Below are positions 1 to 64,000 of a stretch of DNA of 64,000 nucleotides, in pieces (within the stretch, counting starts at the first letter, position 1; every line of letters starts with the position of its first letter). The notes beneath the pieces are model-generated. The model was not told where the DNA came from and did not search any database. It saw nothing but the letters and a program-made list of their open reading frames with translations. Location: positions 17,308 through 81,307 of the forward strand of contig DATIHJ010000008.1 in assembly GCA_035480855.1 (NCBI GenBank). Reading direction: 5' to 3'. Origin of the DNA: Patescibacteria group bacterium (GTDB taxonomy: Bacteria; Patescibacteriota; Saccharimonadia; Saccharimonadales; JANWIN01). The position numbers were made by a program, and so were the translations under genes.

Positions 1-102
1 TTCATATGCTACGTCGAAATCATCTAAGACTTTCGCGGCCTCACACATAACTGCCATATCCGATTCCGATCCCATAATTATGCCAACTAGCGCCTTTGCC
101 AT
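1..102 (-). CDS. purE: N5-carboxyaminoimidazole ribonucleotide mutase PurE, N-terminal fragment (gene runs off window start)
   Basis: Minus-strand ATG at 102; hand translation MAKALVGIIMGSESDMAVMCEAAKVLDDFDVAYE matches the PurE N-terminus (IIMGSxSD motif); directly downstream of purK. Confidence 0.7.
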   Translation of the reverse strand, partial: MAKALVGIIMGSESDMAVMCEAAKVLDDFDVAYE

Positions 103-110
103 AAGTACTC

Positions 111-1253
111 CTATAAATCTATCTTAGCCCGAGCTGATCGGGCATGTCTTCGTGCTGTTTCTAATGTATCAGCAATGGCCGTAATATGTCCCATTTTACG
201 GTCAACTTTTGTTGGAGATTTACCATATAGGTGCGTACTAATACCACGTATGCCAAGAGCTTGGTCTAATCCCGAGACTTTTGTTTTACCATTGCGCTCA
301 CCCAATATGTTTATCATAACGACGGCTGGTACAACCATGTCCGTACTGCCTAGCGGCAAGCCACTAATGGCGCGGATATGCTGTTCAAACTGCGAGGTCC
401 GGCTGGCCTCAATAGTGTAATGGCCAGAATTATGTACTCGCGGCGCAATTTCGTTAACTAGAACCTTGCCATCTTTTGTCAGGAACATTTCAATACCAAA
501 CACACCTGCTCCGCTCAACTTTTTGGCAACATTTTTGGCAAGAGCTGTGGCTCGCTTGACAACTAGTGGACTTACATTTGCTGGGGCTTGGACTTCCACG
601 CAAATATTACGATCATGAATAGTTTCAACCACTGGGTAGGCAATAACGTTGTTCTTCATATCTCGAGCTACCATTACGGCTAATTCCTTAACAAAAGGAA
701 CATAGGCTTCGGCGTAAAGCTCTTTACCAGCAAAAAAGGCTAAAGCATTTGTAACTTCTTTTGGACTTGTTACTAACATATTGCCACGGCCGTCATAAGC
801 TCCGTGGCGAGTTTTAATAAACATTTTGCCACCAAACTTATTAAGGATTTTTTGGGCACTTTTCTCGTCTTTAATTTCCTTGAATGGTGAAACAGAAATG
901 CCTGACTTCTTCAAAAAATTCTTTTGTTTCAGTTTGTCCTGGATTAGCTGAATGGTATTAGGGGAGGGGTTCACTGGCTTGCCCAGCTTAGATATAGCTT
1001 CTAGTGCAGTGGCATTTAAATGCTCGATCTCTATAGTTATATAATCTGCTCGACTAGCCAGTTTTTTTAGGGCAGCGCTATCATATAAGTCCGCCACAAT
1101 TTCCTCTGCGCCAACCTGTGCAGCTGGACTATTTGAAGAGGGATTCACCACTATCACTTCAAAACCAAGCGGTTTGGCGGCTAGCGTGAGCATACGTCCC
1201 AATTGCCCACCACCAACGATGCCAATGGTTCCCGCGCCTTGCATTGCATACAT
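111..1253 (-). CDS. purK: N5-carboxyaminoimidazole ribonucleotide synthase PurK (ATP-grasp)
   Basis: 380-aa ORF; N-terminal GIVGGGQLGRM nucleotide-binding motif and ATP-grasp architecture typical of PurK; purine gene neighbourhood. Confidence 0.85.
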   Translation of the reverse strand: MYAMQGAGTIGIVGGGQLGRMLTLAAKPLGFEVIVVNPSSNSPAAQVGAEEIVADLYDSAALKKLASRADYITIEIEHLNATALEAISKLGKPVNPSPNTIQLIQDKLKQKNFLKKSGISVSPFKEIKDEKSAQKILNKFGGKMFIKTRHGAYDGRGNMLVTSPKEVTNALAFFAGKELYAEAYVPFVKELAVMVARDMKNNVIAYPVVETIHDRNICVEVQAPANVSPLVVKRATALAKNVAKKLSGAGVFGIEMFLTKDGKVLVNEIAPRVHNSGHYTIEASRTSQFEQHIRAISGLPLGSTDMVVPAVVMINILGERNGKTKVSGLDQALGIRGISTHLYGKSPTKVDRKMGHITAIADTLETARRHARSARAKIDL

Positions 1254-1300
1254 AGTATCTTATTTTGTGATTCATTACCTGGCTATTACACTATAGCCAT

Positions 1301-2254
1301 ATGGGAACGCAGACAATTAACAAGACAAATTTTCATTTTCCTGGTCAAACTGGGTTTGCTAAGGGTAGCGTACGCGATATTTATACTATAAACGATAAAT
1401 ACTTAGCCATGGTCGTAACTGATAGAATTTCAGCCTTTGACGTACTTTTGCCAGTTGCAATTCCAAACAAAGGACAGGTACTGTCGCAGCTAGCCACCTA
1501 CTTTTTAGATGCCACTAAAGATATTATTCCTAATTGGCTTATTAGCTCACCCGATCCCAACGTAGTTCTGGGCTATAAATGCCAGCCTTATAAAATTGAA
1601 GTAGTTATTCGTGGATATTTATGTGGTCATGCCTGGCGCGAATATAAGAGTGGTAAGCGTGAACTTTGTGGAGTAAAAATGTCTGAAGGCCTCAAAGAAA
1701 ATGATAAATTTCCAGAGCCCATTATTACTCCGGCTACCCATGCTGAGCAGGGGCATGACGAAGATATTTCAGCTAAAGATATTGTTAAACGCGGGTTAAT
1801 ACCAGCTGACGATTGGGTCAAGATTGAAAAATACACTCGCAAGCTCTATCAGCGAGGAAGTAAAATGGCAGCCAAACGAGGTCTGATACTGGTAGATACA
1901 AAATATGAGTTTGGTAGAAAAAATAGCCGACTTGTACTCATGGATGAGATTCATACCCCAGATTCTTCACGCTACTTTTATGAAGAAGGATATGTAGACA
2001 AGCAAAAGCGAGGTGAACCGCAGCACCAATTGTCCAAAGAGTTTGTACGCGAATGGCTAATAGAACACGATTTCCAGGGACTAAAGGGCCAAACCATGCC
2101 AGCAATCCCAGCAACTTTTGTCCAAGAAATATCAGAGCGCTACATAGAACTTTATGAGCAGTTAACTGGTAAGAAACTCAAAAAACCTTTACCGAGCGAA
2201 AATATACTAGAGCGAATAGAGTTAAATCTTAATACAGCGCTATCAAGGCTATAA
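1301..2254 (+). CDS. purC: SAICAR synthetase PurC
   Basis: GSVRDIY and DRISAFD motifs characteristic of PurC; 317 aa. Confidence 0.85.
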   Translation: MGTQTINKTNFHFPGQTGFAKGSVRDIYTINDKYLAMVVTDRISAFDVLLPVAIPNKGQVLSQLATYFLDATKDIIPNWLISSPDPNVVLGYKCQPYKIEVVIRGYLCGHAWREYKSGKRELCGVKMSEGLKENDKFPEPIITPATHAEQGHDEDISAKDIVKRGLIPADDWVKIEKYTRKLYQRGSKMAAKRGLILVDTKYEFGRKNSRLVLMDEIHTPDSSRYFYEEGYVDKQKRGEPQHQLSKEFVREWLIEHDFQGLKGQTMPAIPATFVQEISERYIELYEQLTGKKLKKPLPSENILERIELNLNTALSRL

Positions 2255-3657
2255 TGGCAGGCAAATTAAAACCATTTACATTACCAGAGCCGGCTAAAGA
2301 TCAAAATTTTAGTAGTATTGATCCGCTAGATAGTCGTTACTACGACATTGAAATTTCACGCTACTTATCTGAGCAAAGTCGCATTTCCTACCAAGCATAT
2401 ATGGAAGCTGCATTAGCTCACGCGCTAGCCGACTATGGAATTTGCAGCCGTAAGATTGCAAATGAAATTGAAGCATCCGCACGAAAAGTTACAGCCCAAG
2501 AGGTTTACAAAGAAGAGCAGAAGACAAAACACGACATAAAAGCGCTTGTTAATTGCATCAAAAAGTACGTAAGTAAACAGGCACAACCATATGTACATTT
2601 TGGAGCGACTTCATACGACATTGTAGCTAGCGCCCAAGTGCTACAAATGCGAAGTGCAATTAATGAACTAGTAGTTCCAAGACTTAAAAATCTTAATGAC
2701 GTATTAATTGAGCTGACTGAACGCTATGCAGGGGCTACACAAATAGGACGCACACATGGCCAGCATGCTCTACCCATAACCTTTGGGTTCGCAGTGGCAG
2801 AATATGTGCAGCGTATAGGTGAGTGCACTCAGGCAATAGAAGCTTTAACGAGCGAATTGCCAGGTAAATTTTCTGGGGCCGTTGGAGCCTATAACGCACT
2901 TAGTACATTTATTGACAAGCCTCTTGAATTTGAAAAAACGGTCCTGGATTACGTTGGAATAATGCCATCAAGTTACTCCACACAAATTTTGCCACCAGAG
3001 TACATGGTTCGCTTAATCGACGAACAAGTTATTGCCGCTGGAATTATGGCCAACCTTGCCCATGATATGAGGCATTTACAGCGCAGTGAAATTGGCGAGG
3101 TACGTGAAAGGTTTGAAACTGGACAGACCGGGTCATCAACTATGGCACACAAGCGTAACCCGTGGAATTTTGAAAATATTGTCAGTATGAGTAAGCAAAT
3201 TATTGCCCAGGGCGTTAACGCCAACTTAAATCTTAGTAGCGAACACCAGCGCGACTTAACAGATTCCGCGTCATCTCGCTTTTATAGTGTAGTAATCGCA
3301 GGCATAGCTTCTATGGCAACTAGGCTTTGTAATGTTATGAGCAAACTAGAAGTGGACGAGGAAGCCATGCAACGAAACCTGAATATGAGCGGAGGCGCAA
3401 TTGCTGCCGAGCCTCTATATTTATTACTAGCTAAATACGGTCACACATCGGCCCATGAAAAATCTAAAGCCCTAGCTCATAAATCTTTAGACTCCGGCAA
3501 GACACTAGTTGAGACTATAGCTGCCGATAAAGAAGCATCTGCTTACTGGCAAAAATTTACCAAAAAGCAACAACAGATCATTGAGTACCCTGAAAAGTAC
3601 TACACGGGTCTAGCAGCCAAAAAAGCTCGAACGGTAGCCAAACGCTGGCACATATAA
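2254..3657 (+). CDS. purB: adenylosuccinate lyase PurB
   Basis: Fumarate-lyase superfamily signature GSSTMAHKRNP; 467 aa; ATG overlaps the purC stop. Confidence 0.85.
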   Translation: MAGKLKPFTLPEPAKDQNFSSIDPLDSRYYDIEISRYLSEQSRISYQAYMEAALAHALADYGICSRKIANEIEASARKVTAQEVYKEEQKTKHDIKALVNCIKKYVSKQAQPYVHFGATSYDIVASAQVLQMRSAINELVVPRLKNLNDVLIELTERYAGATQIGRTHGQHALPITFGFAVAEYVQRIGECTQAIEALTSELPGKFSGAVGAYNALSTFIDKPLEFEKTVLDYVGIMPSSYSTQILPPEYMVRLIDEQVIAAGIMANLAHDMRHLQRSEIGEVRERFETGQTGSSTMAHKRNPWNFENIVSMSKQIIAQGVNANLNLSSEHQRDLTDSASSRFYSVVIAGIASMATRLCNVMSKLEVDEEAMQRNLNMSGGAIAAEPLYLLLAKYGHTSAHEKSKALAHKSLDSGKTLVETIAADKEASAYWQKFTKKQQQIIEYPEKYYTGLAAKKARTVAKRWHI

Positions 3658-3720
3658 CGCTGTAAACTTCTGTTTTATTTGGCTCGATATTGCCTAGAGA
3701 GCTATACTTGAACGATATAG

Positions 3721-4785
3721 ATTAAGTTCCTAGCGAGCTCGGGAGACGAGGGTCATATTACGAAAAGCTCAGCATTCAAGATAGCTACTCTCGGCAGTCA
3801 TTCTGCACTGCAAATCCTTAAGGGTGCTCACGACGAAGGTTTTAAAAACTTAGTAATTTGTGAAAAAGGTAGGGCACAAGCGTACCGTGCCTTCCAGGTC
3901 GCAGACCAAATTATCGAGCTTGAATCCTACGATGAACTAGGCGGACTTGAAAAGCAGTTGCTTAAAGATAATGTGATCTTAGTACCGCATGGATCATTCT
4001 TCCGGGCATACGGATTACCTGCCCTCAATGCTTCCAGGGTCCACTACTTTGGCAATAAACACATATTGCCATGGGAAGAGGACCGGTCTAAACAACGGGA
4101 GTGGCTAAAACAAGCTGGCCTTACATTGCCTAAAATTTACAAGCGTCCACAAGATATTAACGGACCTGTAATAATTAAATTTCATGGAGCAGGAGGAGGC
4201 AAAGGTTTCTTTTTGGCACGTAGCCCGAGCGAATTTAAACGCAAAATTGCCGAACACAAAGGCAAGCCCTACATTATTCAGCAATATATTGTTGGCGCGC
4301 CGCTATATATCCATTACTTTTATTCGCCACTCACTAAAGAACTTGAAGTAATGAGCATGGATAAACGCTACGAAACCAACGTAGATTCTATTGGACGGAT
4401 TGCCGCTAAAGACCAGATGGATCTAAATATTGAAAGTTCATATAACATTATGGGCAATCTACCAGTAGTTGCCCGTGAATCCCTACTGCCAGAAATATTT
4501 GCAATGGGAGAACAAGTAGTTGAAGCCTCACGTAAGCTAACTCCTAACGGCTTATTTGGTCCGTTTTGCTTAGAAACTATCGTAACTCCAGAACTTGAGT
4601 TTTTTGTCTTTGAAATTTCAGCCCGCATTGTAGCCGGCACCAATCCATATGTTAACGGTTCGCCCTATACCGATCTTCGCTACAAGGAACCTATGAGTAC
4701 AGGTCGCCGGGTAGCCCGCGAAGTCAAGCTTGCCATTGCTGGAGGCAAACTAGAAAAGGTGCTCTCTAATGGTTACTCCAACTGA
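3721..4785 (+). CDS. purP: 5-formaminoimidazole-4-carboxamide ribonucleotide synthetase PurP (archaeal-type, ATP-grasp), copy 1; start codon uncertain
   Basis: Reading frame is open from the stop at 3718-3720. The conserved PurP N-terminus IATLGSHSALQILKGAHDEGF is encoded at 3781-3840, upstream of the first canonical start (TTG at 3958) used by the ORF track. There is no in-frame ATG, GTG or TTG between 3721 and 3957, but ATT codons at 3721 and 3757 could start it (GAGGG lies 5 nt before 3757). The C-terminal part matches PurP (GPFCLE..., MSTGRRVAREVK). Confidence 0.6.
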   Translation: MKFLASSGDEGHITKSSAFKIATLGSHSALQILKGAHDEGFKNLVICEKGRAQAYRAFQVADQIIELESYDELGGLEKQLLKDNVILVPHGSFFRAYGLPALNASRVHYFGNKHILPWEEDRSKQREWLKQAGLTLPKIYKRPQDINGPVIIKFHGAGGGKGFFLARSPSEFKRKIAEHKGKPYIIQQYIVGAPLYIHYFYSPLTKELEVMSMDKRYETNVDSIGRIAAKDQMDLNIESSYNIMGNLPVVARESLLPEIFAMGEQVVEASRKLTPNGLFGPFCLETIVTPELEFFVFEISARIVAGTNPYVNGSPYTDLRYKEPMSTGRRVAREVKLAIAGGKLEKVLSNGYSN

Positions 4786-5896
4786 AGTTGCAAAAATCGC
4801 GGCCAAATATAAGCAATCAGAAATCCGAATTGGCTGTATAGGTGGGCACAGTGCGCTGGACATTTGCCGGGGCGCTAAGACTGAAGGATTTGAAACGGTG
4901 GTAGTTGCCCAGCGCGGGCGCGATAAAACCTACAGCCAATATTACAAAACTCGTGGCAATAAAGGCTGTGTTGATCACGTAATACTAGTCGATAAGTTTT
5001 CAGATATCACTAGTTCCAAAGTCCAGCAGCAGCTGCGGGATCTCAATGTAATCATGGTTCATAGCCGTTATTTTTGGGTCTATTGCAACTATTCTGAGAT
5101 AGAGAACGACTTCATGGTGCCTATTTTTGGCAATCGCCGGCTAGTTCGTAAAGAGGAGCGCGACGAAACCAAAAACCAATACTTTTTACTAGAACAAGCA
5201 GGTATAAAAATTCCCAAGCAGTTTGCCAAACCCCAAGATATTGACTGTCTTGTAATTGTTAAGGCCAATGAGGCCGCAAGGGGATATGAACGAGCATTCT
5301 TTTTGGTGAGCAGCTACAGCGAATACGAGCTAACTGCAAAGAAACTAATATCAAAAGGTACAGTTACCAAGGGTTCTCTTAAAAAAGCTGTAATTGAAGA
5401 ATTTGTGGTTGGCCCGCAACTAAATTTAAACTTTTTCTACTCTCCACTAGACGGGCAAGTGGAGCTGCTTGGTACCGACATGCGCCGCCAAACCAACATT
5501 GATGGTTTGCTTAGACTAACTGCACCAGAACAAACAGAAGTACTTAAACGCATAGAACCCAAGTACATAGAAAACGGACATGTAGCAATTACCATCAAAG
5601 AGTCACTTATAGAAAAGGCTTATGATGCAGGGGAGAAGTTTGTTAAAGCAGCGGGCAAACATTACCCGCCAGGCATGATTGGCCCATTTGCTCTGCAAGG
5701 TGCTGTCACGGCAGGGCCGCCAGTAGAAGAACTAGTAATATTTGATGTCAGCATGCGTATGCCTGGAAGTCCAGGAACCATGTTTACGCCATACACCGGA
5801 TATTTATATGGTCAAAATATGAGTGTTGGACAACGCGTAGCAAAAGAGATAAAAACCGCAATCCAGCAGAAAAAACTCGCAACCGTTATTACTTAA
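4769..5896 (+). CDS. purP: PurP paralogue, copy 2 (FAICAR synthetase family)
   Basis: N-terminus IGCIGGHSALDICRGAKTEGF, then FGNRRL, MIGPFALQ and SVGQRVAKEIK, collinear with archaeal PurP; start overlaps the end of copy 1. Confidence 0.7.
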   Translation: MVTPTEVAKIAAKYKQSEIRIGCIGGHSALDICRGAKTEGFETVVVAQRGRDKTYSQYYKTRGNKGCVDHVILVDKFSDITSSKVQQQLRDLNVIMVHSRYFWVYCNYSEIENDFMVPIFGNRRLVRKEERDETKNQYFLLEQAGIKIPKQFAKPQDIDCLVIVKANEAARGYERAFFLVSSYSEYELTAKKLISKGTVTKGSLKKAVIEEFVVGPQLNLNFFYSPLDGQVELLGTDMRRQTNIDGLLRLTAPEQTEVLKRIEPKYIENGHVAITIKESLIEKAYDAGEKFVKAAGKHYPPGMIGPFALQGAVTAGPPVEELVIFDVSMRMPGSPGTMFTPYTGYLYGQNMSVGQRVAKEIKTAIQQKKLATVIT

Positions 5897-5910
5897 TTAC
5901 TAATCTTCGA
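5896..5910. repeat. 15-bp direct repeat ATTACTAATCTTCGA, left copy (overlaps purP2 stop)
   Basis: Exact 15-mer recurs at 6512-6526; both copies are followed by TG and a GAAATAG/AAAATAG-like stretch. Confidence 0.8.
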
Positions 5911-5927
5911 TGTGATCAATGAAATAG

Positions 5928-5978
5928 TTGACATAATCATTATGTAGACGTACAATTAAAACGTATTACTAAAACGTA
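5928..5978 (+). promoter_or_regulatory. putative sigma70-type promoter and operator repeats for the toxin-antitoxin operon
   Basis: TTGACA (5928-5933), 17 nt, TACAAT (5951-5956); direct repeats TAAAACGTA at 5957-5965 and 5970-5978; GGAG Shine-Dalgarno 8 nt before the ATG at 5993. Confidence 0.4.
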
Positions 5979-5992
5979 CTGGAGCCATATTA

Positions 5993-6235
5993 ATGAGTAC
6001 TAAAACTGTTTCTGCGTCTGATCTTAGAAGCAATCTTGCTGATGCCCTTGATTCTGTCAACGAGGATGACATTCTTATTGTCACTCGAAGAGGAAAAAAA
6101 GAGCGAGCTATTATAGATCTCGATAAACTAGAAGATCTCTTGGCTGCTAATGACCCAGATTACCTGGCTGCTATTAGAGACGCACGTGAGAGTAAGGAAT
6201 ACTTAAGTCACGACGAGGTATTTGGAGATATATAA
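5993..6235 (+). CDS. Phd/YefM-family antitoxin
   Basis: 80-aa protein with Phd/YefM-like N-terminus (LRSNLADALDSV...ILIVTRRGK); stop overlaps the toxin start. Confidence 0.7.
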   Translation: MSTKTVSASDLRSNLADALDSVNEDDILIVTRRGKKERAIIDLDKLEDLLAANDPDYLAAIRDARESKEYLSHDEVFGDI

Positions 6236-6499
6236 ATGTCTTCATATACCCTGATATATAAGAAGCCGGCCGCAAAGGCAATACAAAAACTCTCACCTCA
6301 AATAAGAAAGCGTCTTAAATCAAAACTAGAGTGGTTTATCTCTCAAGATGATCCCATTTCCTTTGCAGAGGCTCTGACTAAGCCTGCTGACGCTCAATAT
6401 AGATATAGGATCGGAACTTACAGAGTATTATTTGATGTTGAAGGCAAAAACATAGTAGTACTTTTAGTACGACATAGACGAGAAGTTTACAAAAGATAG
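6236..6499 (+). CDS. RelE/ParE-family toxin
   Basis: 87-aa basic protein; C-terminal YRYRIGTYRVLFDVEGKNIVVLLVRHRREVY is typical of RelE/StbE/ParE toxins; translationally coupled to the antitoxin. Confidence 0.7.
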   Translation: MSSYTLIYKKPAAKAIQKLSPQIRKRLKSKLEWFISQDDPISFAEALTKPADAQYRYRIGTYRVLFDVEGKNIVVLLVRHRREVYKR

Positions 6500-6511
6500 C
6501 TACGAAATAAT

Positions 6512-6526
6512 ATTACTAATCTTCGA
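6512..6526. repeat. 15-bp direct repeat ATTACTAATCTTCGA, right copy (overlaps stop of the HD-domain gene)
   Basis: Exact copy of 5896-5910. Confidence 0.8.
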
Positions 6527-7130
6527 GATGAAAATAGTCTAAGTTTTTCTGCATAAGCTCAACTAGCTGGTTGTAATAATCAAGTATGGCTGCTGATTGA
6601 GCCACCGATTCTATTTTCACCTCGTGGTGCATAGCAAATGTTATCTTGTGCTTTTGCCAGGTGTAGCCCTCCCCCATAAATATAACTAGCGGCGGCATAA
6701 TTTTATCTAAGGCAAAGACAAATTTACTTTCTTTGCTGTTAAGTTTTTCATAATCTTCTATAGCCTGCACCATATCCGGAAAATCTTGCCATTCCTTAGT
6801 AATTTGCCCCAAAGCTTTAGCCTCCCTAGCGGTTTTAGAGTCCAGTACAGCCTTATCTGCAAATGCATAAGTGTCACCAGCATAAATTTCTACTAGGTCA
6901 TGTACGAGTGCTAGCTTAATGCATTTGTCGGTATCAATATCATCAAAGTACTGTGCTAAAAACCAAGCAGTCATAGCCAGCGTAAATGTATGTTCTGTAT
7001 CTGTTTCGTATCGGGGATTTTTACCAGGCAAATAGACTATTCGTTCTATTGCATGGAACTTGTGTAAAAAGTGCTGTAGATCAAATAACCGCTGCAAGTC
7101 TGGCTTGGGTTTGTGAGGATGCTTACTCAT
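6516..7130 (-). CDS. HD-domain phosphohydrolase (YfbR-like 5'-deoxynucleotidase family)
   Basis: HD motif (LVHDLVE) with upstream metal-binding H (TEHTF); about 200 aa, typical of HD_3/YfbR proteins. Confidence 0.65.
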   Translation of the reverse strand: MSKHPHKPKPDLQRLFDLQHFLHKFHAIERIVYLPGKNPRYETDTEHTFTLAMTAWFLAQYFDDIDTDKCIKLALVHDLVEIYAGDTYAFADKAVLDSKTAREAKALGQITKEWQDFPDMVQAIEDYEKLNSKESKFVFALDKIMPPLVIFMGEGYTWQKHKITFAMHHEVKIESVAQSAAILDYYNQLVELMQKNLDYFHLED

Positions 7131-7139
7131 GACCTAAAT

Positions 7140-7361
7140 CTAATTGCGGCCCCAATGGATACGGCTCCAAATGCGCTCATGCCAGTAATAAATTATAGTG
7201 GCAAGCACCGCGTTCCAGCCAGTTATCACAAAGGCGTCGCCGGTTTTGTGAGTTACAGCTAAAGTTACAGCAAATACAACGACCATAATGATAACGCGGT
7301 AAGTTATGGTTTTTACTAAAGATCGTTTCCAATGATCGTGATGTATTTTTTTCATTCCCAC
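7140..7361 (-). CDS. small membrane protein (DUF2061-like)
   Basis: 73 aa with two hydrophobic helices; overlaps the guaA start by a few nucleotides. Confidence 0.4.
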   Translation of the reverse strand: MGMKKIHHDHWKRSLVKTITYRVIIMVVVFAVTLAVTHKTGDAFVITGWNAVLATIIYYWHERIWSRIHWGRN

Positions 7362-8869
7362 TCCATAGTTGCTGGCGGCTTAGTGGTTATATCATATACC
7401 ACGCGGGATATACCTGGCACCTCATTTACTATGCGGGTAGATAGTTTTGCTAGGACTTTGTATGGAACTTGTGCCCAATCCGCACTCATCCGATCTTTAG
7501 TAGTTACAATGCGAATGGCTACAACTTCGCCATAAAAACGCCCATCACCTTTAACGGCAGTGCTACTAGCTCCGGTCATAATTGACCAGCATTGAAATAT
7601 GCGATCATACCAGCCAGATTTTTTCATTTCTTCTACAACTATATTATCGGCTTGAACTTGTCTCGCTAACCTTTGCTTGGTGACTTCACCCATAATACGC
7701 ACGGCATGTCCTGGACCTGGGAACGGTTGCTGGAAAACCATATCTTTTGGCATACCAGCTTTTACGCCAATCTTGCGCACCTGGTCGGTATAGTAGTAGC
7801 GAAGCGGCTCAAGTAGCTGGAGCTTCATGTTCTTTGGTAGACCACCAACATTATGATGGCTTTTTATATGAGCTGACCTTTTAGTGCCCTGCGAATGGAT
7901 AAAATCGGCATAGGTTGTACCTTGCAATAAAAACGTAATGGATGGGTCCTTTGCCATTTCGCGCTCAAATAGCTTTATGTAGAGGTTACCTATTGTTTTA
8001 CGTTTAGTTTCGGGATCGGTAATACCCTTTAGGGTAGTCAAGAATTCTTGACGGGCATTTATAACCTTTACCCTAACTCCGAGCACTTTTGGAAAATCGT
8101 GTTTGATGCGACCTAGAGTTTCTTCGCGCATAAGTCCACTGTCTATATAGATAGGTAAAAACTGCTTTCCAATAGCTCGGGCGGTTAATGTCCCAGCAAC
8201 AGCAGAATCAGTCCCGCCTGAAAAAGCACCAATAACTTTGCGATTACCGACTTTCTCTTTTATCTCATTGATTATTTTGTCTATGTCAATTTTTTCAGTT
8301 TTAACCGGCAGATTACAAACCCGTGTAGCAAAGTTTTTGAGCATTTGCGACCCCTGTTTGGTATGAGATGCCTCTGGGTGAAACTGAACTCCGTAAAAAT
8401 GCCTAGAAGCGTCGCCAACGGCAGCGAACACTACATCTTCAGTACTGCCGAAAATCTTAAAACCTTTTGGTATTTTTGTAACAGTAGTTCCATGGGATTC
8501 AAATACCTGACTAGTTGTCGGTAGCCCATAGAAAAAGTTAGCAAAATCGGAAATTGTCAGCTGGGCTGGACCGTATTCTTTCTGGCCAGGTGTAACCTTG
8601 CCACCAAGTAGTTGTGCCATTAGCTGCCAGCCATAGCAAATGCCTAAAATCGGAATACCCAGCTTAAAGATTTTGGCATCAATGCTTGGTGCGCCCTTTT
8701 CGTAAACTGAAGCTGGTCCACCAGATAGGATTAGTCCATCTGGGTTATGAAGTTTAATGCCCTCTTGTGCATCGTCTGGGTCAATGATTACTGAATCTAT
8801 GCCAACATCTTTGAGGCGACGAGAAATAAGGTGTGTCATTTGCGAACCAAAGTCGATAATAACCAGCAT
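7352..8869 (-). CDS. guaA: GMP synthase (glutamine-hydrolysing) GuaA
   Basis: N-terminal class I glutamine amidotransferase (GICYGWQ), SGGxDS ATP-pyrophosphatase loop (AFSGGTDSAV) and C-terminal GMP synthase dimerisation domain. Confidence 0.9.
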   Translation of the reverse strand: MLVIIDFGSQMTHLISRRLKDVGIDSVIIDPDDAQEGIKLHNPDGLILSGGPASVYEKGAPSIDAKIFKLGIPILGICYGWQLMAQLLGGKVTPGQKEYGPAQLTISDFANFFYGLPTTSQVFESHGTTVTKIPKGFKIFGSTEDVVFAAVGDASRHFYGVQFHPEASHTKQGSQMLKNFATRVCNLPVKTEKIDIDKIINEIKEKVGNRKVIGAFSGGTDSAVAGTLTARAIGKQFLPIYIDSGLMREETLGRIKHDFPKVLGVRVKVINARQEFLTTLKGITDPETKRKTIGNLYIKLFEREMAKDPSITFLLQGTTYADFIHSQGTKRSAHIKSHHNVGGLPKNMKLQLLEPLRYYYTDQVRKIGVKAGMPKDMVFQQPFPGPGHAVRIMGEVTKQRLARQVQADNIVVEEMKKSGWYDRIFQCWSIMTGASSTAVKGDGRFYGEVVAIRIVTTKDRMSADWAQVPYKVLAKLSTRIVNEVPGISRVVYDITTKPPATMEWE

Positions 8870-8888
8870 GTTGGTATCATTATAAGGT

Positions 8889-9803
8889 ATGAATGTTGCA
8901 ACGAATCCATTTCACGCACAGCCTCTGTTAGAGCCAGGAACTTATGTTGTTGCAGTATCTGGTGGGGTAGACAGTATGGTTTTGCTTGATATGTTGGTGC
9001 CGGTTCCTGGGCTAAAGCTAACTGTTGCCCACTTTGATCATGGTATTCGTGAAGATTCACATCTGGACCGACTACTTGTGCAGGAGGCAGCAAAGCGCTA
9101 TGGCCTACCGTTTGTTTATGAGCAAGGACATCTGGGTGCGGGTGCGAGCGAAGATGTTGCCCGCCAGGCTCGCTACGAGTTTTTGGGGCGAGTACGATCA
9201 GCTGCTGGGGCAGATGCTATCGTTACTGCGCATCACCAAGACGACCAGCTGGAGACAGCTTACATAAATATACTTAGGGGGACTAACCGGCGTGGACTGA
9301 CTTCTTTACGCTCTACTCAGGGTCGTCGCCGGCCACTTCTGCATCTATCTAAAAAAGAGCTACTAGCCTATGCCCACGCAAACAACATAGTTTGGCGGGA
9401 GGATAGCACAAACCAGGATACTACCTATTTGCGTAACCGGGTACGCCATACTATGTTGTCCTTATTGCCAGCGCGCGAACGGGCTAAGCTGGCCAAAGAA
9501 CTTGAGGAGCTAGCAGTTATCAACCAAAGCATTGATAAGGCGCTTACCAACCAACTTCATATGCAGTCATCTGTTAATGCATTGGATAGGCGCTGGTTTA
9601 TTATGCTTCCGCATGAAGTTGCCCGGGAGGTTATGGCCACTTGGCTTAGGCAAAAGGGAATTGCTAGTCTTGATAAAAAACGGTTAGAGCTAATAACAAA
9701 CTCCGCAAAAACCTTAAAACCAGGCAAACGGATAGATGTAGATTCTACTCATATTCTACTAATCCAAAAAGATAAATTGGCACTCAAGACCAGCGAGCGC
9801 TAG
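8889..9803 (+). CDS. tilS: tRNA(Ile)-lysidine synthetase TilS
   Basis: PP-loop VAVSGGVDSMVLLDML; length and HHQDDQ motif fit TilS. Confidence 0.8.
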   Translation: MNVATNPFHAQPLLEPGTYVVAVSGGVDSMVLLDMLVPVPGLKLTVAHFDHGIREDSHLDRLLVQEAAKRYGLPFVYEQGHLGAGASEDVARQARYEFLGRVRSAAGADAIVTAHHQDDQLETAYINILRGTNRRGLTSLRSTQGRRRPLLHLSKKELLAYAHANNIVWREDSTNQDTTYLRNRVRHTMLSLLPARERAKLAKELEELAVINQSIDKALTNQLHMQSSVNALDRRWFIMLPHEVAREVMATWLRQKGIASLDKKRLELITNSAKTLKPGKRIDVDSTHILLIQKDKLALKTSER

Positions 9804-9839
9804 TAATTACGGCACGGATTAGGGTATAATAGTTGCCAT

Positions 9840-11711
9840 ATGGATAAACAACCGTTTCGCAAGCAGTCCTCTCCAGTGGGAAATAACAACCGCAAAAACT
9901 TCAAGAACTTTGGTTTTGTAGCCCTGCTAATTCTAATTGGTCTTATTATTTTTGCAGCTTTCAGCCAACCTAGCACCCTCAAGTCGGTGCCATTTTCTCA
10001 GGTTATCAGCCAGGCCAATTCGGGTGATGTTAAAGAAATTAGTATTCAGGGCAATACACTCAGCATTACTAAAAAGGGTGAGAGCCAAGCCTCCGAAAAA
10101 TCTTATAAAGACAGTAGTGCCAGTATTTACCAACAAGGTCTAACTAACAAAAACGTAATTGTTGATATTAAACCTGAATCTAGCGCTGGCTCTACATGGA
10201 CAAACCTTGGAATCTCTATTTTGCCAGTTATATTGATAGCCCTTGTCCTGTTCTTTATGCTCAGAAGTGCTCAGGGGCAAGGTAACCAAGCCATGAGCTT
10301 TGGTAAAAGCCGAGCCCGCTTGTATGGCAACGAGAAAGAAAAGGTAACTTTCCATGATATTGCTGGAACTCAAGAAGCCAAAATTGATCTGCAAGAAGTC
10401 GTAGAGTTTTTGAAATTTCCCAAAAAGTTTGAATCAGTCGGTGCCACTATTCCAAAAGGAGTTCTGCTGGTGGGTCCCCCAGGTACAGGTAAAACTATGC
10501 TGGCCCGTGCAGTTGCAGGTGAGGCCAATGTGCCATTCTTTAGTATTTCTGGTTCGGAGTTTGTAGAGATGTTTGTGGGTGTCGGAGCTAGCCGTGTCCG
10601 TGACTTGTTTGCCAAAGCCAAGAAGAACGCACCATGCATTATCTTTATTGACGAAATCGATGCAGTTGGCCGCCGACGTGGTAGCGGTATGGGTGGTGGA
10701 CATGATGAACGTGAACAAACTCTCAACCAAATTTTGGTAGAAATGGACGGCTTTGAGCAAGGTACCAATGTAATAGTGCTAGCGGCCACCAACCGTTCAG
10801 ATGTGCTTGACCCAGCGTTGCTGCGACCTGGTCGTTTTGACCGACGCGTTAACATCGACTTGCCTGACCGGAAGGACCGCGAAGCTATTCTAAAGGTCCA
10901 TTTTGCCAAGAAGCCCCTAGCCAAAGATGTAAACTTGGACTCGCTAGCTGCTAAATCGGCTGGCTCATCCGGCGCCGACCTATCAAATATTGCCAACGAG
11001 GCAGCTATCATCGCTGCTCGCCATAACCACAATCAGATTAGCCAAAGCGACGTTACCTCAGCCTTTGAAAAGGTGGCAATTGGCCCAGAACGCAAGAGCA
11101 AGGTTATGAACGAGCACGAAAAGGAATTAACTGCCTATCACGAGGCAGGACACGCTGTAGTTGGCCACGTACTACCTGACAGCGACTCGGTGCACAAAGT
11201 TACAATTATTCCTCGCGGCGGCACAGGCGGGGTAACTTGGTTTATTCCACCAGAAGATAAGAGCTACCACAGCATTATTGAGTTCAAAGATGTGCTAGCC
11301 AGGATGCTAGGCGGGCGGGTTGCAGAGGAAGTTATTTATGGTCCTGACCGTATTACGACCGGGGCAGGCAATGATCTACAAAAGGCCGCTGAACTAGCAC
11401 GCGACATGGTAGTTAACCAAGGTATGGGCAGTAAACTACGTGACCAAGTATTCCATGTTGATGAAGGCATGATGATGGATAAATTGGTTCAAGAACGCCA
11501 GTATTCAGATGATACCGCCAAAATTATTGACGACGAAGTGGAACACCTCATTACAGAAGCAGGCGTGCGAGCACGAAGCGTTATAAAATCAAATATTGCT
11601 AAACTAGAAGTGCTAAAAGACCGTTTGCTAGAGAAAGAAACCGTCGAAGCAGAAGAAGTAGAGAAAATCCTGTCTGGCACTACCATGCCTAAAGCCGCCG
11701 CCTTGTACTAG
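9840..11711 (+). CDS. ftsH: ATP-dependent zinc metalloprotease FtsH
   Basis: N-terminal transmembrane and periplasmic region, AAA Walker A GPPGTGKT, second region of homology, HEAGH zinc motif. Confidence 0.9.
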
Positions 11712-11788
11712 GGACTAAAACACGGAAAATAGTAAAAATGAGGTTTTAGCCTAGTTCCTGTTTTCTAGTTCCTCTATACTAATACCGA

Positions 11789-13375
11789 ATGAACCGAATA
11801 GTAAATCGTGCCAATAAACGGGTAAGCATGAGTAATGCAGCCGTACTGCTAATTGTGACCGCTTTGCTGGCTCAATTGCTAGGCTTTTTCCGTAACCGCC
11901 TAGTTAGTACTAACTTTACCCAGGTTAACCCTGGTAGTACGGATGCTTTTTTTGCTGCCTTCCAGATTCCAGATTTCTTTTTTCTGACCATTGCGGCAGG
12001 GGCGCTCGGCGTGGCTTTTATGCCAGTTTTAGCTGACCGCCTGCACCTAAAAGACCGAAAAGGTATCTGGGAAATTACCAGTAGCCTGCTCAATTTGCTG
12101 AGCGTTATTATGTTTATCGTTGCGATTATTATCTTTGTGTTTGCCAAACCTCTGCTTCACAACATAGTGGCACCCAAGCTTGGTCCTGTACAGCTTAACC
12201 AAGCTACAACCATCATGCGCATCATAGCCCTAAATCCGCTGCTGTTTACCTTATCTGGAATTCTGACCAGTGTGCAGCAAACGTTTGGACGGTTCTTTTT
12301 TTATGCCATTGCGCCGCTAGCCTATAACCTTGCCATCATTGCCAGCATCTACATATTTAAGTACCACCTGGGAGTTATTGGTCTCGGAGTTGGTGCAGTT
12401 ATTGGTTCATCTATACAGCTGGCAATTGCCCTACTGGGCATGTGGGGGCTTGGCTTTCGTTACCGACCAAAGATTAACTTCCGCTCACGTGATTTCCAGC
12501 TCATTATGCGTACCATGCCACCCCGTGCTGTCGACCAAGGAGTAGATTCTATTAACAGCATTGTTGAAACCAACCGGGCCAGCACGCTTGGTAAAGGCGC
12601 TGTCAGCTACTATAACTTTGCTACTACGCTTATGAACGTGCCAGTTATGCTGTTTGGAACCGCTATTGCCACTGCAGCCTTTCCGCGGCTCAACGACCGT
12701 TTAGCTGCACATCGGCCAGATTTGTTTCACAGGGATTTCTTTAAAGTACTTCGAGTAATGATCTGGATTGCAATGCCTGTAGCTGTCATATCTTTCTTTT
12801 GCCGGGGATATTTGGCCCGTTTGCTCTACGGTAGTGTGGCGCCACAGGTAGCCTTGATATTTGGCTTTTTAGCAGTCGCCATCTTTGCGCGCATCATCTA
12901 CACCATTCTGTCGCGCTATTTCTATGCTCAGAAAGATACCAAAACACCGCTGTTTGTATCACTCTTTGTGATTGCCCTGAATGTCTTCCTAGCCTTCCGA
13001 CTAGTCAAACCGTCAACCTACGGTATTTCTGGGCTAGCTCTGGCCCAATCCATAGCCGCTGCTTCAGAGGTAGTTCTGCTATTTGCAATTATGTTTTGGC
13101 GCGACCCGTACATGTTTAACCGTGCCTTCTGGGGATCAATTGTCCGTATTGTGTCAGTAACTGGTTTTAGTGTGTTAGCAGCCTTTATAATGGTTTCGCT
13201 CTTGCCGCTGACTATAGGAGATCGTGGTTTTGTGACCCTTGGTTTTAAGTTTGGCTTAATTGCGGGCGTGACAGTACTTGTACATGTAGGGATGTCCGCG
13301 TTATTTGGACTTGATGAAGCCAAAGTAGTTTTGCGCAAAGCCTATAGGATTATTCTCGGTCCAATCCGAATTTAG
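11789..13375 (+). CDS. murJ: lipid II flippase MurJ/MviN
   Basis: 528-aa polytopic membrane protein with MurJ-like N-terminal region (FFRNRLVSTNF, DAFFAAFQIPD). Confidence 0.75.
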   Translation: MNRIVNRANKRVSMSNAAVLLIVTALLAQLLGFFRNRLVSTNFTQVNPGSTDAFFAAFQIPDFFFLTIAAGALGVAFMPVLADRLHLKDRKGIWEITSSLLNLLSVIMFIVAIIIFVFAKPLLHNIVAPKLGPVQLNQATTIMRIIALNPLLFTLSGILTSVQQTFGRFFFYAIAPLAYNLAIIASIYIFKYHLGVIGLGVGAVIGSSIQLAIALLGMWGLGFRYRPKINFRSRDFQLIMRTMPPRAVDQGVDSINSIVETNRASTLGKGAVSYYNFATTLMNVPVMLFGTAIATAAFPRLNDRLAAHRPDLFHRDFFKVLRVMIWIAMPVAVISFFCRGYLARLLYGSVAPQVALIFGFLAVAIFARIIYTILSRYFYAQKDTKTPLFVSLFVIALNVFLAFRLVKPSTYGISGLALAQSIAAASEVVLLFAIMFWRDPYMFNRAFWGSIVRIVSVTGFSVLAAFIMVSLLPLTIGDRGFVTLGFKFGLIAGVTVLVHVGMSALFGLDEAKVVLRKAYRIILGPIRI

Positions 13376-13399
13376 CACTCAAAGCTAGTAAAAACAGGG

Positions 13400-15244
13400 G
13401 TGGACTGGTACAATCACTCAGATATGGACCAAGCCCACATTAGAAACTTTTGCATAATTGCTCATATTGATCATGGCAAGTCAACGCTTGCTGATCGTTT
13501 GCTTGAATTAACTGGCACAGTCGAAAAGCGCCAAATGCGGGCTCAAATTCTAGACAAGATGGATCTAGAGCGCGAAAAGGGCATAACCATCAAGCTGGCG
13601 CCCGTCCGAATGAGCTATAAGCTAGCAGCTGCTAATTATCAGTTGAACCTGATCGATACACCTGGTCACGTAGACTTTAGCTACGAAGTATCGCGCAGCC
13701 TAGCTGCTTGCGAAGGCGCTCTGCTCGTAGTAGATGCTACCCAGGGCATTCAGGCCCAAACCCTAGCAAATGTATATCTGGCTTTAGCTGCTAACTTAAC
13801 AATTATCCCTGTGCTTAATAAAATCGATCTACCGGCCGCTAATATTGAGCGCTCAAGTGCAGAAATAGTAGCGCTACTAGGCTGCATGCCAGAAGAAATT
13901 CTTCATATCTCAGCCAAGACAGGTCAGGGAGTAGAGCGGGTGCTAAGCAGTGTGGTAGAAAAGATTCCACCGCCTTCTGGTCATCCTAAAAGCCCCACTA
14001 AAGCCTTAGTGTTTGATAGTTATTACGACGATTACCGGGGAGTTATCCTCTATATAAGGGTAGTGGATGGTACAATTTCCAAAAATGCGTCCATTCACAT
14101 GATGGCGGCAAATAGCAATGGCATTGCACTTGAGGTTGGTTATCTAAACCCAGATATGTTACATGGTTCAAGCTTGCAAACGGGAGAAATTGGCTATATT
14201 GTGACTAACTTTAAGAGCACCCGTGAGGCCAGAGTGGGCGACACAGTTACGCTAACCAGTGATCCGGCAATGCAGGCTCTGGAGGGATACAAAGACATCA
14301 AGCCGTTTGTATATGCCGGTTTCTTCCCAGATAGCAATGAAAACTACCAGCTACTCAAAGACGCCATAGAAAAGCTGAGCTTAAGTGATTCGGCCCTGCA
14401 GTTTACACCAGAAAACTCTCCAGTTCTCGGATTTGGAGTGCGTGTAGGCTTTTTGGGACTCTTGCATATGGATATTGTGCGAGAGCGCCTGGAACGTGAG
14501 TATAACCTGGAACTAGTTATTACTAACCCTTCAACCGATTACCAGGTTACACTTTTAAACGGCAGCGAGATAGATATAAAAAGTGCGGCAGATTTGCCTG
14601 ATCCAGCTAGTATCCAGGAGATTCGAGAACCCTGGATCAGCGGTGAAGTAGTTATGCCCAAGGCGTATGTTGGGCCGGTACTCCAACTGATTGCCGGCAA
14701 GCGTGGGTTACAAAAAAACCTTAGCTATATTGCAACTGCAGATTCTGCCCAAACTGACACTGCCGCTCTAGCAGTCATCACTTTTGAGGCGCCTCTAGCT
14801 AACTTGCTGACAGATTTTTATGATCAGCTCAAGAGTATTACCAGTGGCTACGGCTCTTTTAACTATGAACTTGACGATTACCGACCAGAGGATCTGGTAC
14901 GCTTAGACTTTTACGTAGCAGGTGAGCGCGTAGATGCGCTTGGCATAATGATTCACCGTTCTGAGGCAGAAAAACTTGGACGCGAAACGGTGGGCAAACT
15001 CAAAGAAGTAATACCGCGCCAGCAGTTCAAAGTCAGTTTGCAGGCTGCTATTGGCGGCAAGTTTATTGCCCGAGAAGATATTAGCAGCTATCGCAAAGAC
15101 GTGACGACAGGATTATATGGTGGCGATGTATCGCGTAAAAAGAAAGTGCTAGCAAAACAAGCCAAAGGCAAAAAGCGCATGAAGAAATTCGGAAATGTAG
15201 AAATCCCGGCAGAAGCCTTCACTGTTATGTTAAAACGCGATTAA
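13400..15244 (+). CDS. lepA: elongation factor 4 LepA
   Basis: GTPase G1 AHIDHGKST, DTPGHVDF, and the LepA-specific C-terminal domain. Confidence 0.9.
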   Translation: MDWYNHSDMDQAHIRNFCIIAHIDHGKSTLADRLLELTGTVEKRQMRAQILDKMDLEREKGITIKLAPVRMSYKLAAANYQLNLIDTPGHVDFSYEVSRSLAACEGALLVVDATQGIQAQTLANVYLALAANLTIIPVLNKIDLPAANIERSSAEIVALLGCMPEEILHISAKTGQGVERVLSSVVEKIPPPSGHPKSPTKALVFDSYYDDYRGVILYIRVVDGTISKNASIHMMAANSNGIALEVGYLNPDMLHGSSLQTGEIGYIVTNFKSTREARVGDTVTLTSDPAMQALEGYKDIKPFVYAGFFPDSNENYQLLKDAIEKLSLSDSALQFTPENSPVLGFGVRVGFLGLLHMDIVRERLEREYNLELVITNPSTDYQVTLLNGSEIDIKSAADLPDPASIQEIREPWISGEVVMPKAYVGPVLQLIAGKRGLQKNLSYIATADSAQTDTAALAVITFEAPLANLLTDFYDQLKSITSGYGSFNYELDDYRPEDLVRLDFYVAGERVDALGIMIHRSEAEKLGRETVGKLKEVIPRQQFKVSLQAAIGGKFIAREDISSYRKDVTTGLYGGDVSRKKKVLAKQAKGKKRMKKFGNVEIPAEAFTVMLKRD

Positions 15245-15251
15245 ATTTGGC

Positions 15252-15656
15252 CTAGCGCCAAACAGCTAGGATGGCACCATTGATTAGGAGTACCACCAGG
15301 AAGTAACCTGTGTTGATAGCCCAAAGTTTTTTGCGAGTGCCGGCAAAGACAGTATTAACTCCTTGAGTGACGGCCACAAAGGCTACCCATAGCCAAAAAC
15401 CAACAACGGCGCCATTGATAGCTGTAGTTGCGCCTGCATAGGCTACAACATGCAAAAGTACCAAAACTTGGACAAAAGCTCCCAGAGTAGTGATAACGTA
15501 TCCCTTAGCTCCATCACCCATCTCTTCCATCTTGCGGCCAACTAACTTTGACCACTCTTTAGCAAACATTACCGGCGAGTACCAGACAGCACCCACACCC
15601 ATATTTACGGCGACAGCTACAATCACTGCCCACCAGTTGATATCTACGCTTGGCAT
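15252..15656 (-). CDS. membrane protein (DUF1761-like)
   Basis: 134 aa with four predicted transmembrane helices. Confidence 0.4.
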   Translation of the reverse strand: MPSVDINWWAVIVAVAVNMGVGAVWYSPVMFAKEWSKLVGRKMEEMGDGAKGYVITTLGAFVQVLVLLHVVAYAGATTAINGAVVGFWLWVAFVAVTQGVNTVFAGTRKKLWAINTGYFLVVLLINGAILAVWR

Positions 15657-15755
15657 AGTGCGCCTCCTTAATTATGCTTTTATCTAACGCCTAACTTCAG
15701 TAAAAATCAAGCTATTTGCCAATGTAATAATGCTTAATTTAACGAACAAGAAATA

Positions 15756-16361
15756 CTAAGAATTACTTAACGCTGCTAATTTATGCAAGATATCGACAGC
15801 TACATTTTCGGGAGAGGGCATACCATCTACTTCTATGAGCAAACCGTGCTGTCTGTAGTAATCAATGACGGGAAGAGTTTTTTGACGGAATTCATTAAAC
15901 CGGTTAAGTAAAATATCTTCGGCAACGTCATCTTCACGCCCGCGCTTTGCTAGTCGCCACCTTCTCTTCGCTTCATCCTCTGTAATTGATAAATATATCA
16001 CCGCCTTTATGGGGTGACCGGATTCTACTGCAGCTTTGACTACGCTTTGTTCCTCACCATGCCATCTACCAACACTGCTCAAAATAAGAGGTTTTCCTTT
16101 GTATTCTGGCTGGGCTAAAAAAGGTAGTACAATTGCCAAAAATTCATCTGTGGGCGCTAAATGTCCCTTTCCGATATGTTCTTGTATATGTTTTGGGCCT
16201 TTTGAACTTCTAAGGATGTCTCCACCACTGAGCAGGACAGCATTAAATAATTTCTGGAGTTTTTCCCCATGAGTGTCTTTGCCAGAAAACGGCAGACCAA
16301 ATATATTAATAGATCCCGACTTAAGCCACTGGGAAATTTTGTTTATCTCTGCTCTGTTCAT
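15756..16361 (-). CDS. adenylate-kinase-like P-loop nucleoside monophosphate kinase
   Basis: P-loop GLPFSGKDT followed by LLSGGDILR, matching adenylate kinase NMP-binding layout. Confidence 0.5.
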   Translation of the reverse strand: MNRAEINKISQWLKSGSINIFGLPFSGKDTHGEKLQKLFNAVLLSGGDILRSSKGPKHIQEHIGKGHLAPTDEFLAIVLPFLAQPEYKGKPLILSSVGRWHGEEQSVVKAAVESGHPIKAVIYLSITEDEAKRRWRLAKRGREDDVAEDILLNRFNEFRQKTLPVIDYYRQHGLLIEVDGMPSPENVAVDILHKLAALSNS

Positions 16362-16403
16362 TAACCAATTATAAGGTAACTACACCACCTTAGGCAAGAC
16401 GTG

Positions 16404-16430
16404 TTGGCACTCTTGACTAGCGAGTGCTAA
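16404..16430 (+). promoter_or_regulatory. CIRCE operator (HrcA binding site)
   Basis: TTGGCACTC-N9-GAGTGCTAA, matching 17 of 18 positions of the CIRCE inverted repeat TTAGCACTC-N9-GAGTGCTAA; lies 26 nt upstream of hrcA. Confidence 0.8.
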
Positions 16431-16455
16431 TCCTATAAACTAGCACTATACGAAA

Positions 16456-17199
16456 ATGAGTGCCATAAGGTACCAAGGATTATTGATGTTAACCGACCGC
16501 CAGCAAAAAATACTCCAAGCTATAGTTGAACAATATGCCGAGGTTGCCAGCCCTGTGGGTTCCAGCCTGCTTGCTAGAGCTTTTGAGGTGTCTTCTGCCA
16601 CTATTCGGGCAGATATGGCCGAGCTAGAACGGGCAGGTTTTATACAGCAACCACATACCAGTGCTGGCCGCGTGCCAACAGACAAAGGCTACCGCTTTTA
16701 TGTAAACAATTTGGCTGAGGATAAAGAACAAAAAACTCCAGCTGGTCACCGGGCAGAACGTGCCCTGGCTACCCGTATTAACGCTGGAGGAGCTCCAGAG
16801 CGTACTATCCGAAACACCGTAGATACTCTTGTAGAACTTACTCACAATCTAGGACTAGCTACCATTGGCAACCAACTATACATGAGCGGACTATCTAACC
16901 TGTTTGGCCAACCAGAATTTATCAATGGCTTGCAGGTTCAAGAAGTTGCGCGCCTACTCGACAACTTAGAACCATGGTTGCAAGAGGCTGCACCCAACGA
17001 AGCGCTGAGTGTATATATTGGTGGTGAGAATCCCATTGGCCGAGGTGCCGGCTGCTCCCTGATAATCAGCAAATTCCGCAGCCCCTACAGTGATACTAGC
17101 TATATAGGTACGCTTGGCCCCACCCGTCAGAGTTACCGCGACGTAATGAGCCTAGTTCAACGAGCCGGCAAAACACTCGAAGAGGTGCTATATGAATAG
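16456..17199 (+). CDS. hrcA: heat-inducible transcription repressor HrcA (short form)
   Basis: N-terminal wHTH LTDRQQKILQAIVEQY...VSSATIRADMAELERAGFIQQPHTSAGRVPTDKGYRFYV and C-terminal GPTRQSY motif; immediately precedes grpE-dnaK-dnaJ. Confidence 0.75.
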   Translation: MSAIRYQGLLMLTDRQQKILQAIVEQYAEVASPVGSSLLARAFEVSSATIRADMAELERAGFIQQPHTSAGRVPTDKGYRFYVNNLAEDKEQKTPAGHRAERALATRINAGGAPERTIRNTVDTLVELTHNLGLATIGNQLYMSGLSNLFGQPEFINGLQVQEVARLLDNLEPWLQEAAPNEALSVYIGGENPIGRGAGCSLIISKFRSPYSDTSYIGTLGPTRQSYRDVMSLVQRAGKTLEEVLYE

Positions 17200-17449
17200 T
17201 GGCGAATTTTCACCAAAGCCACCAGAAATCCTAGCTGGTGCGATAGTAATGGCTGAGGGAATAATAAGGCTATCATGGGCTTTAGATGGTCCTGGCGCTA
17301 CCATACCCCCGGAGGCAGTCCAGCGCTTTGTAGACGAATACAATTTATCTCCATCCGAAACCGTAGCTGTAACCACTGTTGCAACTAACAAAATTGGACG
17401 CACGATAGATGATGGACTAGAGGAGAGTTTTTATGGCCCAATCGAATAA
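17192..17449 (+). CDS. hypothetical small protein between hrcA and grpE
   Basis: 85-aa ORF filling the hrcA-grpE gap with short overlaps at both ends; no recognisable motif. Confidence 0.3.
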   Translation: MNSGEFSPKPPEILAGAIVMAEGIIRLSWALDGPGATIPPEAVQRFVDEYNLSPSETVAVTTVATNKIGRTIDDGLEESFYGPIE

Positions 17450-17921
17450 GCCAAAAACAACTAACAATATAAAACAGCTTCATCAGCAGATTGTTGAGCT
17501 AACAGAAGCATTGCAACGCGAACGGGCTGATGCAGAGAACATTCGTAGGCGACATGATGAACAAATTGGTGGGCTAAAAAACATGGTTACAGCCAATGTA
17601 GTTCAGCAGCTTTTGCCAGTTATAGACAACTTTGAGCGTGCACTCAAACATGTGCCGGAGGATCTAAAAAACAATGACTATGTCAAAGGTGTAGGAGGAG
17701 TAGTCAAGCAGTTTGAAAAGACCCTGGCAGATATGGGCGTGGAACGTATACAAACAGTGGGGAAAGCATTCGATCCACGCCTGCACGAAGCCATTAGTAT
17801 GGACGGTGAACATGGTAGCCATGAAGTAGTGAGCGAAGAGCTACAATCAGGTTATGTTCTGGGAGACAACGTCCTACGCCATTCCATGGTAAAAGTTCGT
17901 ATGGAGGACAAAAAGTCATGA
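17433..17921 (+). CDS. grpE: nucleotide exchange factor GrpE
   Basis: Coiled-coil N-terminus (ADAENIRRR) and GrpE C-terminal beta domain; position in the hsp operon. Confidence 0.8.
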   Translation: MAQSNKPKTTNNIKQLHQQIVELTEALQRERADAENIRRRHDEQIGGLKNMVTANVVQQLLPVIDNFERALKHVPEDLKNNDYVKGVGGVVKQFEKTLADMGVERIQTVGKAFDPRLHEAISMDGEHGSHEVVSEELQSGYVLGDNVLRHSMVKVRMEDKKS

Positions 17922-18235
17922 GTGTAAATGAATCTTTTTTGCACGTAAGAGTAGTTGAAGCAGGTAAAACCTATATTGGTGGCACTTTTTGCAGAGGAGA
18001 AGAAGATATGCGTGAAATATTTGAAGAAAGTCCTGCAGATATAGGTATGGATATAGAAGATGCTAGAGAAGCAGTTCAGTCGGGAATGCCATCAGAAACA
18101 GCTATGCAAACATACAATCTCAATCGTACAATTTCTGGTCGCAGAGAGATTGGAAAGACTGTTGAATCATGTCTGAGCCGGATAACGTCTGGCCAATGCG
18201 CTGTTTACCCAATTAATCATGGAGCGAAAACATGA
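17918..18235 (+). CDS. hypothetical acidic protein
   Basis: 105-aa ORF translationally coupled to grpE; no known motif. Confidence 0.35.
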   Translation: MSVNESFLHVRVVEAGKTYIGGTFCRGEEDMREIFEESPADIGMDIEDAREAVQSGMPSETAMQTYNLNRTISGRREIGKTVESCLSRITSGQCAVYPINHGAKT

Positions 18236-18489
18236 TGATGGATTCAGGATCAGATGCCTTATGGGGAGATTTTGACGAAGGAAAAGTTGCCGCATCGTCA
18301 CCTACTATTCCTATCACTTCTGAATCACTTATTGATTCTATAGAATCGATTTGTAGAACAAATGGAGTAGTAGATATTGCAAGCCATTTAGAAGCCATAG
18401 TTGATGGTTTTTCTGGTGGCTATCCGAGCAATTTCATAGAAAGCTGTAAGCGAAAAATAATTGAATTAAGAGGAGGAACATATGAGTAA
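18232..18489 (+). CDS. hypothetical acidic protein
   Basis: 85-aa ORF coupled to the preceding ORF and overlapping the dnaK start; no known motif. Confidence 0.35.
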
Positions 18490-20398
18490 AATAATTGGAA
18501 TCGATTTAGGGACTACTAACAGTGCTATGGCAGTCATGCAGTCTGGTAAGCCAGAGATTATTGCCAACAGCGAAGGTGCACGCACCACGCCTAGCGTTGT
18601 AGCCGTAAATAAGAATGGTGAAAGGCTAGTGGGTCAGGTTGCCCGCCGCCAGCAGGTCACTAACCCAAAGAACACAATTTATGAGGTTAAGCGCCTAATT
18701 GGCCGCCGTTGGGAAGACAAAGAAGTCCAGCGCGATCTTAAGCTAATGGGCTACGAAATTGTCAAAAGTGGCACAGCCGTTAAAGTTAAAATGGGCGACA
18801 AAGAGTACAGCCCAGAAGAAGTAAGTGCCATGATACTAGGCAAACTCAAGAGCGATGCCGAGGCGTTTTTAGGTGATTCAGTAACAGAGGCCGTCATAAC
18901 CGTTCCGGCTTACTTTGACGACAGCCAACGTCAGGCCACCAAAGACGCAGGTAAAATTGCTGGTCTTGAGGTTAAGCGCATCATAAATGAGCCTACTGCT
19001 GCAGCCCTAGCCTATGGTCTAGACAAAGGCAGCAAAAAGGACGAAAAGATTGCTGTTTACGACCTAGGTGGCGGCACCTTTGACGTCTCCATATTGGAGC
19101 TAGGCGACGGCGTATTTGAAGTCAAAAGCACCAATGGTGATACCCACTTAGGAGGTGCTGACTTTGACCGTGTAATCGTTAACTATCTGGCGGATGAGTT
19201 CAAAAAAGAGCAAGGCATAAGTGTTAATGATGACAAAGCTGCTATGCAGAGACTGCGTGATGAGGCAGAAAAGGCGAAGATCGAACTATCTACTACAAAT
19301 GAAGTAGAGATCAACTTACCGTTCCTAACGGCAGACGCTGAGGGTCCTAAGCACTTTGAGCACAAATTGACCCGCGCCAAGCTAGAAAGCCTAGTAGGTG
19401 ATCTTATAGAAAATACTGCTGGACCCTGCGATAAAGCCCTTAAAGACGCCAAACTAAAAGCTAGTGACATCGATGCCGTTGTGCTAGTGGGTGGTATGAC
19501 TCGTATGCCAGCCGTAGTAGAAAAAGTTAAGAAAATCTTTGGCAAAGACCCCATGAAGGGCGTTAACCCAGATGAGGTTGTAGCCATTGGTGCTGCTATT
19601 CAGGGCGGCGTTCTACAAGGTGACGTTAAAGATGTGCTGCTTCTAGACGTGACACCATTGTCACTGGGCATAGAGACGCTAGGCGGTGTCGCAACCAAGC
19701 TTATTGAGCGCAATACTACAATTCCAACCAGCAAGAGCGAGACATTTAGTACAGCTGCAGACAACCAGCCACAAGTAGAAATTCATGTGGTCCAGGGTGA
19801 GCGCGAAATGGTTAGTGACAACAAGTCACTTGGTCGCTTTGTTCTTGATGGCATTCCATCCGCACCACGGGGCGTGCCACAGATCGAGGTCACTTTTAAT
19901 CTAGATGCCAACGGTATTTTAAATGTAAGTGCCAAAGATAAAGGTAGCGGAAAAGAACAGAGCATTACTATCCAGGGCAGTAGTGGCCTATCCAAAGAAG
20001 AGGTAGAGAAAATGGCCAAAGAGGCTGAGGCCCACGCAGAGGAAGACAAACAAAAGCGTGAAACTATAGATGCTCGCAACGTTCTTGATAGTGCTATTTA
20101 CCAGGCTGAAAAGCTGAAATCCGACAATAAGGACAAGATTGCAGAAGATGATATCAAGACGCTAGACGAAGCCGTAGAAGCCGCCAAAAAGGCAGTAGCA
20201 GACGAGAAGGCTGACAAAGATAGCTTAGAGAAAGCCGCTAAGGAGCTAAGCGACAAGCTAATGCCAATTGGTGCCAAGATGTACGAGGATGCTGCAAAAG
20301 ATGAAAAGGCAACAGAAGGCAATGAAGCCAAAGATGACGAGAAGAAAGATGGCGAAGAACCAGTAGAAGGCGAAGTCGTCGACGAGAAAAAGGAATAA
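18482..20398 (+). CDS. dnaK: chaperone DnaK (Hsp70)
   Basis: [18 protein letters not shown] and [11 protein letters not shown] signatures; 638 aa. Confidence 0.95.
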
Positions 20399-20399
20399 C

Positions 20400-20717
20400 G
20401 TGAGTGAGTTCTGTGAGCTGGTTTTAACTTGTGGAAATCAAATAGAAGCTAACAAAATTAGCAAAGCACTTTTAGGTAAACGTTTAGTAGCCTGTGTAAG
20501 GCAATTTCCCGTTAGTTCTGCCTATTGGTGGAAAGGAAAGATAGAAAAAGATAGTGAAATACTACTTTTAATGGAGGGCAAAGAACATTTATTCGATAAA
20601 ATCGAAGCTATTGTCCTAAAACTCCATAGCTACGAAACGCCAGGTCTATACATGAAAAAAATGCTACGCGTTAGTGATAAAGCCGCTAAATGGCTGGAAG
20701 CAGAAACCAATGGCTAA
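20400..20717 (+). CDS. cutA: CutA1 divalent-cation tolerance protein
   Basis: 105 aa with LVACV...SAYWWKG...E.LLLMEGKE pattern of the CutA family; GTG start 1 nt after the dnaK stop. Confidence 0.6.
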   Translation: MSEFCELVLTCGNQIEANKISKALLGKRLVACVRQFPVSSAYWWKGKIEKDSEILLLMEGKEHLFDKIEAIVLKLHSYETPGLYMKKMLRVSDKAAKWLEAETNG

Positions 20718-21780
20718 ACGAGACTACTATGATGTTCTAGGGATTGGTAAGTCCGCTTCGCCGGATGAGATTAAAAAGGCTTTTCGAAAAGCTGCAATTG
20801 AACACCATCCAGATAAAGAGGGTGGGAACGAAGAAAAGTTCAAAGAGGTCAACGAAGCTTATGAAGTACTTAGCAATCCAGACAAACGCAAACGCTATGA
20901 CCAATTTGGCCACGCTGGTGTGGGCAGCAGTGCGTCTAGTGATGGCGGTAATCCGTTTGCTGGCTTTGGCGGGCAAGGCCAAAACATTAATTTTGACTTT
21001 GGTGATCTGGGTCTGGGCGATATATTTGGAAGCTTTTTTGGTGGCGGTCAGCAACGCAGCAGCCGCCAGACTCGTGGTCGCGATGTAGAAACAGCGATTG
21101 ACCTAAGCTTCGAACAAGCAGTATTTGGCACAGAAGCTGACTTGCACCTCAAACTAGAAGATACTTGTGAACATTGTAAAGGGAGTACTGTGGAGCCTGG
21201 GCACGAGATGATAACTTGCGATACTTGCAATGGTTCAGGCCAAACAGTGCGCGTGACACGAACAGTGTTTGGTAACATACAACAAGCTAGTGTTTGCCCT
21301 ACTTGTAAAGGTACTGGCAAAGTACCAGAAAAAGTTTGCACTGTTTGCCATGGCAAGGGCACTCAGGCCAAAAATCAAGACATTACGCTCAAAGTACCAG
21401 CTGGTGTAGACGATGGTGCCACTATTCGTTTGCGCGAGCACGGTGAGGCTATAGCAAATGGCCCCAAGGGCGATTTGTTTGTAAACATCCGGGTAAAGCC
21501 GCACAAACAATTCACTCGAGAGGGCGACCTTATTCTTAGCGAGGAACATGTAGATATGGTAGATGCGGCACTAGGTACAGAAATTGATGTAGATACTGTG
21601 GACGGTGCCGTTCGTATGAAAGTGCCCGCTGGCACCCAGAGCGGCAGCGACTTTAAGCTATCTGGCCACGGTGTACCGCACCTAAGCGGCCACAGCCGGG
21701 GTGCCCACATAGTTACAATTGTAGTAGACACCCCAACCAAACTCTCCCGTAAGCAACAAGAACTACTGCGAGAGCTTTAA
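20710..21780 (+). CDS. dnaJ: chaperone DnaJ
   Basis: J-domain (DYYDVLGI...HPDK), Gly/Phe-rich linker, four CxxCxGxG zinc-finger repeats; the ATG at 20710 begins the J domain, and the track ORF extends 36 nt upstream. Confidence 0.9.
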   Translation: MAKRDYYDVLGIGKSASPDEIKKAFRKAAIEHHPDKEGGNEEKFKEVNEAYEVLSNPDKRKRYDQFGHAGVGSSASSDGGNPFAGFGGQGQNINFDFGDLGLGDIFGSFFGGGQQRSSRQTRGRDVETAIDLSFEQAVFGTEADLHLKLEDTCEHCKGSTVEPGHEMITCDTCNGSGQTVRVTRTVFGNIQQASVCPTCKGTGKVPEKVCTVCHGKGTQAKNQDITLKVPAGVDDGATIRLREHGEAIANGPKGDLFVNIRVKPHKQFTREGDLILSEEHVDMVDAALGTEIDVDTVDGAVRMKVPAGTQSGSDFKLSGHGVPHLSGHSRGAHIVTIVVDTPTKLSRKQQELLREL

Positions 21781-22592
21781 GCTGCTTCGGCTAGCTTTAT
21801 GCCCTCAATAAGATATGATTGAATTCTTTGTCCTTGGCTTTCAAGGAAAGCAATCACTTTTTTAATTTGCACAATATCCTCAGCACTCATTTTGCTCACA
21901 GCATTCCTTGTACTCTCTGTCTTACTAGCATATTTGGCTTCAAACATCTTAAGGTCAGCCCGGGCGAATACACTTTCGGCACTTTCTCCTGGTTCACGTT
22001 GGGCGCTGCCGCTCGATATTTTTACGTTTAATTTTTCAAACTTAGTTCCTGATAACAGTTGACTAAGAGCAGTGTTAACTTTTGCCATCTGGATTTTTGC
22101 TTCGGTATCTGAATCCGAAGTTCGAACTTGCCTCTTTTCGCTAGCTTTATTAATAGAAAAGACTGCAAATTCATCACCACCCAGTCTGGCTATACTGTCA
22201 CTAGATGTTTTTTCACGAGAACCATGACCAGCTATATCCGTTTCTCTTTGAAAACTACTTTTAAATGCCTCCCCAACTATATTTAGTAATTCGTCTCCAT
22301 CTTTATGACCCAATAAGTCGTTTACTGCTTTGAAACCATCTAGATCGGTCACATATACTCTTAGACTATCTTCTGGCTCCAAGCTTTCAATAGTTGATGT
22401 TAACTGATCGCGCCAAGAACTTTCATTTAGGAGATTTGTCTTGGGGTCAATATTAATTCGGTCTGATAATCTACTAGCAGCCTCAACAGCTATAGGTAAA
22501 ATATCATCATGATGCACTGGCAAAGCTGGATTTGAGATGGATTCGGCTAGGTTAAATTGCGGCGCGAGGCCACCTTTGGTTGTTTCTGACAT
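21777..22592 (-). CDS. GGDEF-domain protein (putative diguanylate cyclase), no obvious sensor domain
   Basis: DLDGFKAVNDLLGHKDGDELL...RLGGDEFAV...ARADLKMFEAKYASK follows the GGDEF-domain consensus including the GGDEF active-site motif; start taken at MSETTKGG (22592). Confidence 0.7.
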   Translation of the reverse strand: MSETTKGGLAPQFNLAESISNPALPVHHDDILPIAVEAASRLSDRINIDPKTNLLNESSWRDQLTSTIESLEPEDSLRVYVTDLDGFKAVNDLLGHKDGDELLNIVGEAFKSSFQRETDIAGHGSREKTSSDSIARLGGDEFAVFSINKASEKRQVRTSDSDTEAKIQMAKVNTALSQLLSGTKFEKLNVKISSGSAQREPGESAESVFARADLKMFEAKYASKTESTRNAVSKMSAEDIVQIKKVIAFLESQGQRIQSYLIEGIKLAEAA

Positions 22593-22637
22593 TTTGTATT
22601 TTTTGTTTTGACGTTTATGTCTATAATCAATAATAAC

Positions 22638-22751
22638 ATGAAAAAGCTTAAGCATGAACAGCAGGGGTTCATACCCATGTTAATTGCCGTATTTATTATT
22701 GTTGTGGCCATAATAGTTTTTGCCTATCTTAGAGTGCGTTCCCAGAAGTAG
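22638..22751 (+). CDS. putative 37-aa single-pass membrane peptide
   Basis: Hand-translated MKKLKHEQQGFIPMLIAVFIIVVAIIVFAYLRVRSQK; one hydrophobic helix, charged ends; not in the ORF track because of its length. Confidence 0.25.
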   Translation: MKKLKHEQQGFIPMLIAVFIIVVAIIVFAYLRVRSQK

Positions 22752-22792
22752 CTCTTGAAATAAAACTATTATAGTGTTATAATATAGTTATT

Positions 22793-23824
22793 GTGAGTGA
22801 TTTATTACCTGAACCTGATTTTTTGGATCTTATTCAACCTGACAGGGATGAATACATTGCCGCTAACGGTTCTGATGCTGCAATTGAATATGACCAAATA
22901 TTAATTTATCTTAAAGACCTATTTGAGCAGCGCAAGCAAAGCATAGCCGATTTTTCTACCTACAACTTACCGCAGCTACCAGATGGTGAAGCTGACACAA
23001 TTTATGAACGCCTTCAAGAAGCTGAACGTCTATCTGCAAGCCCAAGACTACTAGTTGATGATTATAAAAAAGGTACAGCTAAATCATATAATGACTTATG
23101 GATAAAAAGTACGGCATCTCCAGTTGTTCTTACGGCTGAACATGCAACTAGCCAAAAGAGGGTCAACCACATAAGTCAAAAACGTGAACTAAAAGATGCA
23201 GATTTTGGAACAGGCGGCCTTGTGAGACTACTTCACGAAGACACAAATAATTCCGCAATCATAAGTACTGGTCGACAGACCAAAGACCCAAATAATGATA
23301 TGGAACATCCACTTAAGAAAGTTTTGGGAGAAATAATTAAAAACAGGCAACAGAGCCGAGCGCACATAAGCATACATGGCTCAAAACGAACTCGTTTTGC
23401 CCGTCTAACGGACTCAAAAAACTTCGGTGTGATGCTTGGGATTGGTGACGAACCGACAGATGATACTCTGGAAGCTAGTGAAAGAATTGTAGATATTGGT
23501 AAAAACTACGATTTGAGGGTAGTTATTAACCAAGATTTTGTTGCTATGGAGGCTAAGCCGGTAATGCCAAAGAGAAAACCTTACGGAAGTCTGAAGACGA
23601 TTTCATATTCGGCCCGGTACCCAGGTACCACACGTGCATTTGCACAGCGCACAGCTGCCGGGCTTGAAACTCTACGGCCATTTGTAGCCATCCAGTTTGA
23701 GCTAAGCGATGTACTACGTGTTATGCCAACTGACTATGAAATATACCCCGGCGACCAGTCGCAACGCATGGGTACATATATTGGCTATCTTTTTATAAAA
23801 GAAGCTCTGAACACACTGGCCTAA
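22793..23824 (+). CDS. N-formylglutamate amidohydrolase (FGase)-like zinc amidohydrolase family protein
   Basis: VVLTAEHATS and ISIHGS motifs resemble the EHxx / H metal-binding motifs of the FGase (HutG-like) family; GTG start; assignment is tentative. Confidence 0.4.
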   Translation: MSDLLPEPDFLDLIQPDRDEYIAANGSDAAIEYDQILIYLKDLFEQRKQSIADFSTYNLPQLPDGEADTIYERLQEAERLSASPRLLVDDYKKGTAKSYNDLWIKSTASPVVLTAEHATSQKRVNHISQKRELKDADFGTGGLVRLLHEDTNNSAIISTGRQTKDPNNDMEHPLKKVLGEIIKNRQQSRAHISIHGSKRTRFARLTDSKNFGVMLGIGDEPTDDTLEASERIVDIGKNYDLRVVINQDFVAMEAKPVMPKRKPYGSLKTISYSARYPGTTRAFAQRTAAGLETLRPFVAIQFELSDVLRVMPTDYEIYPGDQSQRMGTYIGYLFIKEALNTLA

Positions 23825-23974
23825 ACAAGCTTGGTTTTATCCGTTAGCCGTGCCATAATCCAGCCATACCTTGCAAAATCTACAAAACGCTCAAGGTATT
23901 GTAAAAAAGCGTAGAATATGTTAGTATTAGGTGCTTTAACACTTTGGTTGAGCATTTTATAGAGAAAACTTATT

Positions 23975-25354
23975 ATGACGATTCAGAATTTACCCCTTGA
24001 ATACAACAAAAGCACGCCAATTGGTGTCGTAGGCACTGATCCGTACAATTTTTTGCTATACCAAAAATTCTTTGATGATTTTCAGATTATTACAGAGGTC
24101 AAACAAGATTGGCTACACGACCTTCCCATAGACGATAAGGTGAAGCTGACATGGCTAGGCCGGTCTAAACAATACGGAGAATCCCCAACACGTATGTTAC
24201 GCTCCAAAAAATTTGTAGAGATGGTCAAGGCTGATCCTAAGCGTAAATATGTACTGTATTCACCACTAGATCCTCCATACAAGGTCAATCCGCTAACCTA
24301 CCTCATGAACTCTCCAACTATTGCCCATGCATATGAGAATAAGCGTTATTTCCGTGATGAGTTTGCTGATCTTATACGAGTACCAGAGTATGAAATTAGA
24401 TACATGGGCGATCTAGATCGTGCCGCCGCATACCGTGACTTGCGTGAAAGGTTTGGCGGATCATTTGTGCTCCAAGACGAGGAATCGTCTGGCTCAAAGG
24501 GCACTTATGTCATCCACGACCAAGACGAATATGTTGATGCCGTAAAGAATCTCAAAAAATATTCAGAGGGCCGCACCATTGTAGTATCCCAGTTTCTAAA
24601 GGGAGAAAACTCAAGCATCCAAGTTTGTATTACAAAGCATGGTATTTTTAGCGGTGGTATTCAACGCCAATTGCTAGATAGTAAGTATCTTTGTAATCCT
24701 AAACTAGCTGGCGCAAGCAAATGGTGTGGTGGTGAAGTTGGTACCACTTATCCAGATATTGTCAGGCACCAAGCCCAAGAAATTGCTACCATTGTGGGTT
24801 CTGAACTAGCTAGCCATGGCTACAAAGGTATATTTGGAATCGACTTGATAGTAACACCAACCAATGAAGTCTATGCTATAGAAATAAATGCCCGCTTAAC
24901 TGGTTACTCTCACATAATTAGTGAGTTAGAGCTACTAGAAGGCAAAATACCCATGATGCTCTTACATGCGCTTGAGCTTGGTAACTTTAAATACGAAATT
25001 ACTGACCTCGAGGCACTGCCAAGTAGCGGTGTATACAAAAAGCCCGTGTCACTGTTAATTATGAATAATCCTCTGGCAGAAGACATTACTCTAAAGAACT
25101 ATATTCGTCCTGGTCTGTATAAGTACAAAGACGGTAAAATAAGCTTTGTAAAAGAAGCTTACTCTATAGATACGCTCAAGGGTGATGACACATTTCTAAT
25201 TTTTTCTCGCCATAACACAGGGGACACTATTGAGTCTGGTAAGAGAATACTTAAAATAGCTAAATTTGGTAAAACAATGTCTAAGGGTGAACTCAACACT
25301 AAGACGCAAGATCTGACCAAAGCAATCAAGAAACACTTTAAGTTACCCCAGTAA
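23975..25354 (+). CDS. ATP-grasp domain protein (putative carboxylate-amine ligase)
   Basis: C-terminal half has ATP-grasp hallmarks (GIFGIDLIVTPTNEVYAIEINARLTG; Lys/Glu-rich nucleotide-binding region). Confidence 0.55.
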   Translation: MTIQNLPLEYNKSTPIGVVGTDPYNFLLYQKFFDDFQIITEVKQDWLHDLPIDDKVKLTWLGRSKQYGESPTRMLRSKKFVEMVKADPKRKYVLYSPLDPPYKVNPLTYLMNSPTIAHAYENKRYFRDEFADLIRVPEYEIRYMGDLDRAAAYRDLRERFGGSFVLQDEESSGSKGTYVIHDQDEYVDAVKNLKKYSEGRTIVVSQFLKGENSSIQVCITKHGIFSGGIQRQLLDSKYLCNPKLAGASKWCGGEVGTTYPDIVRHQAQEIATIVGSELASHGYKGIFGIDLIVTPTNEVYAIEINARLTGYSHIISELELLEGKIPMMLLHALELGNFKYEITDLEALPSSGVYKKPVSLLIMNNPLAEDITLKNYIRPGLYKYKDGKISFVKEAYSIDTLKGDDTFLIFSRHNTGDTIESGKRILKIAKFGKTMSKGELNTKTQDLTKAIKKHFKLPQ

Positions 25355-25394
25355 ATTTCAGACTTCATCAAAGCTAACATGCTATCATAAGCGC

Positions 25395-25883
25395 ATGATG
25401 CCGCTTATTGTTATAGGCCTGATAGTTGGTTTGCCAATTTTACTGACGTTACTCATGAGGACTAATGCCGCGATAGTGGTGCTAGCGCTATGCGCGGGTG
25501 CGGTGCTGCAGAAATTTGCTGGAGCAGATACTACCACGCTTTTTAACTCGTTTTCGTCTAATAGCAATGTAGTGACGGTAAGTGCCATCCAGCTTACTCT
25601 GCTGTTTTTGCCTGCCTTGCTGACAATTATATTTTGGCGCAAAAGTATGCGCGGAAGTAAGATGCTCATTAACCTAGTTCCAGCAGTAGGTGGTGGATTG
25701 CTTGCTGCTCTTTTAGCAGTGCCACTACTATCACCTGGCTTACGCCATAATGTGCAGATTAGCCAGGCATGGACCACTCTCCAACAGTTTCAAAGTGCCA
25801 TAGTGGCTGCAACACTTCTAGCAAGCTTCTTAATACTTTGGACAAGTCACCCAAAGCATCCTAAAGACAAAAAGCACAAATAG
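25395..25883 (+). CDS. integral membrane protein, unknown function
   Basis: 162 aa with 4-5 hydrophobic helices and a Lys-rich C-terminal tail. Confidence 0.4.
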   Translation: MMPLIVIGLIVGLPILLTLLMRTNAAIVVLALCAGAVLQKFAGADTTTLFNSFSSNSNVVTVSAIQLTLLFLPALLTIIFWRKSMRGSKMLINLVPAVGGGLLAALLAVPLLSPGLRHNVQISQAWTTLQQFQSAIVAATLLASFLILWTSHPKHPKDKKHK

Positions 25884-25935
25884 TTAATGAGCTAACTGAA
25901 TCTGGGTTTTGTGTAAACTAAGTTAGACACACAAT

Positions 25936-26739
25936 CTAGACACAAGAATAGTCGTAATCTAGATTTTTTGAGACAAACTGGGTTAGCGTTACGGTACTAC
26001 CTGGTGTAAGTGGTGTTACAGAACAATTTGTTTGGGCAGAAGATTGAGATCTTGCTCCGGGAATCCAGTTTTTAAGGTTTAGTAAATTACTTTCAGTGCT
26101 AGGAACTCCGGCTATTTGACCCCATTGAGTGCTTGTAGAGTAAATGCCTACATTTGCACCGATAGAATGAAAGTAAGCAGTCATACCTTCAAGATCCGCT
26201 GTGTTTGTAGATTTATTAGTCTCCCAACTATTGCCGGTTTCAACATCTAACCACCATAAATAGCTTGAAGGATTACTTACACCCCGGATATTAGCGTCGT
26301 CATATGCTTTTGCATAACCGTATATGTAGGCACAGGCTGTAGTATCGCTGCCGTCGCAGGTTCCGTAAGCATTACTAACAGTGGTACCACCATAAGAATT
26401 TGAAGAAGGCCACCAAGAGCCAGTAAGCCCTGGATTGGCTGTATTAACGTATAGGGCAACATTATCCTGTCCAGTTCCACCAGTAGATTTCTGAGCCCAG
26501 GAAAGCTCTGTAGCAAAACAAGGATTAGTGGTGTTGGCAAGACCATTATTCACCCCAACAATTCCAAAAGCCTGTCCCTTTGGTAGACTTTTACTGCACT
26601 GCGGCCATGATATATCGTTGCCTAGTAATACGGGAGGTGTTGTTGGTGTGGGCTTGGCTGCAAATGCAACACCACCCGAGAATAGTAAGACGATAAAAGC
26701 GACAGCAAGTGCTGATATTTTGATGAGAAATTTATTCAT
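25936..26739 (-). CDS. secreted GH25-like (lysozyme/DUF1906-like) glycoside hydrolase family protein
   Basis: Signal peptide; GNDISWPQC...GQAFGIVGVNNG resembles the GH25 N-terminal GxDxSxxQ...GxxFxI pattern; assignment is tentative. Confidence 0.4.
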   Translation of the reverse strand: MNKFLIKISALAVAFIVLLFSGGVAFAAKPTPTTPPVLLGNDISWPQCSKSLPKGQAFGIVGVNNGLANTTNPCFATELSWAQKSTGGTGQDNVALYVNTANPGLTGSWWPSSNSYGGTTVSNAYGTCDGSDTTACAYIYGYAKAYDDANIRGVSNPSSYLWWLDVETGNSWETNKSTNTADLEGMTAYFHSIGANVGIYSTSTQWGQIAGVPSTESNLLNLKNWIPGARSQSSAQTNCSVTPLTPGSTVTLTQFVSKNLDYDYSCV

Positions 26740-26773
26740 ACCTTTATTATAACAAAAGGGTTGTGCTATTAAC

Positions 26774-27193
26774 TTAGGTAGCTTTGTCGCCCTGAAACAT
26801 CCATCGTATTCCGTGTTTATCTGTTAGGGCTCCATAAGCACCAAACGGCATGTCTACAAGCTTATCAATAGTACTAGGGTCAGCTCCTTCTGAGAGTTTA
26901 TTGAAGTATTTCTTGAGTTCAGAATTAGTTGCTCTACTAATGTAAAGGCAAACAGTATTGCCTTGCTTTAGGATTCTTGTGGGATGGAGCCAATCAGAAG
27001 CAGTTATTTCAATCGGGCCACTTTGGAGTTGAGCATGTACAATCTTATTTTGCTTATCTGAAGGAAATTGTGCTGACATAGTAGATTCGCCCACCGTAGT
27101 GATGTCTAGTTCTCCGCCCAAACACTCCTTATAAAAGTTCAAAGCTTCTTTGCAGTTGCCGTCAAATAGCAAATAAGAACCAAATTTAGTCAT
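26774..27193 (-). CDS. VOC/glyoxalase-family protein (PhnB-like)
   Basis: 139 aa with PhnB-like VOC fold; N-terminal LLFDGNCKEALNFYKECLGGEL motif. Confidence 0.6.
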   Translation of the reverse strand: MTKFGSYLLFDGNCKEALNFYKECLGGELDITTVGESTMSAQFPSDKQNKIVHAQLQSGPIEITASDWLHPTRILKQGNTVCLYISRATNSELKKYFNKLSEGADPSTIDKLVDMPFGAYGALTDKHGIRWMFQGDKAT

Positions 27194-27218
27194 ATTGAAA
27201 GAATAACATAAGCCGTTC

Positions 27219-27251
27219 TGGAGGAGCTAAGTGAAAACTATTACAACTAAA
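27219..27251 (-). repeat. degenerate copy (E0) of the 33-bp tRNA-Lys 3'-end-like repeat
   Basis: TGGAGGAGCTAAGTGAAAACTATTACAACTAAA against the consensus TGGAGGGCCTTAGTGGAAAGTATTGTAACTAAA; lies 3' of gene 27300..27761. Confidence 0.6.
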
Positions 27252-27299
27252 TAGCAAGAGATTCCTAAGTTGTTTATCTCGACTTAAGTTTACAAACCA

Positions 27300-27761
27300 T
27301 TAATGTGACCAATGAGTTGTTACGAATACCCCAATTATTATCAAAACCACTAGTAAGCTAATTAATATTGCATTTCTTCGCTTAAATACTTTGACTCCAG
27401 AAGCTATAAAGGCGTCTTCCCAATCCGAAAACTTTCTGTCATCATTGGCGCTATCGACAGCCTTATAAGGCTGGAATGATAACCCTTCGGGCCGCTTTTG
27501 CAACGGTATAATATTGAGCTTAAGTTTTGAGTAGCGACCAGCGGCCATCACATAGAATTTTTTGATTTCGTTTGTTGGTATCTTTACAAGTGTTTCGCCA
27601 TTAAGATTTGTGAATGTAAAAATACTGTTTTCTAACTTCGCTATGCCTTCTGTTGGCTTTATAAGCTCTTTTATAGCTTGTCCAACGGACGTTGATGACT
27701 GACCTTTATACCATAGTGCGTGAGTTTGAATTGATTGACTAAGTTTACTTTGGTTTAGCAT
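27300..27761 (-). CDS. hypothetical tail-anchored membrane protein (array cassette)
   Basis: 153 aa, soluble N-terminal domain plus a C-terminal transmembrane helix; no motif recognised. Confidence 0.4.
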   Translation of the reverse strand: MLNQSKLSQSIQTHALWYKGQSSTSVGQAIKELIKPTEGIAKLENSIFTFTNLNGETLVKIPTNEIKKFYVMAAGRYSKLKLNIIPLQKRPEGLSFQPYKAVDSANDDRKFSDWEDAFIASGVKVFKRRNAILISLLVVLIIIGVFVTTHWSH

Positions 27762-27770
27762 GCGCTAAGT

Positions 27771-27798
27771 ATAACAAAAAGAGCCCCCTTAGGGCTCT
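27771..27798 (-). terminator. hairpin plus T-run (intrinsic-terminator-like) placed immediately before the next cassette start
   Basis: Minus strand reads AGAGCCC-TAAGG-GGGCTCT followed by TTTTTGTTAT; an equivalent hairpin lies at 29654-29678, and a weaker one at about 28376-28394. Confidence 0.4.
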
Positions 27799-27828
27799 TG
27801 GTTGCAATTGGTACAACTAGGGATAGAT

Positions 27829-27861
27829 TGGAGGGCCTTAGTGGAAAGTATTGCAACTAAA
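27829..27861 (-). repeat. 33-bp tRNA-Lys 3'-end-like repeat, copy E1
   Basis: TGGAGGGCCTTAGTGGAAAGTATTGCAACTAAA (32 of 33 to consensus); supplies the TAG stop of gene 27857..28354. Confidence 0.85.
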
Positions 27862-28354
27862 ATTCAGGCGACTCACCCGACAATAATGCAAATCCCTTTT
27901 GCATAGCCACAAATTCAACATTATCTAAGCCCTTGCCAGGAGTTGTTGCTTTGTCTAATTCGTTTTCAGCAAACCAACCAAACTCTGAATGGTCTTCTGG
28001 ATTTAACGCGATACTGCCTAATTCACTAATGAATCTTGCAAAATATACTACTTCAATTGAATGTGAGCCTTTTACTTCATTGGTGTAAGTAAACACATAA
28101 AATGGGTCGCCAACTTCAATCTCCATTCCAAATTCTTCGTCAATCTCACGCTTTAATCCATCAACTGGATTTTCTCCAAAATCTATATGTCCACCAGGAA
28201 GTTCATTGACACTAGGCAAAAACTTCTTTGTTTCTGCTCGTTTTGGCAAAAACACCTTTTCAACGCCATCAAAGTTGTGATGGATAAAAGCACAGGCAGT
28301 AATTACCTGCTGTCCTTGAGCTGGTGTTTCGCTATCGTGGGATACATTTGTCAT
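27857..28354 (-). CDS. NUDIX hydrolase (array cassette)
   Basis: Nudix box GGHIDFGENPVDGLKREIDEEFG. Confidence 0.7.
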   Translation of the reverse strand: MTNVSHDSETPAQGQQVITACAFIHHNFDGVEKVFLPKRAETKKFLPSVNELPGGHIDFGENPVDGLKREIDEEFGMEIEVGDPFYVFTYTNEVKGSHSIEVVYFARFISELGSIALNPEDHSEFGWFAENELDKATTPGKGLDNVEFVAMQKGFALLSGESPEF

Positions 28355-28435
28355 TGCTATATCATATCAAACTAAAAGAGCTATAGCGGCTCTTTGGTTC
28401 AGACTTTCCTACTAGGGTCATCTGTAAGGTCAAAA

Positions 28436-28468
28436 TGGAGGGCCTTAGTGGAAACTATTGTAACTAAA
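28436..28468 (-). repeat. 33-bp tRNA-Lys 3'-end-like repeat, copy E2
   Basis: TGGAGGGCCTTAGTGGAAACTATTGTAACTAAA (32 of 33 to consensus). Confidence 0.85.
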
Positions 28469-28493
28469 ATTAATTCAACTAAACCAACAATTG

Positions 28494-28904
28494 CTAATGT
28501 CTATGGATAGACTTTTTGATAGTATTCGGCAGCTTCCAAACGAGTAATAAGGCAACAACAAATAATAAAACATCAACCACGAACGCTAAAGTATAAAAAG
28601 TGTGCACATACCTATCTTTCAGGTTCACACAATAAGGGTCCTCTGGATTTTTATAGCTATAAGGTACTGGCCAACCAGCTTTGGTGCTGAAATATTCTCC
28701 AAAGATTGATCCTACACCTGCACATAAATCATTGGTTGTATTTGGTCTACTAATTGATAAAAATGATAAAAATCTAGGCGGTGTGCTAGAGCCATAGTTA
28801 CTGTCTGTCAAAGCTACAGTTGAAGATACTTTTATGGTCACTGAAGCCAGCAGTAAAGAAATTAACAGCAGTAAAAGTAATCTTGATAATTTCTTACTCA
28901 TCAA
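28494..28904 (-). CDS. hypothetical secreted/membrane protein (array cassette)
   Basis: 136 aa; Leu-rich signal peptide or anchor and a C-terminal transmembrane helix. Confidence 0.4.
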   Translation of the reverse strand: MMSKKLSRLLLLLLISLLLASVTIKVSSTVALTDSNYGSSTPPRFLSFLSISRPNTTNDLCAGVGSIFGEYFSTKAGWPVPYSYKNPEDPYCVNLKDRYVHTFYTLAFVVDVLLFVVALLLVWKLPNTIKKSIHRH

Positions 28905-28930
28905 ACAAAGTATAACAAACTACTTATGTT

Positions 28931-28963
28931 TGGAGGGCCTTAGTGGAAAGTATTGTAACTAAA
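28931..28963 (-). repeat. 33-bp tRNA-Lys 3'-end-like repeat, copy E3
   Basis: TGGAGGGCCTTAGTGGAAAGTATTGTAACTAAA (consensus). Confidence 0.85.
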
Positions 28964-28990
28964 CTCACTACGACTAAGCCGTTTATGATG

Positions 28991-29644
28991 TCACTTTAAT
29001 TCAGCCAGAACTTGGCGCAGGTCTTTAATAATGTGATCAGCATTATAGGTATTTTCGTGTTCTCTGTGAGGGTGTTTGTAGTAATAGGTTGTTGCACCTA
29101 CTTCTTTCCCCAATTTTAAATCGTCCCCTGAATCGCCAATTACTATAATTTGGTCAAAACCTAAATGTGTTTTTAGATAAGCTTTTAGAGCTTCTGATTT
29201 AGTATTATGTTGTTGATGAGCATTTACGCCAACAATATGTGCATCATTGAAAAAACGTTTGATACCCACTGCACTTAAAAACCAAAGTAAATCATTCTGT
29301 CTTGTGTTAGATATTACTATTTGCTGATTGCCACTCTCAGTTATAGACTTTAAAACGTCTATTGCATGGTCATTAGGCTTAATATGTTTTGCCAGAATTT
29401 CTAAGTGCTCTTCGGCGTACTTAAAACAATCTGCTTGGAGCTTTAGGCATTCTTCCTTTGAAAGTTTCGGCATGAGTCGCTGAAAATACTCATACCACTT
29501 CAAACCATAAAAACGTTCATTATCTTCCTGCGTAAACCTCACATCATAGCCCGCATTGGATAATACGGCATTGGATATATCTATAACGGCTTTTTCGTTG
29601 TCTTTTTCTAAGACACCGTGAAAATCCCAAATAAACAGTTTCAT
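28991..29644 (-). CDS. HAD-superfamily hydrolase-like protein (array cassette)
   Basis: Motif I variant IWDFHGVL (DxH instead of DxD), ISNT, conserved Lys, motif IV GDSGDD. Start taken at MKLFIWDF (29644); the track's longer ORF begins at a TTG that lies inside the upstream repeat hairpin. Confidence 0.5.
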   Translation of the reverse strand: MKLFIWDFHGVLEKDNEKAVIDISNAVLSNAGYDVRFTQEDNERFYGLKWYEYFQRLMPKLSKEECLKLQADCFKYAEEHLEILAKHIKPNDHAIDVLKSITESGNQQIVISNTRQNDLLWFLSAVGIKRFFNDAHIVGVNAHQQHNTKSEALKAYLKTHLGFDQIIVIGDSGDDLKLGKEVGATTYYYKHPHREHENTYNADHIIKDLRQVLAELK

Positions 29645-29653
29645 GTACACATC

Positions 29654-29678
29654 ATAACAAAAGAGCCTTACGGCTCTT
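29654..29678 (-). terminator. hairpin plus T-run directly upstream of the HAD cassette start
   Basis: Minus strand reads AAGAGCC-GTAA-GGCTCTT followed by TTGTTAT; same module as at 27771-27798. Confidence 0.4.
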
Positions 29679-29708
29679 GGTTGCAACTAGTACAACTTGG
29701 GATGGATG

Positions 29709-29741
29709 TGGAGGGCCTTAGTGGAAAGTATTGTAACTAAA
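29709..29741 (-). repeat. 33-bp tRNA-Lys 3'-end-like repeat, copy E4
   Basis: TGGAGGGCCTTAGTGGAAAGTATTGTAACTAAA (consensus); with E1 it shares about 50 further conserved bp (GGCTCTTGGTTGCAAyTrGTACAACTwGGGATrGAT). Confidence 0.85.
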
Positions 29742-29779
29742 CTTATAAGCTCAACACATATCTCAAATTTATAATAAAC

Positions 29780-30232
29780 CTACGTTTCTACTCGAACAGG
29801 TGTCATAGCGACAGCATACTCTTGTCCGAGTATTTTCACTGCCAATCCGTGTACCGCTGTGTGTAGCTCATTCCAGGTTTGAGCTCGTAACTTATCAAAA
29901 TTTGGTGTAAATGAGTGAACGTCAACGATTGGGTCTATTAAATCGGCATCAAACGTCCAGCTAACGTCATCAACGCCTCCGGTCGCCCAAGCTGATTGAC
30001 GTCTAACCTCGTATGCACCAGCGTCATGATAGAGGGCAGTTGTAATCCAGTGACTTTTACCGGGAGTACGAGTTTTAATTTCATTGTTTACTGTGCAACC
30101 ACCCGTGAAGTCAATTACAACTCGCCCAACTGCCTGCAAGACTTGTTGGCGAAACGGCTCTCTATTTGCTTGACGCAATGCTTCTTCTCGATGATATTTT
30201 GCGATTCTTTCACTCGGTCGCAGGTCTGCCAT
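29780..30232 (-). CDS. hypothetical protein (first cassette next to tRNA-Lys)
   Basis: 150 aa, no motif recognised. Confidence 0.4.
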   Translation of the reverse strand: MADLRPSERIAKYHREEALRQANREPFRQQVLQAVGRVVIDFTGGCTVNNEIKTRTPGKSHWITTALYHDAGAYEVRRQSAWATGGVDDVSWTFDADLIDPIVDVHSFTPNFDKLRAQTWNELHTAVHGLAVKILGQEYAVAMTPVRVET

Positions 30233-30354
30233 AGTACCCTCCTATTTGAGTAAATTATCTACTTACAAATAATCTATAGCAAGCATAACTGCAATAAAAT
30301 CTAATCGATTGTTAGTTACAGTAGTTTTCAATTAGGTTGACATCAGAGGTCACT

Positions 30355-30431
30355 TGGAGGGCCCAGTGGGACTCGAACCCACGACACGCGGCTTAAAAGG
30401 CCGCTGCTCTAACCAGCTGAGCTATGGGCCC
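30355..30431 (-). tRNA. tRNA-Lys (anticodon UUU), CCA encoded
   Basis: Hand-folded cloverleaf: acceptor GGGCCCA/TGGGCCC, D-arm GCTC-AGCTGGTTAG-AGC, anticodon stem GCGGC/GCCGC with loop CTTTTAA, T-arm GTGGG-TTCGAGT-CCCAC, then TCCA. Confidence 0.85.
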
Positions 30432-30557
30432 GCACTTGAATCTATTAGCTCAATAGAACAGGGGTGATTATCTCTGATTACACCTTAAAAGTCAATCGAA
30501 GCTGTTAACCCAATTATTGCTACACTTTGGCTAAGAACAAATACTAAGCTAAATAAA

Positions 30558-31832
30558 TTACTGCCAGACCCTAATGTAGTCAATCAGCATGTTAGATGGA
30601 ACAGTAATAGGTGGAGAGATAGCAGCCGAAAGCGCATATTGACCAACTAGGAATTGCGGTGAAGCTGGAACAGCACTACCAGTTACTTGGCCTACTTGTA
30701 CGCCATCATAGTAAAAGGTTACAGCCGTAGGCTGCCAGTTTGCCCCAAAAGTATGCCAGCCACTAATACTTGTACTCGCACAGCCACCAGCCTGTTGAGG
30801 GGCTGCCGTTGTGCCAAAATGTGTATGGTAGCAATATTGGCCACCAAGCGACTCCATGACATCAATCTCGCCTGTAGTTGGCCATGTACCACTGCCAACG
30901 GTCCAAAATGAATTCCAGTTCTGCGGCGTGGTACTACCTGGTGGTGGCGTCCAAATACGGGCTTCCATATATCCATAGGTAAAGGTGTAATGGTTAGCAC
31001 TCTCGACTAAACCAGAGGCGTAGTCATATGTATGAGCATAATCGGGTGGCGTACAACTCCTAGCAACGGCCTGTAGGCTTAGGTAGCCTGTACCTTTTTC
31101 GGTAACTTGAGCTGGATCATAACATGAGGCTTCATGGGCATCGTTTACGGCTTTACTAATTTGAGTATCAGTACAGCCCGACCAATGACACCAGTTAGGA
31201 CGCCATTTAGACAAATCTAGGCTTGTGCCATTAAATTCATCACTAAACTTCATATTCCAATTTCCCATTACGCCTAGAGGTTGTGGTGAAGTTGGTGCTG
31301 GAGATAGAAACTTAATAACGTCTGCAGTAATTGATGTGTAACAGTTACCATGGCGGGTATTTGTAAAGCTAAGCGAAAAATTATGAATTCCTGTCACCAG
31401 CGATTTTCCAATTGGTCCGTATGTTGTCCATGTATTGGCATTTACGTTGGTAGATAACACACTTGTACCATCAACAAGCAGATTGACCTTTGGCCATAAT
31501 CCACTGCAGGACGAAGCTTTTGCCTGTAAGGTTAGATTGTCTGAAGTCTTCGCAATATTAACAGTACCCCTTGCAGCTCCAGAGAGGGATGTAAATTTAA
31601 CAGCTTGGCCGCCGCTGGCACTTGCGTCTGTAACTATGCCCGAACCCGCTGGCAACACCATTTGTTCCACCTCAGAAGTAGCTACGACAACTTCGGGGCT
31701 AGCTGCAAGAATTGGCCATAATAAGATGCTGCCAGCAACACCAAAGACAACACCCAAAGCGAAGGCCCTATAAATAGAGAAACTGTTCCCCTTTTTTGCT
31801 AGACTAATTTTTGAGCTTTTCTTTGTTTTCAT
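30558..31832 (-). CDS. secreted GH16-family beta-glucanase-like protein with N-terminal non-catalytic domain
   Basis: Signal/anchor sequence; GH16 catalytic ExDxxE motif in GEIDVMESLG; C-terminal beta-jelly-roll-like region. Confidence 0.6.
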   Translation of the reverse strand: MKTKKSSKISLAKKGNSFSIYRAFALGVVFGVAGSILLWPILAASPEVVVATSEVEQMVLPAGSGIVTDASASGGQAVKFTSLSGAARGTVNIAKTSDNLTLQAKASSCSGLWPKVNLLVDGTSVLSTNVNANTWTTYGPIGKSLVTGIHNFSLSFTNTRHGNCYTSITADVIKFLSPAPTSPQPLGVMGNWNMKFSDEFNGTSLDLSKWRPNWCHWSGCTDTQISKAVNDAHEASCYDPAQVTEKGTGYLSLQAVARSCTPPDYAHTYDYASGLVESANHYTFTYGYMEARIWTPPPGSTTPQNWNSFWTVGSGTWPTTGEIDVMESLGGQYCYHTHFGTTAAPQQAGGCASTSISGWHTFGANWQPTAVTFYYDGVQVGQVTGSAVPASPQFLVGQYALSAAISPPITVPSNMLIDYIRVWQ

Positions 31833-31975
31833 AGAGCCTTTTTAGTAGTACTTATGTCTAACTATAGAAGTAAATTAACCAATGTCAATAAAGTGTACCG
31901 CTATAACGTCTTATTATTGGCGCATATATAATAAAAACAGTATAATTTATTTTGATTCTTAAGCTTAAGTAATAT

Positions 31976-33259
31976 ATGGGTTCAAATAGCAATAAAAAAC
32001 CTCGCAAAACTGTGGCTACTAAAAAAATTTCTAAAAAGAAAAATAGCTACTATAAACGTTTTTCAAAATTCTCTAGTTTCAAAAAAGCATTACTTTTTGC
32101 AGCTGCTTTTGCCTTAATAGCCACTGCATTGCTTATCATCACACACGCCGAAACCTCTCCGTACGACAATGTGCGCCAGTCACAGCTGGTAAATAACCCC
32201 CACTCGGGGCTTATATATAACGGACTAAGAGCAGTAAAAGCCAACGCTGATCATCCTTGCAAAGGTTTATTTGAAGTTGAAGGTGTCAGCGTTAACGGAA
32301 AGCCGGTATGTACCCATGGACCAGATCCAGCTCCAGATGGCATTGATGTTACAAAGGTCACTGTCAACGAGCGACTGACGCAGTTAGCTCAGGTCCCGCA
32401 AACTGTAACTACGCCGGAACAACTGGCATCTGAAAATGTTTCTAATCTAGCATTAGACAGAAACAGTGGTTTTTTTACTAATCAATTCCCTATATCGGCA
32501 CTCCCATGCACATCAGGGAAATATCGAATTCAGCTGGTATTAATTACTCATAACTCGGATAACTCGACTGTAATACCCCAATTCAGGGTCACAGCTCAAC
32601 GCTTGCAGAGCCAATTGATGTACAGTTCCACGCATTCGGGACCGGGTTCAACTCAGCGGTGGTTCCGATTTGTAACTGATAGTACATGCCACGCAGCGGT
32701 GTCCACAGTTATCGTCCCAACTAGTATTAGCCTAGCCACTGCTCAGGGTGTTATAACTTACCTTGGTAATCATGGCTACAGCGGCACCTATACTAAATAT
32801 TTAGTTTGGGATAGTGCGGGTGATGCCGATTTTTGCGCAGCAGCCAACACATACAATGATAGCCAACCAATCGCCCTGAAGAATCAAGCCAACCTTCAGA
32901 CTGGCTATGGTGTGATTGCCGCCCCTTGTTGGAGTTCAACTGCCGAATTACATGAGATGGGGCATTTCCTTGGCGCTGTTAGCGATAATGCTCCCCATAG
33001 TAGCGGAGGTACACATTGTCTTGATGAGCATGACGAGATGTGCTACAACGACGGTGGTTACTGTCTAATTAGTGCTATAAGCGTTCCGTGCGGCGTGAAT
33101 GGTAAGGCTGTTTATGTGGCAGCCAATTGTACTGACTTAAGTTTGCAGTGGCTACTTGATTGTAATAAGAACGACTATTTTAATACCAGTACCAGTATCA
33201 GCACGACGAACTATCTATATAATCATTGGAACATTGCCCATAGTCCATATTTGGAGTAA
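31976..33259 (+). CDS. secreted putative zinc metalloprotease (HExxH)
   Basis: Very basic N-terminus then a transmembrane/signal segment; HEMGH zinc-binding motif; Cys-rich C-terminus. Confidence 0.45.
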   Translation: MGSNSNKKPRKTVATKKISKKKNSYYKRFSKFSSFKKALLFAAAFALIATALLIITHAETSPYDNVRQSQLVNNPHSGLIYNGLRAVKANADHPCKGLFEVEGVSVNGKPVCTHGPDPAPDGIDVTKVTVNERLTQLAQVPQTVTTPEQLASENVSNLALDRNSGFFTNQFPISALPCTSGKYRIQLVLITHNSDNSTVIPQFRVTAQRLQSQLMYSSTHSGPGSTQRWFRFVTDSTCHAAVSTVIVPTSISLATAQGVITYLGNHGYSGTYTKYLVWDSAGDADFCAAANTYNDSQPIALKNQANLQTGYGVIAAPCWSSTAELHEMGHFLGAVSDNAPHSSGGTHCLDEHDEMCYNDGGYCLISAISVPCGVNGKAVYVAANCTDLSLQWLLDCNKNDYFNTSTSISTTNYLYNHWNIAHSPYLE

Positions 33260-33387
33260 GTAATTTTACGTACTCAGCTTAAGCATTTATTGAAGGTATG
33301 GCGCAAGCACTGTGGTCCAAAACAAAGACCAACAGTGCTATTATTAAGAAGTTAAACACAGTGTAATATCATACTGGAGGACGGATA

Positions 33388-34119
33388 ATGTCAGGTCACA
33401 GTAAGTGGAGCACAATTAAACGCCAAAAGGGAGCAAAAGATGCAGCCCGCGGTGCTGTATTTACAAAACTTGGCAATAATATTGCTGTAGCTGCTAGGGC
33501 AGGTGCCGATCCAGAAACCAACTTTACGCTTCGCCTAGCCATAGATAAAGCCAAGGCTGCCAACATGCCAAGTGCTAACATTCAGCGTTCCGTTGACCGT
33601 GGCAGCGGCAAACTGGGTGGCGCACAAATCCAAGAGGTAATGTATGAAGGTTATGGTCCCGGCGGCGTGGCTATTTTAGTAGAAGCTGCTACAGACAACA
33701 TTAACCGTACTTTACCAGAAGTCCGCTTAGCGTTTAGTAAACACGGCGGCAATATGGCAGAGAAGGGTGCAGTGGCTTTCCAATTTGAACATAAAGGGAT
33801 GATCCGCATAAAAGGCAATGGAGACGATGTAATGTTAACGGCCTTGGATGCTGGCGCCCAAGACGTAGAAGAAGATGGCGAGGAATCAATTGTATATACC
33901 GAATCCAAGGAACTAGCCAAAGTCCGCCAAGGCTTGCAAGAAGGGGGTATGGAAGTACTTGAGGCAGAGCTCACTTATGTGCCAACTAATACCGTAGAGG
34001 TTACAGACAAAGAAGCTGCAGGAAAGATAATGCGACTAATGGATGCCTTAGATGATGTAGACGACGTCACCTCCACCCATGTAAATTTCGATATAGCTGA
34101 TGATCTGTTGGACGGTTAA
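33388..34119 (+). CDS. yebC: YebC/PmpR-family transcriptional regulator
   Basis: MSGHSKWSTIKRQKG N-terminus is diagnostic of YebC; 243 aa. Confidence 0.85.
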   Translation: MSGHSKWSTIKRQKGAKDAARGAVFTKLGNNIAVAARAGADPETNFTLRLAIDKAKAANMPSANIQRSVDRGSGKLGGAQIQEVMYEGYGPGGVAILVEAATDNINRTLPEVRLAFSKHGGNMAEKGAVAFQFEHKGMIRIKGNGDDVMLTALDAGAQDVEEDGEESIVYTESKELAKVRQGLQEGGMEVLEAELTYVPTNTVEVTDKEAAGKIMRLMDALDDVDDVTSTHVNFDIADDLLDG

Positions 34120-34592
34120 TGCGTGTTTTAGGCATTGATCCGGGAACTGGAATACTAGGGTTTGGCGTCATTGAAGTGGATAAACGCGGTAAAGCCCAGC
34201 TGGTAGATGGCGGAGTTATTCGTACGCCAGTTAAAGAAGACGATACTGTGCGGCTGCAAACCATCTTTGATGAACTCACAGACATTATTATGAACACTAA
34301 GCCAGCGGCTATGTCTGTAGAAAAGCTTTTCTTTGCCCAAAATGTGACTACAGCCATGACAGTGGCACAGGCCCGAGGCGTGGTGCTGCTTTGTGGCAAG
34401 CAAGCTGGCCTTGAAATATTTGAATACACCCCACTGCAGATAAAGCAAGCTCTAACGGGCTATGGCCGAGCAGACAAGCAACAGATTCAGGAAATGGTGC
34501 GGGTAATACTCGGACTCAAGGACATCCCAAAACCAGACGACTGCGCCGATGCACTTGCTGCTGCTATCTGTCACAGTATGACTATGAGATAA
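34119..34592 (+). CDS. ruvC: Holliday junction resolvase RuvC
   Basis: VLGIDPGTGILGFGV N-terminus, RNase H-like fold, correct length. Confidence 0.85.
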   Translation: MRVLGIDPGTGILGFGVIEVDKRGKAQLVDGGVIRTPVKEDDTVRLQTIFDELTDIIMNTKPAAMSVEKLFFAQNVTTAMTVAQARGVVLLCGKQAGLEIFEYTPLQIKQALTGYGRADKQQIQEMVRVILGLKDIPKPDDCADALAAAICHSMTMR

Positions 34593-34599
34593 TAGTGAC

Positions 34600-35181
34600 G
34601 TGATAGTGACATTATCTGGAGAAATTAGCGAAAAGCTGCAAGAGCTGGTTGTTTTAGAAGCCGGCGGCATAGGCTACGGCTTATTTGTAACGGTTGAGGA
34701 CTATGGTCAGCTAAAGCAAGGCGACACTGCCAAACTCTATGTATATGAGCATATCCGCGAAAGCGCGTATGACCTGTATGGATTTGTTAGTCCAGATACC
34801 AAGGCCTTATTCGAGCAACTTTTAAGTGTAAATGGTGTAGGCCCTAGAATGGCGCTTAATATGTTAAGTATTGGTTCGTCCAGCGAAGTGAAACACGCAA
34901 TTGCTGGTGGTGACACCAAGTTTATACAGGCAGCCAATGGTGTTGGTAAGCGCGTGGCTGAGCGGGTTGTTGTAGATCTAAAAGATAAAGTGGGCTTACT
35001 TAGTAGTGCATCTACCGATTCTCTGTTTGTTAGCAATGCCGCTGCCCAGCAGGACGAAGCCGTACAAGCGCTTGTTAGTCTGGGCTATACCCCTGCCGAT
35101 GCACTGGCAGCACTGGATGGCATAAAACCAGATTTGCCTGCTGAGGATCGTATCAAGCAAGCACTAAAGGGTAGGGCGTAA
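34600..35181 (+). CDS. ruvA: Holliday junction branch-migration protein RuvA
   Basis: OB-fold N-terminus, helix-hairpin-helix region ([13 protein letters not shown]) and C-terminal domain; GTG start. Confidence 0.8.
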
Positions 35182-36212
35182 TGGCAATTGAACGAATAAT
35201 AAACACCAGCTCAGCCGATGACCCACAGGAAGAAGAGCTAGAAGTAACCCTACGCCCCAGGGATTTCAAAAATTATATAGGCCAGCAACGGCTCAAACAA
35301 AATTTACAGCTGGCTATTGCCGCCGCCCTAAAGAGGGGTGAGCCGCTGGACCACGTGCTGCTTCACGGACCACCAGGACTAGGCAAAACCACTATGGCTA
35401 GTGTTATTGCTAACGAAATGGGAGCACAAATACGTATCACAAGTGGGCCTGCTATTGAGCGAGCAGGTGATTTAGCCAGTTTACTTACAAATCTTCAAGA
35501 TGGAGACATACTTTTTATTGACGAGATCCATCGGCTGCACCGTAGCGTAGAAGAAGTACTCTACAGCGCCATGGAGGACTTTAAATTAGACATAATGCTT
35601 GGTAAAGGACCTAGTGCCCGTAGCCTACGCCTGGATTTACCAAAGTTTACAATCATTGGCGCTACCACACGTACCGGTGCGCTGGCAGCACCTCTGCGTG
35701 ATAGGTTTGGCATGATTCACCGTCTGGAGTTCTATCAACCAGATGAAATCACTCAGATTATTTTAAGAGCTGCCAAAATCCTAGGGATTAAAATTGATAA
35801 AAAGGCAGCAGACGAGCTTGCCCAACGGGCCCGACTAACTCCCCGGATTGCCAACCGGCTTTTGAGACGAGTTAGGGATTTTGCTGATGTAAATGGCGAC
35901 GGCATAATCGATGCAGTAATTAGTCGTGATGCCCTAATACTACTTGAAATTGATGACCTGGGCCTTGACCCAGCTGACAGGATGCTGCTAGGAGCTATTA
36001 TTGACAACTACCAAGGTGGTCCTGTGGGCGTAGAAACACTGGCGGCTTTAACTGCTGAAGAGCGTACTACCATTGAAGATTTTTATGAACCATACCTGAT
36101 GCAAATTGGCTTACTAGAACGAACGCCGCGTGGCCGCAAAGCCACACACAAAGCATACAAACATTTAGGCAAGCCTAAACCAAGTAACTCTGGCCAACCA
36201 AAGTTGCTATAA
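35181..36212 (+). CDS. ruvB: Holliday junction helicase RuvB
   Basis: AAA+ Walker [16 protein letters not shown] sensor, C-terminal winged helix. Confidence 0.9.
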
Positions 36213-36838
36213 TGGTTGCCATGGCACAAACAGAGACAATGTCAGCCCACCGGCTGCAGGCCTGTGAGGGTATGAGCGCTATGGGCAAAAAGCTTTTTCG
36301 TTACGTCGAATTTGACGATACCGAGGAGTTAATTGCTGAAATACGCAAGCATCCAATTGGTGCGTTTGCGCGGGGCATAACCGGAGCATTTATTAGTCTA
36401 ATTATAGTTTTAGCTACCAGTGCATTGGCTCTAAACCTGGACAATTTTAATATAGATTTTGGAGATAATAGCCATATTATCAAGCTAATACTTATTGCTG
36501 TTGGTCTTGTACTGGGACTATTGGCTTTGGCTGCAACAGCTCTGACGGTAGTTATTTACAGAAGCAGCGTTATTTTTATCACCGATCAGAAAATCGCCGA
36601 GGTAATGTATGTGAGCATCTTTAACCGAAAGGTGACACAGCTTGGCGTGGGCAGCGTTGAGGATGTTACAGTGCAGCAACGAGGATTGTTCCCACGGTTA
36701 TTTAATTATGGCACTATTGTGGTAGAAACAGCCGGAGAAGTAGAAAATTGCAATTTTACTATGTTGCCTAACCCTAATTTCTACTCACAGAAAATTATCC
36801 AAGACCACGAACTTTATGTCCAAAAATATGGAAATTAG
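36212..36838 (+). CDS. membrane protein, possibly bacterial PH-domain (YdbS/YdbT-like)
   Basis: 208 aa; two transmembrane helices flanked by soluble segments; weak similarity only. Confidence 0.35.
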   Translation: MVAMAQTETMSAHRLQACEGMSAMGKKLFRYVEFDDTEELIAEIRKHPIGAFARGITGAFISLIIVLATSALALNLDNFNIDFGDNSHIIKLILIAVGLVLGLLALAATALTVVIYRSSVIFITDQKIAEVMYVSIFNRKVTQLGVGSVEDVTVQQRGLFPRLFNYGTIVVETAGEVENCNFTMLPNPNFYSQKIIQDHELYVQKYGN

Positions 36839-36868
36839 ATTTACTCAGTCAAGACTTAACACCTGAAA

Positions 36869-37177
36869 CTACTCTTGGAATGGGTTGTTGCGGGCTTGGT
36901 TGAATAGAGATTGTACGTCGACACTATTATCTTGAAGCTGTTTGATTTTATCAACAACTGATTGATCAATTTTAGGCGATTGGCTAGTTTTAAGTTTGGC
37001 AGTTATATCGTCTTGGCTGGGTGTTTGGTTATTTAGCACGTTTATTCGATAGACTAATATGCTGTAAATGCTAAATAAGATCACAATAAATATAAGTACT
37101 CTATAGCGCCGAAGTAATTGCCAAAGCTCTGGTAATTTTGCCTTTATTGTCTTAAGATCTAATTTTTGCTTTTTCAT
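36869..37177 (-). CDS. small single-pass membrane protein, last gene of the pilus operon
   Basis: 102 aa, N-terminal transmembrane helix; overlaps the pilO end by 4 nt. Confidence 0.35.
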   Translation of the reverse strand: MKKQKLDLKTIKAKLPELWQLLRRYRVLIFIVILFSIYSILVYRINVLNNQTPSQDDITAKLKTSQSPKIDQSVVDKIKQLQDNSVDVQSLFNQARNNPFQE

Positions 37178-37782
37178 GGCTTTATATACGCATCCAAAAC
37201 TAGTGTGAACGTTAGTGTATTAGGATTTTGAGGGTTTGGGATAATGGTAACATTAGCTACCTGAGCGGTACGGCGGTTTTGTTCTAAATTATTTAAAAAG
37301 TTAATAAGCTGAGTATATGATATTGGGTTTGATGCGTCCTGCTGTATGGTAATTTGCATGTCTAAGACACCAGGGATGCCCTTGACCGGCAGTACTTGTG
37401 TGAGTTTATTAGATGGTGTGGTTGTTGGCAAACCACTGCTACTGGAACCAAGTGTCGATGCTGGAAATGTTATAGCCGATAGTTTTATAGAGTTGTTATT
37501 GGCAAAATTAACAATTTCTCTGACAGCTTCAGCCTGATCTTTGTCCTGCGGCACAATAATTTTGGCTTCTTTTTCTAGTTCTGAATACTTAGCTACATCT
37601 TTTTTAGCTTTAGCTAGTGAAACCTGTTGTTGGTCAAGTACAGCGTTATTAAGCTTAAGATCAACCAATTTCTGTGATCGTTGCTGGAGCATTTGGTCGC
37701 CTAGAATTGCTGTTACAAAAATACCAATACCAAGTAGTGAAGTAATTACAATCATGCCATAAAATACTCGTTTGCCATTCAT
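37174..37782 (-). CDS. pilO: type IV pilus assembly protein PilO-like
   Basis: N-terminal transmembrane helix, coiled coil, then periplasmic domain; position after pilM-pilN. Confidence 0.5.
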   Translation of the reverse strand: MNGKRVFYGMIVITSLLGIGIFVTAILGDQMLQQRSQKLVDLKLNNAVLDQQQVSLAKAKKDVAKYSELEKEAKIIVPQDKDQAEAVREIVNFANNNSIKLSAITFPASTLGSSSSGLPTTTPSNKLTQVLPVKGIPGVLDMQITIQQDASNPISYTQLINFLNNLEQNRRTAQVANVTIIPNPQNPNTLTFTLVLDAYIKP

Positions 37783-38387
37783 GGTTTGCTTACCTTAGAT
37801 TGAGAGTTATTTATAAACAAGAATGGATTACTTTTAGCAAACTGTGCTCGAATATTAATTGTGCAGGGATAACGGGGATTCGTTGCGCCAGAAGTTAAGC
37901 AGTTAACGTTTAATATGTCCGCCTTATTAAAAATTTTATTGGCAGGGTCCTGCAAATTCACCTGTACTTGTGTAGCCGTATTATAGTCGCTAGCAATGGC
38001 AGCTAAATCAATACCGCCTTGGGTTTGACTTATTTTTAGGTCAGTTAGCCTAGCGTTTGCTGGTATTGCTGTGCCGATTTGCTGAATCAGTTTAGAAAAC
38101 AGCACTTCACGCGATAACACTTGTACGACAAGTTTTAGGCTCCCAGAAATATCCTGAACTTGTTTTTGTGTTTCACTTAGCTGCTGAGAGGCAAGTTCGT
38201 CAGATGTTTTTACCTTTTGTTGGGTGTAATCTTGAATTGATTGGTTCATGTAGAATTGCCCAAATAACACAACTACCAATACTCCCAAAATTGAAAGAGA
38301 AAACGCAATTGACCATCTCAGTAGCTGTGTATTACGCCTACCATAAACTAAGTCTTGTTTGACATTTGGCGGGAGTAAATTGATCAT
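37779..38387 (-). CDS. pilN: type IV pilus assembly protein PilN-like
   Basis: Begins MINLLP (the INLLP motif that binds PilM), single transmembrane helix, coiled coil. Confidence 0.6.
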   Translation of the reverse strand: MINLLPPNVKQDLVYGRRNTQLLRWSIAFSLSILGVLVVVLFGQFYMNQSIQDYTQQKVKTSDELASQQLSETQKQVQDISGSLKLVVQVLSREVLFSKLIQQIGTAIPANARLTDLKISQTQGGIDLAAIASDYNTATQVQVNLQDPANKIFNKADILNVNCLTSGATNPRYPCTINIRAQFAKSNPFLFINNSQSKVSKP

Positions 38388-39466
38388 TCAAAAACCTCTC
38401 GAGGTTTAATCAGGGCTAGTCCAGAAGCAGTTACGTATAATGAACGTTCAACATTATCTGTGGTTTTTAGATGTGACATGCGAATATGTTGAAACGGATC
38501 GGATGTGCGAACAGGCAGACGCAGAGCATCCGTTAAATATTCATTTAAGCCTGGCATATTCGCTCCACCGCCTAAACTAACTATTTGAGTAATTTTTTTC
38601 TTGGTTCCCGAACGTTCTTCGTAATATCTAATCATTCGCCGGATTTCTTTTAATAGCTGAGAAAGAATCGGTTGCAAGGCTTCATGGATTTCATGCTGTT
38701 TTTTACTCTGATCAATTCCATATTTAGTCTTTATAACTAAAGCCTCTGAATAAGATACATGCAGTTTTTGAGCAATATTAGCAGTAAAATTATCTCCGCC
38801 ACCAGCAACTGTACCGGTCACTATTGGAGAACCGTCAAAAACTGTAATATCTGAGGAAATGGAACCAAAATCAATTAAGACTGTAGGAGTATCACTATCA
38901 TCTGTGTGAGTAAATAAGCGTGAAACCGCACTGGTAGTAGTTTCCATTGCGACTACCTCAAGACCAAGTAACTGGCTAAGTTTAATGTATGAATCAATCA
39001 CTGTTTTGGGTACGGATACAGTAAATAGTTCCATTTCTTTATCATTGCTGCTGGTTATGTCGAAGTCGCTATATAGATTATCAATCGGTACAGGAATGTA
39101 CTGTTCTGTAGCTGTTCGAATTGCATCTGCAAGTTCCTTATTACTAAGCTTAGGTAGTTTTATTAAGCGACTAAAAGTTCTTGTGGCGGGGATACCCATA
39201 ATTACTCGACGAGTGGTAATTTCACCCTGAACTTGGTTTTTAAACACGTTTTGTATAGATGCTGCCAAAGTTTCTGGGTCAATTATTACGCCGTCTTTTA
39301 TCGTCTTTGGGTCAAAATCACCAACTCCGTAAGCAAGCGTGACTGGTTTGTTATTTTCCCAACCAATTTGCATGACTTTAACCGAGCGAAATCCAATGTC
39401 TAGCCCAAAAACTGGTTTATCATGGTAAAAAAATGCTGAAGTATTCATGCCCACCTCACCAAGCAT
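38384..39466 (-). CDS. pilM: type IV pilus assembly ATPase-like protein PilM
   Basis: Actin-like/FtsA-like fold (GLDIGFRSVKV, DFGSISSDITVF), 360 aa, precedes pilN. Confidence 0.75.
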   Translation of the reverse strand: MLGEVGMNTSAFFYHDKPVFGLDIGFRSVKVMQIGWENNKPVTLAYGVGDFDPKTIKDGVIIDPETLAASIQNVFKNQVQGEITTRRVIMGIPATRTFSRLIKLPKLSNKELADAIRTATEQYIPVPIDNLYSDFDITSSNDKEMELFTVSVPKTVIDSYIKLSQLLGLEVVAMETTTSAVSRLFTHTDDSDTPTVLIDFGSISSDITVFDGSPIVTGTVAGGGDNFTANIAQKLHVSYSEALVIKTKYGIDQSKKQHEIHEALQPILSQLLKEIRRMIRYYEERSGTKKKITQIVSLGGGANMPGLNEYLTDALRLPVRTSDPFQHIRMSHLKTTDNVERSLYVTASGLALIKPREVFE

Positions 39467-39509
39467 AACTGATTATGACAATATAGCATATTCATGGTTT
39501 ACTCATCCG

Positions 39510-40946
39510 CTACAAGCGGTGATAATCACTCGCTCGCCAAGCTAAGTCGACTGGTATTTGATTAGTTGGAAAAACGGGGTCTAGTTTAAGGTCAAATGGA
39601 GTACCCGGGTTTGTGGCAATGTATATGTTTTTACCAGACACACCGCCAAGGGCGGGGCTGGCTGACCATTTAGTTTTATCCAGGCAAATTCCATTAGTTG
39701 CTAACAAATACACGGCGGGTGCATTAGAGGTTCCGTTATTTCCAAGATAAATTGATCCACCATATGGACAAACTCCCGTCTTGGAGGCCGGATCTGTTCC
39801 GTAAGCAATAAATACAATCGGACTGCTCCCAGGAGTGCTCTGTATACTATCAAAATTGATGGTTCCTTCTACAAATACGAATTTTAAACTGCCGCTTGTA
39901 TTATTGAATGTAGGTGTACAAGCAGTTGCTGCGCATAGATTAGCGCGTAAGTGCACATTATCGGTTATGTTGTACTGACCAGTCGCCAAAGATAAATCAC
40001 CCATATTTCCGCAGCTAGTGCTAATGTTACTGCCACTATCTGGATAATGAGATTTCTTAGAATTGCCAGGTCCAGGAATATTGCGAGGAAATGCACCAGT
40101 CGTCCAATCATTACAATTGTTAGCGTTGGTATATGAAGCATCCATATATTGTGACCAAGGAATATAAGTTGACTGTATGGTCGAAATTGAACCTTGGTTA
40201 GCAGTAACATTGAAGCTTGCATTACTAGAATTTCCGGGAGGGTTGATGCAGTTATTGAAAGCCATGTTTATATTAGTTTTGGTTTGGGTCGGATCGGTAA
40301 AAGAGGCAGGCTTGACTAAATTACCAGGACCGCCAATAGAACAATTTGAAGCGCCAGTGTTTTTACCAGCAACTGTTATATTTTCTGCCACAATATTGGT
40401 GGTATTTTTGTTTGTATTAATATAGCCATTTACATAAATGTCTTTGGCAAAAAGATTTTTTACTCCACTTTGAAGTTCGAGTATGTTGCGACTCACTACA
40501 GATGAGGATGTAGTAGTTGATGTTCGAACAGCAGTTATGCCTATAGTGCGGCTATAATTGGCTTGACTTGAGTTTGCTGGAACATAAACCCTGCCAGTCG
40601 CAGTCACAATTTTTTGTTTATCATTTGACCCTGCCGCCACAGTTACGGTGTATGTTGATTTATATAAGTTGTTTTTTAATAGCTGTATCTGTGTACCACC
40701 AGTACCGGTATAAGTATTATTACCACCATTTAGGGTAGCAATTGCTGCATCAGCACCAGATTCAGCAGCGTATTGGGCCTGTAATAGCATTACACGCCCG
40801 CGTGCGCGGCTTAGGTTGGAGTTTGCCAGGACAGCAAGAGCGGATATTACAGTTGTTAAAAATAGAGTTACCACAAGTATAGATACAATTATTGAGCCGC
40901 TTTGTTGCCTAGTAGATGATGTACGGTGACTAAATAACAAGTTCAT
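39510..40946 (-). CDS. PilX-like pilus-associated protein (N-terminal anchor, large Asn/Thr/Ser-rich extracellular domain)
   Basis: N-terminus QQSGSIIVSILVVTLFLTTVISALAVLANSNLSRARG resembles the PilX_N domain; 478 aa. Confidence 0.45.
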   Translation of the reverse strand: MNLLFSHRTSSTRQQSGSIIVSILVVTLFLTTVISALAVLANSNLSRARGRVMLLQAQYAAESGADAAIATLNGGNNTYTGTGGTQIQLLKNNLYKSTYTVTVAAGSNDKQKIVTATGRVYVPANSSQANYSRTIGITAVRTSTTTSSSVVSRNILELQSGVKNLFAKDIYVNGYINTNKNTTNIVAENITVAGKNTGASNCSIGGPGNLVKPASFTDPTQTKTNINMAFNNCINPPGNSSNASFNVTANQGSISTIQSTYIPWSQYMDASYTNANNCNDWTTGAFPRNIPGPGNSKKSHYPDSGSNISTSCGNMGDLSLATGQYNITDNVHLRANLCAATACTPTFNNTSGSLKFVFVEGTINFDSIQSTPGSSPIVFIAYGTDPASKTGVCPYGGSIYLGNNGTSNAPAVYLLATNGICLDKTKWSASPALGGVSGKNIYIATNPGTPFDLKLDPVFPTNQIPVDLAWRASDYHRL

Positions 40947-40947
40947 C

Positions 40948-41724
40948 TTAGGTATTCCTTAGTGCAATTCGGATAATTGTATTATTTACTGTCGCGTTTG
41001 TTTTTTGAAAGACTGGTTTGGTCGTAAGGTTCAGGGTTAGTTCAAGCACATCAACTGCTGCAAAATCTGGACCTGCATAGCCATTTATATTTGGGTCCCA
41101 AATTGATTGAAAGTTAACCAGGTTACCGGTTCTGGAGAAATAGCGGGTATCAACAGATGCAATGAAGCTAGATATTACCTTATCAGCTGGACAGGTTGAC
41201 GTTGCAAGATTGGGTGGGCAAGTTGTTTTTAAGCGATCCCCACTAGCATTTGGATTTGCCAATGTTCGTGCTAACAATTGTTTTGTCGATCCATTTAGAT
41301 AAAATACATATTCATCATCGTAATGTTGGTTACCGTTCATTATAAAAGCACCTGTGTTATCTTGGCTGTAACGTCTAAAATATAACAACGGTGTAGTCGT
41401 ACCTGGACTTCCAACGGGAGTGTTTCCCGGCACAGCATGAATCGGAATCCAATAATTGCCAGAACCATTTGCTGGATCGACATTTTCAGTATTTGCATCG
41501 GGGATACTGTTTTGATTAATCAAACCAGAAGATTCTCCAACGGTATTACGAATATAATCCTCAGCATTTAAGCGGGAAACAAATGTATCTAGGTCAGCTT
41601 CCATAAGGTAGCCGCTAGTCCAGAAATTGAACATAAAAAACATAATTACGGTTACAAAAATGCCCGTAACAATTATTACGCTCATGAGTTCTACGAGTGT
41701 GAAGCCGTTTTCGTTACTTTTCAT
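40948..41724 (-). CDS. type IV minor pilin (prepilin-type N-terminal cleavage/methylation domain)
   Basis: N-terminus NGFTLVELMSVIIVTGIFV, i.e. G/FTLVE prepilin peptidase site plus a hydrophobic helix. Confidence 0.55.
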   Translation of the reverse strand: MKSNENGFTLVELMSVIIVTGIFVTVIMFFMFNFWTSGYLMEADLDTFVSRLNAEDYIRNTVGESSGLINQNSIPDANTENVDPANGSGNYWIPIHAVPGNTPVGSPGTTTPLLYFRRYSQDNTGAFIMNGNQHYDDEYVFYLNGSTKQLLARTLANPNASGDRLKTTCPPNLATSTCPADKVISSFIASVDTRYFSRTGNLVNFQSIWDPNINGYAGPDFAAVDVLELTLNLTTKPVFQKTNATVNNTIIRIALRNT

Positions 41725-42173
41725 TGCTGTGCGATTCCGTTTCTGGTAATTAGTAAACGTAATTCCAGGGGTGGGGCGGTGCTTTTTTGGTAAGCCACAC
41801 TTATATCAATTACTTTGGAATCAGGAATGGACTGTAAGGGATCGGAACCCGGCAACGATGCAGTTTGAGTAACTGTTAAATTTGGCGAATATGTAAATGT
41901 GTTACCACTACCACCTTCTGCTGCGAAGGTATTATTTGGGTAACAATTGGCTGAACTGGTTATATCGTCATATACAAGTGCACGGTCAATTTCTGGGCAG
42001 GCACTTAGTACGGCATAGATTTCGTTAAGTTGTTTGGCGACAGTATATGAGCGCCGCACGCTATCAAATGCATTTGCAATGCCAATAACAATAAAAGCGA
42101 ATATTGCGATTGCCAACAATAATTCAACAGAAGTAAAGCCTTTTTGTCTTAGATATGCTCTAGGATGTAACAT
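41721..42173 (-). CDS. type IV minor pilin (prepilin-type N-terminus)
   Basis: KGFTSVELLLAIAIFAFIVIG class III signal. Confidence 0.55.
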   Translation of the reverse strand: MLHPRAYLRQKGFTSVELLLAIAIFAFIVIGIANAFDSVRRSYTVAKQLNEIYAVLSACPEIDRALVYDDITSSANCYPNNTFAAEGGSGNTFTYSPNLTVTQTASLPGSDPLQSIPDSKVIDISVAYQKSTAPPLELRLLITRNGIAQQ

Positions 42174-42190
42174 GCTAGTGGTTATTATAC

Positions 42191-42218
42191 AAAAAACCGG
42201 ACGCTTATGGTCCGGTTT
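42191..42218 (-). terminator. intrinsic terminator/attenuator downstream of the major pilin gene
   Basis: Minus strand reads ACCGGAC-CATAAGC-GTCCGGT followed by TTTTTTGTAT. Confidence 0.5.
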
Positions 42219-42243
42219 AATGCGATTACTTGATTTACCTATA

Positions 42244-42699
42244 TTAGTTCAAGTTGCTCTTGGCAAATGTTCCACCAGCTTCCAGCGTTGCTGTTAGCGT
42301 GTAGACTGCACAATCTGTGGCTGTATTGTCACAGGTAGTTGTGCCATCAGATGCCCGTACGTGATATGCGTAAGCATCGGCAACAGGTGCGTCAACCAAA
42401 GCGTAGGTTGCTTCTTTAGGATCACGCAAAGCTTCTTTGTCGAGTCCTTTCATGTTGGTTCCACGCCAAGTATCGTCGTTCATGTTGGCAAGAGTGGGGT
42501 ATTTGCCGTTTTGGGCAAAGTACGCCTCCACCTGGCCTTGCATGGCCTTGATGTCAGTTGTGCGCTCGGTATCACGCGCTTTTTGTTGAATACCGGTGAA
42601 CGTTGTTATTACTAACGCTGCGAGAATGCCAATTACGACAATCACGATCAAAAGTTCCACTATGGTGAAACCCTCTGTTTTTCGTCTAAGTGAGACCAT
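42244..42699 (-). CDS. pilA: type IVa major pilin PilA
   Basis: EGFTIVELLIVIVVIGILAALVITTF prepilin N-terminus, about 150 aa, strong AAGGAGGG Shine-Dalgarno, followed by a terminator. Confidence 0.7.
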   Translation of the reverse strand: MVSLRRKTEGFTIVELLIVIVVIGILAALVITTFTGIQQKARDTERTTDIKAMQGQVEAYFAQNGKYPTLANMNDDTWRGTNMKGLDKEALRDPKEATYALVDAPVADAYAYHVRASDGTTTCDNTATDCAVYTLTATLEAGGTFAKSNLN

Positions 42700-42832
42700 A
42701 GGTGCCCACCCTCCTTGTTATTATTTTGTTTAAGATCCCCCAACGGAGTTGGAGAGTATCTGCTACAGATTATAACCATAACCGTCATTCGGTCAAGAGT
42801 TTTTACCCATATTTCTCCCCGGCACACAAGGC

Positions 42833-43735
42833 CTATGAAAGGAAAAACTTGGTAGTACTGGTTGTAATGTCGCGAAGTATTTGTGTACGTACCGTTAAAT
42901 CGTAGGTACCGTGGCCGTTAGTAAAGATTACTAAAACATATGGGCGCAAACCATTATCTACTATGGCTGCATCATGTACCCGGTCATCTAGTAAACCGGC
43001 TTTATGGTAAACTTTTATGCCAGCCGGTATAGACGAGGGAATATAGTCGGCTTCGTTGGCATGGTTCATATAACCAAGCAATAACTGGGTGTGAGAATGG
43101 TTAAGTAAGCTGCCTTTATATAGCTTTTGAAGCAATAGAGCGATATCATTTGATGTCATGGTATTGCCGTCTGCGTTGTAGCTGCTCATACCCACTTGAG
43201 TGGCGAAGTCGCTCATGGCAGGTAGCCCAATATCATCACTTAGAGCCTGCCATGCATCGTTATCGCTGTTGACTATCATTTGCTCAAGCAAATTTTGGGC
43301 ACTACTATCGCCAATCTGGTCGTTCAAACTCACCTGGCTTGTTTCTACCAGGTGCAAAAAGGTTGTAGCCGTAATGAGTTTGCCGACACTTGCAGCCTCA
43401 AACGGATTATTAATACCATATTGGTAACTCGTGCCTGAGTTAATATCAATAATGCTAGCCGATATATCCACATCTGGGTTAGCTCTTATGATGGCCTGAA
43501 TTTGGCTATCCATCTGAGCAGCAGTGATAGCAGGCTTAACTGCAGCTATTTTAGTGGTTGCTCTAGTTGGTGCAGAGTGAGCATGCGGCCGCCACCCTAA
43601 GTAATAAATCAAAAATCCAACTGCTAGTAAGACTAATAACCACCGCTTTTTGGCGTGCCTTTTTGGCGCAGGTGACTGATGCCCGGCTTGAACAGAGGAG
43701 TAATATTGCTGGTAACGTTGATCAGGTTTAGCCAT
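42833..43735 (-). CDS. membrane-anchored class A beta-lactamase-like serine hydrolase
   Basis: SxxK (ASVGK), SDN (NSDND) and KAG (HKAGLLDD) motifs in the order found in class A beta-lactamases/PBP-like proteins; N-terminal transmembrane helix. Confidence 0.5.
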   Translation of the reverse strand: MAKPDQRYQQYYSSVQAGHQSPAPKRHAKKRWLLVLLAVGFLIYYLGWRPHAHSAPTRATTKIAAVKPAITAAQMDSQIQAIIRANPDVDISASIIDINSGTSYQYGINNPFEAASVGKLITATTFLHLVETSQVSLNDQIGDSSAQNLLEQMIVNSDNDAWQALSDDIGLPAMSDFATQVGMSSYNADGNTMTSNDIALLLQKLYKGSLLNHSHTQLLLGYMNHANEADYIPSSIPAGIKVYHKAGLLDDRVHDAAIVDNGLRPYVLVIFTNGHGTYDLTVRTQILRDITTSTTKFFLS

Positions 43736-43806
43736 GTAAATAGGTGCTATCTATCGGAGAATAATTATAGCAATAAGAAATGATAAACCCCTGAAACTAA
43801 CGAATA

Positions 43807-44121
43807 CTAGGAGTCAGAAGTAAGCTGATACTCCATATACCTATTAAGGGGTGGGCTATCAGACTGTGTAGCTGGAGAAAGTGAATCTGATATTTTTTCT
43901 GCAAATAAACCTCTATAGTCTGCTTGGAATATGATGTGTCCAGCTTGCTTAAAAACCTCCGTGCGCACCTGCATATAGTGCGTAGGATTTTGTTCCATCC
44001 ATTTTCTAAGACCACCGTTTGGATTGTCAGGATCAATATAAATATCGGGTACATGATCTCGCATATCTGCAGTGAAACCAGTAGGCGAAAAATCTTTATT
44101 ACCCTTAGCTTCTATACCCAT
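43807..44121 (-). CDS. hypothetical protein
   Basis: 104-aa ORF between pilC and the beta-lactamase-like gene; no motif. Confidence 0.3.
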   Translation of the reverse strand: MGIEAKGNKDFSPTGFTADMRDHVPDIYIDPDNPNGGLRKWMEQNPTHYMQVRTEVFKQAGHIIFQADYRGLFAEKISDSLSPATQSDSPPLNRYMEYQLTSDS

Positions 44122-44184
44122 AGTTTTATAGTCTAATACTCAATACCCGTGCTTGTAAATAAATTAGTAAAAACGACAATAGAT

Positions 44185-45408
44185 CTAATTGTTGCCGATG
44201 TTTTTGCTCAGACTGGCTATGGGACCCATGACACTGGCGGCAATCAAGCCCACAATGCTACCAAGTACAATAATCATGAGGGGCTCAATAATGGAACTAA
44301 GTGAGTCCACGGTGGTCTCTACTTCTTCTTCATAAAAGTCTGCAACTTTAACTAGCACCGTATCAATTTTGCCAGTTTCTTCTCCCACGGCTAACATTTG
44401 GCTAACTATCATTGGGAAGTGCTTGCTTTTACTTAGTGACTCTGATAATTGCTTGCCGTTTTTGACCTCTTTGGCGGCCGCTGCCAGCTCTTCCTCAATT
44501 ACTTTGTTACCCATTGCACGTCCAGTTACATCTAGGGCACTCAGCACATCTACACCAGCTGACATGAGTGAGGCAAAAGTGCGTGAAAAACGGGCAATTG
44601 CCACCTTAATGATAATAGTTTTGACCACGGGAGTTCTGAGCAAAAATTTGTGGAACTGATATTTACCTTTTGGTGACTTTATGTAGCGGCGTACTACAAA
44701 AATCACAACAACGACAGCCACAATAACAAAGAAAGCATTGTTTTGCATAAAGGTGCTTATAGACAGTAATATTCGGGTATATATGGGCAGCTGAGCTTTT
44801 GGTCCACCTAAATCTTTTAAAATGTGAGAAATTTTAGGGATGATAAAAATCATAATGCCAAAAAACGCAAAAATCGTAATGGTCAGAATAACAATTGGGT
44901 ACATCATGGCACCCTTAATCTTTTTGCGGATTGAAGCGTCTTGTTCTACTTGGGAGGCAAGGCGTTTAAGAATTTCATCCAAAATTCCACCAGACTCACC
45001 GGCCCTGACCATATTGACGTATACATCGGAAAAAATATTTGGGTATTTAGCAAAAGCGTCTGCTAGCGGCAGCCCACTCTCAACATCCTTGCTAATACTA
45101 GTAACTACACCGCGGAAATACTTATTTTCGCTCTGGGACTGAAGGGTAGACAGTGAGCGTACTATCGGCACGCCGGCGGATATCATGGTAGATAACTGAC
45201 GAGTAAATATAACTAGATCCTTGAGCTTAACTTTCTTGGGAAGCTTGAGCTTGCTGGCTAGTCCTTTTTTGCCACTGTCGGCCTTGATAATAATAGGCCT
45301 AAGGCCTTGCTTGCTGAGAGTTGTATTAAGGACTTCCTTGCTAGGGGCATCACTGGTGCCGGTAACGGTTTTGTCGTCTTTGCTTATAGCGGTATATGTA
45401 AATAGCAT
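44185..45408 (-). CDS. pilC: type IV pilus platform protein PilC (GspF family)
   Basis: Two GspF repeats, three transmembrane segments, 407 aa. Confidence 0.85.
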   Translation of the reverse strand: MLFTYTAISKDDKTVTGTSDAPSKEVLNTTLSKQGLRPIIIKADSGKKGLASKLKLPKKVKLKDLVIFTRQLSTMISAGVPIVRSLSTLQSQSENKYFRGVVTSISKDVESGLPLADAFAKYPNIFSDVYVNMVRAGESGGILDEILKRLASQVEQDASIRKKIKGAMMYPIVILTITIFAFFGIMIFIIPKISHILKDLGGPKAQLPIYTRILLSISTFMQNNAFFVIVAVVVVIFVVRRYIKSPKGKYQFHKFLLRTPVVKTIIIKVAIARFSRTFASLMSAGVDVLSALDVTGRAMGNKVIEEELAAAAKEVKNGKQLSESLSKSKHFPMIVSQMLAVGEETGKIDTVLVKVADFYEEEVETTVDSLSSIIEPLMIIVLGSIVGLIAASVMGPIASLSKNIGNN

Positions 45409-45411
45409 AGT

Positions 45412-47223
45412 TTATTTTTCTGACGTTACACGCAGAATTTCTTCTACTGACGTCTGCCCACGAAGGGCCTTAACTAGCCCATCAATCTGCATAGTTATCA
45501 TACCGGCTTTTATAGCTTCATTCTGCAGGCCATCACTTGTTGCGCTGGTTACAATTAATTTTTGGATTCCGGACGAGCTATCTAAAACTTCATAAATTCC
45601 TAGCCGGCCCTTGTAGCCGCTGTGTCCACAATGTTCGCAGCCTTGCTCGTGAGCTTTCCATAGGCGAGTAATTTGTGTATCGGTTGTGCTTAGTTCAGCC
45701 GGCGAACTAGTGTTAATTTTTGAGACATTTATTTGACCAATGCCTGCCGCTAAAGCCTGGCCCTCAAGTCCGTGAAGTTGCTTCATAACAGCTTGATCAT
45801 CTATCCCAAATGACTCTGTTAATTCGCTCATCACGGCTTGATCTGGTACGTATGATTCCCGACAATCAACACATAATTTACGTACAAGTCTCTGGCCCAC
45901 TACGGCCCGCACAGTCGAGGCAATCAAAAATGGCTCTATACCCATATCTAGCAGCCGGGGCAAAGACGTGGCAGCATTATTGGTGTGCAGGGTAGAGAAA
46001 ACTAAGTGACCTGTCAGTGCAGCTTGCACCCCTAAGTTGGCAGTTTCACTGTCACGAATCTCGCCAACCATTATTATGTTTGGGTCCTGGCGAAGTAGAG
46101 CGCGCAGGCCATTTACAAATGTCATGCCGGCCACAGGGTTCACCTGGGTTTGATTGGTGCCCGGTATTCGGTACTCCACAGGATCTTCGACAGTTGAAAT
46201 ATTAACAGCAGGATTATTAAGCATACTAAGTACGCTAAATAAAGTAGTAGATTTTCCTGAGCCGGTAGGGCCTGTTACCAGAATCAGCCCGTGTGGCTGA
46301 GTAATGGCGTGGTTAATGTTCTGCAAAGATATTCCCCAAAAGCCAAGTTCCTGCAACGAAGCGGCCTTTGCGGATTCGTTTAAGATACGCATTACAACTT
46401 TTTCGCCGTCAACAATTGGCAGTGTTGACACCCTAATCGCAAACAGCTGATTGCTAACCTCTGCCTTAAAACGACCATCCTGTGGCGCACGTCGCTCATC
46501 AATCTTGAGGTTTGACAATATTTTGATGCGTGAGGTCAGGGCACTTAACACCTTTTTGGGCAGTTTGTTAGCTTCACGCAAAATCCCATCCACCCGGTAG
46601 CGTACCAATACATAGGTTTCGCGCGGCTCTATATGGATATCACTGGCATTGGCTTTAACAGCGTACTCGATGATGAGATTAACGGTTTGGGCAATCGGCG
46701 AGTCTTCAGCCAGGTCTTCTTCGCTAACTTCTTCTTCCTCATCTTCGGCCGTGGCATCTGGAGAAATTACTTTGGTTAGCTCGCTGCTTATGTTGCCCCG
46801 GTATTGGTCCAGTGCTGTTTGGATAGTTGACTCAGTGGCCAGATGAACCTTTAGATCGGTGCCAAGCTGCTTTTGCAAAAAGTTAATGGCCTGGATGTCG
46901 TCTGGGTCTTCCATGGCCAGCAACTTGCTGCCGTCCTCGGCCACATCAAATACTACTGCCTTGTACTGTCTGGCAATCCGCTCCGGTATAAGCCTAAGCA
47001 CATCACGCTTAATGTCCCGAGCACTTAGTTCGGCATAAGGTACATCAATCTCTTTGGCATATAGGCGGGTTAGGTCCTTTTCAGAAATCAGGTTGGCTTT
47101 GAGCACAAGGTCTTGCAAAGGTTTCTTCTCTGTATTGGCCTGGGCATGCAACGCATTTAACTGAGCGTCACTTATTCCGTGCACATGTACAAGCTTTTCC
47201 ACCAAAGCATCAGATATACGCAT
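45412..47223 (-). CDS. pilB: type IV pilus assembly ATPase PilB (GspE family)
   Basis: N-terminal GSPII_E_N domain, Walker A GPTGSGKST, tetracysteine motif (CVDCRESYV...CEHCGHSGYKGR), 603 aa. Confidence 0.85.
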   Translation of the reverse strand: MRISDALVEKLVHVHGISDAQLNALHAQANTEKKPLQDLVLKANLISEKDLTRLYAKEIDVPYAELSARDIKRDVLRLIPERIARQYKAVVFDVAEDGSKLLAMEDPDDIQAINFLQKQLGTDLKVHLATESTIQTALDQYRGNISSELTKVISPDATAEDEEEEVSEEDLAEDSPIAQTVNLIIEYAVKANASDIHIEPRETYVLVRYRVDGILREANKLPKKVLSALTSRIKILSNLKIDERRAPQDGRFKAEVSNQLFAIRVSTLPIVDGEKVVMRILNESAKAASLQELGFWGISLQNINHAITQPHGLILVTGPTGSGKSTTLFSVLSMLNNPAVNISTVEDPVEYRIPGTNQTQVNPVAGMTFVNGLRALLRQDPNIIMVGEIRDSETANLGVQAALTGHLVFSTLHTNNAATSLPRLLDMGIEPFLIASTVRAVVGQRLVRKLCVDCRESYVPDQAVMSELTESFGIDDQAVMKQLHGLEGQALAAGIGQINVSKINTSSPAELSTTDTQITRLWKAHEQGCEHCGHSGYKGRLGIYEVLDSSSGIQKLIVTSATSDGLQNEAIKAGMITMQIDGLVKALRGQTSVEEILRVTSEK

Positions 47224-47400
47224 AATGTTTGTGCTTATTATATAAGACCTGGCACCGTATAAGAAGAGTCAGTATTTATCAGCTTGTATACTCAGCCTTT
47301 TACCCTTTTGCTATACTATTTATAACGACTGGTGAGGGGTTGCAAACTAATATATCTACAGTGGCAGCCAAAGGGCACACTAGTGGACAAGGAGGGCAGC

Positions 47401-48408
47401 ATGGCTGAAGACAAAACCGCAACCGAGGGCAAAAACAAAGCTCTAGGGCTGGCGCTTGACCAAATTGAAAAGCAGTTTGGTAAGGGCTCTATTATGAAAT
47501 TGGGTGAAGGCAGCAAAGCCAACGTAGAAACTATTTCAACTGGTAGTTTATCTTTAGATATTGCACTTGGCGGTGGCATACCAAAAGGTCGCGTAATTGA
47601 AATTTATGGCCCAGAAAGTTCAGGTAAAACCACACTAAGCCTGCACGCAATTGCAGAAGTACAGCGTAATGGCGGTACAGCGGCGTTTATTGATGCCGAA
47701 CACGCCCTTGACCCCAGCTATGCCAAGCGCATTGGTGTGGACGTAGAAAACCTTTTGCTTTCCCAGCCGGATAACGGCGAGCAGGCGCTAGAAATTACCG
47801 AAACGCTAGTACGAAGCAATGCCGTAGATATCATAGTCGTGGATTCCGTTGCGGCTCTAGTACCACGGGCAGAGATTGAGGGCGATATGGGTGATTCACA
47901 CATGGGCTTGCAAGCACGGCTCATGAGCCAAGCCTTACGCAAGCTTACTGGCGTAATATCTCGCTCCAAAGCCACGGTTATATTCATCAACCAAATTCGA
48001 ATGAAGATTGGTGTAATGTTTGGCAATCCAGAAACCACCACTGGTGGAAACGCACTAAAATTCTACGCCAGCGTACGTATGGACATTCGCCGGATTGCCC
48101 AGATTAAACAGGGTGAGGAGATTATTGGCAACCGCACTCGAGTAAAAGTGGTAAAAAACAAGGTTGCACCACCATTCCGCCAAGCTGAGTTCGACATAAT
48201 GTACAACGAGGGCATAAGTAGGCCTGGCGATGTACTAGATCTGGCTGTAGAGAAAGAGATTGTAGAAAAGTCAGGCGCCTGGTTTGCCTACAAAGGCGAA
48301 AAGATTGCTCAAGGCCGTGAAGGCGCAAAGAAGTATTTGGCGGCAAACCCTAAAGTTATGGAAGAACTAGCTAAACTAGTAACTAAAGCCGCCGAAAAAG
48401 AGGAATAA
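47401..48408 (+). CDS. recA: recombinase RecA
   Basis: GPESSGKTT Walker A and the L1/L2 loop regions; AAGGAGGG Shine-Dalgarno 6 nt before the ATG at 47401; the track ORF extends further 5' without support. Confidence 0.95.
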
Positions 48409-48410
48409 AC

Positions 48411-48755
48411 CTACCTCTGTAAGTGCAAAACTGCAGAATCAACAGCGTCGGTACTAGTTTGTTCGAGATCTTCAATCTCAAAGAGATTAATTAATCCCTC
48501 TGCTTCTGAAATCAAGATACGTTCTGCGACCTCATCTATCGGGATTGTAGAGTCATATTCCCTGCGGCGAGCACCTCTACCTACCAAATATTCGCATACT
48601 GCACTAGTATTTACTTCATTTAAAGTGTGTGAGCCCTTAGGGCACAAAAAACTATAAGATAAAGCTACAACTCTAGCAGTATCATCATGAACCGTCATAT
48701 CGCTTTCGGCCACTTCAATACCAGTTTTGTCTACATGACAATAAAAATTTCGCAT
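48411..48755 (-). CDS. hypothetical protein
   Basis: 114-aa ORF convergent with recA; no motif. Confidence 0.35.
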   Translation of the reverse strand: MRNFYCHVDKTGIEVAESDMTVHDDTARVVALSYSFLCPKGSHTLNEVNTSAVCEYLVGRGARRREYDSTIPIDEVAERILISEAEGLINLFEIEDLEQTSTDAVDSAVLHLQR

Positions 48756-48846
48756 AACAAATACTTTCCTTAATAGCTATTTTAACATAAGAACTACATA
48801 AAATCAATTTTATGTTTTGCATATAAGAGGTTAATATAAACCTACA

Positions 48847-49362
48847 ATGGCAAAAACCAATTTAATCCAAATTGTTGACGAAAATGATAATCCACTTAGG
48901 GCTGCAACTATGCCGGAAACTCATGCCAAAGGTCTAATACATCGCGTTGTAAGAATAATGGTTGAGGATAGCCAGGGCAGAATACTTTTACAGAAAAGGG
49001 CACCAAACATGTCTTGGCCCAACTGTTGGGACAACTCAGCAGCAGGCCACGTAGATGCAGGGGAGGATTATTTGACAGCAGCTAGAAGGGAATTATTTGA
49101 AGAAATTGGCATCAAAACAGATAAGTTAGATGAAATTGGAAAATATTACACACAGGGTAAATACCAATCCCAAATTCACAAAAGATTTAACAATCTATAT
49201 AAGGTAGTCTTGACCGCTATTCCGCAGCAAATGGCGCTGCAAAAAGAGGAAGTGGCGTCAGTAAAATGGTTTTCGCTTAAGGACATAAAGAAACTAATAA
49301 AAGACAAACCAGATAAAGTTACCGATGGTCTTAGAGACGTGATTGAGCGGTTCTACACGTAA
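48847..49362 (+). CDS. NUDIX hydrolase
   Basis: Nudix box GHVDAGEDYLTAARRELFEEIGI. Confidence 0.65.
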   Translation: MAKTNLIQIVDENDNPLRAATMPETHAKGLIHRVVRIMVEDSQGRILLQKRAPNMSWPNCWDNSAAGHVDAGEDYLTAARRELFEEIGIKTDKLDEIGKYYTQGKYQSQIHKRFNNLYKVVLTAIPQQMALQKEEVASVKWFSLKDIKKLIKDKPDKVTDGLRDVIERFYT

Positions 49363-49363
49363 A

Positions 49364-49972
49364 ATGAAGATTACAAGTATCAAACAGCAGGTTAAACGTA
49401 AGGATCGCTATGCTGTTCATGTAGACGGGAAGTATTCGTTTAGCTTGGGTGAGCTAGAACTTATTAACTCTGGGCTCAGGCTTGGGCAGGAACTTAACAA
49501 AACGGAGCTAGAGGAATTAGAAGACAAGGCTAAGCTAGACAAAGCATATGACCGTGCGCTGGGCCTCGTAGCAATCCGCCAGCGTAGTAAGTGGGAAATA
49601 ACAGATTACTTAAAACGCAAAAAGTACGAGCAAGAGGAAATTGAAAATATACTTAACAAGTTAAGCAGGGCAGGTTATGTGGACGATTTAGCTTTTGCGA
49701 CTGCGTGGGTCAATAACAGACGGCTTCTAAAACCCATTAGCAAACGCAAGCTAATCCAGGAGCTGCGCCAAAAGCGAGTATCAAGCGAAATTATTAACCA
49801 AGTCTTGGCAGCTGATGAAACCATCGAGGCAGAGGTTCTGCACGAGCTAGTGGTTAAAAAACGTCAACAAACCAAATACAAGGACGATCTAAAACTTATG
49901 CAGTACCTCTCTCGCCAGGGCTACAACTATGGCGACATTAAAGAGGCTATGCAGGTAGAATCCGAAGATTAA
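49364..49972 (+). CDS. recX: RecA regulator RecX
   Basis: Three-repeat helical RecX architecture (YALRLL-like repeats); ATG at 49364 just after the NUDIX stop. Confidence 0.65.
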   Translation: MKITSIKQQVKRKDRYAVHVDGKYSFSLGELELINSGLRLGQELNKTELEELEDKAKLDKAYDRALGLVAIRQRSKWEITDYLKRKKYEQEEIENILNKLSRAGYVDDLAFATAWVNNRRLLKPISKRKLIQELRQKRVSSEIINQVLAADETIEAEVLHELVVKKRQQTKYKDDLKLMQYLSRQGYNYGDIKEAMQVESED

Positions 49973-50493
49973 CCTATAGCTCCAGCTGTGGCCACAGTTC
50001 CCTGCAGTATGTCTTGGATCACAATTTTGCGGTTGGTAATTTCCACTATTTGTGTACGGTCCACACTCAAGCTGCCACCAGTAAAGCTTTTTATCAGCGA
50101 CTGGCCCACATACAGTTTTTGCACGTACATTGTCTCTGTCTCGACTGCATAGTCGTTCACCTTGCCTATACGCTGTTTGCTAACAGTCAGGACTTGCTTG
50201 CCCATAAGCTCAAAACGCAAATTCATAATGTCTTTAAGTCTTACCAACTCATCTGGCTCACTTAAGACCTCGTGGTCATTCACCACTATGCCTTTTGCTA
50301 TGATGTCGCGGATGTCTTTGTACAAAAGAACCAGCTGCTTTTTTTTGTCTTTTGAGTCCTGACAGTAAAACCCTTCTACCTTCAAGTTGTTAGGGTTGAT
50401 TATAGTCCCGGTAATAACGGCAATTTGCCCGCCCGTACGCAGACTTAAAACAGATTGATTTAGCAGTGATCCACTCAGTCGCAGCATACACAT
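49969..50493 (-). CDS. PRC-barrel-like domain protein (YlmC/YmxH-like), tentative
   Basis: Two repeated G-x-V-x-D-rich beta segments; weak assignment. Confidence 0.3.
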   Translation of the reverse strand: MCMLRLSGSLLNQSVLSLRTGGQIAVITGTIINPNNLKVEGFYCQDSKDKKKQLVLLYKDIRDIIAKGIVVNDHEVLSEPDELVRLKDIMNLRFELMGKQVLTVSKQRIGKVNDYAVETETMYVQKLYVGQSLIKSFTGGSLSVDRTQIVEITNRKIVIQDILQGTVATAGAIG

Positions 50494-50587
50494 AGTATAG
50501 CGCAGCTATATTGGATCGAGTATTCCCTAACCCACCAATGTACTAAAAGCTTGCGAGTTTATAGATCTATAATTACTATACGGGGAT

Positions 50588-51055
50588 ATGAGTATAGGAG
50601 TGACCTGGCAAACGCTTTCAAAAAGCACCGATACAACTGGGCAGATAGGTGTACATCTAGGGAATAATCTGCGAGGCGGCGAGGTGATAGAGCTGGTCAG
50701 CGATTTGGGCGGCGGCAAAACTACGTTTGTACGCGGCCTGGCTCGTGGTTTTGGGAGTTCAGACAAAGTTGCCAGCCCCAGCTTTACTATCAGCAAAGTA
50801 TATAAATCTGGTGAGTCAGAGCTACACCACTTTGATTTTTATAGACTGCATGAAGCCGGCATAGTCGCCCGTGAGCTTGATGAGCTAGTTGGCGACGAGC
50901 ACGTGACTATAGTAGTTGAATGGGCAGATCTAGTTCGCGACGTGCTTCCTACTAGTCGCCTTACTATAAAGTTCAAGACCATTGACGAGGATACACGCCT
51001 GCTTGAGTTTGTTTGTCCAAAGCCACTTGAATACTTGATGGAAAATCTAAAATGA
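50588..51055 (+). CDS. tsaE: tRNA t6A37 biosynthesis ATPase TsaE
   Basis: GEVIELVSDLGGGKTTFVRGLARGFG P-loop region typical of YjeE/TsaE. Confidence 0.8.
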   Translation: MSIGVTWQTLSKSTDTTGQIGVHLGNNLRGGEVIELVSDLGGGKTTFVRGLARGFGSSDKVASPSFTISKVYKSGESELHHFDFYRLHEAGIVARELDELVGDEHVTIVVEWADLVRDVLPTSRLTIKFKTIDEDTRLLEFVCPKPLEYLMENLK

Positions 51056-51450
51056 AAATCCTAACCATTCGCACAGATAAACCAGAAGCAGAAATTGGCC
51101 TGTTTGAAGATAGCAAAAAACTCTCCTACAAGACTTGGCCCGCCCACCGTCAATTAGCCGAAACCCTCCATACTCAAATTGAACAACTTTTATCCACGCA
51201 TAATCTGAGCATGCAAAAAGAAGGCTTAGAGGGACTGGTCTGTTTTAGGGGACCGGGCAGCTTTACAGGACTCAGGATTGGGCTGACTGTGGCAAATACT
51301 CTAGCTTATAGCCTTAACATTCCAATTGTTGGCGGCATGGGTGATAACTGGATTGATGAAGGAATTCGGGAGCTAAAAGAAGGTAAAAACGAGCAAGTTG
51401 TTATGCCCGAATATGGCAGTGAACCTCACATTACAAAACCTCGCAAATAA
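51052..51450 (+). CDS. tsaB: tRNA t6A37 biosynthesis protein TsaB (YeaZ-like, short)
   Basis: Kae1/YgjD-like N-terminal half (GPGSFTGLRIGLTVANTLAY) without metal-binding His pair; coupled to tsaE. Confidence 0.7.
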   Translation: MKILTIRTDKPEAEIGLFEDSKKLSYKTWPAHRQLAETLHTQIEQLLSTHNLSMQKEGLEGLVCFRGPGSFTGLRIGLTVANTLAYSLNIPIVGGMGDNWIDEGIRELKEGKNEQVVMPEYGSEPHITKPRK

Positions 51451-51626
51451 CCGCAAGCATTTGACCGGGACACAAAAAAAAGCGTATAGTATGCCTTAGG
51501 ATTTGACTCTGTTTTGGGACCAGGTCCAACGTTCTGACATTTTTTATTTATTTTGATATTCAGATGGTGTGAGTGGCTAATGAAGTGATAGTGATGCCGC
51601 CTATCCAATCTGGCATAGGAGGATAT

Positions 51627-53141
51627 ATGGATCCAATTACCATTGTATTGGCCGTTGTAGGCATTGGCGCTGGTTTTGGCGCAAGCACGGTTATAACCAA
51701 AAAGAAACTAGGCTCAGCTGAGGATGCAGCCAAAAAAGAACTAGCCAAGGCCAAGAAAGACGGAGACAAGCTAGTGGCCGAAGCCCGGGAAAAAGCAGCC
51801 GATATTGCAGAAACAGCTCGCAAAGATGACCAGACACGTAGGCGCGAACAAAAAGATATGGAATCCCGGCTAATTTCCCGTGAGGAAACAATAGACAAAA
51901 AACTTGACGATCTAGACAAGCGCAGTGATCGTTTGCGCAAGGGCGAAGATGAGGTAGAAAGCCTCAAAAATGAAATCCGCGATATTCGCAAAAAACAGCA
52001 AGACAAGTTAGAGAAAATTGCCAAGCTAACTAAAGAAGATGCTGCAGACAAACTTATGAAGATGACCGAGCGCGACATCAAGGGCGACCTAACAGGCCTA
52101 GTCGCAAAAATGCAAACTGAAGCCAAAGAAAATGCAGAAGAAACAGCTGGCGCTATCATAGTTGGCGCTATGGAGCGTATGGCTAGCGAGGTTACAGCTG
52201 AGCGCACAGTCACGGCCGTAAAGCTTGAGGACGAGGAAATGAAGGGTCGGATTATTGGTAAAGAGGGCCGCAACATTCAGGCTTTGCAAAGAGCTACTGG
52301 TGTAGACATTTTGGTAGACGACACCCCCGGCATGATCATACTCAGTTCGTTTGATCCTGTACGCCGCGAGGTTGCTCGCCAAGCCCTAGAGATGTTACTC
52401 AAGGATGGCCGTGTGCACCCGGGCCGTATCGAAGAAATTGTAGAAAAAGCCCAAAACAACGTGCAAAAAGATGTTATGCGCGCTGGCGAAGATGCTGCCC
52501 GTGAGGTTGGCATCATTGGTATTCCTAAAGAAATTTTACAGCTACTTGGCGAGTTAAAATACCGCACCAGCTATGGCCAAAACGTGCTGAAGCACTCTAC
52601 TGAAATGGCTCATATTGCCGGAATCATAGCCGAGGAAGTTGGTGCCAATGTAAAGACCACTAAATACGCTGCTCTAGTACACGACCTTGGCAAGGCTCTA
52701 ACGCACAAAATTGAAGGCAAGCACCATCACATTAGTGGCGAGATGCTTAGAAAATACGGGGCTCCGGAAGAAGTTGCCCACGCAGCCGAAGCCCATCACG
52801 ACGACATGGAAGCTACCACTACAGAAGCTCTGATTGTCCGCGTAGTAGATGCCATTAGTGCATCTCGTCCAGGTGCAAGAAATATTAGTGCAGAGAACTT
52901 TGCTGAGCGCATGAAAGACCTAGAAAATGTTGCTAACGGCTTTGATGGAATAGAAAAATCTTATGCTATTAGCGCTGGCCGTGAAGTAAGAGTCTTTGTT
53001 CGCCCAGTAGACATTGACGATCTAGCAGCTATAAAGCTTGCTCGCGACATTGCTACTAAGATAGAGAGCACCATGCAGTACCCAGGAACCATTAAGGTCA
53101 ACGTCATCCGTGAAACACGTGCAGTAGAGTTCGCCAAGTAA
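51627..53141 (+). CDS. rny: ribonuclease Y
   Basis: N-terminal transmembrane helix, long coiled coil, KH domain (GKEGRNIQALQRATGVDI) and HD domain; GGAGG Shine-Dalgarno before the ATG at 51627. Confidence 0.85.
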   Translation: MDPITIVLAVVGIGAGFGASTVITKKKLGSAEDAAKKELAKAKKDGDKLVAEAREKAADIAETARKDDQTRRREQKDMESRLISREETIDKKLDDLDKRSDRLRKGEDEVESLKNEIRDIRKKQQDKLEKIAKLTKEDAADKLMKMTERDIKGDLTGLVAKMQTEAKENAEETAGAIIVGAMERMASEVTAERTVTAVKLEDEEMKGRIIGKEGRNIQALQRATGVDILVDDTPGMIILSSFDPVRREVARQALEMLLKDGRVHPGRIEEIVEKAQNNVQKDVMRAGEDAAREVGIIGIPKEILQLLGELKYRTSYGQNVLKHSTEMAHIAGIIAEEVGANVKTTKYAALVHDLGKALTHKIEGKHHHISGEMLRKYGAPEEVAHAAEAHHDDMEATTTEALIVRVVDAISASRPGARNISAENFAERMKDLENVANGFDGIEKSYAISAGREVRVFVRPVDIDDLAAIKLARDIATKIESTMQYPGTIKVNVIRETRAVEFAK

Positions 53142-53151
53142 TACAAGCGGC

Positions 53152-53682
53152 ATGCAAGTAATATTCGAAGCCCATTCTACAACTCTTGATAATGAAGCCA
53201 ATCATGCATCTGGCTGGAACGACGTTGAATTGTCCCAAACAGGAATTGAACAGGCAAAAGAGCTTAGTAAGCGGTATAATCTAGCCGATTTTGATGCAGT
53301 GTTTACATCTGATTTGCAAAGAGCGTATGAAACAGCGCGTATTGCATTCCCTAAAATTGATTCGAAAAAGCTATTTATAGATTGGCGACTTCGTGAGTGT
53401 AATTATGGTGATCTGGAACAGAGTCCAAAAGATGAACTGGATAACAGAAAGCTAGATTATGTAACCAAACCATTCCCAGGAGGCGAAAGCTATGCTGACG
53501 CCATGCAGCGGATGAAAAGCTTCATAGATGATCTGAGAGAAATGCCATATAAAAACGTCATTATTTTTGGCAGCAGGGCAACACATTATGGCCTAGATGT
53601 TTGGATTGATGGTAAAAGCATTGAGGACTGTTTAAATCATAAATTTAGCTGGCAGCCTGGATGGCACTATGAGTTACAATAA
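53152..53682 (+). CDS. histidine phosphatase superfamily (phosphoglycerate-mutase-like) protein with variant active-site motif
   Basis: Aligns to the branch-1 N-terminus, but the RHG motif reads AHS (FEAHSTTLDNEANHASGWNDVELSQTG); C-terminal His retained (ATHYG). Confidence 0.5.
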   Translation: MQVIFEAHSTTLDNEANHASGWNDVELSQTGIEQAKELSKRYNLADFDAVFTSDLQRAYETARIAFPKIDSKKLFIDWRLRECNYGDLEQSPKDELDNRKLDYVTKPFPGGESYADAMQRMKSFIDDLREMPYKNVIIFGSRATHYGLDVWIDGKSIEDCLNHKFSWQPGWHYELQ

Positions 53683-53884
53683 ATCTATGACAGAGCTTCC
53701 AAAGCCTATTATTACTCCTCCCAAACCACGGTTTGCAGAACCCCTAATTTTAACGGCTGTTGGACTTTTGTTGCTGGGCGTAATTATTGTAATAATCGGC
53801 AAGGTGGTTATGCTCGGTATTCTTGCAATTATTGGCGGGGTTTTTAGTCTTGGTGTTCATGTAGCCAAAAACTACAAATTTTAG
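53669..53884 (+). CDS. small membrane protein
   Basis: 71 aa with two hydrophobic helices. Confidence 0.35.
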   Translation: MSYNKSMTELPKPIITPPKPRFAEPLILTAVGLLLLGVIIVIIGKVVMLGILAIIGGVFSLGVHVAKNYKF

Positions 53885-53886
53885 AA

Positions 53887-54681
53887 ATGAATATTCTATA
53901 CATCGGCGACATTATGGGTGAGCCAGGTATTGATGTGGTTGGCCAGGTTTTGCCTGATCTCAAACAAGATAAGCAAATTGACATTGTAATTGCACAGGCA
54001 GAGAACGTAAGCGCAGGCAAAGGTATGACAGCGGCAGACATGAAGCGATTACAAGATGTCGGTGTGGATTTTTTTACAGGCGGCAATCATACACCTAAGC
54101 TCGATGAGCTAATGCCACTACTTGAAGACTCTAATAAACCAGTGATTGGACCTGCCAACATGCCTACTAGCGCAGGCAAGGGTTGGAAATATTACCAGAG
54201 CAAACAGGGCCCAGTGCTAGTAATTTCTTTACTTGGAGAAACATTTGGCCATGCCAAAGTGGACTACGACAATCCGCTTAAAGCAATTGATAAAATTTTG
54301 TCAGACAATCAGGGCAAACAGAGGGTTGCTACTATCCTAAACTTTCATGGAGATTACAGTAGCGAAAAGGTAATAATGGGCTACTACCTGGACGGCAAAG
54401 TTACGGCCGTAATTGGCGACCATTGGCACACACCGACGGCTGACGCCATGGTCCTGCCCGGAGGCACAGCCCACATCACAGATGTAGGCATGTGCGGAGT
54501 ACTGCATTCAAGCCTGGGCGTTAAACTTGAATCTGTAATACCTCGTTGGCACGATGGTGTAGTCAATAAAAACGAACTTGCTACAGACAAACCCTGGCAA
54601 TTTAATGCAGCATTAATAGAATCAGACAATCAAACAGGACTCGCAAAAGCCATTTCTCTAATTCAAAAACAAGTTGATTAG
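53887..54681 (+). CDS. ymdB: YmdB-family metallophosphoesterase (2',3'-cNMP phosphodiesterase-like)
   Basis: MNILYIGDIMGEPG...AENVSAGKG...GNHT is collinear with B. subtilis YmdB (MKILFIGDVVGSPG...ENAAHGKG...GNHT); conserved rny neighbourhood. Confidence 0.75.
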   Translation: MNILYIGDIMGEPGIDVVGQVLPDLKQDKQIDIVIAQAENVSAGKGMTAADMKRLQDVGVDFFTGGNHTPKLDELMPLLEDSNKPVIGPANMPTSAGKGWKYYQSKQGPVLVISLLGETFGHAKVDYDNPLKAIDKILSDNQGKQRVATILNFHGDYSSEKVIMGYYLDGKVTAVIGDHWHTPTADAMVLPGGTAHITDVGMCGVLHSSLGVKLESVIPRWHDGVVNKNELATDKPWQFNAALIESDNQTGLAKAISLIQKQVD

Positions 54682-54685
54682 ATTT

Positions 54686-54874
54686 TTAGGTTTCTTTGGT
54701 GCCGTTGAAACCGATGGCGGCTACAATCACGCTACCTACCATATTGATCAACACTACTTTAAAAGCTGGTGTGTCACGATTGATTGCTAGCAGCACTGCG
54801 CTACCTAGCCAAATGGTGGCAATTACACCCGCTGTGTAGGGATACTTTATGAAAAACATGAATTCTTTAAACAT
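54686..54874 (-). CDS. small two-helix membrane protein upstream partner of the UbiB-like kinase
   Basis: 62 aa; overlaps the start region of the kinase gene; a paralogue exists at 56417..56575. Confidence 0.4.
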   Translation of the reverse strand: MFKEFMFFIKYPYTAGVIATIWLGSAVLLAINRDTPAFKVVLINMVGSVIVAAIGFNGTKET

Positions 54875-56414
54875 GGCTTCTCTCCTTGGTCTTAGACCTG
54901 CCTGTCTTTAGTTTAATACGTCCCATCAGTTCTTGGAAGAGCTTGGGGTCACGTACGGCCACTCGCTCTAACCAATTGCTTACAATCTCTATTGCCCTAT
55001 TAACACCCATAGTGTTTGTAGGCGGTTCCAATAGCTCGGGATGAGTTATAGCTGCTTGCTCTACTACATGCCTGAATACGGAAGGCAAGACGGTCTCACG
55101 TCTGCCCAGCGTTTCGATTAGTGTCAGGTAGGTCTGTGAAGCACGCAGGATTTCTGAAGACTCAATCTTAACCACAAACCCAAAGCGATTTCCTTGGTTT
55201 ACGGTCTTATTAATAATCTGCATAATTTTGCCGTTTTCAAGCATAGGGCGGATATCATCTGTGCCAGCCACGCGACTAAAAGCTTCCTGTGCCACTTTGC
55301 CTACTTCTTTAGTAAAGTTGGCATTATCAGCCAGCTTGTCTGGGTTAAAGGTGGCTAGTTTTTCTAGTGCCCAATACAGATCGCTAACAAAAAAGCGGAT
55401 AAATTGCTCAAACAGCGTGGCTACATCTTGCTCGCCTTGATACATGCGGTTCCATTCTTTTAAAATGCCATAAAAAGCTGACTTGTTTGAGGGACTAGTA
55501 GCTGAGATACCAAAGTCGATTAGGCCAACACGGTTACCTGTCATCAGACGAACATTGCCGGGGTGAGGATCGCCTTGTATGCGTGGCAGGTTAAACACAC
55601 CATTCAGCATTTCGTACCCAAGCGTAAATAATTGTTGATCCAGGTCTGAACCTAGCGTTTCGTGCACATAGGTTTTAGGGTCAACACCTTGTTCTTGCAG
55701 TTTAATGAGTTGGGCGGCTGATACGCCCTCTACATAATCCTGGACAATTATGTGGTCAGTGCATAGATCTGTGTAGGTTTTGGGGATAACCAGACCAGGA
55801 TGATCTTTATAAGCTTCATAAAGTTCGTTAGCAAAGGCAGCCTCGGCAATATAGTCGGTCTCACGCAAGGTAGCTACCCTAAACTCCCGGATAACATCAT
55901 TAATGTTTGCCTCCATGCTATAGGTCCGCGCAAAGAAGCTTTTGCTAAAGTTGCTAAGCAGTTTGAGGTCATAGCGCAGCAATTCGCGGATCATAGGCCG
56001 CAGCACCTTGATAATAATGGCTTGACCATTAGTTAGCTGGCCATAATACACTTGCCCAAAACTACCGGCTGCAAATGGCTGGGGCTGAACTAGAGCAATT
56101 TGTGATAACTGGGCGGGTCCAAGCTCGTGCTTTAGAATTTCAGAAATATCTAGAGGTTCAATGTCTACCGTTTCAAATATCTTCATTTTGTCTGGGTTTT
56201 GCCATTGTTTGACCATGGCACTTTGCAGCATAACCCCCTGTAAAAACTTAATGTATACGCCACCGAAGCTCACAAACTCCTCGCATACAAGAGTGCTCAT
56301 TTCTTCATAACGCTTACGACGGTGCAGGTAATATACACGCGTCAGTAACTTAGCGAGGCGGGCAGTACGCCGCCGCTTGATGGCGGCAATAGAGGATTTA
56401 GTCCTGGTTGCCAT
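54867..56414 (-). CDS. UbiB/ABC1-family atypical protein kinase, copy A
   Basis: ABC1/AarF kinase-like core (IIKVLRP, GDPHPGN catalytic loop, IDFG); 515 aa. Confidence 0.8.
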   Translation of the reverse strand: MATRTKSSIAAIKRRRTARLAKLLTRVYYLHRRKRYEEMSTLVCEEFVSFGGVYIKFLQGVMLQSAMVKQWQNPDKMKIFETVDIEPLDISEILKHELGPAQLSQIALVQPQPFAAGSFGQVYYGQLTNGQAIIIKVLRPMIRELLRYDLKLLSNFSKSFFARTYSMEANINDVIREFRVATLRETDYIAEAAFANELYEAYKDHPGLVIPKTYTDLCTDHIIVQDYVEGVSAAQLIKLQEQGVDPKTYVHETLGSDLDQQLFTLGYEMLNGVFNLPRIQGDPHPGNVRLMTGNRVGLIDFGISATSPSNKSAFYGILKEWNRMYQGEQDVATLFEQFIRFFVSDLYWALEKLATFNPDKLADNANFTKEVGKVAQEAFSRVAGTDDIRPMLENGKIMQIINKTVNQGNRFGFVVKIESSEILRASQTYLTLIETLGRRETVLPSVFRHVVEQAAITHPELLEPPTNTMGVNRAIEIVSNWLERVAVRDPKLFQELMGRIKLKTGRSKTKERSHV

Positions 56415-56416
56415 AA

Positions 56417-56575
56417 CTATTTTTTAGAGAAACCAATAAGGAACAATACAATCGTAGAGAACATCACTACTACGTAAAGTTCAAATATCTCATTTGCGTT
56501 GCTGCGGGTAATGGCTATTAAAATAGCAGCCACCCAAATTAGCAAGATTGTAAGGAACACAGAAATATACTTCAT
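56417..56575 (-). CDS. small two-helix membrane protein (paralogue of 54686..54874), hand-called
   Basis: Hand translation MKYISVFLTILLIWVAAILIAITRSNANEIFELYVVVMFSTIVLFLIGFSKK; same position relative to the kinase gene as 54686..54874. Confidence 0.35.
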   Translation of the reverse strand: MKYISVFLTILLIWVAAILIAITRSNANEIFELYVVVMFSTIVLFLIGFSKK

Positions 56576-56599
56576 ATTGTTATAACTATCTCACTTTTA

Positions 56600-58114
56600 T
56601 TAGTTTTTAGCAAGCTCTTTATCCTTTACGCCCTGCCTAATTAACCCCTGGATGGTACGGAACAATGCGCCGTCACGCTCAGCCACTCTCTCTAGCCAGC
56701 GGCTAACAATTTCCAGAGCTTGGTCAATAGACAGGGGATTGGCCATAGGACGGGTAATAGACGGGTCAAATTCTTTCATATCTGCCACAACGGCACTATA
56801 TACGGGGGCAATTAGGTGAAAGGCATCTAGCGAAGTAGCTAGGGTATGGTAGGTCTGAGCCGCTCTCAGCACATCAGCGTTTTTGAGATGGGCAACTATA
56901 CCAAAACGGTTAGACCGGTTAACTGTTTTATTTATGGTAGCGCCAATAAAGGCATCATGTTTAGTATTTGCAAATTCCTGTGGATCGTTTGTGTCAAAAA
57001 AGACTTTGTTGATATGTGTTTTAAGTTTGCTAACAATGTCGTACTTATTCTTGGTATAGGTGTCGATCGCCTCCAGCGCATAAAACAAGTCGGTCTGGTA
57101 GAGTCGCACATATTCCAAAAACATATCGGCTGGCTGAGCTTTGCCTTGGGTGGCTTTATCGAACTGCTCCAGGAATTTGTAGAGAACATAGGGTTGAGCT
57201 GGCTTTTCGACAGTGATGCCAAAATCTAGCATGCCAACCTTGTTGTCAGGCAGTAGGCGGACATTACCTGGGTGGAGGTCGCCATGAGTAATACCTTTGG
57301 TAAATAAACTGCTAAAGAACTTGTAGCCGAGGCTAGCTATTTGTTCTTCCAAGTCAGAGCCAGTCCGCTCACGTACAATTCGGCGCATGGACACGCCATC
57401 TTTAGTACTGGCAATTAGATCTGCCACAGACAACCCACCAATGTATTCTTGTACCAAAATTTGTGAAGTACAAAGATCACTATACGTTTTGGGAATAACA
57501 ATTTGCGGATCGTCTTTAAACGCTTCATACATACGTTCCGCAGCCTTAGCTTCATTGATGTAATCAGTTTCGCGCATAGTAGTATCAAACACATAGCGCA
57601 CACCAGCCTTCATATTGGCATCAAGCGTGGTAACCGTTTTGATAAAAAACCAGCCAAACCGTCCTAGTATTTTGGTGTCATAGCGCAAGGTCTCCCGAAT
57701 AAAGGGTCTCAGCACCTTTATGATCACTTGCTCGCCGCTACTAAGTTCACCAAGATAAACTTGGCCAAAACTACCGGCCGCAAATGGTACCCGGCTGATC
57801 ATTTTGAACTGATTGGCCCGCTCACCCAGCTGATGATTTACTAAGACGTAAATATCTATTGGGTCGGGGTCTAGGTTTTCAAAAATCTTGTAGCGGTTAG
57901 CCTCTAGCCAATTCTGGAATTGCGAGCTCTGCAATAGCACACCTTGTAGGAACTTTACATATATACCGCCCAGTTTCACGAAACTATCGCAAATGCAGCC
58001 AAACATGGCATCTTTGTCACCTTTAGCGTAGTAGCGTGTAACTTTAGCAATAGTTTTAGCAATAGTTTTGCGACGCTGGTATTTGATTCGTCTAATTTCG
58101 CGGCGGGCATTCAT
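56600..58114 (-). CDS. UbiB/ABC1-family atypical protein kinase, copy B
   Basis: Collinear paralogue of copy A (IIKVLRP, GDLHPGN, LDFG); 504 aa. Confidence 0.8.
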   Translation of the reverse strand: MNARREIRRIKYQRRKTIAKTIAKVTRYYAKGDKDAMFGCICDSFVKLGGIYVKFLQGVLLQSSQFQNWLEANRYKIFENLDPDPIDIYVLVNHQLGERANQFKMISRVPFAAGSFGQVYLGELSSGEQVIIKVLRPFIRETLRYDTKILGRFGWFFIKTVTTLDANMKAGVRYVFDTTMRETDYINEAKAAERMYEAFKDDPQIVIPKTYSDLCTSQILVQEYIGGLSVADLIASTKDGVSMRRIVRERTGSDLEEQIASLGYKFFSSLFTKGITHGDLHPGNVRLLPDNKVGMLDFGITVEKPAQPYVLYKFLEQFDKATQGKAQPADMFLEYVRLYQTDLFYALEAIDTYTKNKYDIVSKLKTHINKVFFDTNDPQEFANTKHDAFIGATINKTVNRSNRFGIVAHLKNADVLRAAQTYHTLATSLDAFHLIAPVYSAVVADMKEFDPSITRPMANPLSIDQALEIVSRWLERVAERDGALFRTIQGLIRQGVKDKELAKN

Positions 58115-58265
58115 GCCCTTATTATCTCACCTCTTGCAAGACATAGGTAGCTAAGCATAAGGATAACCATAAAACTCTGTAGGCTAAATAAACATACCAT
58201 TGACATTAATTGTCTTTATCAATAAGCTTAAGTTAAATTGAATAACAGGTAAGTTAATACTACCA

Positions 58266-59324
58266 ATGGCTAAAAAACATCTTTTCGGTAAGCTAAACAA
58301 AAAACGGTTATATATTTTTGTCATAATTTTTGCCATTATTGGCGTGGCTTTATTGTTTAAGATTTTGGCAGCTGGGCCCATGGCCTCTTTTGAAGCCGAA
58401 AATGCCACGGTAACTTCACCGACTACAATTTGTGCAGATACTGCTGCATCAGGTGGGAAAAAAATTCAATTCGGGGGCACTTGCGTAGGCGGTTCGGGCG
58501 GGCCAACAAGTCTTACCCCACCAATTCGAGCGGCTTTTTACTACCCGTGGTTTCCTGAAACTTGGAGTGTAAACGGTGTTCATGTGGCCTATCATCCTGA
58601 TCTTGGATACTATGATTCTTCCACTCAAAGCGTTGTAGACGCGCATATTAAGGCGCTGGATTACGGAAAAATCAAGGTTGCAATCGCTTCATGGTGGGGT
58701 ACAGGAACCCATAGTGAAAGTACTCGGATTCCACTATTACTGCAGCGTACCCAAGCTCTAGGCTCTAACCTAAAGTGGAGCATATATTATGAACCAGAGG
58801 GCGCTGGCGATCCGACGGTGGCTCAAATTCAATCAGACTTAAATTATATAAAGGCCAACTACACTACTAGCCCGTCATATGCTTATGTAAATAATAAGCC
58901 AGTTATCTTTGTCTATAACGCCAGCGCCAACGATGGCAGCTGTGCGCTAGCTGACAAGTGGGCTCAAGCAAATGCCGGCATAGGCTTTTACATTGACCTT
59001 AAAGTATTTTCTGGCTATAAGACTTGCGTTAATCAGCCAGATTCATGGCATCAGTATGGACCGGCCACTGCCGAAGATAGCCAATCTGGATACTCCTACT
59101 CTATTAGCCCTGGCTTTTGGCGGGCTGATGAAACTGCACCGAGGCTAGCCCGAGACCCGACTCGGTGGGCAACAAACGTTAATGACATGGTTGCATCAAA
59201 TGCGCCATGGCAGCTAATAACGACGTTTAATGAATGGGGTGAAGGTACAGCCGTAGAAGGCGCAACCGAATGGGCCAGTACCAGTACTTTTGGAACGTAT
59301 TTGGACGCTCTACATAATAAATAA
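58266..59324 (+). CDS. secreted glycoside-hydrolase-like protein (GH99-like?)
   Basis: Signal/anchor; AAFYYPWF and ITTFNEWGEGT resemble the FYYxWY and ITSFNEWHEGT motifs of GH99-type endo-alpha-mannosidase-like enzymes; tentative. Confidence 0.4.
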   Translation: MAKKHLFGKLNKKRLYIFVIIFAIIGVALLFKILAAGPMASFEAENATVTSPTTICADTAASGGKKIQFGGTCVGGSGGPTSLTPPIRAAFYYPWFPETWSVNGVHVAYHPDLGYYDSSTQSVVDAHIKALDYGKIKVAIASWWGTGTHSESTRIPLLLQRTQALGSNLKWSIYYEPEGAGDPTVAQIQSDLNYIKANYTTSPSYAYVNNKPVIFVYNASANDGSCALADKWAQANAGIGFYIDLKVFSGYKTCVNQPDSWHQYGPATAEDSQSGYSYSISPGFWRADETAPRLARDPTRWATNVNDMVASNAPWQLITTFNEWGEGTAVEGATEWASTSTFGTYLDALHNK

Positions 59325-59338
59325 AGCGAGATAACATA

Positions 59339-62300
59339 ATGACGACTGCAACAACCTACCGAACCCTACGCAAGACCACCTTATATCTCTTGATTGCTGC
59401 TCTACTTGCCGTAGCCGTTGGCCTATCAGCTCGTACACTAAGCAGACTTGGTAAGGCATCAGCTGCCACTGTAACTGGTAAAGTTTGTGGTAACGCCTCA
59501 ACCGGCAATGCAATCGATACAGTCATAGTTATATCTGAAGAAAATCGGACCTGGGGTGATGTTGGAGGAGCCGGTTTTGGTGATCCAACCATGCCATATA
59601 CCCACAGCGTCGCTGCTCAATGTGGTGTCTTCGCAAATGATACAGAAATCAATACATCTGAGAACTCCCTAACCCAGTATATCGGTGCCTGGGCCGGTGT
59701 TAATGATCCTAATGGTATTAGTAGTGACTGTCAGCCTCCGTCTACTACTTGCAGCTATAGTGGCAATAACATCCAACGCGTCTTTAGAAACGCTGGAATC
59801 CCCAGCAAATCATATGTCGAGGGGGCTACCACTGGTTGTTCGGCTTCCGGCAATGCAGCAAAACACATCCCTGATATGTATATGTGGGATCCGGTTGACA
59901 AGGCGGCTTGTGTAAATGAAGTCCGACCCCTAACCGAGTTCAACTTTTCTAGTCCTCCAACAGGTTTTAGTTTTATCACGCCAACTCTTTGTAATGACGG
60001 TCACGACTGCGCCAACAGTACAGTAGATACCTGGCTGTCTACTCGCATGCAATCTATCTTTGATTCACCGGCCTACAAAGCCGGAAAAGTATTTGTTCAA
60101 GTTTGGTACGACGAAGACAACCCCAAACCTAACTTGTTTGCCTGTTGGTCTTGTGGGCAGTTCAATAATACAACTACGAATCCGCATTACTCAGGGGAAA
60201 GTCTATTATGGCTAAATCTATTAGGCGCACCAACCACAAACTTGGGAGGAATTTCTTCCGGCACTGACATTCGCCCAATTGTATTCAATTCAACACCGCC
60301 ACCGCCCCCACCGTCTGATAATCCGCCGGCCGTCAATATAACAGCACCAGCTAACGGCGCAACCCTAACATCTAGTCCAGTTACCATTAGTGCCAATGCC
60401 ACCGATGATATAGGCGTTACGAAAGTTGAATTTTACGATGGTTCAACCCTACTTAATACTGATACCACATCTCCGTATACATTTAGCTGGAATTCTAGCA
60501 CCCTTTCGGGAAGTCAAACTCTAACTGCCAAAGCCTACGATACGGGCGGACATGTTACTACATCGAGTCCAGTTTCTGTAACTATCAATAATGGTACGAC
60601 CTGTCAAAACACCCCTAACAATGCACTTGGAACGGCGACAATAGTTATTAGTACGCCAGCCCAAGGTACATACCATATATGGAGCAGGATTTCAGCGGCG
60701 GATGCGACCAATAATTCTTACTTTCTTCAGATAGATGCAACTTGTCCGATTATTGTTGGCGGCAATGCTGCTCTAGTTCCAAATGCCTTGACCTGGGTGG
60801 ATTATCAAGATGGTAATACTGGTTCTCATACAACTGCTGTTCTTTCGGCTGGCAACCATACCTTCACTATGGTTGGTAGGGGAGTCGGCGTCGGACTAGA
60901 TAGAGTATTGCTTATATCTGACACTTGCCAACCAACGGGTACCGGTGAAAATTGTGCCGATTCCACTGCGCCAACAGTCAATGTGACTGCTCCCACAGCT
61001 GGACAAACAGTCAGCGGTAGCAGCGTTCCAATTACAGCCTCGGCAACAGATAATTCTGGAGGTAGTGGTATTGCTAAGGTTGTCTTCTTAGTCGATGGTA
61101 ATGTAGTCAACTCATCTACCACCAGCCCCTACCAGATAAACTGGGATAGCAAAACTGTTCCTGATGGTACTCACGCAATTCAAGCAGTTGCCACAGATGT
61201 AGCCGGCAATTCTACTACCTCAGCTAGCGTTAGTATTACGGTTAAGAATGCTGACACTACACCGCCATCTGCACCCGCTAATCTAACCTCTACTAAGAAT
61301 GTCTACAATGAAGTAGATCTATCTTGGAGCGCTAGCACCGATAACGTTGGTGTGACTGGTTACCGTGTACTTAGGAACAATGTTGTAATTGCAACTGTTT
61401 CAGCTACATCAGCCACTACCTATAACGATACTTTGGTATCAGCTAATACAGCCTACAGCTACAGCATTGTGGCTATAGATGCAGCCAATAACTCAAGCCA
61501 ACCAAGTAATACACTGAATCTTACGACGCCTCAAGCGCCAGATACACAACCACCAACTGCTCCAGTGAATCTTACGGCTACCGCCAGCTCTGCAACCAAT
61601 GTAAATCTGTCGTGGAGCGCTAGCACCGATAACGTTGGTGTGACTGGTTACCGTGTACTTAGGAATAACGTCGTCATTGCAACTGTTACCCAGACTGGTT
61701 ACGCTGATGGCTCTGTCTTACCAAGCACTAACTACACTTATACAGTTGTTGCGTTTGACGCCGTTGGTAATGCCAGCCCATCAAGTAATTCAGTCTCTGT
61801 TACTACTCCAGCATTACCTGACACGACGCCACCATCTGCTCCGTCTAATTTAGCTGGTAGTGCTATAAGTGAGACTCAAGTTAATCTTACTTGGACTGCC
61901 AGTAGCGATAACGTTGGTGTAGGCGGATACAATGTGTTCCGAAATGGCTCAAAAATAGCCACTACAAATAGTACCGCTTTTGGTGATGCAACCGTCTCGG
62001 CGGGCCAGACCTACACTTATTATGTGATAGCCTTCGATGCAGCCAACAACCAAAGCGCGCAGAGCAATCAGATTAGCGTGATTACGCCGACTCCGCCACC
62101 ACCATCTCAACAAACGCTAACAATCTCACCGTCTGATGATGCTGGTCTACATAAGAGCCGTCCAGACAATAATTATGGGCTAGGCTCGACAATGACAGCA
62201 GATGCCAGCCCAGCAGAGAGTTTCATTATGAAGTTCAACGTAACTGGCATAGCTGGCAGAACGGTTAGCAGCGCAATGCTACAACTTTGGAATATTGATT

Positions 62301-62581
62301 CATCGAGCCATGGAGGTAACGTCAACCCAGTTTCAGATAATAACTGGAATGAGGCAACTGTCACCTGGAACAACGCACCAGCCGAAGGTACCAACACGCT
62401 CTATTCACTAGGTTCTGTCAGCAAAAACCATTACTACCTAGTTGATTTGTCCAATTACATTACAGCAGATGGCACCTATTCAATACGAGTCGATTCAACA
62501 GATACCAATAGCACAGCTTACTCGACAAGAAACGCACCGACTATATCGCACAGGCCAGTTCTAACCGTAACGGTACAATAA
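59339..62581 (+). CDS. large surface protein: N-terminal phosphoesterase-family (PLC/AcpA-like) domain, Ig-like and fibronectin-III repeats, C-terminal DNRLRE-like domain
   Basis: N-terminal transmembrane helix; VIVISEENRTWGD phosphoesterase-like start; Pro-rich linker; at least three FN3-like repeats (LSWSASTDNVGVTGYRVLRNNVVIATV twice); C-terminus SRPDNNYG...WNEATVTWNNAP. Confidence 0.55.
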   Translation: MTTATTYRTLRKTTLYLLIAALLAVAVGLSARTLSRLGKASAATVTGKVCGNASTGNAIDTVIVISEENRTWGDVGGAGFGDPTMPYTHSVAAQCGVFANDTEINTSENSLTQYIGAWAGVNDPNGISSDCQPPSTTCSYSGNNIQRVFRNAGIPSKSYVEGATTGCSASGNAAKHIPDMYMWDPVDKAACVNEVRPLTEFNFSSPPTGFSFITPTLCNDGHDCANSTVDTWLSTRMQSIFDSPAYKAGKVFVQVWYDEDNPKPNLFACWSCGQFNNTTTNPHYSGESLLWLNLLGAPTTNLGGISSGTDIRPIVFNSTPPPPPPSDNPPAVNITAPANGATLTSSPVTISANATDDIGVTKVEFYDGSTLLNTDTTSPYTFSWNSSTLSGSQTLTAKAYDTGGHVTTSSPVSVTINNGTTCQNTPNNALGTATIVISTPAQGTYHIWSRISAADATNNSYFLQIDATCPIIVGGNAALVPNALTWVDYQDGNTGSHTTAVLSAGNHTFTMVGRGVGVGLDRVLLISDTCQPTGTGENCADSTAPTVNVTAPTAGQTVSGSSVPITASATDNSGGSGIAKVVFLVDGNVVNSSTTSPYQINWDSKTVPDGTHAIQAVATDVAGNSTTSASVSITVKNADTTPPSAPANLTSTKNVYNEVDLSWSASTDNVGVTGYRVLRNNVVIATVSATSATTYNDTLVSANTAYSYSIVAIDAANNSSQPSNTLNLTTPQAPDTQPPTAPVNLTATASSATNVNLSWSASTDNVGVTGYRVLRNNVVIATVTQTGYADGSVLPSTNYTYTVVAFDAVGNASPSSNSVSVTTPALPDTTPPSAPSNLAGSAISETQVNLTWTASSDNVGVGGYNVFRNGSKIATTNSTAFGDATVSAGQTYTYYVIAFDAANNQSAQSNQISVITPTPPPPSQQTLTISPSDDAGLHKSRPDNNYGLGSTMTADASPAESFIMKFNVTGIAGRTVSSAMLQLWNIDSSSHGGNVNPVSDNNWNEATVTWNNAPAEGTNTLYSLGSVSKNHYYLVDLSNYITADGTYSIRVDSTDTNSTAYSTRNAPTISHRPVLTVTVQ
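61325..61399 (+). repeat. intragenic near-identical repeat (FN3 module), copy 1
   Basis: 52 bp identical to 61613-61664 and the next ~23 bp differ at four positions; the copies are 288 bp apart, i.e. one 96-aa module. Confidence 0.8.
61613..61687 (+). repeat. intragenic near-identical repeat (FN3 module), copy 2
   Basis: See 61325-61399; a third, more diverged copy lies around 61900. Confidence 0.8.
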
Positions 62582-62589
62582 GGGGAAAC

Positions 62590-62985
62590 ATGAACAAGAA
62601 GAATATAACAAGACTAATTGTAGCCGTAGTCATCCTTGTTCTTGGAATAATGCTGATTAAAAACCTAACCCATAAAGATCCTAAACCGCCAGTAATAACA
62701 CCACCGCGTACAGCATCAGTAAACATTAGTGAGGATGGTCTTTTTGTACCTGACACGCTGAAAGTTAAGGTCGGCACGGTCGTAATCTGGACAAACGTAG
62801 ATTCTGGAAACTCTCATCGAGTTGCAGCCGATCCCTATCCAAGCCATTCCAGCTTGCCATCACTCGACTCTAAAACCAACATGGCTTTCAATGGTACATA
62901 CAGATACGCGTTTAATAAGGCTGGAACATACCACTACCACGATGAACTGCACCCAGAAGCAGCCGGCACTATTATAGTTCAATAG
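62590..62985 (+). CDS. membrane-anchored cupredoxin-like domain protein (no Cys ligand)
   Basis: N-terminal transmembrane helix; VKVGTVVIWTNVDSGNSHRV...GTYHYHDELHPEAAGTIIV matches the cupredoxin-like beta-sandwich pattern, but the usual Cys ligand is absent. Confidence 0.4.
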   Translation: MNKKNITRLIVAVVILVLGIMLIKNLTHKDPKPPVITPPRTASVNISEDGLFVPDTLKVKVGTVVIWTNVDSGNSHRVAADPYPSHSSLPSLDSKTNMAFNGTYRYAFNKAGTYHYHDELHPEAAGTIIVQ

Positions 62986-63015
62986 TACTTTCTTATAAGC
63001 CATTGAATTATCTAC

Positions 63016-63092
63016 TGGTCGGGGTGGCCGGACTTGAACCGGCGACCTCGTCGTCCCGAACGACGCGCGCTAGCCAACTGCGCCACACCCCG
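63016..63092 (-). tRNA. tRNA-Pro (anticodon CGG), CCA encoded
   Basis: Hand-folded: acceptor CGGGGTG/CACCCCG, D-arm GCGC-AGTTGGCTA-GCGC, anticodon stem CGTCG/CGACG with loop TTCGGGA, T-arm GCCGG-TTCAAGT-CCGGC, discriminator A, then CCA. Confidence 0.85.
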
Positions 63093-63247
63093 ACATCAAA
63101 AAATATACAAATAACTGGTCGAGACACACATATCTTACTTGAACTGTTTAAGTATATCACCGAGAACCCTGACCAGTCACAGAGGTTACTTGATAAGTTA
63201 CGGGTTACTAGACCGAAGCAACCCCAGTTAATTGAGGGATTGGTGTT

Positions 63248-63844
63248 TTAAGCACCAATGATATTAGCTACTTCATCTGCTAAAGAGTCAGGGGTTACCA
63301 TCCCATTGACTACAAAGTCAGCCAAGTTGCGTTGTGGCTCTACAAACCTACGATGACCGGGTATCAGACCGCCATTTATGTACTCGTCCGTATCCCAGGG
63401 ACTGTCTGGATTGGCTCTAGCTTTTCTGCGTCTAATAATTTCTTTCTCGGTTATATCAATATAAATAGTGGTGTCGTAAAGCGAACGAACAGCTTCATCG
63501 TGAAGTGCAAGAAACCCCGCCACCACAATAATGGGACGTGGCTCAATTACTCTTGAAGTAATTCCTGCCTCTGTACTTTCTCTAGAGTTAGCATCTATTG
63601 TTACTGTATTTCCAAGCTCTAATTCGCGAAGACCAGTAAAGAAGTCATCCCATCGGTAGAGACTTGGACTTTCCCAATCATCAACAACAACTCCTTGCAA
63701 AGCATTGACACCTACGAACATATCATCAAAAGGAAATACAGATAGTCTTTCACCAAGTCGGGCAGACAAGTTCTTTTCAAGTGATGTCTTGCCGCTACAA
63801 CTCCCTCCGGCTATTCCCACGATAGTCTCAGGTCTAATAGGCAT
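63248..63844 (-). CDS. uridine-kinase/PRK-family P-loop kinase
   Basis: P-loop VGIAGGSCSGKTS at the N-terminus; length and layout like Udk/nucleoside kinases. Confidence 0.55.
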   Translation of the reverse strand: MPIRPETIVGIAGGSCSGKTSLEKNLSARLGERLSVFPFDDMFVGVNALQGVVVDDWESPSLYRWDDFFTGLRELELGNTVTIDANSRESTEAGITSRVIEPRPIIVVAGFLALHDEAVRSLYDTTIYIDITEKEIIRRRKARANPDSPWDTDEYINGGLIPGHRRFVEPQRNLADFVVNGMVTPDSLADEVANIIGA

Positions 63845-63853
63845 ACAGGTTAC

Positions 63854-64000
63854 CTAGAAACTTAGCCACTCTTCGTCCTGAACGGCTCCTCGGTTCTTAA
63901 TACGAATACCTGGTTCATCTGTTATCTGACCTATTTGTTGTGCCACTATACCTTGTGCTTGCGCCTCGGCTAACACCTTATTTGGTTCTGGTGTAGCAAT
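63854..64000 (-). CDS. C-terminal fragment of an unidentified gene (runs off the window end)
   Basis: Open minus-strand frame ending ...NRGAVQDEEWLSF then TAG at 63854-63856; no motif recognised. Confidence 0.3.
   Translation of the reverse strand: MATPEPNKVLAEAQAQGIVAQQIGQITDEPGIRIKNRGAVQDEEWLSF

Follow-up and report, generated by a model that had tools for sequence, protein, structure and literature searches.

The occurrence of two adjacent genes of the PurP family within a purine gene cluster of a Saccharimonadales bacterium raises the question of which branches of this family they belong to, by which route they reached a bacterial genome, and whether their products work as one enzyme or as two. 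In a 2019 survey of 1,403 complete genomes, PurP was found only in Archaea (PMC6486802). The window, i.e., the whole stretch of 64,000 nucleotides that was analysed, comes from a member of the CPR, as the preliminary description of this DNA had supposed, since an identical PurP2 protein is labelled Patescibacteria and the nearest genomes are those of Candidatus Saccharimonadales. The same description had considered any de novo purine genes in such a host noteworthy, which is justified insofar as Saccharimonadia generally figure as nucleotide auxotrophs in the literature, but has to be tempered by the precedent of the Peribacteria, reported with essentially complete nucleotide synthesis (PMC4736985), and by the relatives that PurP2 possesses in the CPR.

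The features of the locus are collected in Table 1. Window and identical contig (L044) together hold purL, purM, purE, purK, purC, purB and the PurP pair, laid out as purL-purM-purE-purK followed by purC-purB-PurP1-PurP2, with guaA nearby. The purK product scores above two NCBIfam equivalog cutoffs (NF004679, 417.7 bits for a cutoff of 326; TIGR01161, 414.9 bits for a cutoff of 318.4), and the full purE of the identical contig carries both SAHRTP and GGSAHLPGM, which we take, by comparison with E. coli PurE, to be the motifs of class I PurE (the second in the form GG(A/S)AHLPGM), so that the PurE/PurK system is of class I. In this respect, the neighbourhood previously read from the sequence, with purC-purB ahead of the pair and class I purE and purK on the opposite strand, is borne out by profiles and motifs. 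No purF, purD, purN/T, purH, purO, purA or folD was found in the 64-kb window. In two related clusters, L006 and L007, an ORF of 266 and 283 amino acids, respectively, lies between purE and purM and yields only a sub-threshold HAD-like match. The G+C content of positions 2001-6000 (0.428-0.431) falls within the range of the window (0.38-0.47) and thus displays no compositional anomaly, so that a recent acquisition was rejected on the basis of composition.

Table 1. Positions (numbered from the first letter of the window) and assignments of the features at the PurP locus
Feature	Positions	Strand	Remarks
purE, 5' end (34 codons)	1..102	-	remainder outside the window; full gene on identical contig L044
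purK (N5-CAIR synthetase)	111..1253	-	NCBIfam; Pfam ATP-grasp plus PurK_C
purC (SAICAR synthetase)	1301..2254	+	NF009251, 447.8 bits (cutoff 371); Pfam SAICAR_synt
purB (adenylosuccinate lyase)	2254..3657	+	Pfam Lyase_1 plus ASL_C; TIGR00928, 308.5 bits, slightly below the cutoff of 326
TATACT hexamer, candidate -10 box	3703..3708	+	conserved across loci; 5' of PurP1
Shine-Dalgarno-like purine-rich leader GGGAGACGAGGG	3741..3752	+	same letters in the 92%-related contig L051
PurP1, cluster Ib (PF1517-like)	3757..4785	+	342 codons if the start is ATT 3757; frame open from 3721
PurP2, cluster II (PF0421-like)	4769..5896	+	375 amino acids, ATG start
guaA (GMP synthase)	7352..8869	-	recurrent neighbour of the PurP pair in Saccharimonadales

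Profile and structure searches place both genes in the archaeal PurP family. In each protein, an N-terminal DUF1246 domain precedes the ATP-grasp domain DUF1297, and both Pfam matches lie far above the gathering scores in PurP1 (E 1.1e-38 and 1.6e-70; 132 and 237 bits) as well as in PurP2 (E 2.7e-40 and 3.6e-62; 138 and 210 bits). The NCBIfam matches of both copies are PurP models only, with no assignment to another ATP-grasp family, and the best matches among solved structures are PF1517 (2r84, E 2.6e-107) for PurP1 and M. jannaschii PurP (2r7k, E 4.6e-83) for PurP2. The PurP equivalog cutoffs are not reached, the best scores being 396.6 bits for PurP1 (cutoff 580) and 329.3 bits for PurP2 (cutoff 556), and these scores mark both proteins as divergent from the archaeal sequences used as curated seeds. 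The identification of two adjacent PurP-family ORFs on the same strand, together with their N-terminal motif, therefore withstood the profile and structure searches. The motifs are IATLGSHSAL, FGNKHIL, LFGPFCLE and GRRVAREVK in PurP1, and IGCIGGHSAL, FGNRRL, MIGPFALQ and GQRVAKEIK in PurP2; those that had been quoted as common to both copies are split between them, and MIGPFCLQ, formerly ascribed to the first copy, belongs to the M. jannaschii sequence. The formyl-contact residues His27 and Arg314 (MJ0136 numbering) are kept as H15/R290 in PurP1 and H27/R330 in PurP2, and all residues that are at least 95% invariant within either cluster are retained in the corresponding window protein.

The idea of a duplicated purP had to be abandoned. 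The two copies are only 34% identical, carry the diagnostics of two ancient archaeal paralogue clusters and recur as a pair, always in this order, at 41 loci across CPR and DPANN. The sub-cluster diagnostics of Brown 2011 were applied to 139 sequences, 66 from cluster I and 73 from cluster II, among which the correlation between the loop and residue 258 is perfect: all PurP1-type proteins combine Asn258 with a 15-residue Gly-rich loop (KFHGAGGGKGFF in the window), and all PurP2-type proteins combine His258 with a loop that is mostly two residues longer. The window proteins differ from each other in both places. In PurP1, Asn234 corresponds to position 258 and the loop reads GAGGGKG, with Gly at the first position where the consensus (K/R)GG(K/R)G has Lys or Arg; in PurP2, His271 corresponds to position 258 and the loop KANEAARGYERAFF, with 17 residues versus 15, is charged and devoid of the glycines. 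In a neighbour-joining tree, PurP1 groups with PF1517 and not with MJ0136; the CPR/DPANN clade receives a bootstrap value of 93%. By these sequence characters, PurP1 is a cluster Ib protein of the P. furiosus PF1517 type and PurP2, assigned by its loop and His258, a cluster II protein of the PF0421 type.

The two genes accompany each other far beyond the window. Ib precedes II on the same strand in all 41 loci in which both genes are visible with enough flank. These loci come from Saccharimonadales, Peregrinibacteria, Levyibacteria and DPANN archaea; fewer than 700 nt separate the two genes in 36 of the 41, and the stop and start overlap (-1 to -41 nt) in 20, including every Saccharimonadales-clade locus, the overlap in the window amounting to 17 nt (4769-4785). 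Where the flank was long enough, no locus with an isolated Ib or II member was found, and no Ib-II fusion occurs among the 150 best representatives, the longest member having 477 amino acids. In DPANN loci, the genes inserted into the pair were considered as candidate cyclohydrolases but gave no lead, those of L011 being a HAD hydrolase and an EamA fragment and those of L024 two ORFs without Pfam matches. Pairwise distances of the two paralogues correlate over 36 loci (r = 0.92, slope 0.96), and none of 2000 Mantel permutations reaches this r. The two gene trees mirror each other, which argues that the pair moved between the domains as a unit; two genes that are linked will in any case show matching trees and lie next to each other, so that neither feature is proof of a physical interaction.

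The closest non-CPR relatives are found in DPANN archaea (53-63% identity), and the 120 best matches to PurP2, counted as 90%-identity clusters, are all at least 69% identical to it, the few bearing names being from CPR. Taken with the exclusively archaeal distribution in the survey cited above, the DPANN relatives uphold the horizontal acquisition previously advanced. Inter-domain transfer offers the most economical explanation for the presence of the pair in CPR bacteria, which it would have reached from archaea as a two-gene unit, the donors being probably DPANN-like and the transfer having probably occurred more than once.

With respect to function, the reading that we favour, and hold to be slightly on the probable side, is that these co-inherited, co-expressed and non-identical paralogues act as one formate- and ATP-dependent AICAR formylase, probably in the form of a hetero-oligomer. 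Such an enzyme would perform step 9 of purine synthesis, converting AICAR (ZMP), free formate and ATP into FAICAR by way of formyl phosphate, the intermediate of M. jannaschii PurP. The Ib subunit keeps the glycine-rich ATP lid and the Asn holding the AICAR carboxamide; in the II subunit, the lysine of the ATP-grasp fold, the acidic residues that bind the metal and the His and Arg contacting the formyl group are all kept. Owing to its longer charged loop and to the His in place of Asn, the contribution of the II subunit would differ from that of Ib; it may bind substrate or product, be structural, or catalyse a second step. Both the window and its relatives show a purine-specific gene context, and in 61 archaeal taxa Ib and II are reported to occur together one-to-one. 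PF1517 (Ib) is reported to bind ATP and AICAR, PF1517 and PF0421 (II) were each reported to be inactive alone, and a heterohexamer of II and III in Zhang's numbering, equivalent to Ib and II here, has already been speculated upon. Counting against the formylase reading, no biochemical activity is on record for Ib or II proteins, alone or together, AICAR formylation having been shown only for the single-copy cluster Ia enzyme MJ0136. The formate-dependent formylation that had been regarded as established for the family is thus so for cluster Ia, but not for the types of PF1517 and PF0421, reported inactive singly.

A division of labour, in which Ib would be the formate-dependent FAICAR synthetase and II would close FAICAR to IMP, leading from ZMP to IMP without PurH or PurO, appears unlikely. 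II would then be the IMP cyclohydrolase that is "missing" in Crenarchaeota and Pyrococci. Such a division is in line with the invariant His that II possesses instead of the Asn contacting the AICAR carboxamide, with the lack of a Gly-rich ATP lid in a protein that keeps its nucleotide-phosphate and formyl contacts, and with the partial correlation noted by Brown 2011 between duplicate purP and absent purO/purH2, the crenarchaeal cyclohydrolase being still unidentified in the literature as of 2019. Within 10 kb of the pair, neither purH nor purO was found in the Saccharimonadales-clade pur clusters (window, L006, L007, L012 and L047), and in many Saccharimonadales loci the pair is accompanied by purA and guaA alone, an arrangement also seen in Korarchaeum. 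A gene missing from these 10 kb may, however, lie elsewhere in the genome. In the Saccharibacteria locus L014, a purH is located 5 kb from the pair, the stretch with its motifs being masked. Moreover, a full-length PurH is encoded beside the pair, or even between its two genes, in five loci, of which two belong to the Levyibacteria clade (L036 and L039), two to other Patescibacteria and one to Micrarchaeota (L013, L016 and L033 for these three). The motifs KH(T/N)NPCG and YGENPHQ are intact in all five, so that the suggestion of a PurH with a dead AICARFT domain was rejected there, and in these loci AICAR formylation by the pair would duplicate that by PurH. A cyclohydrolase, furthermore, would have no use for the ATP-grasp Lys156 and the acidic ligands Gln297 and Asp310, all of which are kept in the II proteins.

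These neighbours also bear on the folate-sparing pathway envisaged in the preliminary description, which is plausible but undemonstrated, because folD, a fusion of purF and purN and the intact full-length purH adjoin the pair in related clusters.

It is likewise improbable that the two proteins are independent isozymes, each a self-sufficient formate-dependent ligase differing in regulation or substrate (one copy might, for example, formylate GAR like PurT), with adjacency reflecting operon inheritance. The core ATP-grasp and formyl-contact residues are indeed kept in both copies, PurP of M. jannaschii is functional as the product of one gene, and an apparent redundancy with PurH is tolerated in Methanosarcinales, Levyibacteria and Micrarchaeota. 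Isozymes are nevertheless hard to reconcile with the one-to-one co-occurrence and the lack of isolated members noted above, with the reported inactivity of the single P. furiosus proteins, and with the restriction of many loci to purA and guaA, i.e., to the IMP end of the pathway; a GAR-formylating copy would, in addition, stand beside a purN, which the clusters of Levyibacteria and Micrarchaeota already have fused to purF. Quite unlikely, too, is an obligate two-protein machine for both last steps, ZMP formylation and closure of FAICAR to IMP, with II, by its invariant His258, as the "crenarchaeal" IMP cyclohydrolase. Were it true, the pair would represent in CPR a compact, folate-independent ZMP-to-IMP module, kept in genomes without the rest of the pathway with only purA/guaA or a PfkB kinase, and the mesophilic CPR versions would make a 15-year-old question directly testable in E. 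coli.

The PurP1 frame contains no ATG, GTG or TTG from the upstream stop (3718-3720) until TTG 3958; the frame previously delimited is indeed open over 3721-4785, but 3721 is merely the first codon after that stop. The independent contig L051, 92% identical, also lacks a canonical start. Between the two PurP1 genes, 71% of the synonymous but 5% of the non-synonymous sites differ (omega ~0.02), omega being ~0.09 over the 79 codons upstream of TTG 3958, and this strong purifying selection on an N-terminus devoid of ATG, GTG and TTG implies that PurP1 uses a non-canonical initiation, the level of its expression being uncertain for want of a canonical start. That PurP1 would be a start-less pseudogene, leaving only PurP2 or an N-terminally truncated PurP1 of 275 amino acids from TTG 3958, finds some encouragement in the missing start and in the truncated PurP1 of 270 and 311 amino acids given by gene callers on related contigs, but is very improbable in view of these omega values in a start-less gene shared by both contigs, of the cluster invariants, all intact in PurP1 with the N-terminal His included, and of the leader with the Shine-Dalgarno-like GGGAGACGAGGG, which is more conserved than synonymous sites. 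Further upstream, TATACT is invariant in six Saccharimonadales loci whatever the upstream gene, and kept in L051 as well, and on the strength of this conservation we take it as a candidate -10 box of a transcript covering PurP1 and PurP2. A generic promoter and terminator scan stayed at chance level (21 found, 20.1 expected). A riboswitch or leader RNA 5' of PurP1 was rejected, the window yielding no Rfam match at the gathering threshold and positions 3600-3900 none at E up to 1, and the leader folding no better than shuffles (z = +0.85).

The presence of PurP in bacteria contradicts the 2019 survey, and databases already annotate these genes; a search of the accessible literature for purP linked with CPR found no such paper. 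An Ib/II pair that occurs widely in three or more CPR lineages and is exchanged with DPANN as a unit, in a family hitherto treated as an archaeal signature, represents a clean operon-level example of gene sharing between CPR and DPANN. The function of Ib and II and the IMP cyclohydrolase of Crenarchaeota and Pyrococci are standing questions on which the CPR homologues bear, and since these are probably mesophilic, translationally coupled and located in bacterial operons, they should be better suited than the hyperthermophile proteins to co-expression and to complementation of E. coli purH. The picture of Saccharimonadia as nucleotide auxotrophs has to be qualified for the lineage with purL-purM-purK-purE-purC-purB-PurP, and the many others that keep the pair with purA/guaA suggest ZMP salvage. 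In addition, PurP2 bears only the database label "DUF1297" and PurP1 is truncated by gene callers where its start is non-canonical, so that automated pathway reconstructions will under-call the AICAR formylation step.

Among known systems, MJ0136 of M. jannaschii (PDB 2r7k; cluster Ia, "PurP I"), a formate-dependent FAICAR synthetase, shares with the window proteins the two-domain ATP-grasp family and the purine context. It is 47% identical to PurP1 and 42% to PurP2, and His27, Lys156, Arg228, Glu265 and Arg314 are common to all three. In contrast, MJ0136 is a single-copy enzyme active on its own, whereas the window encodes two non-identical paralogues, neither of cluster Ia, of which PurP2 lacks the Gly-rich loop and has His for Asn258. 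PurT is an ATP-grasp ligase that uses formate and ATP via formyl phosphate and thereby bypasses folate-dependent formyl transfer. As the formate-dependent GAR transformylase, it is a functional analogue acting at step 3, but belongs to another ATP-grasp family and acts on another substrate; in the window, PurT models match purK weakly and the PurP genes not at all. The AICARFT domain of PurH (AICARFT/IMPCH) performs the same step as that proposed for the pair, from AICAR to FAICAR, and PurH adjoins the pair in Levyibacteria, other Patescibacteria and Micrarchaeota, but it has an unrelated fold, depends on folate and is not encoded in the 64-kb window. Further counterparts are the archaeal Ib and II pairs, such as PF1517 (54% identical to PurP1) and PF0421 of P. 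furiosus; pairs of neighbouring genes are known from Sulfolobales, Pyrobaculum islandicum and Korarchaeum cryptofilum. The window pair resembles them in being one-to-one, adjacent and linked to purB and guaA, and differs from them in its CPR host, probably a mesophile, in the overlap of its two genes, in its position among a bacterial-type purK, a class I purE and a large purL, and in the Tyr that CPR cluster II proteins possess where the archaeal ones have Ser94.

The two open reading frames that follow purB are real and well-conserved PurP genes, already annotated in public databases, and the preliminary description of two adjacent archaeal-type PurP genes on the same strand is borne out. 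Both copies match the Pfam domains DUF1246 and DUF1297 far above threshold, and the sole type of NCBIfam model matched by both is formate--phosphoribosylaminoimidazolecarboxamide ligase, with scores of 397 bits for copy 1 (PurP1) and 329 bits for copy 2 (PurP2) that lie below the equivalog cutoffs of 556-603. The closest solved structures are P. furiosus PF1517 (2r84, E 2.6e-107) for PurP1 and M. jannaschii PurP (2r7k, E 4.6e-83) for PurP2. The family is small, comprising 592 representatives at 50% identity (E <=1e-3) out of 1.84 billion. The CPR/Saccharibacteria-type host suspected at first is equally confirmed, since a protein identical to PurP2, encoded on a 115,848-bp contig, is labelled "Patescibacteria group bacterium", the named ones among its best 120 matches, all metagenomic (69-82% identity excluding the self-hit), are Saccharibacteria or Saccharimonadales, and a scan of GTDB species genomes with PurP1 retrieves Candidatus Saccharimonadales (70-77% identity). 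A 557-kb contig (P0342) labelled "Nevskiaceae bacterium" (Gammaproteobacteria) encodes a homologue sharing 70% identity with the PurP1 of the window; this contig is probably mislabelled CPR, and if not, the homologue would represent a bacterial PurP outside CPR.

The idea of a duplicated purP did not survive, the two copies sharing only 34% identity and displaying the distinct diagnostics of an ancient pair of paralogues. According to Brown et al. 2011 (PMC3261824), clusters Ia (MJ0136 type) and Ib (PF1517 type) possess a (K/R)GG(K/R)G loop together with Asn258 (MJ0136 numbering), and cluster II (PF0421 type) a loop two residues longer, devoid of these glycines, together with an invariant His258, His27 and Arg314 being kept in both clusters. 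We aligned both paralogues of the loci with two PDB chains and with full-length representatives of 50%-identity clusters, 148 sequences in all; once aberrant ones had been removed, 139 were classified (66 in cluster I, 73 in cluster II), and the type of loop correlates perfectly with residue 258 across them. All PurP1-type proteins possess Asn and a 15-residue Gly-rich loop (KFHGAGGGKGFF in the window), and all PurP2-type proteins possess His and a loop mostly two residues longer (KANEAARGYERAFF in the window). By the loop and residue 258, copy 1 is assigned on sequence grounds to cluster Ib (Zhang's "PurP II") and copy 2 to cluster II (Zhang's "PurP III"). All residues at least 95% invariant within their own cluster are kept in both window proteins. 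His27, Glu122, Lys156, Arg228, Glu265 and Arg314, among others, are common to both clusters, whereas G93R, Y208N, E230Q, N258H, V262T, E310D and A317G are cluster-specific switches.

In MJ0136, Ser94 contacts the 5'-phosphate of AICAR. This residue is retained in cluster II of other DPANN loci and in most unnamed cluster II representatives, and a Tyr occupies its column (near residue 101 of the window PurP2) in CPR cluster II proteins as well as in that of L011, a "Woesearchaeota" contig; at the adjacent position 93, Gly is replaced by Arg in all cluster II proteins.

The cluster Ib gene precedes the cluster II gene on one strand in 41/41 loci with both genes visible, which originate from Saccharimonadales, Peregrinibacteria/Peribacteria, Levyibacteria, other Patescibacteria and MAGs labelled Woese-, Aenigmat-, Nanohalo- and Micrarchaeota. 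Stop and start overlap in 20 of the 41, including the window and every Saccharimonadales-clade locus, and in five the pair is interrupted by one or two other genes; for L036 and L039, both of the Levyibacteria clade, the interrupting gene is purH. The PurP1 and PurP2 sub-trees mirror each other, with paralogue pairwise distances correlated at r = 0.92 (slope 0.96), a value reached by 0/2000 Mantel permutations. In the bootstrapped NJ tree of PurP1, the Saccharimonadales clade receives 92% support, or 93% with L011 added, and L036 and L039 are nested in a Micrarchaeota clade with 100% support; the Peregrinibacteria are likewise supported at 100%. The phylogeny of both copies is congruent for the Saccharimonadales and Peregrinibacteria groups, but the PurP2 tree leaves the position of the Levyibacteria unresolved. 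The purL(small)-purQ-PurP1 synteny and a purF-purN fusion are common to the Levyibacteria (L036, L039) and Micrarchaeota (L031, L033, L043) clusters, which suggests that a whole operon was transferred between CPR and DPANN. We conclude that the pair probably crossed between domains at least twice, bearing in mind that L011, an 8.6-kb contig, could be mis-binned and that tree representatives are unnamed. The horizontal acquisition proposed earlier is most economically read as a movement of the pair between domains; its direction, presumably from archaea to CPR, rests on the distribution of PurP in the literature and not on these trees.

No in-frame ATG, GTG or TTG was found ahead of TTG 3958 in the PurP1 frame (3721-3958), and a start at this TTG would remove the His-bearing N-terminal motif. 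A canonical start was likewise not found in L051 (866-995), an independent JGI contig of 92% amino-acid identity, which has AGC in place of ATT 3757. In all other loci the gene starts canonically, nearly always with ATG, at a distance of 5-12 codons ahead of IATLGSH, and the closest full-length relatives (81-83% identity) begin with M-[A/G]-R-S-T-K, their ATG aligning with GAG 3748-3750 of the window. Between the window and L051, 71% of the synonymous vs only 5% of the non-synonymous sites of PurP1 differ (omega ~0.02), and omega is ~0.09 for the 79 codons that precede TTG 3958. Since both contigs lack a canonical start and yet the N-terminus is under purifying selection, we conclude that PurP1 most probably initiates at a non-canonical codon in this sub-lineage, which would explain why gene callers shorten it to 270 and 311 aa on related contigs. 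The leader (3703-3752), spanning the TATACT hexamer through GGGAGACGAGGG, is ~91% identical between the window and L051, exceeding synonymous-site conservation, and TATACT is invariant in six Saccharimonadales loci with differing upstream genes; neither an Rfam match nor a significant RNA fold was found for it.

Coordinates of the purine gene cluster in the window, with candidate PurP1 start codons
Feature	Position	Strand	Remark
purE, first 34 codons	1-102	-	
purK	111-1253	-	
purC	1301-2254		
purB	2254-3657		
PurP copy 1	frame open 3721, stop 4785	+	PurP family
candidate PurP1 start ATT	3757		window only
candidate PurP1 start ACG	3760		common to window and L051; 7 nt after GAGGG
candidate PurP1 start ATA	3781		common to window and L051; without SD
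PurP copy 2	4769-5896 (ATG)	+	PurP family; 17-nt overlap with copy 1
Phd/YefM antitoxin	5993-6235		downstream of PurP2, ahead of HD_3/guaA
ParE-like toxin	6236-6499		between PurP2 and HD_3/guaA
HD_3 hydrolase, guaA			downstream of PurP pair

Both the bacterial-type purC-purB upstream of the pair and the class I purE-purK on the other strand were recovered as first described. An identical Logan contig prolongs the minus-strand side with purE, purM and the N-terminus of a large-type purL, its purE displaying the SAHRTP and GGSAHLPGM motifs, which we take, by E. coli PurE, to be those of class I. A seeded tblastn search of the whole 64-kb window found none of purF, purD, purN, purH, purA, prs and folD. 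The pathway is documented in part: steps 4-9 (purL, purM, purK/E, purC, purB, PurP pair) and guaA occur in the window plus identical contigs, but steps 1-3 and 10 were not found there. Because CPR pur genes are often scattered, the PurP pair standing alone in Peregrinibacteria loci, genes missing from 10-kb flanks represent weak evidence; nucleotide synthesis of Peribacteria is reported as essentially complete (PMC4736985).

The Phd/YefM and ParE-like genes also occur on identical Logan contigs. Logan assemblies from three sequencing runs (L044, L045, L046) share a breakpoint 217 codons into purL, and a second assembly break occurs in run SRR9179560 between purB and PurP1 codon 3 (L045 end vs L002 start), pointing to heterogeneous strains or a repeat in both places. 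Some Saccharimonadales clusters (L006 13776-15136; L007 3084-4482) carry between purE and purM two extra genes without counterpart in the window cluster; one encodes a protein of 266/283 aa whose sole match, HAD-like, is sub-threshold, the other an AAA_28 (NadR-type kinase-like) protein. Among the other window ORFs, those scanned by Pfam have housekeeping, envelope or type IV pilus functions. The pilus genes form a cluster (37174-47223; PilM-like, N_methyl pilin, T2SSF, T2SSE/MshEN ATPase, several ORFs without Pfam match) which encloses a beta-lactamase-family gene (42833-43735). A 459-aa ORF (23975-25354), not related to the pur genes, contains an ATP-grasp_3 domain (E 8e-12), and two ABC1 atypical-kinase genes, of 515 and 504 aa, stand in tandem on the minus strand (54867-58114).

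With respect to function, the sequences show which sub-cluster each copy belongs to, that the two genes adjoin and overlap, that they are inherited together, and that there is purifying selection; PurP1 and PurP2 would together constitute an AICAR formylase of two proteins that depends on formate and ATP, a reading to which we lean slightly and under which both the reaction and a hetero-oligomer are presumed. Formate-dependent AICAR formylation, previously called established for the family, is so for MJ0136 of cluster Ia, the only PurP with demonstrated FAICAR synthetase activity, whereas PF1517 (Ib), which binds ATP and AICAR, and PF0421 (II) are each reported as inactive when alone. The speculation of Brown et al. 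(PMC3261824) that one paralogue is the missing IMP cyclohydrolase, the crenarchaeal enzyme being still without identification in 2019, would here imply that cluster Ib formylates AICAR and cluster II closes FAICAR to IMP. Such a division of labour would agree with His258 in cluster II, with purH/purO not being found within 10 kb in Saccharimonadales-clade pur clusters (window, L006, L007, L012, L047), and with the many loci where the pair alone stands beside purA and guaA, or SAH hydrolase and a PfkB kinase; it is nevertheless unlikely, because a full-length purH with intact KH(T/N)NPCG and YGENPHQ adjoins the pair in L013, L016, L033, L036 and L039, and because cluster II retains the ATP-grasp lysine and acidic ligands. 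The folate-sparing character claimed earlier would hold at most at step 9, and a folate-free pathway is not demonstrable, since purH, folD and purN neighbour the pair in related clusters.

The purH near the pair of L014 (Saccharibacteria HKST-UBA56, ~17430-17640) has a masked N run exactly over the AICARFT Lys-His motif. On L052, a 777-kb Saccharimonadales contig, the pair (11116-13359) stands alone, adjoining S-adenosylhomocysteine hydrolase and a PfkB-family sugar/nucleoside kinase, a context which could be compatible with a nucleoside -> ZMP -> IMP salvage route.

The occurrence of PurP in CPR overturns the statement of Cruz et al. 2019 (PMC6486802) that PurP is confined to Archaea, and our literature search found no paper joining purP with CPR, DPANN or Saccharibacteria. 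In addition, transfer of the Ib/II pair as a unit between CPR and DPANN is documented, the picture of Saccharimonadia auxotrophy is qualified by the pur genes and the PurP pair, and the CPR pair offers tractable material for the biochemistry of the paralogues. As read from the genes, the proposed function would add no demonstrated new mechanism. The two-paralogue system is already known from Archaea, where Ib and II co-occur one-to-one across 61 taxa, lie adjacent in Sulfolobales, Pyrobaculum and Korarchaeum, and were speculated by Cruz et al. 2019 (PMC6486802) to form a heterohexamer; what is new is its bacterial (CPR) membership.

What the first reader, a model, noticed from the sequence alone, without database searches (positions are those of the whole stretch)
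26774..30431. Tandem array of single-gene cassettes downstream of tRNA-Lys, each ending in a repeat that copies the tRNA 3' end
A 33-bp core (TGGAGGGCCTTAGTGGAAAGTATTGTAACTAAA) occurs at 27829, 28436, 28931 and 29709, each copy matching the consensus at 32 or 33 of 33 positions. A degenerate fifth copy lies at 27219. All copies share the orientation of the tRNA-Lys(UUU) gene (30355-30431) and lie downstream of it. The first 9 bp of every copy (TGGAGGGCC) are identical to the terminal 9 bp of the tRNA gene, including the encoded CCA, and the following AGTGG also matches the tRNA T-stem. Each copy sits immediately 3' of one short, functionally unrelated gene (unknown, HAD-like, small secreted, NUDIX, tail-anchored, VOC), giving units of 495-778 bp. 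Multiple direct repeats of a tRNA 3' end are the classic footprint of repeated site-specific integration at a tRNA gene, and gene-plus-3'-recombination-site units resemble integron cassettes. No integrase or transposase is visible within 64 kb. The cargo (NUDIX, HAD phosphatase, VOC/glyoxalase, small envelope proteins) is typical accessory content. This could be a previously undescribed cassette-accretion system in a reduced genome.
Basis: partly seen in the sequence, partly recalled or inferred. Interest (0 to 1): 0.85.

Follow-up and report, generated by a model that had tools for sequence, protein, structure and literature searches.

The report
Gene-cassette array anchored at tRNA-Lys
Next to the lysine tRNA gene of this tiny-genome (Saccharibacteria) bacterium lies a row of one-gene modules, each ending in a copy of the tRNA's last nine bases. 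Related genomes carry different modules, or none, at the same spot, so this looks like a gene-collecting site that works without any visible recombination enzyme nearby.

Summary
Four near-identical copies (27829, 28436, 28931, 29709) and one decayed copy (27219) of a repeat lie downstream of tRNA-Lys(UUU) (30355-30431, minus strand). They share its orientation, and each starts with the reverse complement of the tRNA's last 9 nt.

The repeat is longer than 33 bp. It has a 24-66-nt "X arm", an invariant 9-nt core (GGCCCTCCA) and a "Y arm" that holds a trailer, a terminator and the next gene's -10 box.

The same architecture occurs in 11 other Saccharimonadales contigs. Wherever a tRNA lies on the contig, the repeats sit beside tRNA-Lys(UUU). 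The locus lies in a conserved backbone (DnaK-DnaJ-ATP-grasp-membrane protein ... YebC-RuvCAB).

- Relatives show empty sites, or between one and at least eight repeats.
- Cargo differs between genomes. Toxin-antitoxin pairs are among the cargo of related arrays.
- The same cargo appears in different order and in different genomes.
- X and Y arm types assort independently, with the core as the switch point.

There is no conserved hairpin, no Rfam match, no dispersal through the window, and no tyrosine or serine recombinase in the window or in any array contig.

Best reading: site-specific accretion of miniature, integrase-less cassettes at the tRNA 3' end. It works like an integron but is not one. 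The closest published parallels are the Dehalococcoides ssrA islands and tycheposon islands. The recombinase is unknown, and so is the cause of a codon-like periodicity in the X arm.

The parts
30355..30431 (-). tRNA-Lys(UUU). Its last 9 nt, GGCCCTCCA (30355-30363 on the + strand, read as TGGAGGGCC), are the anchor or 'core'.
   Evidence: ARAGORN; Rfam tRNA, 72.5 bits; sequence.
30467..30495 (-). Promoter-like site of the tRNA (TTGACT-17-GATAAT), conserved upstream of the tRNA in L003.
   Evidence: comparison with L003 1190-1249.
30233..30354 (-). Y arm of the first cassette. It includes an inverted X-like copy at 30312-30336 and the promoter and RBS of gene A.
   Evidence: Inverted repeats I1-I4, 80-84% over 24-25 nt; sequence.
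29780..30232 (-). Cassette 1 cargo: 150-aa protein with no family match.
   Evidence: singleton cluster at 90% identity.
29709..29745 (+). Repeat copy: core plus A-type X arm. It is the 3' site of cassette 1.
   Evidence: 0 mismatches; R1 37.4 bits.
29661..29708 (-). Y arm type (i): AGTTG-motif repeats, then a terminator hairpin that runs into the -10 box of the HAD gene.
   Evidence: Direct repeat D4, 88% identical to 27787-27828; terminator scan; motif scan.
28991..29644 (-). Cassette 2 cargo: HAD-family hydrolase (217 aa).
   Evidence: Pfam HAD_2, 1.5e-18; exact match to the deposited 217-aa protein.
28931..28986 (+). Repeat copy (core plus X arm). It is followed on the tRNA strand directly by the -10 box of the next gene.
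   Evidence: (D2).
28494..28901 (-). Cassette 3 cargo: small protein with hydrophobic N- and C-terminal segments (135 aa).
28436..28491 (+). Repeat copy (core plus X arm). Its 33-mer is identical to a copy in metagenome contig L004.
28370..28435 (-). Y arm type (ii): the trailer-plus-terminator sequence that directly follows the tRNA-Lys gene itself in L002, L003, L006 and L017.
27857..28354 (-). Cassette 4 cargo: NUDIX hydrolase. Its stop codon lies inside the repeat.
   Evidence: Pfam NUDIX, 1.8e-13.
27829..27884 (+). Repeat copy (core plus X arm). Its 33-mer is identical to a copy in L008.
27779..27828 (-). Y arm type (i) with terminator hairpin, leading into the -10 box of gene E.
   Evidence: (D4).
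27300..27761 (-). Cassette 5 cargo: 153-aa protein with a hydrophobic C-terminal tail.
27219..27278 (+). Decayed repeat copy. The core is mutated to TGGAGGAGC, and the long A-type X arm is still recognisable.
   Evidence: 19.2 bits, E = 2.7e-4.
26774..27193 (-). VOC/glyoxalase-family gene: a former cassette that has lost its own 3' site here. Its orthologue in L027 is bounded by sites on both sides.
   Evidence: Pfam; L027 comparison, 84% nt identity.
25936..26739 (-). 267-aa secreted protein: a former cassette at the distal end of the array. Its orthologue in L027 is bounded by two X-core sites and lies before VOC, not after it.
23975..25883 (+). Conserved backbone flank (ATP-grasp protein and 162-aa membrane protein). 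In most relatives it lies just upstream of tRNA-Lys on the same strand.
33388..36838 (+). Conserved backbone on the other side of the variable island (YebC-RuvC-RuvA-RuvB-bPH_2).
   Evidence: ORFs; bPH_2 Pfam match; synteny with L011, L014, L018 and L020.

Best explanation
**What it is.** This is an additive gene-cassette island anchored at the 3' end of tRNA-Lys(UUU). It is found in a subset of Saccharimonadales (Saccharibacteria).

**Unit structure.** Each unit is about 0.3-2 kb. It carries its own extended -10 promoter and one or two genes, followed by a recombination site. Read on the tRNA strand, that site is an X arm (a conserved motif AGTTGCAATAG-N9-11, with up to about 40 further nt), then the 9-nt core GGCCCTCCA, which is identical to the tRNA terminus. 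The sequence after each core is the Y arm. It supplies a trailer and a terminator for whatever lies upstream (the tRNA or the previous gene), and it runs into the next promoter.

**Proposed mechanism (inferred).** A recombinase encoded elsewhere, tyrosine or large-serine type, recombines the core of a circular cassette with the identical 9 nt at the end of the tRNA gene, or with a core already in the array. This regenerates an intact tRNA and pushes older cassettes distally. Distal sites then decay and their genes become fixed, as with VOC and the 267-aa gene here.

**Shown:**
- the anatomy of the units;
- the restriction of the repeats to this locus;
- the conserved backbone with empty and differently filled sites;
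- shared cargo in different arrays and in different order;
- arm reassortment at the core.

**Inferred, not shown:**
- the circular intermediate;
- the enzyme;
- the exact crossover point;
- whether the array is still active.
For: 1. **Core identity and position.** The core equals the tRNA's last 9 nt. It is the only block conserved in all 30 aligned copies from the window and nine related contigs; three copies differ at one base. All copies share the tRNA's orientation and all but two (L001) lie downstream of it.

2. **Restriction to the locus.** There were 2 hits in 185,579 genomes and 6 in metagenomes. On six of those eight contigs tRNA-Lys(UUU) lies beside the repeats; L004 and L007 do not reach one. 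There were 0 hits in viral, phage and plasmid collections. Nothing credible occurs elsewhere in the window.

3. **Conserved backbone, variable occupancy.** The model found no site in L011, L014, L018 or L020. L017 has one decayed site, L016 has three intact sites plus one weak match, the window has five, and L001 has eight repeat copies on a 6.2-kb contig.

4. **Arm reassortment at the core.** Y type (ii) follows the tRNA body in four genomes and follows X arms of at least three types in five arrays. Y type 'N6-TTATGCTTAAAC-hairpin' follows the tRNA in L001, and follows A- and B-type X arms elsewhere.

5. **Same cargo, different place.**
   - The RelB-YafQ cassette occurs in L001 and L016 (80% nt identity) at different array positions with different neighbours.
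   - The 267-aa and VOC genes are each bounded by sites in L027, in the opposite order to the window and in another context.

6. **Shared site alleles.** Identical 33-mer alleles are shared between the window and unrelated contigs L004 and L008.

7. **Accessory character of the cargo.**
   - Cassette GC is 35-39%, against 41-48% in the backbone.
   - The six cargo proteins from gene A to VOC are singletons at 90% identity, while the 267-aa distal gene and the membrane-protein flank have close relatives.
   - Toxin-antitoxin modules occur as cargo in L001 and L016.

8. **Published precedent.** In Dehalococcoides, tandem islands sit downstream of ssrA and are separated by copies of its 3' end plus an extra conserved motif. 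Fifteen of them have no integration module (PMC3146451).
Against: - No recombinase was found in the 64-kb window (50 ORFs tested) or in any of the array contigs examined, about 60 kb of islands.
- There is no direct sign of movement. All assemblies of this strain that could be retrieved are identical over the part they cover.
- Only 9 nt are shared with the tRNA, which is short for a tRNA attachment site.
- In L001, two copies lie upstream of the tRNA.
- Between homologous cassettes the alignable segment starts at the promoter, 50-60 nt after the upstream core. Cassette boundaries therefore cannot be pinned to the core from cargo comparisons alone.
- The X arm shows a codon-like substitution pattern that a plain protein-binding site does not predict.
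Confidence: 0.62

Rival explanations
1. **Fossil attachment sites.** On this reading the repeats are attR scars left by successive integrations of ordinary, larger integrative elements (prophage, ICE/IME or tycheposon-like) that have since been whittled down. The single genes are leftovers and were never mobile as cassettes.
For: - Direct repeats of a tRNA 3' end in tandem are the normal footprint of such elements.
- No enzyme is nearby.
- The distal copy is decayed.
- The codon-like pattern in the X arm could be the fossil 5' end of an element gene.
Against: - More than 35 units in 12 contigs are uniformly small (0.3-2 kb). Each has an intact promoter, intact gene(s) and a complete X arm.
- Not one fragment of an integrase, replication gene or capsid gene is present.
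- Random deletion would not leave such regular units.
- The same cargo-plus-site units recur in other genomes in a different order.
- No protein in a 5.8-billion-sequence collection starts with the X-arm peptide.
Confidence: 0.15
2. **Portable homology.** On this reading no dedicated recombinase is involved. These naturally competent cells take up DNA, and RecA swaps or inserts cassettes by homologous recombination between the 35-110-bp junction repeats.
For: - The window encodes RecA, RecX, RuvABC and a type IV pilus set.
- ComEC sits in the same interval in relatives.
- The junction repeats are 92-100% identical within the window.
- Identical site alleles are shared across contigs.
Against: - X and Y types that share nothing except the 9-nt core are nevertheless joined at exactly that core. 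Nine nt is far below the usual RecA requirement (my own knowledge).
- Homologous exchange does not explain why the core must equal the tRNA terminus, or why arrays start at the tRNA.
Confidence: 0.12
3. **Functional cis element.** On this reading the repeat is kept by selection at each gene end and is not a recombination site. Candidates are an RNA processing or stability signal that mimics a tRNA 3' end, a regulator binding site, or a translated micro-ORF on the opposite strand (GGAGG-N6-GTG).
For: - All A-type copies keep GGAGGG, a 6-nt spacer, GTG and an open frame of 17-26 codons.
- The distal X arm varies mainly at codon position 3 (p = 1e-4 and 0.002).
- The repeat lies in the 3' untranslated region of every cassette transcript, before the terminator.
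Against: - There is no conserved secondary structure: 0 pairs in 28 sequences.
- There is no Rfam match, even at E up to 5.
- Most B-type copies have GTA or GTT where a start codon would be needed.
- The proximal 24 nt show no third-position variation at all, which points to DNA-level constraint.
- This reading does not explain restriction to the tRNA-Lys locus, empty sites, or arm reassortment.
Confidence: 0.06
4. **Integron remnant.** On this reading the array is a true integron cassette array, or a CALIN (a cluster of attC sites lacking an integrase).
For: The array consists of short, mostly single-gene units in one orientation, each with a 3' site. Toxin-antitoxin cargo occurs in relatives.
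Against: - There is no IntI.
- The sites are not imperfect palindromes and have no conserved pairing.
- There are no R''/R' boxes. I compared these by eye against the consensus from memory.
- The cassettes carry their own promoters and terminators.
- The anchor is a tRNA gene.
Confidence: 0.02

Closest known systems
Dehalococcoides ssrA-specific genomic islands (McMurdie et al. 2011, PMC3146451)
   Same: - The genome is streamlined.
- Several islands sit in tandem downstream of one small-RNA gene.
- The islands are separated by direct repeats of that gene's 3' end.
- An extra conserved motif lies just upstream of each repeat and does not match the RNA gene. This is the counterpart of the X arm.
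- Many islands have no integration module and were proposed to be cis-mobilizable elements.
   Different: - There the repeat is 20 bp; here it is 9 bp.
- There the islands are multi-gene and 16 carry a six-gene integration module with a CcrB-like serine recombinase. Here more than 35 units are 0.3-2 kb and none carries any mobility gene.
- The anchor is tmRNA there and tRNA-Lys here.
Tycheposon-built islands of Prochlorococcus (Hackl et al., bioRxiv 10.1101/2020.12.28.424599)
   Same: - tRNA-proximal additive islands occur in a small genome.
- Partial tRNA copies separate neighbouring insertions.
- The newest material sits next to the tRNA and older material decays distally.
   Different: - Tycheposons are kilobase-scale elements with their own tyrosine recombinase and replication genes. 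Partial tRNAs there mark whole elements or their debris.
- Here the units are regular single-gene modules, each with a conserved non-tRNA arm. No integrase or integrase fragment is present.
Integrons and CALINs
   Same: - It works like one. There is a fixed platform site (here the tRNA end, in the role of attI).
- Short cassettes are arrayed in one orientation, each with a 3' recombination site of family-like sequence.
- Toxin-antitoxin cassettes occur.
- Site types are mixed within one array.
   Different: - There is no intI next to the platform.
- The sites have no hairpin-forming symmetry.
- The cassettes bring their own promoter and terminator.
- The platform is a tRNA gene.
- Membership was tested and failed.
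CIMEs and site-specific accretion in streptococcal ICEs (ICESt1/ICESt3 family; my own knowledge, with the term as used in PMC3146451 and PMC5704250)
   Same: Non-autonomous units flanked by att sites accumulate in tandem at a fixed chromosomal site and depend on an integrase supplied by another element.
   Different: CIMEs are decayed ICEs or IMEs of several kb. Here the units are gene-sized and form long arrays, and no helper element has been seen.

Membership tests
Integron / CALIN | IntI-type tyrosine recombinase with attI and Pc next to the array (not required for a CALIN) | tested here: not met
   No Phage_integrase domain, or any other recombinase domain, in 50 window ORFs. None in the array contigs.
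Integron / CALIN | attC sites: imperfect inverted repeats (R''-L''...L'-R') that fold as a hairpin | tested here: not met
   RNAalifold on 28 sites predicted 0 conserved pairs. No R-box consensus was seen by eye. No attC covariance model was available, so the test is indirect.
Integron / CALIN | Mostly promoterless cassettes expressed from Pc | tested here: not met
   Every cassette gene is preceded by a TGnTAnnnT-type extended -10 box. Three of the five Y arms carry terminator hairpins. This is consensus-level evidence only.
Integron / CALIN | At least two sites in one orientation, spaced under about 4 kb, with unrelated cargo | tested here: met
   Five sites with spacings of 495-778 bp. The cargo genes are unrelated.
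tRNA/tmRNA-targeted integrative elements with tandem accretion (ssrA islands, tycheposons, CIMEs) | Intact tRNA followed by direct repeats of its 3' end in the same orientation, delimiting the insertions | tested here: met
   The same holds in L001-L003, L005, L006, L008, L016 and L017.
tRNA/tmRNA-targeted integrative elements with tandem accretion (ssrA islands, tycheposons, CIMEs) | Variable occupancy among relatives, including empty sites, in a conserved flanking context | tested here: met
   Backbone synteny, with no site found in L011, L014, L018 and L020 and up to eight in L001.
tRNA/tmRNA-targeted integrative elements with tandem accretion (ssrA islands, tycheposons, CIMEs) | A site-specific recombinase (tyrosine or serine) on at least some elements or elsewhere in the genome | not testable with these tools
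   None was found in the window or in the fetched loci. The rest of the genome (the contig is 115,848 bp, and there are other contigs) could not be read. The look-ups returned only short Logan contigs.
tRNA/tmRNA-targeted integrative elements with tandem accretion (ssrA islands, tycheposons, CIMEs) | Excision and integration intermediates (circles, empty-site reads) | not testable with these tools
   No read-level data were available. Assemblies of the same strain are identical where they overlap, and they break at the repeats.
Dispersed repeats (REP, MITE, generic terminator) | Many copies scattered through the genome, usually palindromic | tested here: not met
   All credible copies in the window lie at 27219-29745. 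There is no conserved pairing. Hits in public genomes occur only at tRNA-Lys.
Xer-dependent elements (IMEX, dif modules) | A 28-bp dif-like site (11-6-11) recognised by XerC/XerD | tested here: inconclusive
   Many Y arms have TTATGCTTAAAC exactly 6 nt after the core. This loosely recalls the XerD arm of dif, a comparison made from memory. The left arm does not fit, and the motif can equally be read as an extended -10 box. The dif site of these genomes is unknown.

The most novel reading that the evidence does not exclude
Saccharibacteria may possess an integron-analogous but evolutionarily independent gene-capture platform. In this reading the 3' end of the single tRNA-Lys(UUU) gene plays the role of attI. 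Gene-sized cassettes carry a non-hairpin site of about 35-110 bp (X arm, then a 9-nt tRNA mimic) plus their own promoter and terminator. A dedicated recombinase encoded elsewhere inserts, excises and shuffles them. This would give these ultra-small, host-dependent genomes a compact way to trade accessory genes. The codon-like X arm would then be either part of the enzyme's recognition code or a cassette-borne micro-gene.
Probability: 0.4. Interest if true: 0.85.

Novelty: new variant of a known kind. Interest (0 to 1): 0.7.

Why it matters
Candidate Phyla Radiation bacteria have very small genomes, and how they gain and lose accessory genes is poorly understood. A single hotspot that stacks self-contained one-gene modules behind a tRNA gene would be a simple, testable route for gene flux in this group. 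These modules have no mobility genes of their own.

It would also be a second, independent solution to the problem that integrons solve. The anchor here is an essential tRNA gene, so the platform cannot be lost.

On the practical side, the 9-nt core plus the X-arm motif gives a search handle (model R1). That handle can be used to map the cassette pool across metagenomes, and to look for the recombinase by co-occurrence.

Full-text searches of the paper library for Saccharibacteria or Patescibacteria combined with genomic island, integrase, hypervariable, integron or gene cassette found no description of this locus.

Tried and rejected
**1. RNA element or tRNA-like 3' structure.**
- No Rfam match at the gathering threshold or at E up to 5.
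- No consensus structure in 28 aligned sites.

**2. A full-length gene that starts in the X arm (integrase, excisionase or other).**
- A profile of 22 peptides found nothing at E up to 10 in 5.8 billion proteins.
- A concatenated consensus peptide shared no three 5-residue words with any protein.

**3. The other strand as the coding strand for the periodic signal.**
- The minus-strand frame that shares third positions has TGA stops where paralogues have TGG or TGT. It is interrupted in 3 of the 4 L004 copies.
- Cargo C-termini do not explain the signal. The neighbouring genes are unrelated and stop before or at the block.

**4. Phage or plasmid origin.**
- 0 hits in IMG/VR with a specific pattern and with a general pattern.
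- No blastn match in the phage or plasmid collections.

**5. Reading the rest of this genome for a recombinase.**
- The look-ups returned only short Logan contigs.

**6. Strain-level variation.**
- The contigs retrieved from SRR9179559-62 are the same strain (99.99% identity) and end inside repeats.

**7. [quoted passage not shown]
- The alignment scored no better than shuffled sequence.

**8. tRNA-primed reverse transcription.**
- Rejected by reasoning. The cassette mRNAs carry the same sequence as the tRNA end, not its complement.

Full report
**Observation**

The 33-mer TGGAGGGCCTTAGTGGAAAGTATTGTAACTAAA occurs on the + strand at 27829, 28436, 28931 and 29709 with 1, 1, 0 and 0 mismatches. 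None is expected by chance. A fifth, decayed copy lies at 27219. It is 73% identical over 37 nt and scores 19.2 bits, E = 2.7e-4, against a sequence model built from copies in the window and nine other contigs.

tRNA-Lys(UUU) is at 30355-30431 on the minus strand. Its last nine bases, GGCCCTCCA, include the encoded CCA. They are the reverse complement of the first nine bases of every copy. In the window the exact 9-mer is found only at the tRNA and at the four good copies.

All seven genes between 25936 and 30232 are on the tRNA's strand. Read on that strand, each of five genes is followed by a copy. These genes are:
- an unknown 150-aa protein;
- a HAD hydrolase;
- a small protein with hydrophobic ends;
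- a NUDIX hydrolase;
- a protein with a hydrophobic C-terminal tail.

VOC and a 267-aa secreted protein come after the last, decayed copy.

**Anatomy**

The repeat is larger than 33 bp and has three parts. On the tRNA strand the order is: gene stop, X arm, core, Y arm, next gene.

The X arm has an invariant-to-near-invariant motif, AGTTGCAATAG-N9-11, next to the core. The invariant columns are listed. In several subfamilies there are a further 30-40 conserved nt (D2).

The Y arm comes in a few recurrent types. Two copies in the window (27779-27828 and 29661-29708) share a Y arm with extra AGTTG motifs and a terminator hairpin that runs straight into the next gene's TGnTAnnnT -10 box (D4, 63, 75). 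The copy at 28436 is followed by a 65-nt trailer-plus-terminator. In other genomes that same sequence directly follows the tRNA-Lys gene itself.

Each unit is therefore a self-contained expression module. The upstream unit, or the tRNA, takes its terminator from the next unit's Y arm.

There is no conserved secondary structure in 28 aligned sites. There is no Rfam match, even at E up to 5.

**Where else it occurs**

A tolerant pattern with 24 specified bases hit two of 185,579 species-representative genomes. Both are Saccharibacteria, and both hits lie beside tRNA-Lys(UUU).

The same pattern hit six metagenome contigs. Three carry an ARAGORN-called tRNA-Lys(UUU), and a fourth (L008) has the gene cut by the contig end. 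In all four the repeats lie downstream of it in the same orientation.

Those contigs revealed more copies with the same core but other X arms:
- L001 has six copies downstream of the tRNA and two upstream.
- L004 has five.
- L016 has three.

The sequence model R1 recovers all of them. It adds a decayed site one cassette away from tRNA-Lys in the complete genome CP064993 (L017), and an extra weak site in L016. It finds nothing credible elsewhere in the 64-kb window.

Viral, phage and plasmid collections gave no hits.

**Comparative context**

The locus sits in a conserved backbone: HrcA-GrpE-DnaK-DnaJ-(GGDEF)-x-ATP-grasp-membrane protein, then tRNA-Lys plus a variable island, then (ComEC)-YebC-RuvC-RuvA-RuvB.

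| Relative | ATP-grasp identity to window | State of the site |
|---|---|---|
| L011-L013 | 81% | tRNA with no site at all |
| L014/L015 | 78% | no site |
| L016 | 81% | three intact sites plus one weak match; cargo includes toxin-antitoxin pairs |
| L018-L020 | 66-70% | no site |
| L017 | 66% | one decayed site |

In the window the tRNA plus array is inverted relative to the backbone. The tRNA is also inverted in L018/L019.

Cassette GC is 35-39%, against 41-48% in the backbone. The six cargo proteins from gene A to VOC are singletons at 90% identity. The 267-aa gene at the distal end and the membrane-protein flank have close relatives elsewhere.

**Evidence that the units move or have moved**

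First, left and right arms assort independently, with the core as the switch point.
- The type (ii) trailer follows the tRNA body in L002, L003, L006 and L017. It follows A-type and other X arms in the window, L001, L002, L016 and L027.
- The 'N6-TTATGCTTAAAC-hairpin' Y arm follows the tRNA in L001. It follows A- or B-type X arms in L007, L017 and L004.

Second, the same cargo recurs in different arrays.
- A RelB-YafQ cassette is 80% identical in nucleotides between L001 and L016. It sits at different positions with different neighbours.
- Orthologues of the window's 267-aa gene and VOC gene are each bounded by X-core sites in L027 (GCA_009772735). There they lie in the opposite order and next to an MTHFR gene.

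So the two 'site-less' genes at the distal end of the window's array are former cassettes whose sites have been lost.

Third, identical 33-mer site alleles are shared between the window and unrelated contigs: 28436 with L004, and 27829 with L008.

**What is missing**

No tyrosine or serine recombinase, transposase or replication gene was found among 50 window ORFs. None was found in any array contig.

The rest of this genome could not be read. The other assemblies of the same strain that were retrieved are identical where they overlap, and they break at the repeats. Activity in the present population is therefore untested.

Between homologous cassettes, alignable sequence begins at the promoter rather than at the upstream core. 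The crossover point is therefore inferred from arm reassortment, not from cargo boundaries.

**An unexplained feature**

Read on the strand opposite to the tRNA, in the frame TGG AGG GCC..., the distal X arm varies mostly at codon position 3.
- The four B-type copies in L004 have entropies of 1.8, 1.6 and 12.4 bits at positions 1, 2 and 3 (p = 1e-4). Their pN/pS is 0.16, and they give the peptide WRATV(D/K)AVATAIQGSQQLHIS.
- Five long A-type copies give ...KLQDNPxLFIAEF (p = 0.002).

A-type copies also have GGAGGG, six nt and then GTG.

Several things argue against a simple coding explanation:
- The open frames are only 17-45 codons.
- Most B copies have GTA or GTT at the would-be start.
- The 24 nt next to the core show no third-position variation at all, which indicates DNA-level constraint.
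- No protein in a 5.8-billion-sequence collection resembles the peptide.
- The complementary frame that shares third positions is broken by TGA codons.

I cannot explain this. The fossil 5' end of a gene from a parental autonomous element, or a translated micro-ORF, are the ideas to test.

**Interpretation**

The best-supported reading (about 0.6) is site-specific accretion of miniature, integrase-less cassettes at the 3' end of tRNA-Lys by an enzyme encoded elsewhere.

It works like an integron: a fixed platform, arrayed cassettes each with a 3' site, mixed site types and toxin-antitoxin cargo. It fails the integron membership tests, because there is no IntI, there are no attC hairpins, and the cassettes have their own promoters and terminators.

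The closest published parallels are two.
- The tandem ssrA islands of Dehalococcoides also have an extra conserved motif beside the repeat, and many islands lack an integration module (PMC3146451).
- The tycheposon-built islands of Prochlorococcus are tRNA-proximal and additive.

Several features differ from both:
- the gene-sized, uniform units;
- the complete absence of mobility genes across more than 35 units;
- the very short (9-nt) tRNA identity, paired with a long non-tRNA arm;
- the host lineage.

The rivals are fossil scars of larger elements (0.15), RecA-mediated exchange through the repeats after DNA uptake (0.12), a selected cis element or micro-ORF (0.06), and a true integron or CALIN (0.02).

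**Verdict**

The finding is a new variant of a known kind of system. It has a real chance (about 0.4) of being an independent, integron-like gene-capture platform in Saccharibacteria. The enzyme and direct evidence of movement are the decisive gaps.

Noticed in passing
X arms: window 27838-27884, 28445-28491, 28940-28986; L004 324-377, 1219-1272, 4029-4082, 5242-5295: The distal X arm varies mainly at every third base, in the frame TGG AGG GCC on the strand opposite to the cargo genes (p = 1e-4 and 0.002). The peptide it implies is conserved, but the frames are only 17-45 codons, often have no start codon, and match no known protein.
   Followed up: partly
window 30312-30336: An inverted copy of the non-tRNA part of the repeat (80-84% over 24-25 nt) lies 18 nt after the tRNA 3' end, without the 9-nt core. 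A similar inverted X-like stretch lies in a Y arm of L016 (after the core at 6486).
   Followed up: partly
window 25884-30557, compared with L003, L011, L014, L016 and L020: The tRNA-Lys gene and its whole array are inverted relative to the conserved ATP-grasp/membrane-protein flank. In most relatives the tRNA is on the same strand as those genes. L018/L019 also have the tRNA inverted. No remnant of a site was found at the left breakpoint.
   Followed up: partly
L001 1639-1715, and L001 196-204 and 902-910: The tRNA-Lys of this genome has two mismatches at the base of the acceptor stem (Rfam 57.5 bits, against 72-74 in four other loci). The odd dinucleotide (AT before GGCCCTCCA) is the one found next to the core in a repeat of the same array (L001 3881). 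Two further repeat copies lie upstream of this tRNA.
   Followed up: partly
window 28397-28419; L002 1286-1320; L003 1335-1360; L017 16300-16330; L027 2405-2430: A roughly 23-nt motif, CAGATGACCCTAGTAGGAA, is conserved in the trailer after tRNA-Lys or after internal cores across distant Saccharimonadales genomes. Its function is unknown.
   Followed up: no
Y arms, e.g. L001 1716-1740, L004 3205-3227, L006 1442-1465, L017 16660-16680; window 27200-27218: Many Y arms have TTATG(C/T)TTAAAC exactly 6 nt after the core. It could be an extended -10 box. It also loosely resembles the XerD half of a dif site (a comparison from memory).
   Followed up: no
window 36869-47223 and 47332-49972: There is a type IV pilus gene set (PilM, pilins with N-methylation motif, T2SSF, T2SSE) next to recA and recX. 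This is a plausible DNA-uptake and recombination toolkit near the island. ComEC, which sits between the island and YebC in several relatives, is absent from that position here.
   Followed up: no
window 3958-5896: Two adjacent genes both carry DUF1246 and DUF1297 domains, inside a purine-biosynthesis cluster (PurK, SAICAR synthetase, adenylosuccinate lyase).
   Followed up: no
L021 8167-8673 (same strain; this stretch corresponds to about window 5990-6500): A PhdYeFM/ParE toxin-antitoxin pair is called on the Logan contig of this strain, between the purine-biosynthesis genes and the HD-domain gene. It is not associated with the repeat.
   Followed up: no
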